A stretch of 58,093 nt of DNA, filler included, from Bipalium vagum (Eukaryota): the NCBI GenBank assembly GCA_037834085.1. It is 3 parts of 3 records of this genome, joined end to end, with 100 filler letters (N's around TTAATTAATTAA, not from the genome) between each part and the next. Parts side by side here need not be neighbours in the genome. Positions count along the whole stretch, not along the records: positions 18,309 to 41,876 come from JBBMKC010207709.1; 2 more parts are not named here. One strand, given 5' to 3'. A program made the translations under genes and the position numbers. This document shows, one piece after another, positions 1-58,093 of the stretch (its first letter is position 1; the number at the start of each line of letters is the position of its first letter). Below the pieces are notes generated by a model that was not told the origin of the DNA, did no database searches, and worked only from the letters and a program-made list of their open reading frames with translations.

Positions 1-68
<68 letters not shown>
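1..68. repeat. (ATT)n microsatellite
   Basis: Perfect ATT run at the window start. Confidence 0.95.
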
Positions 69-69
<1 letters not shown>

Positions 70-123
70 ATATTTACTTTTCCACATAATTTAACTTCCT
101 AATTATATTAGCTATTAAATACT

Positions 124-3100
124 TCAAATTTCATGCCAATTTGCCTTTTCTAAAAACCTGATGCAATTACTGTTGACAAATGTTAAGTATTGTTTTAAAA
201 GATAAAAATATGCGTCAATTGTATAATATTCAGTTTTGGCATAAATTAATTTTTAATTATTTTCATTCTAACATTAATTAAATAGAATAATTCTTTGAAA
301 GAAATAATAAAACGAAACTTCAATTTAAATAAATATTTTCATTAATAATTCTTACTGTCCAGAACTGCTCTGAGTGGTGGTTTTGATTTATTATGTCCAT
401 TAGAAATTTTATAATCCATGGTCGGAGACAGATCGTTAGACCAAGCTGGCATAGGCCTAAATCTTTCATAACCTGCCGCAACAAATGTATTTGGTCCATT
501 AAATATAGCGGAAAGACTTTGGACCTTAGACAAAAAGATTGGAGATTTATATGATCTTCAAAAATTGACAAGTATTAAGAATTTCTTTTTAATATTAAAA
601 TTAAAAAATCTTAAAAATTTTAATTAAAAAATATTTTGGTTAATAAGTTTATCTGCTTTACTTATATTTTCATTTTATGTATTTTACCTTCTTGAATAAG
701 CAAAATTATATTTGTATTTATTGAAATTCATCAGGAACTGCTTACACCCTCCTTGGGTCATTTTAATTTTTTTATATTAGTATGTTTGAAAGAGGAAACT
801 AAACATTTTAATTTGCTACAGTTAAAATTATTTTTTATATCCAAATTTTCTTTTAAATTTCAGTTTGCAAATCCTAGGAAAATTTATTGTTAGTATGAAA
901 CACAATATAAACAAAATCGAAGAAATATTTAACATAAAATATTTTTCTTATATGTTCCCCTTATATGTTCATTCAATAGTTAAATATTTTTAAAAACTAA
1001 TAAAAAATAAATTAAAGCATAAATTACATTCAATTGATAAAATAAGATTATACAATCATTTTTTACGGTTTTTATATCAGATATTCTTAAATACAACATT
1101 ATTAAATAGTTCTTTTCCCAATTTAAGATTATCAATTATATTATTTTTCACTTTTCCTAAATTCAGTTAAAATTTTCTTATCTCCCCATTAAAAAAGTGG
1201 TACTTATTTTCTTTAATTGCACTAGAATTATTGCTTCTGTTGTTTAATCAAACTAATTTAATCAAATTAGCAACATTTTTATGCGCATCATTTAAATAGA
1301 TGAGTAAATAATTCGTAAATGATACGTACTAAGAACACATTTCGCAATATGACAGAAATAAGAAAATCACAATATCTCATCTGTCTATCGGACTTTGAAA
1401 GAGTTCGAATAGTAAGTCTTCAGAATGATGAATAAGCTTCAGAGAAATAGGCAGAAGTTTGGAAAGAAATCATTCTATTATTTTAAGAATATTGAATTCG
1501 AATGTGAGGAAAGTACAAGTGAACATATAGATACAGAACTTCATCTCCTAGCTGTTAGAGAAAAATCTATTTAAAAAATTGACATAAATTGGAAAGTGTC
1601 TCTTAGGAGAAACATATCAAAGATTGAGTAGTTTTATTCTGCATTCATACTTTCCAAAGAAATGTTTACCATTTACATCACATCATAAAGGATCAATACT
1701 TTGCTGATATCAAGAAAGTCAATATTGGAGTTACGAATGGAATCACACAATCTTTGATGATGAATCAAGATTCTGCTTATACCATATTTATTGACGCTTG
1801 ATGATGCGACATAATGTTGGGTTGATGTTGCCAAGTCACTAGAAAGTTACGAATGGAACTATGATATGCAGTGCGCTATGCTTTAGATTCAGACCACTCT
1901 TTGCATATATCAGATGTAATTTGAATCATCTTCGTTGAAATCAATGAAATTATGAGACCCATATTACTTCCATTAATTTAAATACTTCCGGACAGTGGTT
2001 TTCAACAAGACAATGCGAGCTCGAATAATGTCAATATAACAGCGAAGTTTATACAACATATAAAAAATGACTTGGTCAGTATATTTATCAGATTTATTTA
2101 TTGGATATTTTGGGTTATTAACTACGGTCTTTTCTTTGTACTCCTTAAACATTGAATGAATTAAAAGATGAGCTTCACTAAATATGATAAAGCATACCTC
2201 AAGGAAAAATAAATCATTTAATTAATATTTTGTCAAATAGAATTCAATATTTTGTAAATTAAAACGCGGTTATATGACTCTTTGTTGACATCTCTACGTG
2301 TTTTCCATTTAAATTAATTTGTGCCGTTCCATGAAATGCATGTGATAATTTTATTTGCCCAGTTTAAATGTTTAGTGGGGCCCTTTTTTGAAAACATTCA
2401 ATTCCAAATACTTACAATTACCCCAATTAATATTTTTATTTCTCTTCCTAAATGCTCAGTCCAAATTTAGCAACTGTCTTCATTAACAATAATTTGGTTT
2501 GTAATATTTATTCGGCAAATTATTATATTAAATTAAAAAAAATATTTATTCATATTATTAAGTAATAAATATATAATTATTTTAATTTTCTTTACTTCTT
2601 TTCCTTCCAGAGTATACAGACGTCGCACAGGCATAAGGAAAATACCACACAAATCGTCCATGAATTGTTCAAATGTTCTTGCTGTTCTTCGATTTAAGAG
2701 AACCACTTGCTGATAATCAGAGTTTCCATTTTTCTTGATTAAAAGTCTTTTATTCTCTCCTTTTTTCAAACCCGGTAGAAATTTTCGTTGATAATTATTC
2801 GCCAACTGATTTTGGATGGCAATCATTTGATCAGACTCAGACTCTGGAACTGATGCAGGAGCTCGTAACTTTTTCATATCGTCTCTTTTGTCGAATTTTT
2901 TAATTCTCAATTCTGTTTCACCAACCTTCAACGGTGCTGTATTATATCGAACATGATTTAATGATTTAAAATTCCACAGGGGCTTCTTGATTTTATTGAT
3001 ATCAATTCCTTTGGCTTTATTGGACGATTGTGAACAGACGAAGATTTCGTCAGTATTAAGATCATTAAGAGACACCAATCTGTCGTGACCCTTTGGTGTA

Positions 3101-3330
3101 TAGATTGATCGTACACCAAACGATAAGTCCGGCATTTTTTGAGTTAATTCATTAAGTAAAGCATCCAAACTTCTATGTCTATTGGGGTGGACGGCGATTT
3201 TTACAAATCCTTGTTTTTCATTTCCATCTCGGTAAAAGAAGACATTCTTTGCTTGGATAAGTTTATCATTACCCGGGTAATTACTGGTTAATTTATTGTT
3301 TTCCATAATGTTATCAACATCAGTCTTCAT
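124..3330 (-). CDS. Tandem doublecortin (DCX) domain protein, DCDC2/RP1-like, spliced
   Basis: Exon 3330-2596 encodes DCX1 (VFFYRDGN..SLDALLNELT..FGVRSIYTPKG) and most of DCX2 (LLNRRTARTFEQFMDDL..VRRLYTLEGKE). A GT-AG phase-0 intron (2595-525) joins it to exon 524-356 (VQSLSAIFNGPNTFVAAGYERF), which completes DCX2. A possible last exon is 149-124 (KKANWHEI*); without that splice the stop is at 342. Confidence 0.85.
1285..2400 (+). mobile_element. Decayed Tc1-like transposon inside the DCX intron
   Basis: Broken frames give FDDESRFCL (about 1754) and GFQQDNAS (about 1997), with many stops. Ends are approximate. Confidence 0.7.
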
Positions 3331-3445
3331 TTCAGCGTACTAGTGATTTCTAAAAAGAATGGGATGACAACAAAGTTTGAAGACAAATTGTAATTTACAA
3401 TTCAGAAGCAAAATGGAAAGAAAATCATAACAATACAATTTCTAA

Positions 3446-3459
3446 GTAACCATGACAAC
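3446..3459 (-). promoter_or_regulatory. RFX X-box
   Basis: GTTGTCATGGTTAC on the minus strand, about 116 nt upstream of the DCX-gene ATG. It fits the X-box palindrome GTTNCCATGGNAAC. Confidence 0.6.
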
Positions 3460-3554
3460 CATTTGAAATGCATTTTCATCATCTTAACATGCAATGTTAA
3501 TAGGAATTTTGATCAGTCTTTAATAAATAAATTGACTTTATTGATTTGTTTACG

Positions 3555-3568
3555 TTTGCCATAACAAC
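3555..3568 (-). promoter_or_regulatory. Second, weaker X-box
   Basis: GTTGTTATGGCAAA on the minus strand. Confidence 0.4.
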
Positions 3569-4895
3569 TAGTGGCCATCGAATTTTTGAAGGATGTTAGG
3601 CGTTAAATTTGTTTATATTTGGTAAATTTGCTTAACAATAAAAAAACAAAAATCTTAAATGGTTGACAAATGACATTCTAATTTTACTATAGTAAACATT
3701 TTACTTATATTATATATAAGTAAATATATATATATATCGTTTGACTACATAAATTGAAAGTGATTTGAAGCCTTTGAATTTTGTGAAAGAAAATTTTGAT
3801 GAAAATTAAAACCATTTACTGATAATTTTTATAATGTATTATTCTTTTAATTATCTAAGCATTAAATACTTTAATTTAATTTGACTAGCCTAAACTATTA
3901 TACATCACAAAATTGTAAAAATTATTATAACTTTTATAATATATATAAATTACGAAATATTTTTTTAATGTTTTATTTAATTTTGTCCCTTATTGTCCCG
4001 CGAATTTTATCGTAATAATACTTTATTTTTACTTTCTTAAAAGGAAACCCATAAACCATAATTGATTATGTCAAATATTTTAGTTTGAAATAATATTTTT
4101 AAAATTAAAATACAAAGGCATTTATTATTGATTTCATTAAAAAAATATTGTGAAAAAATCGAATCAGTAAAATAAATATAAATAAGCAAACTAATTAGAA
4201 TAAGACAGATTTTATCAATTAATATTTCTTCAGATTAGTAAATATTTTTCAATTCAATTTTTAATTATTTAGAACATTTAGTAATTTTTTCGAGTATAAT
4301 TGTAGACATTAATTACATTTCATTATAAATATAAAATCATGTCTTAAAAATAGTACAACTATTTATAAATCTCGATGTTACACTGTTTAAATTTATAATA
4401 GTATAAAAATTGTTATAAAAAAATATTTACATAAAGAAAAAACATAAAAATTATATTATTATAAAATTAGAATTTGTAATTAACTTTACTTGACAATTTT
4501 TTATGGTATTTCTAAAAATTTTCTTGTCAACCAATATTTTATCAAGTTTACCAATGTCAATGTAAATTAAATTTTTTATTTTTAGACAAATTGTTTAGTC
4601 ACATTTTGAAAAAATATAAAAATGATGAAATAAAAAAAATTAATTTAGAATATTTAGTAACTGTAACTCACGTATTTTTTTCAAAAAATCATGATAAATT
4701 TTTAAAATGAACATAATTTATCATAGTAACTAAGAGATTATTGATTAAATAAAACAAAATAAAATCTAAATGTCCGATAAAAGACTTAATTTTATAGATG
4801 TGCGTCTTTGAAATTAATCGAGCACTTTACAAATATTTCCTAAAAATAAAAAAGTTTCTTTTTTAGAAGTAAACCGCAATAATTTATGATTATTA

Positions 4896-6240
4896 CTGTT
4901 TGAACCTATTTAACATGAACATCCAAGGACCAAAAATTTTAAGCTGTTCATTTGAGAATATGTTCAAGATATACAAAACACATACAATAGAATAAATAAA
5001 AGCAAGGTTATTACGTAAAAAAATTTATTATTCATTACAAACTCAGCTTATTTTGGGGTAATTATCCAAAAGCGATTTTTTAGCTTTCTTTTTAGTTTTA
5101 ATCATTTAACCTTGAAAAATATCAATAGACTTCAGCTTATCCGGACAATTTTGAATAAACCATAATTCCAGATTCCTTAAAAACAATTAATAGCTTCAGA
5201 ATATGTTATATGGTATATCAAATTATCATTTACAGGGTTAATACCATTCTCTTCATCCACGTCTTGTTTGTCACTTATTTCGCCTTGGAGTTCATTGCTG
5301 TCGTAATTGTCATCATCACATGAAAATATTTTCTCATTGATAAAAGGATCAAAATCAACTTTTTTTAAATGCGTGAATTATTGAATTTAGTCTTATCATC
5401 AATTTTGTCTTTGAGTATATTTGTTTCTAGAAAACAAAATTTTAATGACGTCAACTGATATTGAATCCCAATACTATTTTATTAATCCAAAAGAATCTAA
5501 TAAAGTTAATTTATTATCTGCTACAGTGATGTTTTAATTTTTTAAAAATTAAGTTTTTTAAAAATTAGTTTTTGATTAAGTTATCTTTTGTACTTAGATT
5601 TAAAAGAATGTATTATACCAGCATCAGGTGAAGATGGAAGAAATAAAAGTTCAATATTTGAAACTCATATTGCTACAGAATCTACTGGTGAATTACCAGA
5701 GTAAATAATATTTTTCTTTTTTCTACTAAAAGTTTCTTATTAACTTTCATTAGCCATTCTTTAAACATTGAAAGAGTCATCCATGTTGTGCAGTTATTTG
5801 TATATTGAAGTCCCAATGACAATATTTATATTTTAGGCATCCGGGCAATTTATATTTTCTAATGATTAAAGGTGGAAACTATTCTCCTTTGTGACCTGCA
5901 ACATTAAAAATAGCAAGTCTTAATTTTGATCCCATTTTCTTTTTTATTTGAATTTTTTAAAAAGATAATGTTCCTTCTGGAAGCCCTTTATAAAAATATG
6001 GTTAATTCATCACAATTAAATATATTATTATTAACTCCTTGTTAATTTTTCTAATCTACAACAAGATCAATTAAATTTAATTACACATCCTTATAGGATT
6101 TAAAATATCATAAATATTACGAATTAGTTTTTTAATTACGCTCAATCTAGAAAAAATAAAACTCAATTTCTTCATTTTTATAAAATTTAAATCATCACAC
6201 GATTAAAATCACTTTTTTGTTCTTTTGGAGTACGTCCAAA
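4896..6240 (-). mobile_element. Decayed pogo/Tigger (DDE_1) transposon
   Basis: The minus strand encodes TWMTLSMFKEWLMKVNKKL..EKRKILF and LPSSPDAGIIHSFKSKYK. A TA-CTGTTTGAACC end resembling a Tigger TIR lies at 4894. The far end is approximate. Confidence 0.7.
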
Positions 6241-6903
6241 ATATAATATGTTTATATATAATATAATTATGTAGATATTATTAATTATTTTAAGTAAATT
6301 GACAAGTCTGTATATATTTTCAAAATATTAAGATATATGTTGAATTAGTTACAAATATTACTTACTGCCGATGATTATGAAAAAAAATCCTAAATATTTT
6401 CTTTTAAAATTATTAGTCGATTAGGTGAATTGAATTTAATCTGTGTCAATTAAATAGCAAACTTTTTCTCTACTCAGTGTGATCTGGCAAAAAAATTATC
6501 TCTCATCATAAACAAGTGATTTGTTACCTTGATCTAAAAACTCCTTTTTAGGTTTCTTAACATATATTAAAAGTAAGTAAAATTTATATATATATAATAC
6601 TTTTTTTAAAGATTTCTTTTACAAAGTATTCTCATTGTTTTATATATCAAAGAATTTGACATTATTTATTTTAGAATGTTTGGTGAGTTCATTGATTATC
6701 AAAAGTAGTACTGATTCTAACTTTCATATTTCATCATACTTTTATTTCATGAAACGAAAATTTTCATAGGAAATCTAAGTTAATTTTTAATTGATAATAA
6801 TTTTTAAAAAGTGTACTCTGCCTTATTTGTTTCTGAATTTAGTATAAGATTAAATGAAGTCAACTAGATTTATTCTCATTTTGAAATTATATTAAGTATT
6901 TAT

Positions 6904-7344
6904 TTAAAGTGATTCATTGACGTCACCATCTCCTTCTCTAGGAGAATTCTGATTTCCACGATTGCCAATTAAAAATAATTGAAATTGAAATTCATTATTA
7001 CTATGACATCTAACAAGCCAAAGGCAAAGAAAACCAATGTTAATAAAGGTTATTAAAATTGAGCATGATAAAAACTTTCGGATATATATAAGCAATCTAA
7101 ATATTTCGATTTCTTTTAAGATAGAACTTGAGTAAAATGTCCTGAATATCTTTTTGTAAGTACTGATATATACTTTTCTTATGTATGTTATCAAATTTCC
7201 TTTAAACATTGAATTATCATAACTGCTGGAAAAAGTTTCTAAAATAATTTCTGTTATCATCCAGTGAGAAAATCCAATTAGTAGAAGTATGAATATATTA
7301 AGAATTATTATAATTTCTATAAATTCTTCATTTTGATGTATCAT
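6904..7344 (-). CDS. Orphan 146-aa ORF with two hydrophobic segments; possible membrane protein or first exon
   Basis: ATG-initiated and long for this AT content. TM-like segments IIIILNIFILLLIGFSHW and FLSCSILITFINIGFLCLWLV. No family recognised. Confidence 0.3.
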   Translation of the reverse strand: MIHQNEEFIEIIIILNIFILLLIGFSHWMITEIILETFSSSYDNSMFKGNLITYIRKVYISTYKKIFRTFYSSSILKEIEIFRLLIYIRKFLSCSILITFINIGFLCLWLVRCHSNNEFQFQLFLIGNRGNQNSPREGDGDVNESL

Positions 7345-7784
7345 CTTACATATTGATTTAAATTTAAATTCAAATAAATGACTAAAAGAAAATTTCTTAA
7401 GTAATTCTATTGTTTATTTAATATAATTTATTTCAGTGTTAGAAATTTTTAACGGCAAGTTATTTGAAATCTTGAAAACTTTTTTTATTGAAAGCTTTTA
7501 ATTATTTAATGATTAAAATATACTTTTACTTTCGAAATAAAATTTCAGCGACAGTACTATTAATGTATTTTTAGATAAAGAATTATTGAGTAAAATAAGA
7601 TGTGAGTATATTTTTAATTATTTTTTTGATTAATTAATATAGTTTTTATAATTATATCAATTAACATAATAAATTTATTGATTTCTTGTGTAATGATACA
7701 TATATTGATAAATGATAAACTTGGTTTTAAATAAAGTAATAATTATTTGTGTATTATAATTTATTCAAATATATATTTATGTTA

Positions 7785-9155
7785 ATAGGTAATCTTGAGT
7801 ATGATTTCGATAAAATTAGTATTTATTTAGACAATGGAATTTTGGCGAGATTTCTATAGCTTTTTCCTTCAATATTAATAAAAAATTAAATTTCAAATTG
7901 TAACCATAATCTTTAATTAATTTGCTTAAATTTCTTTCTTTCATAGTACAGTAAATCCTTAATTTAACAAAGGACATAAATTTACTTTTATTCATAAAAT
8001 TTAACTTTATAAAATTTTTAAAGTGATAGAATAAAGTTATATTAAATATATTAATTCATTTTGCAAAATTAGTTGAAATCTCTCAGTTGTAATCAAATGT
8101 AGAGTAAAATTTTCAGTCGAAAACATCTGTTGATGAAATAGTAATGAGCTTTAGCTCGGATCCCATTTGTCAGGAGTATGTTGTAAGACTTTGAATTACT
8201 AAAACGTGGATAATATGTTTAATATAAATGACGACAAATGTTACAAGCTGCAAAGAATGGTATTGTTTTTCTTCTCATCTGAAACTTATGAAGTTACAAA
8301 TAACAAGTGAACTCAATATTTGTTTGTAGTAAAGGATATTGGAATGACACTCAAAGAATATCAATTCTTTCGTCATAGTCTTTCGAGTGATGTAAAATTG
8401 GCTCTTCTGACTTTCTTTGAGTCCAAATCCAAAGATTTTTTGCTAGAGGTATCGATGGTTTACCAGATATATGGAGACAAGTTGTTGAAAGTAATAGAAA
8501 CTATATTTTGGATTAAATAAATATCTTTGTTAAAAAAATTTTGGTTTTTATTTTTCTTTCAAATTTGGCAAGAACTTTACGTTCAATCTGATACTTTGCG
8601 TATAATGTGATTTTCAAAGTATCACTCACCAAGAATCTCTGGGCAATGGTCAGATTTTTACTGCTGATTTGTATGTACAGCAGCTGGAACGTTAAAAAAA
8701 AGCTCCGTATAAATTATTATAGACTATAAAACATTATTGCTTCACATTGCAAATCCTAGAAAAAAATTTCAAATTCAATGGAAATGGTTTTCACATTCTC
8801 TATACTTTTTATATATTTCTTCCACTGATTAATATTTATTTTTATTTCCATATAATCATTTGAAGCACAATGCATTCAGAAATAGATGAGATTAAATTGG
8901 AAGTTGAAAATGTTTTCACTTTTAAATATTCTCAACTATAAAAATGTTTTACAAACCATTATCTCGTTGAAAAAGTATGGTTGATTGTGAAAGATATTAA
9001 TTTAATTAATAAAATAATATAATAATTAGACCAATAATTAATAAATCTGTCTCAATAACGCTAATAAAAGTTTATTTGGTTATTTTTGTTAGCATTATTA
9101 ATGGAATTGGTTTTTATGGATTTAAAACCGGCCCGAACATTCTTGGTTACCTAAG
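7785..9155 (+). mobile_element. Decayed mariner transposon
   Basis: Right end AAAACCGGCCCGAACATTCTTGGTTACCTAAG-TA and a degenerate left end ATAGGTAATC. Remnant motifs TADLYVQQLER and WKWFSHSLY..SSTD*YLF (HPPYSPDLAPSDY). Confidence 0.65.
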
Positions 9156-10499
9156 TATAATTACTGTAATATACTAAGAATATCTATGAAAATTTATATT
9201 CAGTAGATACTTTTTATTATGTATTTAAGTTTATAGTAAGATGATTAAAAAAGAATCTCTTTATTCATTATTAAAATTAAAAAATTGATTGAAACTAAAA
9301 TCTGTGCTTAAATATAAAAATTACTTTTCCCAAAGTTATTATCTAATTTTCAGAGTGATTGAAGTGATATGTATAGAAAATATCTGAAGATATTTTTTTA
9401 ATATTATTTTTAGGAAGTATTACTTTTGTATCGTTAGTTTTCTAATTGAAAGATAATACAATTTATATTATTATTAAAAACAATTATTAATTTAATGAAT
9501 AATTAGTGTAATTAGATTATTTTATTGATAATTAATTTCAAGTAAAATACAAGTAGTTTTTGGTTAATAATTAACCACAGCCACGGTAGTCTTGTAATTT
9601 TTCAGGTTATTCAATTGCTTGTTCTATTTTTATTAATAATTTATTTAAAAATATCAGATTATGAGTTTTATAAGAAATTGTTTCTAATTTTTATAATTTT
9701 ATATTCTAAATACAATTTATTTAAATATCTTATTAAAATTTAAACAATTGATGGCACATTTTTATTAATTCATGTTAATTCATTTTATAATAGTTAGTTT
9801 AAAAAATAATATTAAAGAAATGTTTCATTAATTAAAAACAGTATATTTTAGAAAATTTGTAATAATGGAAGCAATAAAATAATATGATTTCCAGATTTAT
9901 ACATTATATAAATAAATTAAATTCAAATATCTTAAATATTTTCTGGTGCAATATATTAGAGAGAAAAGATGTCAAGTACGGAAAAAATTCATTAAATAAA
10001 ATTATATTTCACAGAGTAAAGGTTAAACTTCAAAATATTTTTAATCGTATTTAATTACTTATTATTAAAGAGTAATACTATATTATCAAAATTAATTTAA
10101 TGAAATAGTTCTTAATTGAGTTTTTATTTCCTTTAATTCAAAAGATGGTATAAATTACTTAAAAATTTTTGTTTTGTTTTTAAATCAATTTAAGGATTTA
10201 AAAATTAAAAATAAATAGCGAAATATTATTTCCTTGAAAAATATGGACGTCAAAAATTAGCTTAAAGTACATTAATATAATTCGTCATTTTATAATTAAA
10301 GAATTCCAGTTTGTTTGGCTTAATTTTATCCCAATTTATCAAATTATTACATACGTTTTTTGTAATATTCAATTGTAAAATTATTTTTGCTAGATGCAAA
10401 AATAGTATATAAATGAGTAAATGCTAATTTTGTGTACACATTTATACAATTTTTACATATTTAATCAATATAATTGAAAATAATTAGAACAAACAGAAT

Positions 10500-10950
10500 A
10501 GTTATATAATGTTATTATTGACATTGGTTTTTTATTATAGGTCAAAAACACAATATGTAATTTTATAGGTCAGAAAAAATACATGGGTGTTTCTGTAGGT
10601 CATTAAATAACATTGTTACTTTTAGGTAAAAAAAACATCGTCCAAACTTTTATTTCATTTAAACTCAAATTTTGATCTAATAAACCTAAATGCCAAAAAA
10701 ATGACTATCGAAATCATTAATAAAATGGATAATGATTTCTTTCGTGATTATTGTATTAATTTTTTTCAAAACTTCTTTAATAAATCAAAGTCAAAAATCA
10801 TTTAAAAGAAATAGATAAGAAATATAATCATGGAAATGTGAAATATGTCATTTAGACTTTAAAACTCAGACAGGATTATTGTCATGAAGGTATTCAACAT
10901 AATTTCACAAACTCTTTCGTGAATACAAAGCTCATTATATTTTTAATCTA
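10500..10950 (+). mobile_element. Possible Merlin/IS1595-like DNA transposon relic with subterminal ~29-nt repeats
   Basis: Four spaced TAGGT(C)A-containing repeats at 10538-10630, then WKCEIC and HEGIQHNFTNSFVN, reminiscent of the Merlin zinc ribbon and H.TVNH..FV motifs. Confidence 0.3.
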
Positions 10951-11499
10951 TGATATTAATAATTTTTATTATTAAAATGAACTCAGCTCAGTTATTATTA
11001 AAATGAACTTAGTTAATATTTTATCAAAAAATGAAAAAAAATCATGTTTACAAATTGTATATACCAGATTTAAATTTTATTATGAATTATGCTTAATTAT
11101 TTTTTCATTATTTAATTCTATAGTTAAAAATAATGTAGATTACTCAAAAATTATATATTTAACAAGTGGAGCAAATAAATATCTAAATCAATAGAAAATG
11201 ACTTTAAATATGATAAGACTTTAGAATCTTTAAAAGAAAATGAATTTTACATCAAAATAAAATGGTAATAATTCTTACTTTCTGTCCTGTTAATACATAT
11301 TGATTATATCAAATGCTTTTAAGTTCAAATTATATAGATTATGATGACTTGATTATCTTTATAAAATTTTTCTCTTTTTATTCTAAATGTATATCAGCGT
11401 TGTAATCCAGTGTGACTTTTATTTTCTTATAATAAGATATATAGATTGTATATAGTTTTGTATTTAATTTTTCAATTTTATCACTAATTTTTTGTACTA

Positions 11500-12060
11500 C
11501 CAGCTTTCCATCTGACCTCTCAACTTTCTACCGTAAATACTCTTCGATATTTCCGTATAATATTTTTCAGTTTCTCATCTCGTTTAGTCATTAAAATCTC
11601 TTAGAATCATAAGTGTTCTTCCCAGACTTTTCGTATATGTTGCAGATTCTCCAGTCATTTCCCAGACTCCTCTTTCTTCCTTTACTCGATAATCAAACTG
11701 ATGTTGCATATGTATTTATCCTAGGAGATCAAGAATTTTATTTTCCATTACGGTGAATTGTACAATTCCACTACTCTTGTCGATTTCTACCTCTATCTGA
11801 ATATTTCCAAAAACGATAATCTTATTGATTTTTTGAGTAATCACATTTATTTTTTCTAATTATATTTGTTCATTTCATTTGTCTTATAAGTATTCAATGA
11901 ACTTTACATGAATTCTAATCTCAACTACCTTTCATTATACAATAATTTAGCTTTTCTTTATCAATATCTTCTGTCATTATTCTGTATTCTCTTCATTCTT
12001 ATCTTCCATATATCTTCAACATATATCTTTACGAAAGCACATACCTTTCTGTCAATTTTC
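11500..12060 (-). mobile_element. Possible Ty3/gypsy protease-region relic
   Basis: A minus frame reads KIIVFGNIQIEVEIDKSSGIVQFTVMENKILDLLG, resembling the C-terminal half of a retropepsin. Many stops. Confidence 0.3.
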
Positions 12061-12191
12061 TTCATCTTTTATATTTAATTTTTATATTTATATTGAAAAA
12101 ATCTTTTGAAACAGTCTAATATATACCAGGCACGATGTAGAATGAATTTTGATTTTTTGAAAAAATCTTAAATTTATTTTACACTGTAGTT

Positions 12192-15100
12192 ATGGATAGT
12201 GATGTTGACAATGATCCACCAGTTCGTCTGAAATCCTTGAAAAAGTCTTTCAACAGTGAAACCAAATCTCCTTTACTATCAACTTCCCAACAGAGCACTC
12301 GCAGATCCCAGAATACTTCATCACCTGTTTCAACTTACTCTTTTAAGTCATCCAAAGATAAAATCGATGTTGCAGAAATTCGACGAATTTTAACAAAATT
12401 GAAAAGTGAAATTGAGCATGAAAAGAAAAAAAACCAAGAATTATTAAATAAAAATGTTATGGAATTAGAAAAGCAAAAAGAAAATTTAGAAAAGCAACAT
12501 AGTAATATAATTTTTAAACTCAACAAAACTTGGCAAAGCAAAGTAGATGATTTGTTGAAGAAAAATAATGCTCATATAAGTGAAATAAATAAATTGAAGC
12601 AAAAGGTTTCCGAGTTATCAAGTATGGATTTCTTTTCTAAATATTTTACAATAAATTCATATATTCTCGGCAGGTAGATCGGGAACAGATTTTCAGATTT
12701 CTAGCATTGAAAATTTGATAACAAAACTTATGACATTTTTGAACGAGGAAATACACAGTTTCAACAATACTGAAGGAATTATGGCAATTATTAACGACTT
12801 AGTTAGAAATATCTATTTTCTATATGTTTTTAAGTTTCATGTTTTCTTAATATTTTAAAATAATTGATTAGTATTTTCGATATCCCTTTATTACTAGGGA
12901 CTTACCCAAAGTTTTGCACATAAATTATTAATTTATAGAATTCATAGCTGTTAATAAAACCAAGATAGCAGTTGAACAGCTCATGTTTATTTAGTTTGTA
13001 TTATGCATTTCGATATTGATTCATAATGTGACCACAAATATTATTTCTGTCATACCATCTTAATGATAGCAAATTTTTCTAACAAAAGATGGCGTACGAT
13101 CATTCAATTTCTCACAAAGAAGACTTATCACATACCGCGGCTACTGATTGACTGAAGACACATTGCGAATGTACATTGTCTTCCAGATCTGCATGAGCAG
13201 ATTGATGATGCGCTTTGCGTGCGGAAGGGAATCACTTGAAGGTGACCCTTAAGATGGTGCATCAGTCATAGCAAGATCAGAAGAATCTTTTGCTCATGTG
13301 CGTTCCATATGGAATTAAAACCGACGACAAACTTTTGTTGAAAATGAGGAACATAATAGTTATTCTAGGCGTACTTTTCACTAAATTATCCAGTGTAATT
13401 TGGAATAGGAAAATTGGTGCCTAAACTGCTGATGGAGAAACAGAAGATTTCCAGGGTGTAAGATTCAGAAATGGTATTGGGTATATTGGAAGAAATAGGA
13501 GATCTGTTTTGATCATGGGTTATTATCGTTGATGAGACTCCTTTGCCATGTTACATGTCTTCAACCAAGTGCTAATGCCTTAAATGGGTGGCATCGTGTT
13601 AAAAACCAATGGTTCATGCAACGTCACCCATATCAAGTGACTGTATTGTTGGACTTCAAAAGATTTGTTTATGTGAAGTTCTGTCCTCTAAATCATACGA
13701 TGAAAGCTGCCTATTACAGGGATTTGCATTACACTGTTCAAAACAAATTACAAGAAAGAATTCTGGAAAACCGTGCTGCCGACCTTTTTTTGATCCAAGA
13801 CAATTCCAGAGTTCACATCGAAAACATTTCCGTGAACTAATTGGCAATTGCTTCCACGCCTACTGTGTTCGCTAGACATTGTATTTAATGATTACTCCTC
13901 ATTTAAATCATCCCAGATTTTCCTTTCACGAGTGAACGCGAGATGAAGGTAACTGTGAAGAAGTAATTCTTTTCTGAATGGTTTAATTAATGAGATAAAG
14001 AAACTGGAAGAATAAACTACTTTGGATGGTGATTATATGGAACTGTTTCATATGTAGACATCCTTTGCCTGTTGTTGCCTAATAAATAAATACAGAACTG
14101 TTTGCTAAACCTTTGGTATGCTCCTGGTATATTTGTGAAAATAATTGAATATTAACAAGTTTATTTATTAAAAAATTTAAAGAGAAATAAAATCTACAAA
14201 GTGCTTAAGTAAAGCTGCTATTTTGTTGTATTTCTCCAATGAATAAAAAATTAAAATTTATAAAACGATTATGAAATTATCTTATATTTTATTCACATTA
14301 AGTGTTTATAATTTCTAATGTAATGAACCCAATTTAAAATCATTTCTCAAGTCTTTTCCTATTATTTTTTGTTTGAATAAATATTAATTAATAAATTTTC
14401 TTTTATAAACATAATCATGTTTAGTCAAGTTTCTAATTGTTTATCTATCAATAAAAGACATTTATCAATATTACTTTTGTAATAAATTACGAGATTTATT
14501 TTTCCTATGATTCCCTCCACAAACAACTGAAAACTATATCATATTGACATTTATTTTAGTCCTTCACTTTCCAATATATAATTGAATTATTAAATGATTT
14601 TAAAGTATAATAAAATCTTATTGATAAGTTGGTTTCGTCAAAATCTCAATCTTATTTTTTCAAATTTCAGAATCAATATCTGAACGACAGAACATTAAGA
14701 CCAGTAATATTTTTCAATTTTTCATTGTTTTAACTAATCAATACTCAGAATAATGAACAGGAGAAAGGGGATATAAAAAGCATCAAGATGAAAAGTCAAA
14801 ATGCCGATCTGATAAATATTGTGAAAATTTTGGATCGAAAATTTAAAACTAGTCAAAATGAAGTTATAGTAATTTTTATTTAATTATTAATATTTATAAT
14901 ACTTATCACAATTATATTTTAAAATAATTCTTTATTTGTTTAATTAAGTGAGCCTAGCTAAATTAATAAACGGCTAATTAATAAACAGAGTATCTAGATA
15001 ATTTAATTTTAAAATAGAATTGTGATTTTATTAAAAATTGAATCATGTATTTTTTTTTACCAAAATTGACATGTTATTTTTACCAAATTGTTATTTCTTG

Positions 15101-18100
15101 CCAAAAAAATCATGAGCCGTGCTCCTGACCACGTGTTTTAGGTTTTATAATGGATGATGATTTGAAGGTAATTTTATTTTTTCAGTTGGTAGAGCATAGA
15201 AATCTGCCACAATATTACTAATTGTAAAGGCCGTTTCTCAGCACGGTTCAGTTATGTGTGATGAGAAAATATGTACATGTGACCGAATCATCAGAATTTT
15301 GTAAGTAGTGAGACCGGATGATCATACAGAGAAGAGAGTTTATTTCGGGAAAACCCAAGGTTAACGCCGTCGCAATGAAGGGTGTATATAATTCGATCCT
15401 GCAGTCATATATTTATGAATGTATGTAGAAAACGAATATTCCAAAGAAGATTGTACATGTCATTTTTGAATTAATTAATATTACTACTTGTTACTTGGTT
15501 TTTTAAAAAAATTTTGTAATGTATTTTGAAAAACAATTTTAATTGTTTTTTGATCAATAAGTATTAAGTTTTTATATAATAATAAATAGATATATGATTA
15601 GCCTACACAGTACAATCATTGAGATAAGAATTAATGTAAATATGTTGCAAAAAGGCCCTTGTTTTTTCTGGAATAGTTAAAATTGTAGTTTTTAAAATTT
15701 TAAAGATACCATCTTTAAGGTGAACTCCAAATTTATCATAATAATGACTTTATTGTTTTAGTAATAATACATGGTTGTGGAAAACATGTTTTAATTCTCT
15801 TTCATAATCTTCGTGTCTAAGGTTCCGGATTGTGAGGGTATTATAAATATTTTTTATGATTAAACACTTAGGAAAGTTTTTTTAATTTTTCAGAATAACG
15901 CCATCTCTATGAATTTTACCATCAGCTGAAATAAGTAATACTACTGTTAATCTAGTTTTACAATGACCTCTTCCAATTGGCTTAATACTTTTACCTTTGT
16001 TGTTCATAGTTGTACATGACAAGTCTACTATACTCATTTTTCTTTTCTTTTTTATGTACATTAGATTTATTCGACAATCATTAGCATACTAATCTAGTTT
16101 CGTCACAGTTGTATAATTTTGGACCCGTTTTCAATTTCCTACAAGATATCGATTGTTCTGAAGGATTGTAACTCTCGTATTATTTTATTGACTATATCAA
16201 ATATTCAGACATTAAAATAATTGAATATATCGAAGGTGACTAAATCGAAACCCTACTATATAATAATTGTTTTTATCTACAATCGATTAATTATTAATTG
16301 TTCTACAAAATCTTTTTTTTATATTTAAATATAATAGGATATTGATTATTTTTTAAAAATATTTTTAATTAATATCAAATAAAAGAAAATTTCTTTTATT
16401 ATTAATAGTTTATGAATTTTATTAAATTCGAATATGTATGTACTTTGTAAAAAATCTTTTTCAAGAAAATTTAATAATTATTGTTGATTTTTGACTCAAT
16501 AACGTGATAATTGCGTCTTTTCTTAACAGTCAAGTATTCTTGTGATTTAATGAATAATAAATTAGTCCACTATAAAGTCAATGACTCTACTAAGTATCGG
16601 AGACAAAGCCCGAATATCAAAAATTTTCAAAAAAAGAGATTAATAACATTTAGTCTCAACCATTTGTATTTCTGATATTTAATTCTTATCTGGTTGTTAA
16701 TTAATAAAACATTAGCCTAAGATATCTTCCTTTCTTGTGATATTTGCGGCTAATCCAGTCGTATGTAAATATCAGAAATGTTAAGATAGTTATTTATCTG
16801 AATCTGAGAATAGGTAGTAAATTTTTTCTTAATTACCGAGATAATTTTGGCTATAATTACTCATAAATGTTTTAATTAAAAATTTTCATGTATTATTTGG
16901 GTTATCCATAAAATAACTAAAGACTTAAACTTTGCGGTATAACGAGAAGTAAAATAATTATTGTATTAACTTTTATTTTTTTTAAGAATTAAGATTTTAA
17001 AATCATTTTCAAGTGTGTCGATTAATCTATGTATATTTTATGAAATACGAAACTTTTTGCTGCATAAAGAATAATTTTCTTATATCAACATTCGTACAAT
17101 TCACTTTTTAGACGTAAGCAAGTTTAATATTCAAAATATTTTAAATTTTTGAATAAATCAATAAAACACTAAAACCCTAGAAAACAACTTTTATTGAATT
17201 CAAGACTTTTTCATAAAAATTCAAAAATTATTCAAATGTATTCATACACTTTGATTTTTAAATATTCAGTTTTCTGAGTAAAAAAAAAGAAAATAAATAA
17301 TTAGCGAAAATGAAACTTCTTTTAATCATTTATTTTATTTAATTATAATCAATTTAAAGTTGAGCTTCTATATCGCCACAGGTCTTTTATCAATGATAAT
17401 TTCATTTTTATGAATTTTATCTTTTTCCTATGTTATACAATTTTTTTTAGAATCCAGACTTATCGAGTGATTTTTTAATAGCGGAGCGCTTATAAGAGTA
17501 CAGTGACCTCAAAATCGACCGCTTTTGTTAAAATTAAATAATATACTATACAGTTAAAAGTAAAGCTAAAAAATAATATTACTTTGAGATTACATTTAAA
17601 ATAAAAACAACATGTTGCAGCTATTTCAAATGAGATCCTAATTTAATTTTTAAAAAGTTAAAAATGGCACATAAAAAGACCAAATTAGATGTTGTAACCA
17701 AATACAGAATACTGTCTTTCTATAAAACAAAGTTAGTATTCGCAAAAGTGGAAAAGAACTAAATTTATCTTATTCTATTGTTCATACGTTTATCCAAATT
17801 TTTCATAATAACTCTGAATTCTTCTGCCATAACTTAACTTTCGCACAACGAAATTCACTTTTTAAATACAATTTATACATCTCTTATTAATATCTAAATT
17901 GAATATTTATTTTTCTTTAAGATAATCTATATCGTTTTATGATAATGATGATTTTTACAATATTTTGGAACCTTAGGAGTTAACCAAAAAGCTTGAAGAA
18001 AAACAGCAAGAAGATATGAATAAAGATGACGAAAAGATCTTTAATCTTGAAGAAATGCTTAAAATAGCCGTAAAGGAAAGAATTCAATTGGAAAAGCAAA

Positions 18101-18114
18101 TTATTTGGCTACAA
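12192..18114 (+). CDS. Coiled-coil protein, 5' part; resembles the RIMS-binding protein / JAKMIP-type N-terminal coiled coil
   Basis: Phase-consistent GT-AG exons 12192-12621, 12674-12801, 14671-14703, 14749-14868 and 17977-18114. Heptad-rich text includes EIRRILTKLKSEIEHEKKK, KSQNADLINIVKILDRK and MLKIAVKERIQLEKQI. The gene runs off the contig end. Family assignment is weak. Confidence 0.7.
12894..14127 (+). mobile_element. Full-length but decayed mariner element in an intron
   Basis: Imperfect TIRs (CTAGGGACTTACCCAAAGTTTTGCA and, reverse-complemented, CCAGGAGCATACCAAAGGTTTAGCA) flanked by TA. Motifs LVPKLL (WVPxxL), IIVDET and IQDNSRVH. Confidence 0.8.
15660..16250 (-). mobile_element. Decayed pogo-type transposase fragment
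   Basis: A minus frame reads KGKSIKPIGRGHCKTRLTVVVT..ADG, typical of the pogo DDE_1 N-terminal motif. Confidence 0.55.
17501..17830 (+). mobile_element. Tc1-like 5' fragment (TIR plus paired-like HTH)
   Basis: TA-CAGTG end, then broken frames LDVVTKYRILSFY..SIRKSGKELNLSYSIVHTFI. Confidence 0.5.
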
Positions 18115-18134
18115 GTTAGATATTTAAATTCATG

Positions 18135-18138
18135 ATTA

Positions 18139-18208
<70 letters not shown>
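18135..18208. repeat. (ATT)n microsatellite at contig end
   Basis: ATT run directly before the spacer. Confidence 0.95.
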
Positions 18209-18308
18209 NNNNNNNNNNNNNNNNNNNNNNNNNNNNNNNNNNNNNNNNNNNNTTAATTAATTAANNNNNNNNNNNNNNNNNNNNNNNNNNNNNNNNNNNN
18301 NNNNNNNN
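18209..18308. other. Artificial contig-joining spacer
   Basis: N44-TTAATTAATTAA-N44, which puts stops in all six frames. Confidence 0.97.
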
Positions 18309-18422
18309 ATAACAAATCTATTTTAATAATTATACAATAATTTTTTAAAATAATTTTTTAATGAGTTTTAAAGCTAACATAAACAATTTTTTTAAATTAA
18401 CATAGGTCAAATCATAAAACTT

Positions 18423-18888
18423 TTAATATAATTCGTAATCTACAATTATTTCGATATTTGCAGACTGGCCCAAAACATATGTATTTGTATGTGCTTCTTT
18501 ATTTATGTCCACAGAAGTTAGAAAGCGGTTATTCTTACTTAACTCTAAACCTTCTGCAATTTCTTCTTCAGTACGTTTCTTTGGTCGTTTGCAATTTATT
18601 CTTTTTGTAGAAAGTGGGTTTTTATGCAGTCCTGATCTTTCAAGAAACTTTTTTATTGTATTTATTGAAATTTCAAGAACCCCTGAAATTTTGATATTTG
18701 AAAAATTGGCATAGGTATGTAAATCATAAATTTGGTCATTTTGAAAATCATTTTGGTCTTTGTCCCATGCCATACAACTATAAAATAAACATGATGAGAT
18801 CATTAAAAAAATTATTAAAAGCATAACAATTTTGTCCACTTACAGATATTGAATTTCTAATTTGGGTACTGTTTATTGGCCAGTACTG
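18423..18888 (-). mobile_element. Tc1-like 5' fragment (TIR plus HTH)
   Basis: TA-CAGTACTGGCCAATAAA TIR at 18888. The ORF from MAWDKD has HTH-like SNIKISGVLEISINTIKKFL and KRPKKRT (GRPR-like). No DDE domain. Confidence 0.7.
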
Positions 18889-19175
18889 TATGTTATATGT
18901 ATGACCTTGATAACTAAATTGAAATAATAAAAATATCTGGACAAAGAAATAAATTTAAGCTCTTACTTTATGCAATCTTTCGGAATTTTGTGAATGAATA
19001 AATGTTTAATTTAAATAATATCTTAAGAATTTACATAATACTAAAAAAAGAAAATAAAATTAATTGTAAATAATATTATTCCATAATAATATTGAGGAAT
19101 AAGCTAAAATTAATGATAGTTTAAATGAGGACTGTTAGGAATCTGAATAATTATTAATAGTAGTAATGATAATTA

Positions 19176-19177
<2 letters not shown>

Positions 19178-19233
<56 letters not shown>
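19178..19233. repeat. (AAT)n microsatellite
   Basis: Perfect AAT run. Confidence 0.95.
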
Positions 19234-20489
19234 TAATTTAATTTTAAAAATTAAAACTTAAAAAACTTAACCGAATCGCCTTAACCTCAGTAAACCTTGA
19301 AGTGATGAGCAAAATAACTGCAGTCAGATGTAATAATATGATCACGTCATTCAGATAAGATGTATTTATATAGTATGAATGATGTCTTGTACAAGGAAGA
19401 CCTAAAGACAGGTACTGAAAATTAATATAAATACTGATGAGAAGTCAGTTAAGGTCAGAAATAAAGTAATACATATTTCTCGGTAATCTTATAGTCAGCG
19501 TCACTGAGACAATGCTATAAGAAAAGTTTGAAATTGATGAAACTAATCGATTCAAGTAATTAATATTTTATATTTTACTTGTTTCTTGTGCTTATGCTTT
19601 TACTGGTATTTTCACAGAATTTATCGGTTGAAACTTAGTTCTTTTCAGAAGAACACCTTATTTATCTTCTAAGTAAGAGACTATTCTTCTTGGTTAGTTA
19701 AAGTTATTAAGTTTGTATTTTGTGATAATACAATTATATTTTAGTAACAATTTTACTTAATTTGATTAATTTTATTTTTTATTTTCTTGATTTTCATTTG
19801 TAAAACGTATTTAAATCTTTTGAAGTAGGCTTCTAATTCATATTGTAGTCAATTAGTATAAAAAGATTTTAAAATAAATTTTAAACAGGAGAATATCCAT
19901 TAAAATTACATTTGTTGACACATTTTTTGTTTAGCTCACCTGACCTACAGTGAAGTTGCTGTGAGCTTACCTAAAAATCCTCTAACAAAACACAAAAGCA
20001 AACACTAAAAGTTTATTAAATAAATGAGGTTTTATTTTACTTGTATTTTTATTATTTTTCTTTTTTGTATTTTATCTACGGGTCAAATAGGCTTGTTTGG
20101 ACTTTTCATAGAAGTGTGCTAGTGCCTTTAAGTTAAAATATTCAGCTAAAATGAAAAGCGCAGGATGTGAAAAAAATTTAAGTATAATAAAACTTAATAT
20201 TTTATATATAACTTTTAAAATGCAAAACTTTCAAATTGCAAGAAACTTCTTAAGTATTCTTAAATAAATCAAAGAAATCTTTTGTAGGATTTCAGGTAAT
20301 GACTGATTTTGATAGTAAAATAGAAAAATATATAAACAAGGCATCAAATTTATCGTCAAAAATACATTATTAATAAAAATAAATTTCAAATATCAAATAT
20401 GTTTAAAAAGTATTTGTTTTTCTACATCAATTTAAACTAATTAGTTTTGATTATTTTAGAAAAAAAAATTGTAAATCAAAGCAGTGATC

Positions 20490-21225
20490 AAATATTTGAT
20501 AAAAAAATATTCAACTATTCAAATAAATAAAGACTTGGTAGAAAATTTGAATGATGATTTTACAATGGTACATAAATGAGCTATAGAATTTAGAAAGGGT
20601 CGTACAAACCTGGAAGATGGCCCAAAACTTTCTAGTATTCCGGAAATCGTTCAAAATATACATGAAGCGGTTCTCTAAGATCATCGATTGAAGTTATCAA
20701 ATATAAATAACAGGATGGACATATCAACTGAAAGAATGAACTTTATTTTGCATAATGAATTAGACATGAAAAAGTTAATAACAAGATGGGCGTCGCGTTT
20801 GCTTGCAGTTGAACAAGACAAGTAAGAATGAACCTTTCTCCAGTGTGTTTGGCACGTTATCAGAAGAATAAAAATGGTTTTTTCATGCCATAGGATGATC
20901 GATTATCTCCAAAAACCTGAAACAATCAATGGAGAATATTATTTAAAACTGTTGGATAAATTGGACATAGCCGGATTAAAGAAAAAGAAAATCATTTTTA
21001 TCAAGATAATGCACGTTCACACGTATTACTACAATGGTAAAATTCGTAAAATTTCGCTATTACTGACTTTCACCTGTTTTTCAAAGTTGAAAATTTTTCT
21101 GGGTGGAAAGAGCTTTCCAACAACAAAAGAGATTTATAAAGGGATAGATTATTATTTTTAGAAATCTTGAAGGAAACCACTTTTGAAAGGGCATAATGGC
21201 CTTAGAATATTTTTACAAAAGTTAA
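20490..21225 (+). mobile_element. Decayed, internally deleted mariner transposase
   Basis: EFRKGRTNLED..DHRLKL..ILHNELDMKKLITRWASRLL, MIDYLQKPETINGEYYLKLL and HQDNARSH. Confidence 0.8.
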
Positions 21226-21285
21226 ATAATCTGCGTGGCCCATCCACTCTGCTTTTCATTAGGATAATGACAATCCAGGAGTTTT

Positions 21286-21330
21286 AATTATTCAGCTCTG
21301 CCCAAACATGTTAGCCAGAGCTGAATAATT
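21286..21330. repeat. 45-nt near-palindrome with a perfect 15-bp stem
   Basis: AATTATTCAGCTCTG-N15-CAGAGCTGAATAATT; the loop contains AACATGTT. Confidence 0.85.
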
Positions 21331-23221
21331 CAATGGATTAGGTTTCCTAAAAAATCATCAATATTTAATTTTTAATATGGGATAATAATATAATTTACAA
21401 TTTTTTCATTTTTTATAATTATCATATTAAACACAAAAATAAGACTCATTAAAATAAGTAACCAAAATTATTATTATATAAAATAATATTATCGTTATGA
21501 TAAAACAAGAATCAAAAAATCAAACTTTTTTAAGAAAAAAGAATTCAATTATTGGTCTGGAATACAAATAGATCGAATTATAATTCTGAGATTTCTTTAA
21601 GTCAAGATTTAGTAACAGTATAAAAAAGATATGATAAGAACTGAATTTTCATTATTTCGATCAATTGTAGATATATTTCTTAAATGCCAGAAAAACGGCT
21701 ATGATTCATTGTTGAGATTGATAATATCTAGTGTGAAGTAAATATATTCCTGTTATTTTCCTTCTACTCACAAACAAACACTGTTCAAGACACTAGTTCT
21801 GAACCACTAACTCGATTTAAATTCTAAATATCCATTCATTAACAATTCGTATTCACTGGAAACCCTAAGAAAAAAAGTCAAGGAAGTCATGTTAGCAACT
21901 GATCATACTCTCCTCTCAAAAAATCAAAAACATCTCTTATTTACAAATCTCACACACAAGCGAATTATTTAAAAGGTAAGATTGAGTCTCAGAAATTTTT
22001 TTTTATAAATTTAATTGTAAAATATTCATTATATGGTATAAAAATTAATTCTCATCGTTTTTTTAGATAGATAAAGAGAGACATAAAATTTAAAGCAAAT
22101 TTTTAAGACCAAGGTTGTATTAGTTTCTTGAATAACATTTTTATTATATTTAAAATTTTTTTAAAGAATTGAATGAAAAATGTTAACAGAAATCAGGAAA
22201 TATTCAAAGTACTGAGTGAGTATTCATACATATTCCTTGGAAATTCATGGAATATGTTAACTATTTACCGTATTGTTAATATTCCGTTTAAATATTAACT
22301 AATTTTTAATTTCGATTTATCTTGAAGGCTGATATGACTCTAAATGTTTATTAATGTTCGTCCACATGAAATAATCACAAGAAATGAATAAAAACAAAAC
22401 TATTATTTATTTGATGAAAAATATAGCACAATGTTAATAACAAACAAAGTAAATGTTACTAGCTTCAAAATTTCCCTTTTAGATATCTTACTAACAAATA
22501 ATCCCGGCAATCGTTTATCAAAAATCTTTTACAAATGTCTCAACAGGATTATTCTCATAAACAGTTTTCGTAATTTTTTCTTAAAACTTTGCTATTCCCT
22601 TAAATAGGATTTTGCAGAACTCCTGCTATTCGTCAATCATCTCTTCCATCGATTACAACACAATATTCTGTTTTTTATGAGAAACCCCAAAAGCAACAAA
22701 CCAGCTATGTTGAGTTCATGCGGGCATATAGTGAAGATGGTCTGAACCTGAAAATACATTACTAAACTAATTTAGTGTTTTATATTTCAACTTAAGTTAA
22801 ACTGTCTTCAATTGTAGTTAAGTAAATATTTAAAGTAAAATATTTTGTTTAAAAATTAAAATTCAATCCAAAATTAAAACAAAATTTAACATAAAATTCA
22901 CATATTTAAATCTACTATCATTTTATATTTTAATTAATTTCAATATTAAATATGCTTAAGAAATTGACTAATTTTAATGTTAATATTGTACTTTACATTT
23001 TTAGTTTAATATTTTTGTTCGACCTTGGATAATGTTTTAAATCACTAAGGTTATTAATTATTTTATTTAATATATGGTAAACAGTACTTAATTTGTATAT
23101 CTATGTAAAGCTATAGTTTAAAAAGAAAAATGTAAATATAGATTTTTTGATTTTGTAACATTGTTTTAATATATAATAAGCATTTATATAATAATGAAAT
23201 TAAATTAAAATTAACTTTAGA

Positions 23222-26200
23222 ATGACTGCTAAATGTGAAATTGGATTGAATATTGAAACGAAAAGGTAGATAATTATTTTATTTCATGATTTACACAAAA
23301 CTAATTAATATAGGAATTCCAGGGTGCATCAGTTAAGGGATTTATTTCAAATGGGAACTCCGCGACCAGCAGAAGAACTTGAAGGTCTTGAAATAAATAA
23401 CAAAACTGATCATACAAAATGTGATACTTCCAATATAATAGAGATACCACAAGAGGTTGGGGTTTCATCAAAATCTAATGACACGTAAGGAGATTTTCAG
23501 ACATCAAAGTGAATTTTAAATGATAAATTAAGAAATTTGTTAGTCAGTAACATTCCTCTCAAATGTGATATTTTATCGGAGAGTAATACTCCGGTAGTTG
23601 AAATTAGACCAAAAACACCAGAGCTTTTCGTAGGATCACATAACAGTCTCAACAGTGTTAGTCTGAATTATTCACGTTTCTTTTATTAAATATTTTAAAT
23701 GATATAATATAGTTAATATAAAAATCAAAAATTTTAAAATACTTTCTAAATCAATTATCATTTTGTTTCTCATGAAATTTTTTTAATCATTTTGTAATTA
23801 TAATGGTTCAGAGATATCTTTCAGCACATTTTTTTAACGAGCTTCCCTTTGATTTGCATTACATGTGGAAAAATTTAATAACCATTGTGATATAATAAAT
23901 TAAATAATGATAATTCAATGAACTGAATAATTTTTCGGATTCTATTGGTCTGTTAAAAGTATTTGTATGAAAATGATGCAACTGACCTTGTTAATGACTT
24001 CTGGTTGGAATTTTTTTTCCTTTAAATTTAATTATTCTTATTTTTTCATTTCATAAAATTATTTGTAATAAAATTGTTGGAATTCTTATGAAAAAGGAAA
24101 TTCAAATCTGTTTCTGTATAATATTTAAATCTATCAGTTTTTATGTGAAAATGATTGCAAAAATGTCAATTTAATTTATCTTTCACTGCCCAACAAGGTC
24201 TGTTAAAATTGTTAGTGATGACCATAATTAAACATTTAATAAAAGTAATCTTATTTGGATATTTTTGTTTTAATATATCACTTATTCCTCATTGTTGATA
24301 ATTTTCAATTCAAATCTGAAATTATTTGTTTTCCCTTTTGATAATGAATCTATTGCTATATTAATAATCGCATTGGAGACTTATTTCGTCCTGTCATATA
24401 CTTGCAACCGGAAAGAAGCAATAAGCGTATCATTTATGTTTGTTCTAAATGTATTTTAAAATTAATTAATCTTTCCACTTAATTAAAAAAAGTTATTTTT
24501 TTATCTGTAATGCATTTCTGAAAGAAAAGATTTTTTAGAATGAGTTAATTTTATTTTTACAATTTTGACTATTTAATAAAGAATAAAATGATTCATAAAT
24601 ACTATAACAATATCTTATCATTTTTGTATTCAACTCATTAATCTGATTATATTCAATTTTATATTACCGCGCTTATTAATTTAAAATTTCTTTTAAAGGA
24701 ATTGAGTTTTAACAAAAGATTTTAAACCTGAATTTTTTCTGGATAAGTTTGAACAATATTTATCAATAAAGATCATTAGTGAAATTTTCTTTAATTTGAT
24801 TTTTTATTTATCGTATTGAATGATTTAGCATTTTAATTTTTCAATAATCTCAGAAATATGATATATCTCAAATTTATTATATATAATAATTTCGTTTATT
24901 TCTGTTCATTTTATCTTCTATAAATGTACATTCGTGAAAATAAGATACAGATTTCGCGTCAATACCATTCCTTAGCGTTTAAAAATCTTACCAAACGGTT
25001 ATATCATTCAAATTATTGAAATTCGTTCATCGTTGAAAATGTACATAGAACATAAAGGGTTATAATTAAATTTCTCAAGATCCGAATTTCATACTGGGGG
25101 TGGTAAAAATGCAACTGTTTATGAATATCTTGTTTTGAATCTGTTTAAACCTCCTTGATATTTGTATCAAACACACTAATAATTTTTTGGAAAACATTTC
25201 CGATTTTGATACATAGTATGTTTTACTGGATTTTAAAATATATCCACTTTTTATTATCAGTCACTTAGTAAATGAAACAATCACCATAAGGTATTTCAAG
25301 TAGGTTTTAATTTAAGTGTAAGATCTTCCGGAGAATGATTAATCTAAAATTTCAGTGTCACATTTGAAATTTTTGACCCAGATCACACCTTTTTTATTTT
25401 GCATATTTTTTGAACATTTCAGTTTAATGGAGTTATTATTTACAGTACTGTTTTAAGAATTCGATTTTTTCTAAGCTGACAAAATTTTTTTTAACTTATA
25501 TTTTGATAAGGGATAAGGTAAACTTTAAAATTAAATAAAATATTATATTGTATTTTTATTAAATAATTTGATTTTATAAATGAATTTGAAAATGTTAAGT
25601 AAATATTTAGGCTAATATTTTTAGTATAAATGTGTAATAAAAATTCACATTCCCTCAGTGGATAAAAATGTTCAGTTTTACTGATATTTTGTTGTTTTTA
25701 TTCATTTAAAACAGATTTTTTATTATCATAATTTATTAAATTAATCATTTCTTTTATAAAATAAATTAAAAATTAGATTAAATATATTTTTTAAAAAATA
25801 ATAGGAAAACTCTGGTTTAGACACTTTTCAGAGAACTAATGAGAAATAAGATAGAATTAAAATGTATTCATGATTTATTTTCTATCAAATTAAAATCTTT
25901 AAACAAAATATTTATTTTAAATTTAATACTTAATACAATAATAATCTTATACAGGCTGGCCACTAAAAGACTAATCTATTTAAAATTGAATATAATAATG
26001 ATTTTTTAAAAATTAGATAGATAATATTAAGCATCCTTTGGAGATTTAAATGAGTATATATGATAGTCAACACCGAGTAAAACTAATATTTATTCTATTC
26101 GAATGATAAGTCTAGTATTTTAACACAAAAAGATATCGGACATATTTTAATGTAAAAATCTCCTATCACAAACATGATTCGGAATCTAATATTGGATCAG

Positions 26201-29200
26201 TCGCAGATCTTCCCGGAAGAGGTCCTTATCGGGCTGTGTATAATGACGCAGCCGTGCAATGTGTACATCAGAATATACTTCAAGATCCATATGCATCTTC
26301 TCATCGTCGCTCGTCTCAGGTAGACATATCGAGAACATTACTTCAGAAAATTTTGCAGTTGGATTAAAAACTGTTCCCTACAAAATTGAAATGGTCCAAT
26401 TTTTGAAAACCCGGGATACCCATCATAGCAAAGATGACAATCAATTTTTGAATAATTTGATAATGAGTAATGAAGCTCATTTCTGTCAGAATGGTTGTAT
26501 CAAAAACCAAAACAATAAATTCTGGGGTAAATCAAATCCTAGAGAATTATACCATCATAAATTGCAGTAAAAAATGAGCTGTTTGGTGCGGCGTTATGGC
26601 TGACAGAGTTATCAGTTCATATTTATTTGAAAATAAGGAAGGTCATATTGAAAAAATTAACGGTTCTCGGTATAGGACAATGCTTGAAATGTTTTTACGC
26701 CCAGCTTTCCAAGATAATCAACATGTATGGTTTCAACAGGATGGAGCTACTTTGCGTACTGCTAAAGCAACATTGAAAATTCTAAGAGAAATTTTCGGTA
26801 AACGAATATTTTCTAAAAATTCAGAATTTAATTGGCCTCCGCGATCACCTGATTTTTCGGCTCCGGATTTCTTTTTTTAAGGATACCTGAAAGACAGGGT
26901 TTACATAAACAAACATAAGACCATTTACGATAACTTTCGAGCTGAAATCCAAAATTTGAGACCTGAAACCTTACGAACTACATGGAAAATGCACTGAAGA
27001 GAGCTTATATTTGTGTGCAGAAAAATGGTTGCCATTTGACTGGTGTGGTTTTCCATTCATAATTTTGAAATAACTTCTATTTGTAAATAAAATAATTTAA
27101 AAATAAAAATACACGTGTTTGTAAAAGTTATTTTTGTTTTACATCGTTCAGTCTTTTAGTGGCCACCCTATATTAATGATTTAAAAATTTCCTAAAAAAA
27201 TTATTCATGTGCCGATGAACGGTTGTTTTATTTCGCTAAAATCTGAGTGATTCTGATGAAAATTATTTTTTATAAGTAATGTGAGTACAACTTTTTAAAT
27301 GATTTTTGATTTCATTTTCTATTTTTCTACTTAACTTTCTGATTGGAAAAGTTTTATCTCGAAAAATTTCTGTTTTATAAGTGATCTGATTAAATGAAAT
27401 TATAAAAACATAATTCTTTAAAATAGTATTTTCAAAATATTATGTTCAAAATAATTAGAATAACGATATCATTCTGGAAATTAGAGTAATAATTAAAATA
27501 TAACACCATTTTGGTTGGTTTTGGATAATTTAAGAAATCGAAATTCGGCAAATTTCAACTTTTATGTAAGTGTCAATTGTTTTCGATAAAACAGTGAATC
27601 AATGTTTCCTTATAATAAATATTTTTCATTTCAAATTTAACAGTTTCATTTTAGTCAAGAAATTCCGATATCGAAATATCTCCTGCTTCTCCAGGTTCTC
27701 GTCGGAGTAATTATGAGTTTGATATTTCCGTTATATGTCCTATTGTTCCTTTTGTTGGGAATCAACCTCCAAAAATAAGATCATTAGGCAAGGAGTTTGA
27801 GGCTCGTCGCTTATCTAGAACTAATCAGTAAAATCTTAATTTTTGCTTAGTTTAAAAAGTATAATATATCAATTTGCAGAGATGACTTTAATTTAGGCGT
27901 TGATCTATCGACAACGACTTCTACAAATGATTTGGACAAATCTAAATCAAATTCTCCTAATAACAAATTACAACCTATGAAAAATCTTCTTGATGATCAA
28001 AATACAGATAAAAAACAGTCTGCCAAAGATTCTTCGACTGACACCGTTCGTCCTTTCATAAATTTGAAAACAAAATCACCAAACAAAATCAGAAAAACGA
28101 AAGACATGGGTAGCGATTCTGATTCAGATGTTGACAAGATGAAAGAAGTTCCAAATAATATTCATAACTTAAAAGGAAAAGAGGATTTTTCGTACAATGA
28201 CATAATAGAAAATTATAAAGACGAATTATTTAAAATAAATCAATTATATTCTCCAACAGGTATTATTAATAAATTTCGTCCTAAACTTTAATTTACTATT
28301 ATTTTTCTTGTTTGGTTACATATTTATTATTGTTATATTTAATTATTTATTATAATTACAAATTATTACATTTATATTAAGTAATATATTTTTTACCTAC
28401 TACAACATATTATTACTACTACTATTAATAATAAAATATTGAAGAATCGTTATAATATTATGAATATGAACATATTTAGTTAATTTTGTAAAAAAATATC
28501 GTTCATTTAAAAAAATATTTTAAAGTTCAGAAATTCAATGTATTCCTAATATTAAAATCAAATCTAGAAAAAAGATTATTATTTTAAGAAGATAAATGTC
28601 TTTAAAACCTAATTTTTCTATTCTACTAAGAGGTTTTCAAAGTTTTCATGATTAATCATTCATTATTTGCATATGATTACTCTCTTGACTGGACTCTTCA
28701 CCATTTTTTTCAATTATTCAGTTTTAATTATTTATGTTTTGTATTTGTGACCTTTGAGTAATCAAACATTGATGATGCGCTTGTTCTATTTTAAGAATGT
28801 ATTGTTTTAGGACTTTGGGTGTTCCGAGTTCTGCAAGTGTTGAAAAATATCTTTACAAATCTCTGGTCAGATTTCTAATTAGCGGAAATTTACTGAGTTA
28901 TTTTATCTTTTATAAATTAATCAAGGTCCATTTTAATCAAATTTAAATTGATCAGAATTAAAAAGAAGTTCTTTGTTAGATTTTTAAAAAAATTCATTTG
29001 ATTTGATTCAAACCTTAGAACAAATAAATTGGATTTTCAATCAATGATTACAATTTTAAACTTTAAAAATTTTAATTACATCAATAATTTTTAAATATTC
29101 TCTCTTTTAAAATGTGATAAATGATGTATTTTTTTAAAACATGATTGCTATTTTTCATGTGATTTAATATATATGATTTTTATAATTATTGTAACAAAAT

Positions 29201-32200
29201 TGTTATTTTTAAAATATTTTGTATATAAATTCACCAAATTTATTTACCTAGATATTAAAATTGGATCTGAAGATGTTCAAAAGTAAGATTTATATTATTT
29301 CTCCAAAACTATTATTTAAAGAGAAAATCTGAATCTCTATTTTTATCTATATATAACTTTTTGATAAGACTATTTTTTGATGATTTTTTTACCAATTGTC
29401 TTCATTAACACTTTTTATTGATCTGTAAATGAAAATCTAATGTTTACTTCTTATTTTTAACCGGTTTTGTATCTCTTTTTTAATGCACAGTGGACTTCGG
29501 TTAATACGATGTTGTCTGGATTTCCAAAAATCATCGTGATAAGCGATATGTCGTATTAACTGAAGTGTAATTATTTCATTTACTTGATATGAATAAGAAT
29601 AAATGAAACAATCGATTTTCAAACATCCGCAATATCTAGTTATACTTTAAAAAGTCCGTTATTAATAGTTGTTTAGTACTTTGTTGTTTATTATTAAATC
29701 TTCAATTATATATTTTTATTACATCTTCAATTATATAAATTAGTTCCATTTTCTATACTAAGATTGTTTTTTTGAAGGTATTGGCGAACACGCTTGACAG
29801 AGGCTAACACGTCTTTGGCACCTATATACATTACAAAGGGTCCGATTAATTATATCGAAATATCCACATAATCATATTAAGCGATATCGTATTAACTGAC
29901 TTCCACTACTACGTATTAGATATAAAACATGTCGTTTATAAATTCTTATATTAATACAAATAGTTCAGGTATTAATGTTAATCTCAAACTTTAAGCATCA
30001 TATTGAAAACTGATTCCCTTAAATCACTATTTTCATTTTCATTTAGCATTCATAAATAAAATCAATTTTTAATATACCACTTGATATTTTATCTTCTGTT
30101 TTCTAGTATATTCATTCAATTGAAAGAGAGAAATACTCTCAATATTTTCTTTAAAAAATTTTATGACAAATTTTCATTGATCTTAGTTATTATTATAATT
30201 TTTTTTCTTTGAGGATTAAAATTGGTATTTTTATCTTGCAAAAATTGGATATATTTTCGATATATTTATTAATAATATTCTTATTTTATTATAATGTAAC
30301 AGACCATTTGAATTTTTAACTTTTATGTTTTATTTGAATTTTTTAAAAAATAAATATTTAAAATTCAATAAAATTAATAAATACTTCAATTTAAATATTA
30401 ATATAATATAATATAACATAATATAATAAATTTAATAATTGTATTTTTAAAATGAATAATCCACAGTTATTAAACTTAAAAATAAGAACGTAATATATCA
30501 ATTTGAAATCCTTTGATGTTAATAAAAATTTTATTTAATATATTTAATTTGAATTTGTTTTTATTTTGTTTCTAATTTAATATTTTAATGAGACGATTTA
30601 TTTACTCTTTCAAATTCTCACTAGTTAATAAAATAAACAAACTACCCATCAAATTTTAATTTGACACTTATGGCTTCGATATTGTGATTTCTTACAAAAT
30701 AGATTTTGGCTATTTTTATCGTATTTTATAGAACTAATTTCTGTATCAAAACTAAAAATCATTTGATATTATATTTCTTATACTAAATCTTTAATTCTCA
30801 GTATTTTTCTGTTTTTTGTAGTATTTTTTATAAAGAAATTTAAAATTATTTTAAACCTGTTAAATAATTATTTTTATTATTTAATAGAGAAAAATAGATA
30901 GAAGGCTTCGAAATTGTCGCTTTCATTTTTCTAAATTTAGTAATAGTGGGTGGTACTATTTTTGTTATTTTTTCCTCTTTCAATTTCTGTACATAAACAA
31001 ATGGGTTTATAAAAGGAAAGTATGTGATGGATTCATTATTTCTAAATGTTAAAGATTTAAATTGTATTTTGTTTCCTTATGATTTTTGTATTATGATTTT
31101 ATATTATATCATGAAATGACTTTCTTTTTGAACTCTATTGACCTGTTTTTGTTTATATGACTCAATTTCTCAAGTTTGAGAATCGGTCTTTCATTAATGC
31201 TAGCCAAACTTAATTATAAAATTACGGATTTTTAACTGAGCCAAAAATAAATTACTTTAAATTTAATTATTTCATTTAATCTAACACAATATATTTCTAT
31301 TTTTTAAACACTCTTATTGATTAGGATAATAAAAAATATTACTAATTTTTCTTGCAGGTATGTTTATGTTTTTATATCATATTTATTCATTTTATTTTGA
31401 ATACTATTTTAATTTTAAAATAATTACACAAATGTTAACAGAAAACTCCAAATATTACAATTTTTTATATTTAATTGTCAGAGTAAAAATAAATAAATAT
31501 CCAAGTGCGTAATAATAATTTACTAATAAAAAATTATTTCATGAATATTAATATCAATATTTTAATTATTTCACTAATCTTTAGTGATAAATATGTTTTA
31601 AAGCACAAATTAACGATTTTTTTAGGAAGTAAAATTTGAGAGGATTCCAGTTGAACATGGTGTCTTCAGTTTACCATAGAAAATCACATTTTTGATTTAC
31701 ACCAACATAGGAGGACCACTTTTGAAAATTTTTTTAATTTTTTAGGTCATATTGATATTCAGGGTGACCAATTTTGTTTTGAGTTATTTATTATATAATT
31801 AAAGCGTGTAGTGAAATTTTTTTTTCCACCAACAGCTTTTTTGTATTATAAATTAATCATTATATTAAAATATAGTTTTGTTAAAATATCCTTTTTTTCA
31901 CCAGTGCATCATTACTTGACGTTCAGAACTCTTCTCCATCAATAGAATTCACAAATTATGTAAGAGATAATGCTGATTTTCAAGTTCGATTTTTTTCAAT
32001 AAAGCAAAAATTAAAACTACATTGATTAAATTAAGGATTTTTTTTTGGAGTCTGACAATTTTCAGACTGAAAAAGCAATCAATGCTCAATCTCTTGATCT
32101 AGATTATCGATCAAGCTCTTCAGAAGAATATTCTGACAATGATGAACGTTATGCTCAATCCAAATCTTTAGATGATGAAAATCAAGAAAGTTCAATAATG

Positions 32201-35200
32201 AATTTAGTTACGCATGAACTGATTTGCCCTACCCCTGCAGAGGTTGTTGCAAGTAAACATCATTATTTGATTCACAATTATTAAAAATGTAGCTATTGAT
32301 TTTCATTGATGATATTTCTGGACTTCAAATTCAATTGTCAATTAAAAATTCATTTTTCTATTAAAATATTTACAATTTCATTTGGCTGTATTGAATTTTC
32401 TAGTGAGATTGATTCTTGTTGAATTGTTTGACAGTCGATTAATGGAATATGTATTCATGTGTAAAATTAAGTTAATTTCTCTATCAATTATTCATCATGG
32501 TTCTGTAATTCCACAACTACCTAAACACTGTTACGCTTACTAAATTGATAATTCTAATAAAAATGTATTTATACCACTTCATAAAAATATACAATCAATT
32601 ATCCTTTTCATAATTTTGATGATATCGATATTGTATAAATGAATTAGATTTTTTATGAAAAAATAACTCTAATCAATCAATATTTTTAATGAATAAAATT
32701 GTTTAAATAATATGTATAAAAATCTTATTTTATTGATTATCAATTTATCAATATACTTAACCTGTTCAATAAATGGCAATTGATAATTAAATGTTACTTG
32801 ACTTTTAGAATTTGAGCTTGAGTAGATTTTTTTTTATTTGAAAATGTATTATATATCTGAATAAGTTTAAATAGGAGAATAGAATGCTCAAAGCACAGAA
32901 ATATCTCAAATATTAATTTATATTGTGTTTTTTATTTTTAAAATAATTGACTTTTATAGATATAAAAAGACAAAGTCTAATAGATTTCTAAAATTTTCTG
33001 AAACATTTATACAATATAAGATAAAACATGAATTTAAATAAAAATATTATTTAAATATTTCAGTGAAACATGGGTTTTTTTTTAATATTAACAGTTCTGA
33101 TTTAGAAATGGTGCTAATCGGATCAATAGAACTATAATTGTTTGATTATGTTACCTATATTTTGTAAACTGACGTATGTTCGGAATTTTAGTTTCATTCA
33201 AAGTGGGTTGAACGAACATTCCAGACTTAAAGTATCATTTTGTTTAAAGATTAAAAATTAATGAGGTGTGTTTATAGTATGAATCAATTTTGATATATAA
33301 ACATTTATTTTATTGGTAAATTAATAATAAAATATTTAATATTTTTTATCCTATTATAAGTTTTCCTGACTCTTTAAATTATATTTTATAATAAATGATA
33401 CGAACCTCTCATTTTTGAAATAACTCTTTATTTTAAGATCTATTATAATTAAACTCTTGATGTAATTTATTATATTACTCATGAATCTTATTTTTATTTC
33501 GACTTCTTGATTTTATTAAGAGTACAACAACAAATCTATACTTTTAACGTCCATGTTAAAAATAATTCGTAGTCAGAGTTACTACTGAGCATCGCTTCAA
33601 CTTATTGTCTCTGTTCTTGTACTCCAACATTCTTGGACTTAATTTTTCTTACTTCGTTGACAATCGATTCATTTGTTATATTATGAACAATATAATCATT
33701 TTATCATGTAATTAATTTGATTATTAATTTCTATTAACCTTTGAAATTGTAAGTGACATATGAACTATATATCTTCCATAATACTAACTATTTTCACATC
33801 ATTTTTGAGTATGTGGGTGTGCTACTTAAACCTGGCTACTTTAGAAGTATTGAATATCTTTGTCGAAATAGATATTTTTTTAGAAGGATTAAGGAATTAA
33901 ATTGAAATTATCTGAAATTATCTGATGTTCCTTTTGGTTTTGCATGTTTTCTTGCAACATGAATATGGATTTTTAAATTCTATGTAATTCTGGATGTTCT
34001 TATTTATAAATATTTATGAAAATAAAAATAATTCCATTCATCACTTTCTCCAAAATATTAATATTTGGGCAATTAACGATGTCACTATGTTAACAATTCT
34101 AAAAGATCTTTCGTTTGTAAGAAGATCAAATGAATAAGGTTAACTTATACTACTTCCTGTTTTATTTTGATTTCATTTTACTTTTTCTGATGTTACCATA
34201 AATTATTGGTAGTTTTTTGTATAATTAATTTTATATTCAACTGTTTATTTGATGAAATTAAAATTTTTATTATATTATTATTTTCATTAAATTTCTTTTG
34301 ATTTTTAAATAAATAAATTGATTTGATAAAATCTCTAAATAAAATTAAGGTTTTTTCCATAAATTTCTAAGAAAATTATTTATTTTGTTTTTTGTCAATT
34401 TTATTTGAAGATATATTCTAAAATTTTAATTTCCTTATTAATAAATTATTGTAACACTAATAATTTTTATTTTTATATGATAAATTTTATTTTACAAATA
34501 GTTTTAAATATTTTATAAAGGAAGTTAAATTTTCATTTATAAAGATTATTTTTGATAAATATTAAAAAAATATTTTAATATAAAAACAGATGATGGTCAT
34601 CATTGTATTTGGAATCTTAAGCTTTACGTTACATTGAAAAAATATTTTTTATTTTTCAACGTTTTTTTAATTAATAAAGTTATAATAAGAATTTGTAATG
34701 AAATATTTTATATATTATTTCAGAAAATTCATTTCAGTGGTTTTTAAATTTTTTTGTAAAACTTTAATCGTAAAACTGGTTTTTTTAATTTGATAAAATA
34801 TAGATACAAAAAATTATTCTGAATTTATAATTTTTTATTTTGGTGGTAACTATTGTTTTTTTAATCAATATTTGATAACTATATTTATAAGTACAGTATT
34901 GATTTTAAGTTTAACACACCCTATATAAATATATGGATAGCCAGACCCCTCGGGCCCTTGCAGACCTTCGGGCAGATCGTACACCGAACCTCAACTCCGC
35001 GCGACGTCTCAGACTCGTCTTCGTCTTGAACGCCCATGAATGCTTGCTAAATTAATAGTAGTGAACTCTCCATGAATTGCGTGAAGTTGTGTACCCAGCC
35101 GAAACCGAGTACGTGTTTCAGGTAATTACAGGGTCGATGCCACCCCTGCAACCACCCTATCCCTGGATCGGCTTTTACGCAACTATCAACCAGTGTATCC

Positions 35201-38200
35201 CGCAAACCTAGCCAAATTGGTCCCTATTCAGGTTAACAACTCCACTGCAAGAAGGTTTTGACCATGGGCTGACCCTGGCAGGCCAGTTTTGTCGGAGTCA
35301 AAAAAGAAGAAACCATACGCTCACAATGTTTACTTGATATTGATAATCAAGCTTCATGAATACTCTCAATGAGTTCTTCAACATTGGGAACTGTTTTCCT
35401 TGTCACATTCTGCTTCATTATACTCCATATATTTTCAATACAGTTCAAATCTGGACTTTGAGCAGGCCATAGTACAATACAATCGTCCATATTATGATCA
35501 TGTAACCATTGCTGAACTTTTTTTGATTTATGAACAGGGCTATTATTCATAACAATTTTGAAATCTGGGATTTGGAATAATTCAATAGATGGTATTAAGG
35601 AGTTTTCTAATGCCATAATGAAGTCATAAGCCTTGACATTATAACTGAAGACATGAAGAACACCAGCACCGCTAAAATTCATGGTGCCGAAAACCTCCAC
35701 CTACAGCCTTAATAGCGACAAAATCTGAATTCCATATCTCTGACGACAACCTACGAACAACAAAGCGATGATTTTGAGGAAATAAGGCAAAGGAGCATTC
35801 ATCGGTCCAGATAATTCGATTCCAATCTTCCGATTCCAATCTACTAAAACACTATTGGATTCTAACCCGTCTATTACCAACACGTAACATGGGAACTTTA
35901 TAACTAATCCTAGCTCTAAGTCCGTACTTAACAAAAATTTTGCGGACATGTGATTCTGATATATTAATACTCGATGCTTTCCTCAATTCTGCCGATGTTG
36001 CACGACGATTTTGTCTGCATAAACGATATAAGTATTGTTCATTTCGGAAAGTAAATAGCTTGGGACGCCTAGACCTAGGACGATGTTTGACCATTCTTGT
36101 TTCTTCAAATCGACGGATTGTTTGCAAAACACATGTCCTGGATGTTTTTAAAACTTCGACTATGCGCTTCTTAGTTGTTCCGACACAATGTGGCGTAACA
36201 ATTTGCCACTATAATGAATCGTCTATTGTTTGTTTACCCATATAATATTCTAAATAATAAAATGATATTTTAAATGATTTAACTTAATAATAAAAGATTT
36301 AATTTTAAGTTATAAAATTTAAATTCAAAAAAATAAATCATTAAATGATTAAAATAGCTTATTAAATGAAATATGAAAATGATATAAATTGATATAAATG
36401 GACTACAATTCAGTTTTATATGGGGCGTCTTAAACTTAAAATCATTACTGTATACATAATATAGTAAATGTATTTTTATTAACTATTTTAATTTAAATTT
36501 TTAGTAATTTTATATCAATTTATTATTATTTTTATTTTATTACAATTTGCTGTCAGATTTTATGAGTTAAATTATTAATAAGAAAAACTATTGTTGATAA
36601 CATAAAAATCAAATTAATATATATAGTCAAAAGTATATAGTATAATAATAAGTTGTCTCAAAATATCATAAAATATATATTTAGAAAAGAAAAATTTATT
36701 GAAATTCAAATAACTATGAACAGAAATAAATTTCGTACAATATCTATTTAAATGATTATCTCTTACCTTGACCCACCTCTTATATTTGGATTATTATAAG
36801 AATTGCTCCTAATTTTTATGTCTCATTTTCTCAATCGTTTTCTTCTTCGATAGACATGAAGTCCTCTTCCGTTATGTATTTGCAAAGCCATCACATTTTG
36901 CTTTCGGTCTGGATTATGGTTAATTAGAACCTTGCTTTAATAATTGATCGTGACTTCAAGGAACGTGGCATACCAATTCGGAACTTATAATTAATTAAAT
37001 TCTGGTTATTTCCTGTGTAATATTTGCATTTTCTATTAATTTAAAGATCGTTGTTGGAGAGTGTGTGTACTTCTGTAAAATCAAAAGTTCAACACTTTAA
37101 AACTAATGCATCAATAGATTAGTTTTTTAAGTTCAACCATCTTAAAGCTTAAAATAAATAATTTTTATCTTTCTGTAAAAATTTTAGATTATTGAATATT
37201 AAGGCTAATTCTTGGGACAAGACCTATTATAAGACTATCTGTCTATATATATACCAAGCATTATATTCTTCCGAACATAATAATAAGTTATTATGTTTAT
37301 ATTATTCCCATAAATAAATTTGGTCTAGACTATTTCTATTATGTTAAAAATGATTTGTAAATAGATATATCAATAAGGTTTCATAACAATACTCAATAAT
37401 AATTTACCTTAGTATTTGTGTTAAATTTTCTGAGATAATCTGATCATTTTATTGATTAATATTAATCAGCACAACGTATGAATTTAAGTAAAATAGACAC
37501 TAAATCAAATTATTTAATTTCAGTTGAAGGCGGATGTCACATTTTGGAAGATGGTCATTTTTTCTATGACAAGACCATAGATATGGAAAATGAAATTGAA
37601 CCGGATTTGGAATTTGATACTAAAATTCGTGGTGTAAATGAGGTGGTGAGAACTTATAAAAGGGCTGGAGCAAAAGTACATTTCGTATTGGAGAAAGTTC
37701 GTGTATGTTTACCAATATATTTTTTATTTTTACTTTATATTATTTATCATTTTTTAATATTATCTAAAAAACAGGTTTACAGCACATATCCCGAGAATGA
37801 ATATAATCGAAGAAATGAAGAAATCGATCCTTTATCTGCATCCGCTGAATTCGAAATGGAAAAGCGATTAGAAAAAATGAAAATATTCCCCGTTGATTTA
37901 TATAAAGGTATCATTTACACAATTAAATAAAATTAATAAATTATTTATTTTCCTTTTGTATAACCGTGTACAGTCAGGTGAAAAATGTATACACTCAAAA
38001 TTTTTACTTTTCTCTTTTTACATGATGTTAAATGTTACAAAACAAATATTTATATACAAATTTAATACCATCACTAAATATTTTAATGTAAAACATCGAA
38101 ATTTAATAAATATCTGATTTCATGGATGATTTTTGTTTTAATTTTTGATATCAAATTAGATAGAAGATATTCCCAAATATTTATTATCAGATGCTTACAC

Positions 38201-41030
38201 ATTTTATTGAAATTATGATTATTACAATTTTCTTATAAAAAAATGATTTTTCTATTATGATTTCCTTATTTTAAAAACGATTTTAGGCAGTAAAGGTTTG
38301 GGGATCAGTATTCTTGGTATGGGTGTCGGTCACAGTGTAGGATTACAAAAATTGGGAATTTTTGTCAAATCAATAATACCCGGTGGAGCAGCCGAAGAAG
38401 ATGGGAGGTTAATAATTTTTGCTTAAAATCTCTTTTTGGAAACAAGTAGAATTCAATATTGATTTGTTAACAACACAAGGTTTCTTATTTTATTATTTAA
38501 TAATGAATAACATTGATATGGTCATAAGAGGTTAAAGGTGATAATCATAAATTATAAAAACTTTTAATGAATGATAAAATATTTTTGGTATATTTATTTA
38601 AATTAACAGATTTTCAACCAATTTACAAGTTTCCACGTGTATTCATTCTTCATAGAAAATAATTATTTTTCAAATCTACGAAATATTCAAAGATTTCTAC
38701 TTATCTTTTTCATAGATTATAGGCTTAATTTTTATTTAATGAAATGAACTTTACATTTTTATGGTAGGATTAACTTCTCAGTAATATTTTGTTATCCATT
38801 ATAGGAGAGTTTTATGCATAATTTTGTTATTCTGATAATAATAATAAATATAAAATATAGAAGAAAATATAAGCGACAGATGTTTTTAATTAAATGTGGA
38901 CGTCTATGGATGTTCTTAAAAGAAATATTAAGTAAAGATATCGTGAATTCTCAATATATGTGTTAAAGAAAATGTCAAGTGATAATAGTTAACAAAATTT
39001 GTGTTCAAACTGATGAAATCTTTAAGGAAATTGAATGCCAATTATTTGTTTGTTAATTTGATTTGTTCTGTGAAATCTTTATTCAATTAATTTTCTAATT
39101 TTGAGATATGTACCATTTATAATTGAATAATTTTTAGCATAATCTCTAATTGTTTTTATATTAAATATTTAACACAATATATTTATGACATTTTATTCTG
39201 TTTGTTCAATTTACTTAAAAAAAAAAATATTTTAATTTTAATATTTTATTCTTTTAACTTATTTGAATTGGAGATACTAAAGTGATTAAAATAAGAAAAA
39301 ATAGGTATATCTTAAAAATTTTTAATTATAATGAAAATTAAAAAATTCTTTTATATTGATATTCTATTTTATTTATTAAAATAAACAAGTTATGGTGTAC
39401 AAGTTAATAATAATGAGATTGTAATGATAATTAGCAAAACAAAAACATAAGTTATAAAGAGTATCAGAAGTTTAAGCACAACAAGATTAAAAATGTGAAA
39501 TCAATAATTATTAATGAACTATAGTATTATTATCGTCAAAACATATACCAACTATCTTTTTTCTTTATCATTTCATTAATTTTAATGCGCAACATATATA
39601 TAAATATTTGTGAAAATCATTAAGTATCATCAATTCTAAGTTTTTATACAAAATCAGTTCCAATGACATGACTTAATAATTTTGTTTCAGAAACAAACAG
39701 ACTGGATATAGTAACTTCTTGACAGTGTTTTTGATATAATGGAGTCTGCTTTGTTTTTTTTCAGATTTATTCTTTTAGTACTTTGGATAGTGAAACCGTA
39801 AAAAATATATTTTAAAAATGATATAAAATATTGAATAAATTCTTAGTTTTATTAATTTGTATGTTTTTATAAGTTTTTACGATGATTTATATAAAATAAT
39901 TGAAATTTTTATTAATCTTGAAGAAAATTTTACTCTATTATTTTATTCTGTTCTTTATTGTTTTTCTTCTCAAATTTTTCGAAGTCGAATTTGAAAAAAA
40001 TGATAAAACCAGCACATCTTTAATCGACAACTGCCGGGTCTTTAAATTTATTGAACTTCTTTTTACTGCATCAAATGAAAAAGTAATGTATGATTAATTA
40101 TAATTGTAAAAAGATATATGAAGATAATTTATGCTAAAGACTTGATAATAATTTTAATTAAGTAAAATTCTTTTTTCGTAATACCATTCATTTTAATTAC
40201 TCTTCTACATCAAATCAATTTGATCAAAGAACTAATATCAGAATCTTTTTTATTTTTAATCAACTTTATATCCTTAATGAATAGATCAAAATTAGATTTC
40301 AAATTTTTTTAATGAATAAGAGCAAAATATACTCTTGGGATTCTGTCAACCTTAACTCAGTTGATTTATATATTTAAGAAACTGTAAGAATAAATTTTCT
40401 TTTTTTATGTATATATAATAATTATTGGTTCCTTTGATCAAAGTTTAATTTATTATACTAATATTTAATTTATGAATCTTTCAAAATAAACTGGTAATTA
40501 TATATATTCATTTAAAGCAATAAAATGCTATTTCTGTTACAATAATATACAATTTGACATGTTGATGAAAGTGGCATTTTTATATAAAAATTTTTAGGAA
40601 ATGTGTTTTTCCCTTAATAACAAACTCTTAATTGCTTTTTTTTGTAAAACTAGACAATGATAAAAAGTAACTGACCTTCAAATCAATAGCTTGTATCGTA
40701 CTATTACCCTTAATTTATTAATATAAATATATAAATTATTAATAGATTTTAAATATATATTCATTAAAGTCGTATAAATTTGAACTATACGTGAGATATA
40801 ATCAACTAAACTCAGATATATTTCGATTAATTCAGAAGAGTTTTATGTTTGAAATTTTTATTAAATTTTGTTACAAAATGAAATGTAAAATTTAGAAATT
40901 TTTCTTGATCATATAAAGTCAATAGGATTCAAGTCTACGATCAGATAGTTGAAGTTGACGGACAGAGCTTGGTTTGTGTTTCCCAAGAATACGCAGCTTC
41001 CGTTTTGAGAAATACTTATGGTGTAGTTAA
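23222..41030 (+). CDS. Spn: Neurabin/spinophilin (PPP1R9 family), 5' part
   Basis: Phase-consistent GT-AG exons: 23222-23265, 23314-23484, 23533-23656, 27655-27827, 27880-28259, 29252-29282, 31905-31959, 32036-32252, 37524-37702, 37775-37907, 38287-38407, 40926-41030. They encode N-terminal [13 protein letters not shown] (actin-binding motif), the PP1 RVxF motif KVHF followed by [32 protein letters not shown], and a PDZ domain [47 protein letters not shown]. The gene continues past the contig end. Confidence 0.92.
25952..27170 (+). mobile_element. rosa/DD41D-family transposon, full length, inactivated
   Basis: TIRs (C/T)AGG(C/G)TGGCCACTAAAAGACT with TA on both sides. Motifs MSNEAHF, VWCG, WFQQDGA and [14 protein letters not shown], with 41 residues between the 2nd and 3rd D. 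Contains stops and frameshifts. Confidence 0.9.
29488..29908. mobile_element. Tigger/pogo-type MITE
   Basis: Imperfect TIRs CAGTGGACTTCGGTTAATACGAT and ATCGTATTAACTGACTTCCACTA, with internal copies of the CGTATTAAC motif. Confidence 0.7.
34921..35037 (-). pseudogene. N-terminus of a non-LTR retrotransposon ORF with a truncated C2H2 zinc finger (R2/HERO/NeSL-like)
   Basis: [35 protein letters not shown], then an abrupt junction into the Tc1 TIR (IFI*). CxxC-x12-H with RGLxIH is typical of RLE-clade N-terminal fingers. Confidence 0.7.
35209..35299 (-). ncRNA. HDV-like (CPEB3-type) self-cleaving ribozyme
   Basis: Manual fold: P1 GACUCC(G)/(U)GGAGUU with a G1-U wobble; J1/2 hairpin CUGGCC/GGUCAG; P2 UGGUCAAA/UUUGGCUA; P3 ACC/AGU (one mismatch); L3 UUCUUGC; J1/4 GU; P4 CCU-GAAU-AGG; J4/2 CCAA, with the putative catalytic C at 35220. 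Confidence 0.75.
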
Positions 41031-41876
41031 GTGAGTATTTCGTTTTTAAAGTTTATCCTTCAGTTTAACTAATTAATTAATTTAATGTTTTTATAATTTT
41101 CAAAATTTATAAAATCAAAAAAATAAACTGTCGTGGTTAAAATGACATCATTTTTAAAAATAAATTATATTAATTTTAAAATTTTAAATAATAATAATAA
41201 TAATTATTATTATTATTGTTATTATTATTATTATATATATAATATTAATTTTTTTATAATTTTCATATTATAATAATTTATAACAATTATATTTTAATTA
41301 TTTCTCAACATTAAGTTTATTATATTGGACATCGTTGTTAATTTCTTCTAAGAAAGTTTCATATAAATTCATAGAAAAAAGATGATATCGTATTGAAATC
41401 CATAAATAAAAAGTTAAAAAATATATTCAAGCATTTCCGATATTTAATCAGTCTTATATTGTTTTTACATTCATCTCAAATGTTCTCATTGTGTACTTTG
41501 CCTATTGAAACTTTGACGTTTTTATATGAATTTTCTCATATTTAATTTTAGAAAAATATTTTATTATTAAATAAAAAAAATTATAATATTAAAAAATTCG
41601 CTGATATTTTTGTAGCTATTTTATTCTACTGTTATTCTGTTTCATAGTACATGGAATAGTCATTATAAATTTTATTATACGTGGTAAGGCTGAAAAGTAC
41701 TTAGAATCTACCAAAAATAATGAGTATAATTAAATAAAATATTGAATATTAAATAATAATCATATAGGCATGAAATATATGATTTTTTTTAATATTCTAA
41801 TCTTTTTCAATATTTTTTCGCGTAATTAAATTTGAAACGGTATCATTAATGATTTTTTATATTTTTCTTTCTGGAT

Positions 41877-41976
41877 NNNNNNNNNNNNNNNNNNNNNNNN
41901 NNNNNNNNNNNNNNNNNNNNTTAATTAATTAANNNNNNNNNNNNNNNNNNNNNNNNNNNNNNNNNNNNNNNNNNNN
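41877..41976. other. Artificial contig-joining spacer
   Basis: N44-TTAATTAATTAA-N44. Confidence 0.97.
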
Positions 41977-42169
41977 ATTGAATGAACCTTTAAATATGCT
42001 TTGAACTATCTAATCAATGAAAGATTTACATTTATATAATAAAAAATAAAATACTTGTTTTTCTTCTTTCATTTTATTTCCGAAAATATCGCACGCACCC
42101 TGTACAATATTAATGAAAAAACAATAAATTGATATAGGTCAGAGTTATATAAATAATTATATCTAAATT

Positions 42170-43260
42170 GATGTCGTGCCAATGGATAAATAGTGAAGTC
42201 AATTAAATTTTCGAAAGTGGGCTCAGGCTTCTGGCGGGGACTGTATTAACTTTAATATTAATTAACTTTAACTTTTTAATAATTAAAATAAATAACATTA
42301 AAATAACCAGATTGTGAGGATTAAAAAGTTAAAAATAATTTAAATTAATTAAAATATTTATTATTTAATTTACTTAATTTGTTAATTAATTAATAAATTT
42401 AACTAACATGGCGCACCAACACAATCTGGACATTATCGCAGCCTGATAGATACCACAAAAAAGTTTAGAAGGGGTGATGTGCTAGACAATTAATTAAAGA
42501 ATGCGAAAGGTATTTCGCGTTGTTGAAGATCGCGAATTTGTCTTAGGCAACATTAGTGGTGCGGCTTTTAGATCAAGAATTGATCCTCGTTTATGAAGTT
42601 GTAAGTGCAGATTAGAAGAACTTTGATGAAAAGCTTCATAAAGTATTAGTAGAAGTCATTAGTAGAACTTTTGTTAGTACACTGTATAAATGACCCAGAA
42701 TGTAAAATGGAATTATGCATACGGGAAGTGAAATGAGAAGAGAAAGTGAAGAAGACAATAAAAAAGATGGACGAATGTAGAGTTGAGATAGAGAAAATAA
42801 ATGCAGTTCGAGAGCCAAGAACTTGACAATATCAGAGTTATAGTGGTATACGACCAAGAGAGGAGAGTCACAAGTGCAACGAAGATCATCAAAAATGATT
42901 TTCTAAATAAAAGAGAATACTGGGTATGTCACAAGATCGAACACATAAGTAGAAATTGTAATATGGAAAAGAAACCGAATTGTTTCATGTGGGGAGTGGA
43001 AGGGCACGTTCGAAGACAATGGCCCACTGTGAAGTGTAACCGATACGGTCTACAGGGACACTTGGAGAGTGTGTACTTTACAAATGTAGAAAGAAGACGA
43101 GATGACAGGAGAACATCATAGGGAGAAAGAAACGTACAGTTTAATTATTCTCGTGATAAAAAGTATTTCAATACAATGGCTGAAGATAACAGAGAACAAG
43201 ACAGTGAAAGATACTTGACTAATGATATTATTAAAAACAACAAAAAAATGAAAAGAAAAA
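42170..43260 (+). mobile_element. Ty3/gypsy-like LTR retrotransposon 5' relic (PBS-like site and gag with three zinc knuckles)
   Basis: TGGCG PBS-like motif at 42232 and an ATG at 42408 (KECERYFALL). Degenerate CCHC knuckles YWVCHKIEHISRNC, CFMWGVEGHVRRQW and CNRYGLQGHLESVY. Confidence 0.7.
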
Positions 43261-43604
43261 AATGAACCTCCACACAATTATGAAGTAATAAAATTGAAAT
43301 TCGGGTCTCACAATTATTCTATATCCTTTTTAGTTGTCTTAGTCCTCACCACATTAGGCGATTTTTGATATGTCGTTCATTTAGTAAAGGTTTCTTCGTT
43401 CCAATCCGTAGGGACAATCTATACATTTTCAGAATATACAGCTGACATCATAAAACTTTAATTTAATTCGTAATGGATTATTTTGTGAATTTATTTATTT
43501 TGTGTGGACGGTAATGTAATACGAAACAGAAATACTGAAAATATCCGTAGTATAATATCAAGATCCGTGAAACCATGATCAACGGGACATTTTAAAAATT
43601 GGTA

Positions 43605-44263
43605 CAGTAACCGCTCGATATAAGCAATTTTCGATATAGGCATGTTCTATATAAGCAAAGCTAAATTCGCTATAAGCAATAAATTAAAATTTATTAATTA
43701 ATAATTCTAAGTCTATTTAATTAATATTACTTTGTTTAATTTTAGTAACTTTATTTAAAAATTTAAATTCGAAAGTATACAAAAAAAATAAACGGAGCTC
43801 TATTTCTATGCAAGACAAATTATCAATTTTAAAAAAGATTGAAAGTTGGAACAAACCAAACGATATATGTAAAAATATTCTATCCATGCATCAACATTAT
43901 CTAGAATTAAGATTAATAAGGGAAATATTCATACTTTTGTGTCGAATAATATAAAAGCTACGACTTTTATGAAATGAATGAAATCAATCACAGAAACTGA
44001 CGATGAAGAATTAAACGAGGTGGGCAATGACATAAGGAAAACATTGACAATGTTATTAACTCATTCAATACTGTTATAGAATGGGGTGAAAATAATAATA
44101 TCTCGATCAACGAAATGCTTTTATTACGTAGAATTCGAGAATACGTGTTTTTATACGTGGTTTTATACGTGTTTTTTATTCAAAAATAAAAATGTGATAT
44201 AAGCAATTTTTTCGATAAGAAATTTATTTGGTTCATTTTATTGCTTATATCGAGCGGTTACTG
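43605..44263 (+). mobile_element. Non-autonomous Tigger/pogo deletion derivative (MITE-like)
   Basis: Perfect 24-bp TIR CAGTAACCGCTCGATATAAGCAAT with TA on both sides. Internal HTH_psq remnant KRSSISMQDKLSILKKIES..ASTLSRIK. Confidence 0.9.
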
Positions 44264-44278
44264 TATACCATTTCTACC

Positions 44279-44418
44279 TCAATTTTAGAATTTTACATTT
44301 CAATTTTAGAATTTTATATTTCAATTTTAGAATTTTATATTTCAATTTTAGAATTTTGCATTTCAATTTTAGAATTTTACATTTCAATTTTAGAATTTTG
44401 CATTTCAATTTTAGAATT
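44279..44418. repeat. 21-bp minisatellite, about 6.6 copies
   Basis: Unit TCAATTTTAGAATTTT(A/G)(C/T)ATT, starting at 44279, 44300, 44321, 44342, 44363, 44384 and 44405. Confidence 0.95.
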
Positions 44419-44525
44419 ACAAAGTTCTTAAAAAAGTTGTTTATAACAATTTATTTATGTAAACATTTAACAACAATGAACAATTATTGTATTGATATAA
44501 ATTATTAAACAATATATACAAAATT

Positions 44526-45165
44526 TTATTGATGTTTATAAGGAAGACATGCTGCTGCATTAATTAAATTTCGGGTCATATGACGAAAATAGTCGTTACA
44601 ATCATTAGCTGTAACACTTGTTACTGCTTCCAAGATTAAATCCCTAAATCTACCAACAGGTTTATTTCTTATAAGTGATTTGACTTTATTTTTTACTTTT
44701 GAAAATGTAGTTTCAATAAGGTTCAGCATATACGAGTATGGCGAAAGAAATTTGAACTGAAACCCAAATTCTGATGTCATTGCTTCCAGGTCTTTGCGTC
44801 GATGAATAGGTGCATTATCAAGAACAATACAAGCTGCAGTCATGGCTTTCTCATCTCGAAGATATGAACATAATTCCTGTATGTAAGAAACAAATATATC
44901 GCCATTAACGGTGTTGTTATCAATAACTTTAGAATACTGAACACCGCTAATCCCAATACTCGATAGTAAAGAATCGGATCTACCCCTAATTGTTGGAAGT
45001 TTAATATTAGCTCGTTTTCCTTTCTTTGAACGAGCTTGACCACGCTTTAAATGCAAATTGAAATGGGATTCATCAACGAATATTGGTTCTTCGAATCCAT
45101 TGACAAATCTGACATTAAACCAGAGAGCATATTCTTGCCGAAGTTTTAGATATTTTTCTTCATAT
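44526..45165 (-). mobile_element. IS630-like DD34E transposase, catalytic domain open, 5'-truncated
   Basis: IFVDESHF, IVLDNAPIH and FLSPYSYMLNLIE, with 34 residues from D to E. The HTH part is missing. Confidence 0.88.
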
Positions 45166-45303
45166 TTTGAATAATCTAGGTATCGTTGATGAATCCCCTT
45201 TCAATTTGCATTTAAAGCGTGGTCAAGCTCGTTCAAAGAAAGGAAAACGAGCTAATATTAAACTTCCAACAATTAGAGGTAGATCCGTTTCTTTACTATC
45301 GAG
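44959..45303. repeat. 121-bp inverted duplication of transposase sequence
   Basis: 45183-45303 is the reverse complement of 44959-45079 with 3 mismatches; the spacer is about 103 nt. Confidence 0.93.
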
Positions 45304-48300
45304 AGTTAGCATTTCTATATTTTCGAGATTAGATCTCGCAGTAAGCGTCGAACCAAACACTTACACTTTTGAAAGATTGATAACAACCCATTAGTTTCTA
45401 ATTCATATACAAAAGTACTTCAACTGAAATTTTCAGTAATGCACAGCAATACCTACATGTTCGTTTACACAAACTTAACATATTTCTGTCATTTCATGAT
45501 CTAACAGGCATCTTACAAAATGGAGACCTTGATACTTCTGCATATGGAGGACCTACTTTTTAATGAATATATGTTGCTAGGCTCTGCTCCAAGTAGTTAT
45601 TTAGAGTTACCTTTGAAAATTGGACAAATAACGATGTGAATTAGCAATATTAGACTAAATGAAGTAACTAAAACTTACTTCATGTTTTTAAGCCAATAAC
45701 ACAGCTGTAGCAGGGCGGATCCCCGTTATTTGTGCTGTAGTCTCAAGTTATACCGTTTCCAAAAGTTCTTTTCATTACATTTAACAATAAATTCGTTTTC
45801 CGGTTTAAATTCTTAGATGAATTCCAGTCTCGGTAGACAATAATGGTATGACAGGTTTATACAATTCAAAAATGTGCCCTCTCTTATCATTGATGTTTAA
45901 CTAGAAGTTCAACCTTCTACTTTTGAATGACCAGTACTATTGTATTGCAAGAGGTTTCAACTTCGCCGCGGAATAGAAAAGTTCAACTGTACTTTTATCA
46001 TAAATAAAAATCTCTCACATTTACAGCTGGATATTATTTATTATCGTCCTAGTCAAGAGTTCCTTAATCAGATGCTTCCATGTCCACCAAAATCTATTTA
46101 AATGAATTTCCTTATTTATTTAAATCTGAAATTAATGTGTTATCGTTAAAGCTTTTGTTTATTTGAATTGATTTTTGCGTAACTTCGAAATTATTTTTCT
46201 TTTATGATTGGACCATATAACTATTCAAAATTTGCTTTTTCCTACAAAACAAACTATTCGTGTTTTTCCCGTTGGCCCTTTAAAAAGGTCTTACTGCAAT
46301 GACAACGGCCAAGGATACAATCAATGACGTATATACAGAATTTATTATGGTAAACAGTCGACAGTGTTCAACATCAAAATTTTATTTCCATTACAGTTTC
46401 TTTTCAATAGAAATTATATAAGCGCAACACAGAAAAAGAACCCTTCTCACACTGCCGCTATAAAACCTTTGGAATATAATTGTTTCTCCCTCCGCCTCTC
46501 CTTCCCTCTGATTTTTAAGCACATTAAAAAATGTTTTCGTAATAAAAATATTTTCTTTATTTCGGTACCGAGTCCTTCCAATGAGAACCAACCATCCTCA
46601 TTTCACAATCAATAACCGATGAAGCACAACTTAAAATCAAATCCGATCAAGTATGTAAAATCAATAATTATAATGGTCGCCTCAAATAAAAGGGAGAATA
46701 ATCAACAACAAAAAACAAACTGCCACCACCAATGCACCACCACCGCCGCCGTATCTTAAAATTGGGAAAAAATTGTTCGTAAACCAAAATCGATTCCATG
46801 GATGCACAGAAGCACACAATTGGAAACGAAAAAAATCCATAGAATATGTAGATATAGAGAGAGTTACATAAACAATAATAATAGTAATAATCGATAGTAA
46901 TAATATTAATAATTGCACGTTGATAGTATGATTAGAAAAATAGCGAATATTGCTCGACTGAATCTTGTTCATCTGTTAACGTTTCTTTTTACAAGGCCGA
47001 CACCATTTCTGTTTCGCCGCTCAATCTGTCAACTGCTCGCATTTCCTCTGCTCCTGGTCCACAGCACGGACATGGTCAGGACTTTGCGATGATCAAATTA
47101 AAAACTCAAAAGTGTAACTGGTATACAAAGGATAACATGGATTGTTACTAAGAATAGAAACACAACAAAAAATGACAAAAATCAATAATAAAAAAGAAAA
47201 TATTGGTGAGATTTGCTGTGGACATTATCTTTGATTCGAAGCAAACGTGCTCCATATTCCAACAAAAATGCTTTTATCAAATGACTAAGACACACTGACA
47301 CACGCACACGCACACATAAAAGAGAACACATATAAGCTGAAATTTTGATTGATTGAAGACACGTCAATAAGTGAGGGGTCTTGAAATGGAACGGGGAGAG
47401 ATAGGATATAACCAGAGGTGATGGTAAACGTTACACGGTTAACAACCAATGCCTGTCATGAAGAAAGTGAGTCTGACAAACATAAAAACGCACACATACA
47501 AAAAAGAGAACTCTCGAAACTAACCTTCCCTCACCCCTACAGCTACCGCCATCATCACCACCACCAGCACAACGAACAAGACGACGATACAAGGAGAAGG
47601 ACAACCAGGAGATGTTCGAATGAAACATTGAATGAATGAGTGACAATGGGTACGAGACAACAACAAAGAATGAGATTTGGAGAAGTGGAAAAGAAAAAGA
47701 GAAAAGAGAAACATGAAGATTGATGAAACAGGAAAAGGTCAAAAGATGTGATTCTCGTACAGAGCGATCATCAGCATAATTACCGTTCCGATCATAAATC
47801 CGATATTTTGCCATAAAAACAAAATGCTTGGTCGATGGAAATTTTTTTTGCCCATCAGTCGTCGAGTGCTCAGTTCGGGGATCTGTCGGAGAGAAAATAA
47901 TTATCAATTTCCGCTTTTATTTTTTAAAAATAATAATAGAAATAAAATAAAAATAATCGAATCATATCTTTGTCGAGCTATGTACCAATGGACACAAATC
48001 CACGGTGCATCTTCATCTGAGATCGATCATTGAAATTGTGAGATTTTAAAACAGCCTCGATAATAACAGAAAAAATAAAAGAAAAGAAAAATGCTGTTTT
48101 GGTATGACCAGTAATATTATCGGGGTACCAGAGTAAGGATATCGAGATAAGAATAAATTTTACAGTTCAACTGCAATTCAAAATTAATGTGCTAATTAAA
48201 GAAAAGTCCTAACTTTAAAATTGAAGGAAGTAAATAAAAGTTTAAAGGATGTAAAAAGAATTTTTAAAAAGATTGAGGAGCGAGCACTCACAGCAATTAA

Positions 48301-48663
48301 TAAATCTATGGATTAAGGTAATGAATAATTTTTCGGAAAAACCAAGTTTATTTAAATATTAGAAAATCAGATGGCGAATTTAAAAAATTTAGAGACAGTT
48401 ATAAAAATTCTTTGTCATGTCTGAAGATATTTCAATCACTAGCTTGACGACCGCACCAGGGCGGGAAACAATTTTGTTTTAATTATTTATATAATATTAT
48501 AGATTGATTATTATAAATTTAACATGAGAAATTTTAAATAATTCAAAGAACGACTACTGATTTTCAGACAGTAGATTGATCCTACAAATCGATTTATTAT
48601 TCAAGGTCACATAAAATCATATTTATATAAGACAGCACAAAATCATTATTTTTCACTCGAAAA

Positions 48664-48900
48664 TTACCGGAAGGAAAAGGTTTTTGCTTTTATATTGGCA
48701 ATTATGATATTAGACTTGACCAGGGAGGTAAGATTTGATGTTTGACTGTGTTTTTTAAATGAATGTTTTAAAATATTAACAAATCTTGGTTGTTTTGCTT
48801 TGTTGAGCAAACTCTGTTTTATATAATCCCACGGTAACCTTAAGTTAGGCGAGTTAGTTGTTGCAGCAACAATTTTAACCAATTATAATTTTATACAATC
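48664..48900 (-). mobile_element. Tc1 C-terminal relic
   Basis: NSPNL..WDYIKQ..LVKS resembles WPPNSPDLNPIENLWxxxK...LVxS. Confidence 0.45.
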
Positions 48901-48966
48901 AGTAGAATTCTTTTATAAGATTTTTTGGAAATGATCTTAATTTAAAATCTTATTTAATTTTTATTA

Positions 48967-49700
48967 CAGTGATTTCACTAATGTTGAACTCTTCCAATAA
49001 TGTTGAACTCTTTTTCAATAATGTTGAACTCTTATTACTAAATCGTTACAATCATGATACAACAAACAAATAACTAAAAGATTGCACTATAAAACCACAT
49101 CCAGTCAACAAGATTTAATTGTTCAAACAGATTTCAATCTTTTCCCACAATCGAAGATTCCGTTTTATTATTTATTCTTACTGGAAAATTTGTTATTTCT
49201 AGCTGATCCAAACCAGGGTCGAAAATCTACGAGAATATTTATGTAATTATTGATTTCAACTGACTAATACGAGTTATGGATTTTTTAATAGAGGTTATAA
49301 AATCAATCCGATTCTTAGAACGATCTGAAGCTTCAAGAACCTTTAGCTTATTGAATACTTCACCTATCGAAGATTGAGAAAAGGTGAATACGGAGTTATC
49401 AAGACTTGCTCATGTCCTGATTCATTGAGCCACCTTTTCACATCCATTAATGTTTTATGGAATCATACATTATCCATTATTATAAAACAAGGCTCTTCCA
49501 ACATAAGAGATAATTCTTCCAAGAATTGCTTGTAAATTCCCATATTACAAGAGGAGCATTGTAATTTGTAATGCTGTATACCATACATAATGCTGTACGC
49601 CATAATCAACGATATATTATCGCCTGACTATTTATAGTTTCCACGATCACTCTTTGTCCTACAATATTTTGACCAAATCTACCGGTCAATAAAGTGATTG
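48967..49700 (-). mobile_element. Second IS630-like/DD34E-type relic, with a TA-CAGTG end carrying three direct repeats
   Basis: TAATGTTGAACTCTT occurs three times at 48979-49033. The minus frame at 49625-49440 reads DNISLIMAYSIMYGIQHYK..FLEELS..PCFIIMDNV*FHK. Linkage of the end and the ORF is inferred. Confidence 0.55.
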
Positions 49701-50570
49701 ATAGTCATTTCGGTCAAAAAAACATGATTCATTGTAAAAAAAATAATTCGATTTTTGTATAGAATTTAATAAAAAAAAATAATTTTTCCAATAATAAATT
49801 TCCATTTTTATCCAATTAAAATTCATCATAATTATTTTCGTTTTTTTATCGACCAATTTTCACAAACATTTAAAAATTAAATCAAAAACAAATCCATACA
49901 AATGAAAACGGGGATTACACATCATATTTTCACAAAATATATCATAAAATAAAAATTTTCAAAAAAATATATAGTTAAGAATGAAAAAAAGATTTTTTGT
50001 GACTTGGGAAAGGTCAATCAAAAATCAATGGTTTCTCTCTTTCTTTGTATTTTTTCATCACTAATTCTCAATACCATTTTAAACACAGAAAAAAGATCCC
50101 AGAAAATAAAAAGAATTCCTTAACTACCTGCGAAAATACCAAAGGATCATTTGATTGGATCATTACTGTTCTTAGGGAAATATATTATAGAATAAATCGA
50201 AAATTACAAGAATAAATCCTTGCAAAAGTTTTTAATATTTTCATTTACATTAAATGCCTTGTATAAATCTTGGACCACTGAGTGTTTTGGTTCCAGCTTT
50301 CTCACCATAACCAGTAAACTATCATAATTGATGAACAAAAGCATTTTATCTTTTTCAGACAGTGTTGACATTTAAAGTCATCTTAAAATCAAACAAAAAT
50401 AGCTTTTTAAAACAACATCGAACTCATTTGATGAAAATCGATAACATTAAAAAATTCTTTTTATGGCTTGGAAATATTTATTTTATATTGATTTTTTTTT
50501 AATATAAATTTAAATATTGATAATTTTTAAGTATTTTAAATAATAAGTTAAATCAAATCGAAATCTTAAC

Positions 50571-50604
<34 letters not shown>

Positions 50605-50610
50605 ATAATT
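50571..50610. repeat. (ATT)n microsatellite
   Basis: ATT run. Confidence 0.9.
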
Positions 50611-50810
50611 ATTAAATATTTATTTTTATTTTATTATCCTTATTTTACTATTTTAATTATGGTTAAAGTAAATTTAATTTTAATAATAACTGATAATAAT
50701 ATAAATAATAATTAATGATGATAAAAATAATGATAATAATATTTGATATAAAAAATTTTTTAAAATCATTTTAAATTGATTATGACCAAAACTAAAAGAG
50801 AACGCCCTAC

Positions 50811-51423
50811 CATATCGACGAGAGCAATGTAAAGGAACATTCCGGCGGTGAGCATGAATATCCAACTGGAAATCGATGGCAATTTTCCCAACTGTACACC
50901 GATGACCATTCCAATGGCACAGAAAATGCTGGACATGAGATTGTAAAAGATGGCCGTTCTCAGTGACATTCCAGCGTGAAGCAAAACCACAAAATCACCT
51001 GTCATTATCATGTCATGAAATGTCTCAAAATATCTTGATTCGTGCACACACAAAATAACAATACATTGAATGTTCGATAATGATAATAATAATAATAATA
51101 AATAAAAAATAAATAAGAGGTATTCCATTACCCAACTCGTGAGGTAATTCGTGACACAAGACTGCAATGGCCGTTGAGAAACCACCGCTTATGTCGTTTG
51201 CAAAGGCGGCCCCGATCGCGATTCCGTCGCAGAAATTGTGAAGACCGTCACCAGCAATGACCGTGTACGCGATGGCCTTCACTGAGCTGAGATCGTGACT
51301 GTGACCATGATGGTGGCCGTGGGGTTTGTTTTTATATGGATGTGCCAGGCTTGATATTACGGTTGCACCACCGGCACCGGGTTCCACATCATCTTCTTTG
51401 TGTTTGGGATTCAACAATTTTAC
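50811..51423 (-). CDS. ZIP zinc transporter, LIV-1 subfamily (SLC39A6/A10/foi-like), two internal exons
   Basis: Exon 51423-51132 has the His loop HGHHHGHSH, GDGLHNFCDGIAIGAAF and LCHELPHELG. After a 133-nt intron, exon 50998-50811 has DFVVLLHAGMS..AGMFLYIALVDM followed by a GT donor. First and last exons were not found. Confidence 0.93.
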
Positions 51424-51577
51424 CTGATTAAATAAAAATATGGTCAGCCTATCGATTTCAATGACCCCAGCACGCAAAAAATTACAGAAATCGTTTTTTA
51501 ATTATGGATCTGAATTTTCACACCAAATATCAATAAATCACAAAATATTGATTTATTTATTAAAGATAAATGATTAT

Positions 51578-51820
51578 NNNNNNNNNNNNNNNNNNNNNNN
51601 NNNNNNNNNNNNNNNNNNNNNNNNNNNNNNNNNNNNNNNNNNNNNNNNNNNNNNNNNNNNNNNNNNNNNNNNNNNNNNNNNNNNNNNNNNNNNNNNNNNN
51701 NNNNNNNNNNNNNNNNNNNNNNNNNNNNNNNNNNNNNNNNNNNNNNNNNNNNNNNNNNNNNNNNNNNNNNNNNNNNNNNNNNNNNNNNNNNNNNNNNNNN
51801 NNNNNNNNNNNNNNNNNNNN
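51578..51820. other. Scaffold gap (243 N)
   Basis: N run without the linker motif. Confidence 0.97.
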
Positions 51821-51853
51821 AGATGTAGTAAAAAAAGATACTAAAACCTTTAT

Positions 51854-52387
51854 TCATACCTCACTCAATACATATTCACTTATTATTAATTCATCACTGA
51901 TACCAACGAGCTGCATGGCCAACGCCGTGACGAGACCAGTGCGATCTTTACCCGCTTTACAAGTTATTATCATTGGAAAACTTTTCTCATTTAACATAAC
52001 ATAAAATAAAACTTTGAAAAGGTCTTGGCATTGATCCAAAATTTGACAAAAATATTCAACCATAAAACTTGTTTTAATACTCTCACTGTTTACGTCAATA
52101 AAAGGTACACGATATCTGTATCTCTTATCAGTCTGAGCAGAATCCGCTGCCAGTTGTTCCAGAGTCATTTCAGGAGAATCTCTTGTAATAAAATATATTT
52201 CCATCAAACCTAGAGGTAGAAATTCTCTATCTAATCTCAAATCTATGTAAGTTTTGATCCCGATTGTCTCAGTTAACCATTGAAAACTTTCATGGTACTC
52301 TTCATCCATGACAGATGATCGATATAATTTTGAAGGACCCTTCGATCCGAGGGGAACAGATCGAAAATTGACAGGAGGTATCTTCAT
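51854..52387 (-). CDS. Cys-based protein/phosphoinositide phosphatase of the PtpB/IphP (Y_phosphatase3) family
   Basis: Motifs NFR, KLYRSS, GIKTYIDLR, the P-loop TCKAGKDRTG (CX5R) and LVGISDELIISEYVLSE. A likely GTATGA donor after 51860 means the 3' end probably lies in or beyond the gap. Confidence 0.85.
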   Translation of the reverse strand: MKIPPVNFRSVPLGSKGPSKLYRSSVMDEEYHESFQWLTETIGIKTYIDLRLDREFLPLGLMEIYFITRDSPEMTLEQLAADSAQTDKRYRYRVPFIDVNSESIKTSFMVEYFCQILDQCQDLFKVLFYVMLNEKSFPMIITCKAGKDRTGLVTALAMQLVGISDELIISEYVLSEV

Positions 52388-53207
52388 TGAACAAGTTCAG
52401 TTGATTAAGTGGAGACAATTTGAAAGTATTTAGAGACAGTCCAAGTTTTTCCATTTTATATAATTCATGATAATTGAACTTTGAATAAATATTTATATTC
52501 AATTGGAAATCTTATTGTATTAAATGTTATACTTTGAAATTGGCCTTTGTAATTCTCTCCGCTATTAATCGATATTAAGCACATTGTGTATATAGAGGCA
52601 ATGATGGGTACAATATAATGTACTCAGTATCGTAAACTCTTTTCCAAGTCTTCAATCTCATTGATTTCCATATTGATTTCGACTAATTCAAGAATTGATT
52701 TGAGTGAACGAGAAGTGTTTTTAAAACAAAGTCTTAAAATACAGGTAATATCACGCATTTCTTCATTCCTGAAATTACTCATAATTATTCATCACAATCA
52801 TAATTATTCTACGACAAGTTGCAAAATTCAGATTTGTATTTTGATAATTACTAATTAAATGATTTAATTAATTGTTTTGATGAAAAGTTTTAAACTTTCA
52901 ACAGATTTGTTTTATCTATCTTTGTTTACGAGATATTAAGGATCGATTTTTAAATTATTCGATTAATTATAACGTCGAATAGTTTTAACTATTTTGAATC
53001 ATTGTGATTACTCTAATTGTCCTTTGTATGTAGTTTAACATTTCAACAAAATTTTAATAAGTATTTTAGTTTTTCTTATTTAAGCTACATTTGATATTCG
53101 AAAATCAATTATGTATTCGAAACTAAAAATGTTATGAAATTTATTTTACTTCTATCAAACGGAGAATCTTTAAATATATAAACTCATTAAATATAAACTA
53201 AATTATT

Positions 53208-53342
53208 TTATAGGAAGCATTGTATTAAGAATTTAAAATGTTATAAGATACATGTAAAAGTCTATCTATAAACCCATTAAAGGTGTTATAGGAAAGAAAT
53301 ATTGAGCATTAAAATGTTTTAAATACATGTAAAAGTCGATCT
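53208..53342. repeat. Two imperfect direct repeats, period about 78 nt
   Basis: TTATAGGAA..TAAAATGTT..ATACATGTAAAAGTC.ATCT occurs twice, between the divergent phosphatase and PABP genes. Confidence 0.6.
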
Positions 53343-54459
53343 TTTTTCTTGAAAGACGAATCTAGGTAAAGAAATACTTTTTGCAATGAGATAGATAATT
53401 ATAAATAGATAAAATTTAAAATGTACGTCATCGGTTTACTTTCTGAAATATTGCAAATAGTCAATAATTCGATCAGAAATAATGATCGGATCAAAATTAA
53501 AATCATACCGCAGATAGAGAATCTACTTTTGATTTAGATTATATAAATAAATTAAAGATTTTTCTAAGCAAAGTTTTCTTTACATTTAGCATTTCTAAAT
53601 TTAATATAACATTAACCGATCAATGATCTAAATAAAACGGTCAACTTTTATCAATAAACAACTGAGGTCCCGTAATTCGTGCGTTGAACTTGCTTTGGTT
53701 AAAGCATTTCAAGATTTTTAATGTAATTCTCCTGAATATTTCCTGTTGTACTTTTATTTAAAAATTTACTATTTTCAATGGCTGATAGTAAATCACTTCT
53801 TTTTTTAAAAAATTGATATTTTCCGCGAATACTTTTTAATGTTCGTTGTTAATAATCATTTTCGATGTCGTTGACGGTGTATTTTACGTAGCTTATATTT
53901 TTCAAGTAGAGCAGTTTCTTCGTGATGGGTTTTATTTATTTTAAAATTATATTCTTTATCATATTTTTACAATCACTAATTTTTAAAACACAAGCACTAT
54001 AAGTATAAATATGATATTTAAATTAAAAATTCCCATGGACTGAACAGTTTCTGGTAGTGATATTTCTCATATCAGAAATATATCTCATTATTCATTTTCC
54101 TCAAATTCTCTTTTTCTACATTTTTATTTTCATTACTTTAGTAATATTCTTCAGTAAATTAAATAGCAGCACTGTAAATAGTTAACTAAAATTTGAAATC
54201 TTACGAGAAAACTTCTAAAAACAAAATAATCAATAAGTGCTAGAATGAAGTACAAAAAATGAAAAGACATTCCTTTCATCTACCTAATCTACAACCTTAC
54301 ATGTACATATTAACTTGAAACAGATATTTTTTCGTTTCATTTTTGAAATATTTATATTACGGAAAAAAAGGAATCTGCGGAAACTCAGGTTCCAGGACAT
54401 TGGAATTATTTGTTTAAATCGAACGAAGAAAATATATCTCGGAAAATAACAGTTAAAAA

Positions 54460-55635
54460 ATGACAAACAAAAACTCGTACTATGCAAGTCTTTATGTTGG
54501 TGATCTTCATCCGGATGTTGATGAAACCGTTCTCCATGATCTCTTTCGACCCTTTGGAGAAATAATATCTATACGAGTTTGTCGCGACATCAAAAGTGGA
54601 AGATCTCTCCGATATGGTTTTGTCAACTTCAGAAATGAGAAAGATGCACAACATGCCATTGAAGAACTCAATCTTCATAAGATTCTTGATGTACCCTGCA
54701 GAATTATGTGGTCAGAAAATGGTCATGGTCTCAGCTCTTCCAGATCCAATAATGCTAACATATTCATCAGTAATCTCGAGTCGTCAATCACGGCTATTCA
54801 GATATATGATACTTTCTCTCATTTCGGTGAAATTATTTCATGCAAGCTCCAAACGGATAAAAATCAAAGGTCCAGAGGTTCTGCTTTCGTACAATACAAG
54901 TACGAAGAGGATGCGTTGAGAGCAATTGAGGTGGTCAATGGGAAAATGATAAAGCGTCAAATTGTGGTTGTTGGAAAGTTCATTCCTCGAACGAAGACAA
55001 ATAAAGACAGCGACGAATTTACAAATTGTTTCATCAAAAACTTTGGAACTGATCTAACTGATGAGAGCTTGAAAGAGTTGTTCGAACCATTTGGTGAAAT
55101 TGTCAGTGCCAAGGTAATGATGAGTGATGAAGGCGTTTCGAAAGGATTCGGATTCGTGTCATTCAAGAACCCGAAGGATGCTGAGGACGCCATCGAGAAG
55201 CTGAATGGGAAATTAATAAATAACAAGAAGATATATGTTGGACGAGCTGTGAAAGCGGTCTCGACAACGAAACAAGTGAAAGAGAAGCCAAGACAAATGA
55301 ATGTTAATACTAATCTCTATGTGAAGAACTTTGATAAAAAGATGACTGATGAAGGACTGAAACAAATGTTCTCCGAGTTTGGAAGTGTTACGAGTGCAAA
55401 GATTATGATTGACGAGAAGGAGAACGAGTCGAAACAATTCGGATTTATATCGTTCTCGACCCATAAAGAAGCTTTGAGAGCGCTGTTAGAAATAAACGGG
55501 AAAATCGTGGATGGAAAACCTCTTTTTGTTAACTTTGCACAACGAAAAGAGGACAGGATCCAATTGCTGTGTCGTCATTTTGAAGGTAGAATGAATCAAA
55601 AGAAGGTGGAAAGACAACATCTTAACCATCTTTAA
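54460..55635 (+). CDS. PABPC: Cytoplasmic poly(A)-binding protein-like: four RRMs, intronless, no linker/MLLE domain
   Basis: RRM1 ASLYVGDLHPDV..IRVCRD..RIMWS; RRM2 NIFISNL..IYDTFSHFGEIISCK; RRM3 EFTNCFIKNFG..SKGFGFVSF; RRM4 NLYVKNFD..KPLFVNFAQRKEDR. The stop follows soon after RRM4, and AATAAA lies near 55729. Confidence 0.93.
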   Translation: MTNKNSYYASLYVGDLHPDVDETVLHDLFRPFGEIISIRVCRDIKSGRSLRYGFVNFRNEKDAQHAIEELNLHKILDVPCRIMWSENGHGLSSSRSNNANIFISNLESSITAIQIYDTFSHFGEIISCKLQTDKNQRSRGSAFVQYKYEEDALRAIEVVNGKMIKRQIVVVGKFIPRTKTNKDSDEFTNCFIKNFGTDLTDESLKELFEPFGEIVSAKVMMSDEGVSKGFGFVSFKNPKDAEDAIEKLNGKLINNKKIYVGRAVKAVSTTKQVKEKPRQMNVNTNLYVKNFDKKMTDEGLKQMFSEFGSVTSAKIMIDEKENESKQFGFISFSTHKEALRALLEINGKIVDGKPLFVNFAQRKEDRIQLLCRHFEGRMNQKKVERQHLNHL

Positions 55636-57599
55636 AATTTGTCACAAGTGAACCTTGAATATATATTTAGTTAAACATTGGTCCTTGTTATATGTATTGA
55701 CTTTTCCTTTAAAATTAGAAAAAAAAATAATAAATAACATTTTTCGTAATAAACTGAAAGTTGCGCTCTCAGGAAAAGCATAATTTCAAAGTTTTGTCAA
55801 AATTTAATTAATTTTAATACGTTACGTTTTATAGATCTTTTATATAAAATTCTTACTTACTCCTTTTAATCATTCAATGAAAAATATATGTAAAAAATAA
55901 TAATATACGAAATTTAATTAAATAAATAATAAATTTATCAGGACCAAAGCTAAATTGAAAATGTGCTTCGAAGGAAAGATAAAATTATTTTAAAAATAAA
56001 AACTACTGTTACTAAAAATAGAAAATATATTTTATTTTATTTATTATGAAAAAATCAAGAAAATAAAAAGATTTCCCTGTAGTTAAGCTATTGATTAAAA
56101 GGCACCGCATATTATCTGATGTATTCAGTTTTTGAAGACTGCAATTTTGAAAGCTTTTAATATTTAAGAAAATACAAGAGCTGTTCGAGAAATCATAAAA
56201 ATATCCCTAATACTATTTTGTTTTAATTGATTAATGATGCATCATTATTATTCTGATTTCGTAGTGAATGAATTATATACGAATTTGATATCGGGAATGT
56301 TCTATATTTCGCATGATATTATAATTATCATCATTTTGGAGAGGTATAGATTACCACAATCAAAAAATAAGTAATACATGTTACGGATTATTCAGAAAAC
56401 AACTTTCAATGCAAGAGGACTACATCAGACTCATGACGGTCTCAAAATTATCATTGAATAAAATATTTCAAAATCCGTATAAAAAGTAAATGGGATAACA
56501 ATACAAATGATAATTCTCGAATTGATAATAATTTTCACTGTGAAATATTGCTTTAGCTTCTTTAAATTCTTGGTCAATTATGGTATGCTCTTCTGATTGG
56601 CTGTCATTTGTTTGTGATGATTTAAAACAATGCACATATATTATTGAGCTTCGATTCTTTGATATATTTATTATCTTTACCTAATCAATTTTTCTAGAAA
56701 AACATTATTGAAATATCGATTATGTGTAGATTTTAACTTTATATATGATGATTCTACTAGTGTTTCTTTTAGTTTAAAATGAAATTCGATTGATTTAATT
56801 TACCAAAATATCCATCTGGATTATATTTGTTCTCTTTCTTCTATTTATGTAAAATAGCTTACAATTTTTGTATTTGAAAGTTTTTATTTCTTCTGTTTTG
56901 TTTACGAAAAAAATTTCGGTAACGTTTTATTTCTTAATCTATTTTAAATGAATGATTATGAAAACACTTAATATGAATTTTTATATCCAAATTTATTTTT
57001 TTCAAGTTTAAGTAATGTTTAATCAGTTCATTGGCTCCTGTATACCATTAAAAATGTTTTTTCATTTCTTATCAGTCGTTTTAAACTCTATTTTTTATCA
57101 ATTTTAAAATTTTTTGATGGATATGAATATTTTCCATAATTATTTAAAAATTGATACTTGTACATTTGCTACTCCAATTTAGGCCTCTTGTTTTATTTAA
57201 TCATTTCAAGGTCATTAATTATCGTCAAGACACGTATCATAAAAAATTAAAGATAAAATTCATTTATAAAAAATATGAAAAATCAATGAAAAATATCATT
57301 CTTTTTCAAACACAGAGGTCTGTTTAGTTTTCATTTATTTTTTATTTTTAAAAAGAAATAATAAAATAATTATTATTAAATGGAGTAATTCGAACAATCA
57401 GATTGGATGATTTTTTAAAAATAAGAACCTGACACAAAAATTAACTCTAATTGAATGTTTTTAATTTAATGTTTCAAACTTTTATAAGCATAAGTGCTTA
57501 ATGGTTATCAGATATTTTTAATTAAAATTTAATGCGTAAAATGTAAATAAAAATAGCGGCTGGTGCAGATAGTAAGAGAACGAAGATGTCTAGGACGGA

Positions 57600-57900
57600 G
57601 CAAAGTATTTTAGTTCCATTTACTTAAATGATACTTTTGTAACCATTTTTAAAATTATTTGTATAGTATGCGATTCAGACTGATAACACATCATAAATCA
57701 ATCATCTTCATAATAACTATGAAGATACCGATCACGTCGCAATTCCAAATGTGGACCATTCACTCGAGCAGTTTAGACATTAGATTTGAATATAGGAGAT
57801 AGACGATACATACGAACGCAGGTTTTTTATCTAGACCAAGTTGCGAAAAATGTAAGCACTGGCAATTAGTTCATGAATAGGCTAAGAGGAGAAAGATGAA
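57600..57900 (+). mobile_element. Ty3/gypsy RNase H relic
   Basis: YLYSMRFRLITHHKSIIFIITMKIPITSQFQMW..SSLDIRFEYRR*TIHTNAGFLSR matches the F.L.TDHK...W...I.YR.G..H.NAD.LSR pattern. Confidence 0.75.
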
Positions 57901-58093
57901 ATTCAGGGTATAGCATGGAATAGTTGCAGAAAAAGATAAAGACACAGAAATTTATCATTTTTAAAACATTCTCTAAACATTTTTAAAAACCCAGTCCTCG
58001 TTAGGAAGACAAGTTGATTTTAATTTGTTCCACTTCTCTCTTGGTTAACCCACAAACTTGGAGATATTCTTCAGCCCCTCCATACCTGAAATA

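Follow-up and report, generated by a model that had tools for sequence, protein, structure and literature searches.

How does a Tc1-type DNA transposon come to carry, between its own terminal inverted repeats (TIRs), the 5' end of an altogether different, ribozyme-headed repeat, and has the resulting chimera gone on to spread? That question is raised by a unit found on the minus strand of a 58-kb stretch of Bipalium vagum DNA, the whole of which was analyzed and is referred to here as the window. Sequence comparison supports viewing this unit as a composite, that is, as a Tc1 copy in which a dispersed repeat's first 371 bases stand in place of the last 144 internal ones. Most likely the unit is a one-off, decayed accident of one element landing in another, rather than the start of a new mobile family.

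Read along the minus strand, the unit is entered from a TA target-site duplication (36451–36452), as seen in the sequence and also in a contig of sequencing run X1 which is identical to the window across 36360–37000 and which passes there from flank into element. There then follow a 36-bp 5' TIR starting with CAGT (36415–36450), an AT-rich leader to which Tc1 relatives from runs X1, X2, and X3 align (36242–36414; GC content of 36242–36450, 15%), and a Tc1-type transposase pseudogene from which the C-terminus is missing (35306–36241). Beyond the foreign insert, what is left of the Tc1 3' end is a 36-bp TIR plus 5 bases (34894–34934), delimited by contigs and by the inverted repeat, with one to two differing letters over 34892–34934 in runs X5 and X3, and then the second TA (34892–34893). 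The TIRs are complementary at 32 of their 36 bases. The original prediction, made from sequence, of a transposase frame which gives way to about 370 nt of GC-rich sequence, with both TIRs and the TA still present, thus stands: the frame reads to 35306, and the insert proper (34935–35305) is 371 nt long and 51.5% GC, versus 37% for the transposase and 17–23% for the flanks.

Assignment of the resident element to Tc1/mariner (IS630-Tc1-mariner) follows from its TA duplication, its TIRs, and an HTH plus DDE transposase, though one which is broken here. Pfam recognizes HTH_Tnp_Tc3_2 (E 1e-6) and DDE_3 (E 1e-16), and the protein matches SB100X with an E of 1e-12. Between the second D position and the E lie 36 residues, i.e., DD36E spacing, and contigs of runs X3 and X5 have no indel within this interval, their 20 gap letters being accounted for elsewhere. 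The pseudogene has suffered five lesions, which are stops at codon 11, at 35852–35854, and at 35347–35349, a frameshifting loss of 14 nt near 35693, and replacement of the second catalytic D by N (35547), all of them absent from other copies as found in X1 and in other runs. Those other copies bear as well on the claim that the Tc1 3' part has been replaced, since Tc1 contigs in three of the four compared runs join 34934 to 35306 via 144 other letters. In the fourth there is a loose end at 35306, where the transposase goes on as SIGRRL. (The run search gave 13 runs, none recorded as RNA, of which four were compared, the other nine being small-share rows.) As a separate observation, a DD36E Tc1 that is nearly alike was seen in three organisms.

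Among the best-supported 36 of 143 Tc1 rows, most of the X1 depth differs from the window's letter in all 36, with 22 being G/C in X1 where the window has A/T and 6 the opposite, a bias that is the pattern of neutral decay. The transposase piece had no match among longer proteins, while of 42 distant metagenome loci that match it none displays DNA likeness to the element, the nearest transposase loci reaching 32–78% over short stretches. DD36E/Incomer, as described in PMC6875036, likewise combines a 36-residue D–E spacing with TA duplication, short TIRs, and signs of cross-host spread, but is about 1.2 kb long with TIRs of 22–32 bp, whereas the window's Tc1, if intact, would be about 1.35 kb with TIRs of 36 bp. 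The DD36E state here is possibly an independent gain of two residues from DD34E.

What, then, is the insert? Its head is a predicted HDV-like ribozyme (35209–35299), recognized by a pseudoknot descriptor, by a family boundary, and by majority letters, with cleavage predicted 5' of G35299. The fold would consist of P1 (35299–35294/35243–35238, the first pair being G-U and J1/2 being a hairpin), P2 (35264–35257/35216–35209), P3 (35256–35254/35246–35244, with a C-A mismatch in the window copy), L3 (35253–35247), a P1.1 of one pair (C35251–G35237), a short P4, and a J4/2 carrying the presumptive catalytic C35220, i.e., on paper, the nested double pseudoknot of P1, P1.1, P2, P3, and (P4). An alternative P1 beginning at 35314, with three G-U pairs, was rejected. 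Key bases are in place, with C35220 and A35217 in J4/2, U35253 and G35248 in L3, and G35299–U35238 at the cleavage site. The roles given to these bases follow PMC3774820 together with HDV numbering.

The descriptor, which was composed after the site had been seen, picks out a single core on the two strands of the window, with hits in 0–3 of 3000 shuffles and in 0 places of 130 kb of unrelated DNA. That the insert is headed by a ribozyme, as originally claimed, is matched by a complete predicted fold. Rfam has no matches in the window and two chance matches in 34850–35450, none of them for a ribozyme, while nested folding of the ribozyme region finds no signal (z +1.14), a result which is uninformative for a pseudoknot. 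In the window copy the core departs from the family majority at three positions (35246, 35247, and 35249), one of them being the P3 mismatch; of 478 depth units in X1, 435 have P3 paired. With majority letters at those three positions, P3 becomes perfect and the core comes to within one base of CCUCCUCGUGG, the conserved R2 motif as quoted in PMC5035012.

That this head belongs to a dispersed repeat is seen with three long X1 contigs (depth 20–25), which agree with the insert as far as 35296, 35299, and 35303 and then continue for 1.9–3.1 kb in sequence unlike the window. Three X1 contigs have loose ends at 35299 (agreement, 0.59). As contigs part from the window at 35296–35303, the flanks thus differ, with the family's edge coinciding with the predicted cleavage base. 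Three other X1 copies have internal gaps of 37–166 nt, so deletions are common. Runs X2, X3, and X5 do not cover the insert, only skipping it with their 34934–35306 joint, and a second copy is absent from the window. Tc1-specific targeting by the retroelement was rejected as an idea since the sister copies sit in unrelated flanks. Between Tc1 and the predicted cleavage site stand six T's (35300–35305), where native Tc1 differs; these likely are non-templated 5'-junction bases. Elsewhere in the family, a single copy agrees with four of these T's.

Downstream of the ribozyme, the repeat has a leader (35038–35208) that contains one short upstream frame and that folding predicts to be structured (z −2.3; 3 of 200 shuffles equally good), a 14-bp stem included. 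An ATG at 35037 then opens a 38-codon frame (34921–35037) with an acidic start and a C2H2-like motif (Pfam zf-C2H2, E 0.007, under the cut-off). The CCHH finger is present up to its first His but is cut before the second, the last residues are encoded by the TIR, within which the stop codon also lies, and two short upstream frames precede the frame, points which together count against the 38-aa peptide that had been proposed as a product. The 35-aa peptide has 14 matches, all to other zinc-finger proteins and none with an RT domain; the finger peptide retrieves only generic C2H2 clusters from the ESM Atlas and 13 weak C2H2 matches from the PDB, an R2 structure not being among them. A 41-aa frame of the repeat had no protein match, and an exact 21-mer search for the parent retroelement had no match in metagenome contigs. 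Of the two parents, recovery of which the original prediction had called for, intact relatives of the Tc1 are present in three of the four compared runs, while the retroelement was not found. Because no RT was reached, what stands of the predicted 'ribozyme-headed retrotransposon' is a ribozyme-headed repeat, the parent of which we infer to have been a retrotransposon; it may also have been a non-autonomous repeat.

The closest known systems are R2 elements with a 5' HDV-like ribozyme, especially R2NS-1_SMed of Schmidtea mediterranea, a non-site-specific member of the R2D clade, as described in PMC5035012 and PMC3774820. In common are a ribozyme (predicted, in the insert) at the 5' edge, a P1 of 6 bp, a P2 of >5 bp, a small P4, and a core near CCUCCUCGUGG, along with extra 5'-junction bases, a putative CCHH-type finger at the frame's start, and copies in unrelated flanks. 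Unlike R2, the insert keeps 371 bases only, with Myb, RT, and endonuclease unseen, the likeness to R2NS-1_SMed being one of described features. Nor is the insert an rDNA-specific R2, as the window copy is in Tc1, its sisters are in unrelated flanks, and the window contains no rRNA match. The parent may instead have been of the NeSL, HERO, or CRE type.

At its other end the insert shares ATAT (34931–34934) with the Tc1 3' end, much as was initially noticed: Tc1 contigs match to 34934 whereas one diverged insert copy matches down to 34931, the 4-base overlap thus depending on that one contig, which has 38 differences over 279 letters. From local composition such an overlap has a chance of about 1%. 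The two joins share 0 bases at the 5' junction and 4 bases at the ATAT junction.

Nested insertion followed by deletion, the former of two routes originally offered, is the best fit to these features, at a probability of about 0.45. Here a DD36E Tc1 was resident in a TA. A full-length non-LTR retroelement would then have arrived, its RNA self-trimmed at G35299, reverse-transcribed to the end, and joined after 35306 plus six T's; an edge at the ribozyme cleavage base plus extra bases is the junction type of full-length Drosophila R2 as reported in PMC3774820. A deletion between two ATAT sites, probably guided by this 4-base microhomology, would next have removed the retroelement body and adjoining Tc1 DNA, fusing a zinc-finger codon to the foot of the 3' TIR. 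Both halves now are several percent off their family majorities, with five transposase lesions and three ribozyme-core changes. An intermediate with a full-length insert was not seen among the copies. R2 SIDEs likewise keep a ribozyme 5' end while having lost the coding body by non-homologous joining, but SIDEs travel as RNA and still have the 3' end of R2 or R1, whereas the composite unit is without a retroelement 3' end (PMC3414825).

A close rival, possible if on balance somewhat unlikely, is a one-step repair patch, i.e., endonuclease-independent insertion in which cDNA, primed at ATAT in ribozyme-trimmed RNA and copied to the 5' end, bridged a double-strand break in Tc1 with loss of 144 bases, leaving a single-copy, inert unit. 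One event would then cover the exact 5' edge, the six T's, the 3' truncation, the overlap, and the target loss. Per PMC1920257, comparable human L1 insertions are 3'-truncated, lack target-site duplications, and have target deletions in 18 of 21 cases, with microhomology and intronic sites also in common. Yet 18 of those 21 also are cut by at least 3 kb at the 5' end, which here is intact, just 21 were found genome-wide, and later deletions, as that paper itself notes, can mimic the structure. The pathway moreover is described for L1; here the element is non-L1 and the target is a DNA transposon. Endonuclease-independent insertion and later deletion can be told apart only by the ancestral states. 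Gap filling at the DNA level, the second of the originally offered routes, ranks distinctly lower and is improbable: break repair would have used one of the repeat's genomic copies as the template for 371 bases, giving a single-copy Pack-TIR. Animal Pack-TIRs (PMC8277862) resemble the unit in having lost little internal sequence, in carrying foreign DNA a few hundred bases long, in showing microhomology on one side of it and extra bases on the other, and in being mostly single-copy, and a donor might be glimpsed in the repeat copy that matches four of the T's or in a 146-nt contig of the same ribozyme haplotype. But what fills the gap here is the 5' end of another repeat, and nothing would lead a DNA template switch to start within six bases of that natural end, a start at the repeat's RNA end pointing instead to an RNA route. 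Furthermore, 57% of Pack-TIR donors lie within 15 kb, while the 58-kb window holds no second copy of the insert.

Over 35219–35292 that 146-nt contig agrees with the window at every letter, its other 72 letters not being listed on the Tc1 side among the best 8 of 99 rows; it would be accounted for by a sister copy, by a donor, or by an allele that differs at the 5' junction. It figures too in the still less probable suggestion that the junctions are an assembly error or are true of one allele only, given that the window was scaffolded across three gaps (419 N in all) and that both halves of the unit are repeats. Against such error, X1 contains the left insertion site, matching it at all of 641 letters, the Tc1 parts are correctly ordered with TA at both ends, and joins sharing 0 and 4 bases, far below an assembler's overlap, both look biological. 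Least probable, and very unlikely, is the boldest reading: that a Tc1 with a captured ribozyme was moved on to other TA sites by intact transposase, as a non-autonomous cut-and-paste family planting self-cleaving ribozymes in introns. Both TIRs and both TAs are kept, Tc1 copies free of those five lesions exist in X1 and other runs, and multicopy Pack-TIRs are known (4 of about 285; PMC8277862). Excision by another copy's transposase would be possible in principle; nothing shows that the unit has moved. The TIRs differ at 4 of 36 positions, and ribozyme core and transposase both are decayed. In X1, which may be the source of the window itself, the window's letters at 36401 and 36403 have a depth of 22.8, equal to that of the contig with the locus flank, and its letter at 35249 has a depth of 22.3 in one contig, summed contig depth not being copy number. 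Private letters at single-locus depth argue against recent copying, though older sister copies, which may exist, would lack those letters. No X1 contig bridges either junction among the best 8 of 99 and 32 of 656 piece rows, which is not evidence since contigs lose rare paths and the filter drops records; X1 depth is flat at 304.9 over 35309–35350, native-Tc1 loose ends are at 35306, and there is no cover over 34850–34883. With no second copy of either junction seen in those rows, the mobile family originally proposed is not supported, and the unit presumably is single-copy and inert.

Equally, the suggested self-silencing of transposase mRNA by the ribozyme falls away, as the transposase has a stop at codon 11 plus four further lesions: with the enzyme dead there is no mRNA worth silencing. 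The unit likely does lie antisense in a neurabin-like gene's intron, as first thought. The candidate plus-strand intron (32253–37523) is deduced from exons, with PDZ_5 and PDZ exons downstream of the element and with a candidate upstream exon (32066–32252) ending in the phase needed by the exon at 37524. (Matches in a bacterial promoter scan, irrelevant here, were at chance level.) For a PABP-like gene, database searching gave no exact record, the best matches reaching 56%. Were a cut-and-paste family of this kind to exist, then its sense insertions would cut host pre-mRNA in introns; searches of open-licence papers turned up no DNA transposon that spreads a ribozyme. The unit would gain greater importance only if the chimera were found at several sites. 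On present showing the unit is a clean fossil. It marks where, in this genome, a dispersed R2-like family with a ribozyme at its head has its 5' end, and the copies of that family begin at the predicted cleavage base, making the ribozyme easy to test. The better leads may be the parent families themselves, i.e., an R2-like element outside the rDNA, along with the DD36E Tc1.

The composite element occupies exactly the interval originally assigned to it, beginning on the minus strand with CAGT at 36450 and finishing with ACTG at 34894; TA flanks both ends, and 32 of 36 bases pair between its Tc1 terminal repeats. Past 35306 there follow 371 bases of foreign insert (34935-35305), 51.5% GC versus 37% in the transposase and 17-23% in the flanks. 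Within the window there is no second copy of either the Tc1 part or the insert. Comparison was with contigs of four public sequencing runs (X1, X2, X3, and X5) out of 13 matching runs, X1 being the best match and possibly the window's own source, and the other three representing two further organisms. The window, which has N stretches at 18209-18308, 41877-41976, and 51578-51820 (419 in all), was read as a scaffold.

In X2, X3, and X5 contigs, 144 other letters bridge 34934 to 35306, and X1 loose ends at 35306 carry the transposase frame onward as SIGRRL. These joins and loose ends bear out the proposal that the Tc1 3' part has been replaced, that is, that 144 bases comprising the transposase end and trailer are gone. 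An intact Tc1 copy, as judged from these contigs, would be about 1.35 kb. The transposase frame (minus strand, starting at 36241) is in pieces that match Pfam HTH_Tnp_Tc3_2 and DDE_3, with Sleeping Beauty at E 1e-12. Five lesions are found in this copy alone: the frame is stopped at codon 11, at 35852-35854, and at 35347-35349; 14 bases have dropped out near 35693; and N takes the place of the second catalytic D. Its D-to-E spacing (35436-35547) is 36, the value also seen in the Incomer family, which the 2019 paper, as excerpted, gives as known only from vertebrates and arthropods (PMC6875036). At 35810-35840 this copy has a short tandem duplication, other copies being six letters longer there; the frame is intact across it.

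The window copy differs from a long X3 contig at 27 of 781 letters and from a long X5 contig at 38 of 825. Among the best-supported 40 of 143 difference rows, a selection biased towards shared differences, 36 are in Tc1, and at all 36 most X1 depth carries the other letter. This X1-majority letter is common to X3 at 36, X2 at 35, and X5 at 33 of those rows, three being uncovered in X5; the window has A/T versus G/C in 22, and the opposite in 6. Such sharing of majority letters (35306-36450) across three organisms, i.e., at 33-36 of the 36 listed rows, would reflect either recent horizontal spread or close kinship. Summed X1 depth at the Tc1 ends (36302-36483 and 34884-34934) is 1500-2900 versus 250-740 in the body, which suggests short, internally deleted derivatives. 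Elsewhere in the window are a second DDE_3 transposase remnant (44529-45391), 84% self-complementary as a fold-back over 44959-45303 and encoding one and the same peptide on either strand, and, by eye, broken mariner/Tc1-like transposase pieces at 26116-27060, 13499-13872, 18426-18839 (weak Pfam HTH matches only), and 20832-21158. There is no Pfam match in 26578-26877.

At 35299-35209 of the insert, minus strand, every part of an HDV-like ribozyme fold was found by hand: a 6-bp P1 opening G-U, a J1/2 hairpin, an 8-bp P2, a 7-base L3, a 3-bp P3 with one C-A mismatch, a one-pair P1.1, a 3-bp P4, and C-C-A-A preceding P2. Rfam gives no match to this predicted ribozyme, and nested folding misses it. 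A topology descriptor, designed after the site was seen and whose figures therefore flatter it, finds this core alone in both window strands, with matches in 3 of 3000 insert shuffles at the loosest setting, 0 of 3000 if P2 is at least 7, and none in 130 kb of unrelated loci. Sister copies, i.e., other copies of the insert's repeat, supply independent support. Their X1 majority letters at 35246, 35247, and 35249 (435, 366, and 456, respectively, of a depth of 478) close P3, the core then being one base off CCUCCUCGUGG, the motif given as best conserved among R2 ribozymes (PMC5035012, in part). This copy's predicted ribozyme may remain able to cleave, though probably with lower efficiency, since P1 is complete, the catalytic C and both the U and the G of L3 are unchanged, and a P3 mismatch also occurs in an active wasp R2 ribozyme (PMC3774820, in excerpt).

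The ribozyme-headed repeat is abundant, with summed X1 depth over 34931-35299 of about 1100 versus about 23 in the flank. Three X1 contigs (2.0-3.2 kb, depth 20-25) follow the insert as far as 35296, 35299, and 35303, beyond which their sequence is unrelated; the repeat thus is dispersed, and these unlike flanks rule out its targeting to this Tc1. Three X1 contigs have loose ends at 35299, with mutual agreement of only 0.59. The repeat's edge is, on sequence grounds, the predicted cleavage base. Downstream of the ribozyme, also on the minus strand, are a structured leader (z -2.3) and then a frame that opens at an ATG, is acidic at its start, and breaks off after the first histidine of a C2H2-like finger. 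Several X1 contigs continue beyond about 34931-34966, unlike the window, and searches reached no RT for the insert's parent. From the 5'-edge ribozyme, leader, N-terminal finger, and scattered sites, we infer a non-LTR retrotransposon as parent, possibly of a non-site-specific R2-like family. NeSL, HERO, and CRE, given their domain layouts, are candidates as well. These three are named in PMC13580325, as excerpted. Among described elements, R2NS-1_SMed, an R2D family without site specificity from a planarian, comes nearest (PMC5035012, in part).

At the 5' junction, six T stand between Tc1 and G35299. Drosophila R2, cleaved by its ribozyme right at the element boundary, frequently has such non-templated bases in its full-length copies (PMC3774820, in excerpt). 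A boundary at an RNA's end is expected of reverse transcription but not of a DNA template switch, and DNA gap filling, as in single-copy Pack-TIRs (PMC8277862, in part), is accordingly improbable. The 3' junction has ATAT in common, since Tc1 contigs agree as far as 34934 and a single diverged insert copy reaches down to 34931; such an overlap has a chance of about 1%. Retroelement insertions usually keep their 3' ends; to be left with a 5' end only, a copy must have undergone a deletion afterwards or have been primed internally at a break. We tentatively favour the former, at a probability of about 0.45; that is, a full-length retroelement would have inserted into Tc1, with later deletion leaving its 5' end alone. 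This is because other copies of the repeat have internal gaps of 37-166 bases and because break patches with a complete 5' end are rare in a human L1 survey (PMC1920257, in excerpt). That same rarity counts against a one-step break patch, with RNA primed internally at the break, which nevertheless would account for all junction features together and which we hold to be possible if somewhat unlikely. Insertion followed by deletion and the one-step patch are inseparable on these data.

The original prediction of a mobile, ribozyme-carrying family is very doubtful. In X1 the left flank plus first 91 element bases are found without difference at depth 22.8; at 36401 and 36403 the window letter has a depth of exactly 22.8 out of 3022, and at 35249 it is in one contig at 22.3. 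Contig depth does not equal copy number; even so, private letters at such flank-like depth argue against recent copying of this haplotype, although older sister chimeras may exist. Against the one-off reading, a 146-nt X1 contig is identical over 35219-35292, including this copy's rare letter at 35249, with its other 72 letters not placed on the Tc1 side among the 8 of 99 rows listed. A length of 72 would also fit the Tc1 side joined minus the 13 bases 35293-35305. The contig could represent a sister copy, a donor, or an allele whose 5' junction differs, or its Tc1-side row may lie beyond the 8 of 99 listed.

The suggested self-silencing of transposase mRNA would have nothing to act on, the frame being stopped at codon 11. 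A meaningful 38-aa peptide is not supported: its second finger histidine is absent, its end is TIR-derived, and two short upstream frames precede it. The element is placed antisense, with a candidate exon that ends at 32252 on one side and PDZ_5/PDZ exons from 37524, with fitting phases, on the other, so under this putative gene model the ribozyme strand would be absent from the host pre-mRNA. Also in the window, at 54460-55632, is an intronless four-RRM PABP-like gene without a C-terminal domain, its best relatives 53-56% identical.

Precedents exist for nested or truncated elements, for Pack-TIRs, for break patches, and for retroelements headed by a ribozyme. The open-licence literature searched yielded no report of a Tc1/mariner element with such a ribozyme. 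The composite element is real and cleanly readable, and most likely a dead one-off.

Follow-up and report, generated by a model that had tools for sequence, protein, structure and literature searches.

A probable fossil HDV-like ribozyme of an R2-clade retrotransposon nested in a Tc1 element of Bipalium vagum

The minus strand at positions 35299–35209 of a 58,093-nt stretch of Bipalium vagum DNA (GCA_037834085.1; hereafter the window) most probably holds a fossil HDV-like self-cleaving ribozyme of the type with which R2-clade retrotransposons begin, a reading to which we assign a probability of roughly 0.85. It is a ribozyme of a known kind, whose class, role and position within R2 are already firmly documented. 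The 91-nt domain makes up the first 91 nt of a GC-rich 365-nt piece (35299–34935) which lies within a Tc1-family DNA transposon, and judging from its sequence this Tc1-nested copy is probably weakly active or inactive. The features of the locus, with the evidence for each in brackets, are as follows.

34885–34929, minus strand: right inverted repeat of the Tc1 copy (inverted-repeat pair)
34935–35299, minus strand: 365-nt 5' part of an R2-clade non-LTR retrotransposon that occurs dispersed, its remainder missing (family copies)
35209–35299, minus strand: HDV-like (R2-type) ribozyme domain, decayed copy (sequence, family alignment, pair counts, covariance-model match)
35209–35216, minus strand: P2 3' strand UUUGGCUA, directly after which 6 nt present in the family are deleted (family alignment)
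35217–35220, minus strand: J4/2 CCAA, with C35220 as the predicted catalytic cytosine (ACCAA the same in both lineages)
35221–35237, minus strand: J1/4 GU (35237–35236) and short P4 hairpin CCU-GAAU-AGG (family alignment)
35238–35243, minus strand: P1 3' strand GGAGUU (family alignment, pair counts)
35244–35256, minus strand: active-site block, P3 ACC, L3 UUCUUGC, P3' AGU (two CpG-type changes)
35257–35264, minus strand: P2 5' strand UGGUCAAA, pairing with 35216–35209 (changes on both sides relative to rDNA R2)
35265–35293, minus strand: J1/2 insert, 29 nt, with a possible hairpin at 35286–35269 (read from the sequence)
35294–35299, minus strand: P1 5' strand GACUCC, pairing with GGAGUU at 35243–35238 (G1–U wobble)
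5' of G35299 (G1), minus strand: predicted cleavage site
35300–35305, minus strand: run of six T between Tc1 and G1, filler or untemplated bases
35306–36459, minus strand: Tc1-family DNA transposon with left inverted repeat (36415–36459) and frameshifted transposase (inverted repeats, Pfam)

RESULTS

The ribozyme domain heads a dispersed R2-clade family

The 365-nt piece belongs to a family of at least 40 dispersed copies with 75–90% identity, which we call the GACTCC family; its dispersed copies in the genome number at least 40 to 89, the upper figure being the count of model matches. Fourteen other copies begin with GACTCC at the base matching 35299, and the DNA upstream of this base is unrelated among them, a sharply defined 5' terminus for the retroelement RNA. 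When the two dispersed lineages described below are taken together, 5' ends at G1 are found in more than 18 copies. Other family members run on into an ORF with a C2H2 zinc finger and a reverse transcriptase (zf-C2H2, RVT_1), which is closest to the Bombyx R2 protein 8gh6 (residues 577–1021, E 3.1e-63); database relatives of these elements carry R2 names, and the nearest R2 proteins are 30–37% identical. The 3' end of the family, on the far side from G1, reads ...GGTGTATA followed by a short A run, and three copies (L005, L012, L015) keep the 5' ribozyme and this 3' end while most of the ORF is lost. On either side the copies are flanked by unrelated AT-rich DNA, so the insertion is not specific for a site in 28S, and by analogy the family behaves like published non-target-specific R2 families.

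The active-site block of the family and of rDNA R2 is ACC-TTCTCGY-GGT. Most copies read TTCTCGTGGT here and L018, L029 and L015 read TTCTCGCGGT, the Tc1-nested copy being an outlier with two CpG-type changes, one in L3 (C to U) and one in P3' (G to A). Sister copies carry exactly the bases that had been proposed for the ancestor, namely UUCUCGC and GGU in place of UUCUUGC and AGU. P3 in the Tc1-nested copy is 3 bp with one C–A mismatch, and the U and G of L3, the J4/2 C followed by N-A-A, and G1 are all kept. Across the GACTCC family and the rDNA-type lineage the active-site residues are invariant or nearly so in the alignments; ACCAA at J4/2 does not differ between the lineages and hardly varies from copy to copy. 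The U–A pair in P4 is changed to C–G in L008, L017 and L026 and to U–G in L011.

The nested double pseudoknot is conserved

The minus-strand sequence quoted in the first-pass annotation is exact as written, with all segments in the order given there, and P1, P2, P3 and P4 form a nested double pseudoknot in canonical order. In an alignment of 19 sequences 94.3% of cells agree with the proposed pairing, compared with 31–55% for slid controls. Pairs altered on both sides number five against 1.4 expected, a covariation that rests on few lineages, with the variation within the family being mostly neutral decay of dead copies. Collecting genomic copies, as had been advised, did reveal compensatory changes in P1 and P2, and also in P4. 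P1 is indeed only 6 bp long, in line with the earlier remark that the P3'/P1' stretch is 1 nt shorter than canonical, but this lies inside the published R2 range of 6 or 7 bp (PMC3774820).

The HDV-like fold is further upheld by a covariance model built from the rDNA-type lineage only, without any GACTCC-family member: its top match is 35299–35204 on the minus strand (31 bits, E about 5.7e-5), and the second-best match in the 23.6-kb piece has 16.5 bits. A plain MFE fold of the stretch was no better than shuffles (z = +0.43), but folding of this kind is blind to pseudoknots. Still, this z-score, the P3 of 2 bp plus a mismatch, the 3-bp P4 and the long J1/2 might be taken as signs of a chance HDV-like motif in GC-rich DNA that shares no ancestry with real ribozymes, the more so as loose HDV descriptors often match randomly. 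Such an origin is extremely improbable for a sequence that heads a family with more than 40 members and a constant 5' end, that is homologous to the 5' end of the 28S R2, and whose 'defects' are private to the Tc1-nested copy; unless the alignments are artefactual, it is already refuted by the 5'-end alignment, the pair counts and the independent model.

The R2 of 28S rDNA carries the same ribozyme core

The genome contains an rDNA R2 and two dispersed R2 lineages which keep the ribozyme. In the 28S-resident element (L050) the flank is LSU rRNA as far as the R2 site (85 bits in Rfam) and is followed by the ribozyme and then by a 1061-aa R2 ORF with zf-C2H2 and RVT_1, the best solved match of the protein being Bombyx R2 8gh6 (residues 268–1096, E 2.5e-124). 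G1 of this ribozyme lies 12 nt upstream of the 28S/R2 junction, inside 28S. The core reads ACC-UUCUCGU-GGU, with GU at J1/4 and ACCAA at J4/2; J1/2 has a different hairpin (CUUGC-GAAA-GCAGG) at the equivalent place, and P4 is longer than in the Tc1-nested copy. The reverse transcriptases of the GACTCC family and rDNA R2 share about 51% identity; the ribozyme core is the same in these two lineages and stems P1, P2 and P4 are changed compensatorily: C–G versus U–A at P1 columns 6/58, C–G versus U–A at P2 columns 40/100 and G–U versus U–A at P2 columns 37/103, respectively. The rDNA R2 was the only match in an exact-pattern search for the ribozyme core.

The second dispersed lineage is of the rDNA type. 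Its copies L066, L067, L069 and L070 start at G1 with the 28S-derived lead GACTCTTTTAAG and have non-rDNA flanks. Starts of this kind, at the very G before which cleavage is predicted, point to likely cleavage there in vivo.

The Rfam search suggested in the first-pass annotation (HDV_ribozyme, CPEB3 and drz models) failed to support the assignment, with no match to the stretch at gathering thresholds or at E values up to 10 and none in four better-preserved loci. It fails likewise on the ribozyme of the R2 seated in 28S, so the HDV-type models of Rfam do not cover this R2 type and the null is weak, uninformative evidence. Covariance model R1, which is too sequence-specific, gave no match in R2-bearing contig DNA from other samples.

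One might nevertheless hold, given the lack of Rfam matches and the fact that cleavage of these copies is a prediction, that the conserved 5' structure is real and yet no ribozyme, serving the R2-like RNA instead as a promoter, as a translation element or as a site for protein binding, with the common 5' end set by a transcription start or a host-nuclease cut. R2 RNAs do carry other structured protein-binding segments. We regard this alternative as very unlikely. Conservation falls precisely on the bases of the HDV/R2 active-site block and on the C-N-A-A of J4/2, and the 5' end of the elements equals the 5' end of P1 to the base, also where the first 12 nt are internal to 28S, a place at which Pol I transcription does not begin. 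Moreover, the same arrangement self-cleaves in many R2 lineages (PMC3774820).

The R2-like fragment is foreign to its Tc1 host

The Tc1 copy is delimited by 45-nt inverted repeats (34885–34929 and 36415–36459) and gives Pfam matches to DDE_3 and HTH_Tnp_Tc3_2 in an ORF broken by frameshifts. Its relatives, more than 40 copies at 93–98% identity, cease to be similar at 35306; then come the six T and G1 at 35299, so the predicted cleavage site does fall close to the end of recognisable Tc1 sequence, as was first claimed. The six-T run is found neither in canonical Tc1 copies nor in other copies of the GACTCC family. About 108 nt are missing from the 3' region of Tc1, their place being taken by the 365-nt R2-like fragment, which has neither ORF nor 3' end. 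The description of a ribozyme inside a DNA transposon is right as to its place between the Tc1 inverted repeats, with the amendment that the ribozyme belongs to a 3'-truncated R2-clade fragment and is no Tc1 feature.

Two other origins of this arrangement were rejected. A cassette native to Tc1 is not compatible with the more than 40 Tc1 copies that are without it. The T run could have been the poly-A of a plus-strand retroposon, which would make the boundary a 3' end, but other copies have no A/T run there; a plus-strand retroposon is also ruled out by the extension of the family, on the minus strand, into the zinc-finger and reverse transcriptase ORF, with the true 3' end on the opposite side.

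A second Tc1 copy (C230190) shares the breakpoint and likewise bears a 5' piece of R2-like sequence there, and the two cassettes belong to different subfamilies. A segmental duplication was not supported for C230190, as outside the inverted repeat the flanks align only as AT-rich noise. The shared breakpoint could be seen as a sign that the Tc1-nested copy is still active and was co-opted to process transcripts of Tc1 or of the surrounding host locus. It retains the catalytic C and the L3 G as well as intact P1 and P2 stems, and a published R2 ribozyme of Nasonia vitripennis still cleaves with a mismatch in P3 (PMC3774820). However, the piece is present in only 2 of more than 40 Tc1 copies, the transposase here is frameshifted, and the two active-site differences from the family are ordinary CpG decay, which argues against selection on this copy. 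Nor did RNA of the element turn up among assembled contigs, a kind of data in which 5' ends are not visible. We thus consider co-option very unlikely, and the original suggestion that this copy may be slow or inactive appears reasonable on the sequence.

DISCUSSION

A probable ribozyme at the 5' end of living elements

Under the preferred reading, of a fossil R2-type ribozyme, the first ~100 nt of the transcript of living elements would fold into a double pseudoknot of P1, P1.1, P2, P3 and P4, with a variable hairpin sitting in J1/2 of the element RNA and an active site composed of the J4/2 cytosine (C of ACCAA) and the L3 loop. The RNA would cut itself just 5' of G1 and so free the element RNA from the upstream transcript. 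Since G1 of rDNA R2 is located 12 nt inside 28S, the processed RNA would keep a 28S-derived P1 strand. Two lineages, the GACTCC family and a close relative of rDNA R2, would have spread outside rDNA; both would carry such a leader, and hence the ribozyme would be self-contained. The 365-nt RNA 5' end was most likely captured as cDNA within Tc1, with loss of ~108 nt of the latter, after which the active-site block would have undergone two CpG transitions and 6 nt following P2 would have been deleted.

It is tempting to go one step further and to suppose that an R2 lineage escaped rDNA since its ribozyme cuts upstream in 28S, the GACTCC family being the older escape and the copies led by GACTCTTTTAAG the younger one. 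We put this forward tentatively, at slightly under even odds. The processed RNA would carry the 28S-derived P1 strand, so that the first ectopic insertion would hold a complete ribozyme, and a context-independent ribozyme at an ectopic site could found a dispersed family. If true, this would give a mechanistic route to 'non-target-specific R2' families, and the genome would record where the RNA is cut in vivo.

The starts at G1, including those with a 28S-internal leader, are sequence-level evidence for the upstream-cleavage model (Eickbush et al. 2013), and the dispersed ribozyme-bearing lineages hint at how R2 elements lose rDNA specificity. For annotation, the GC-rich cassette should be recorded as an R2-like 5' fragment nested in Tc1 and not as a feature of Tc1. 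More generally, a degenerate HDV-like ribozyme could be recognised, and its ancestral bases correctly predicted, from the sequence alone.

Comparison with known ribozymes and R2 families

The antigenomic HDV ribozyme has an ACC/GGU P3 with an L3 of the UxCUCGC type. Our domain shares its topology and a catalytic C four bases before P2', while the rest of the sequence is unrelated, J1/2 is long and contains a hairpin, P4 is much shorter, and the context is a retrotransposon instead of a viroid-like RNA. In the CPEB3 ribozyme, which is intronic in mammals, L3 starts in the UUC manner, J1/4 is GU and P1.1 is a weak single pair. These traits recur here, but the domain has no sequence homology to CPEB3, another genomic context and no match to the Rfam CPEB3 model, and is not a member of that group.

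The closest known system is the R2 ribozyme (Eickbush and Eickbush 2010; Eickbush, Burke and Eickbush 2013, PMC3774820), and the closest lineages are those that cleave ~13 nt upstream, Nasonia vitripennis R2B and Tribolium castaneum B. R2 ribozymes commonly cleave 9–36 nt upstream in 28S, the -13 class included; they have a P1 of 6–7 bp, a J1/4 of 0–2 nt and a variable P4, and their consensus shows one U/C difference from antigenomic HDV (PMC3774820). Similarly, the domain described here is an R2-clade 5' end with a nested double pseudoknot, a P3/L3/P3' block of almost R2 consensus, a P1 in the 6–7 bp range, a 2-nt J1/4, a short and variable P4 and an expandable J1/2, and the rDNA copy of this genome has a 28S P1 5' strand with G1 12 nt before the junction. 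The most conserved string of R2 ribozymes is CCUCCUCGUGG (PMC5035012), one base apart from CCUUCUCGUGG here. Unlike typical R2 ribozymes, the GACTCC family lies outside rDNA, its P1 5' strand is element sequence and it ends in a short A run; the Tc1-nested copy is truncated and mutated and lies within a DNA transposon.

The copies that lost most of the ORF (L005, L012, L015) resemble non-autonomous, internally deleted R2 elements (Eickbush and Eickbush 2012, PMC3414825); the Tc1-nested copy is not a mobilisable derivative of this sort because its 3' end is missing as well. Finally, the dispersed elements are similar to the non-target-specific R2 described in 2016 (PMC5035012) and to the BLAG elements of Blattella germanica (PMC7650587) in that they are of the R2 clade, lie outside rDNA and coexist with canonical rDNA R2 in one genome. 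These two studies describe no ribozyme for the dispersed families, whereas the dispersed copies of Bipalium vagum keep the ribozyme together with a leader of seemingly 28S origin.

Ribozyme sequence and its repeat family

Read directly, the minus-strand sequence from 35299 to 35209 matches exactly that quoted in the first-pass annotation, which proposed an HDV/CPEB3-type ribozyme cleaving 5' of G35299 (G1). It opens a block of ~365 nt (35299 to 34935) of roughly 50% GC, surrounded by very AT-rich genome (10–20% GC).

Segments of the window copy as read from the sequence (all minus strand)
P1: 35299-35294 GACUCC with 35243-35238 GGAGUU, opening on a G-U wobble
J1/2: 29 nt
P2: 35264-35257 UGGUCAAA with 35216-35209 UUUGGCUA
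P3 ACC, L3 UUCUUGC, P3' AGU: 35256-35244
J1/4: GU
P4: short, CCU-GAAU-AGG
J4/2: CCAA, with C35220 at the place of the catalytic cytosine

Queried with 35310-34930, the window's own assembly (440 Mb, 272,664 contigs) gave at least 40 scored matches among 84 candidates, at 75–90% identity. Aligned with their flanks, these family copies have a sharp common start, with unrelated DNA upstream; GACTCC at the base matching G35299 opens 14 other copies, and 3 further ones differ in the first base only. Other copies extend beyond 34935, where the window copy ends, into an ORF encoding a reverse-transcriptase domain as well as a C2H2 zinc finger, and the true 3' end of the family is ...GGCTAAGGTGTATA, then six to eight A, here too with unrelated flanks. 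The ORF direction and this 3' end rule out the T run before G1 as the poly-A tail of a plus-strand element; in the window, sense is the minus strand.

A covariance model that included this family matched the genome at 89 sites with E up to 1. Three loci of 1.4–1.7 kb (L005, L012, L015) retain the ribozyme at one terminus and ...GGTGTATA with its A run at the other, 3' terminus, around large internal deletions whose breakpoints differ between copies, and resemble published internally deleted non-autonomous R2 derivatives. Three others (L027, L021, L074) are alike in having another sequence upstream (CTTAGATAATAAAGAAAATAAA...) and changed P1' strands; a single duplicated locus may explain them, or a sub-lineage whose 5' end was extended or replaced. 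On contig C28481 an Ars2/SERRATE-type gene (Pfam ARS2, SERRATE_Ars2_N; L031, 2368-4569, minus) directly follows a truncated family copy.

Relation to R2 in 28S rDNA

Searching the genome for reverse transcriptases led to contig C200135 (locus L050), with an intact 1061-aa ORF carrying an N-terminal zinc finger and RVT_1. Among solved proteins its product is closest to Bombyx mori R2 (8gh6, E 2.5e-124, aligned across chain residues 268-1096), and the other best matches are R2 proteins too, zebra finch R2Tg among them; for the window's family, Bombyx R2 is likewise the top match of the longest ORF piece (E 3.1e-63). Database relatives are 30–37% identical, and the named ones are R2 elements, such as an 'R2DM'-type entry and a Triops cancriformis element, the latter listed as R2 (PMC3774820). 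Judged by its protein, the window's family belongs to the R2 clade. It lacks one feature that defines R2, namely insertion in 28S. In L050, the DNA preceding the ORF matches eukaryotic LSU rRNA in Rfam (85 bits, E 2e-19), and the match stops at ...GACUCUUUUAAG, the classical R2 insertion site; L050 is therefore a genuine R2 in 28S rDNA. Another R2 in 28S was seen in a marine metagenome contig from an unrelated sample (L078, 900-1010), with ~25 nt of upstream 28S tandemly duplicated at the 5' junction; Eickbush et al. tied such duplications to upstream cleavage.

In L050 the ribozyme elements begin with the G of GACTCTTTTAAG, which lies 12 nt ahead of the 28S/R2 junction.

Segments of the L050 ribozyme
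P1: GACUCUU / AAGAGUC, 7 bp
J1/2 hairpin: CUUGC-GAAA-GCAGG
P2: UGCUAAA / UUUAGCA
P3-L3-P3': ACC-UUCUCGU-GGU
J1/4: GU
P4: longer, bulged
J4/2: ACCAA

L050 and the window's family agree base for base in the core strings AAAACCUUCUCGUGGU, GUUAAC and GGGACCAAUUU, while the reverse transcriptases are only ~51% identical and the remaining 5' UTRs cannot be aligned.

The covariation proposed as a check in the first-pass annotation was sought on the stated pseudoknotted structure in 19 sequences, the rDNA R2 and 18 family copies, and compensatory changes were found in P1, P2 and P4. Standard pairs fill 94.3% of cells, versus 31–55% with the 3' partners slid by 1–3 columns. Both-sided changes occur in 5 pairs, against 1.4 +/- 1.1 in shuffles, of which 1/500 reached 5. 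Between lineages, alignment columns 6/58 of P1 and 40/100 of P2 exchange C-G for U-A, columns 37/103 of P2 G-U for U-A and columns 39/101 U-G for C-G; the informative pair of P4 is U-A, U-G or C-G. Within the window's family most differences reflect dead copies decaying neutrally and carry little weight for or against the fold, so the covariation rests on a few lineages.

A covariance model (A2) built from the rDNA-type lineage only, with no member of the window's family, was run unfiltered over the 23.6-kb piece of the window. Its top match is full-length, at 35299-35204 minus, with its first base exactly at G35299 (31 bits, E ~5.7e-5); the second-best (40269-40362 minus, 16.5 bits, E 0.066) lies in AT-rich DNA with broken pairs and is probably chance. 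Standard detectors were silent: Rfam at gathering thresholds gave no match in the whole piece, the Rfam ribozyme families, likewise proposed as a check, gave none in a 701-nt slice even at E up to 10, and the plain MFE fold was no better than that of shuffled sequence (z = +0.43). Taken alone, these nulls would suggest a chance motif; given the family, R2 and model evidence, they are not informative.

G1 as the probable 5' end of the copied RNA in vivo

Four rDNA-type R2 copies outside rDNA (L066, L067, L069, L070) were found among the weaker covariance-model matches. All four open with GACTCTTTTAAG, a 12-nt leader from inside 28S, directly preceded by non-rDNA flanks that differ in each. A Pol I promoter cannot be the start of an RNA that is copied into new sites with its first base 12 nt into 28S; going by these junctions, the RNA must have been cut there, at the base predicted by the fold. 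The placement of G1 in the R2 copies of this genome agrees with the published pattern: most R2 ribozymes cleave 9–36 nt upstream in 28S, a -13 class exists, the 5' strand of P1 is 28S sequence, P1 has 6 or 7 bp and J1/4 0–2 nt, P4 differs greatly between elements, and J1/2 spans some 20 to more than 700 nt (PMC3774820). The most conserved R2 ribozyme string of Kojima et al., CCUCCUCGUGG (PMC5035012), corresponds here to CCUUCUCGUGG. The four copies, on contigs C101807, C1749, C91762 and C43926 of this assembly (G000), have in common the derived L3 UUCCCGU and G1-U instead of G1-C.

The Tc1 host element and decay of the window copy

Frameshifted Tc1-type transposase ORFs lie upstream of the window copy on the same strand, and the fragment stands between Tc1 inverted repeats, as its earlier placement inside a DNA transposon implied.

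Tc1 inverted repeats
36415-36459 and 34885-34929: inverted repeat pair, 45 nt

More than 40 other Tc1 copies, 93–98% identical, diverge from this one at 35306; six T and the 365-nt fragment stand here in place of ~108 nt of Tc1 sequence, and the others rejoin at ATATATTTATATAGGG. At its 3' joint the fragment has ATAT(A) microhomology with the element. Since G1 is precisely the first base of the fragment and the 3' end of the element is missing, capture of cDNA from the 5' part of a processed RNA at a break in Tc1 would be the likeliest origin; the less likely alternative is insertion of the whole element and a single later deletion.

The Tc1 (34885-36459) has its transposase split over several frames. 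With 92 candidates, and scored copies mostly 88–98% identical over the last 175 nt, its family is both abundant and young. A second Tc1 copy, on C230190 (L025 / L054), is broken at the same point by an R2-like 5' piece (after ...GGTTTTTTC, compared with window 35306-35049). That piece is of the other subfamily (ATTGCC type) and lacks GACTCC, the first six bases; the flanks outside the inverted repeat are not truly alike, and the contig ends within the piece. The shared breakpoint, which may stem from one event or two, would be explained by gene conversion or by a hot spot in Tc1. At 38298-38426 (plus) an ORF fragment resembles a PDZ domain, which makes a host gene probable a short way past the Tc1.

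The window copy reads TTCTTGCAGT where sister copies have TTCTCGCGGT (L018, L029, L015) or TTCTCGTGGT, which bears out the two CpG transitions proposed earlier (CG to TG, CG to CA). One turns the P3 pair adjoining L3 into a C-A mismatch, the other alters one L3 base, and a 6-nt deletion after P2' shortens P2 from ~10 to 8 bp. Neither P1 nor P4 is damaged, the conserved G of L3 and the cytosine of J4/2 are retained, and cleavage has been published for an R2 ribozyme that has a mismatch in P3 (PMC3774820), so residual activity is possible. The pattern of mutations itself reads as unselected decay.

Comparison with known R2 elements

By its sequence, the window copy is an R2 ribozyme, by descent and in predicted function, of the HDV-like class. 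The observation in the first-pass annotation is confirmed and its HDV-like reading supported, with the correction that the owner is an R2-like fragment nested in Tc1 and not Tc1 itself. A CPEB3 ribozyme is rejected, as the likeness is limited to the UUC-type L3 and the GU of J1/4. The leader of the younger dispersed, rDNA-type copies is plainly 28S-derived by sequence; that of the window's family, which has GACTC in common with the rDNA R2 and is identical at 7/12 positions, is plausibly so. Retention of a 28S-derived leader by dispersed copies suggests a simple route of escape from rDNA, which we put forward tentatively, at slightly under even odds. Outside 28S, the window's family resembles published non-target-specific R2 families, in whose descriptions ribozymes do not figure (PMC5035012, PMC7650587). 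R2 ribozymes of this kind are already well described; what is new here is a decayed copy of that kind.
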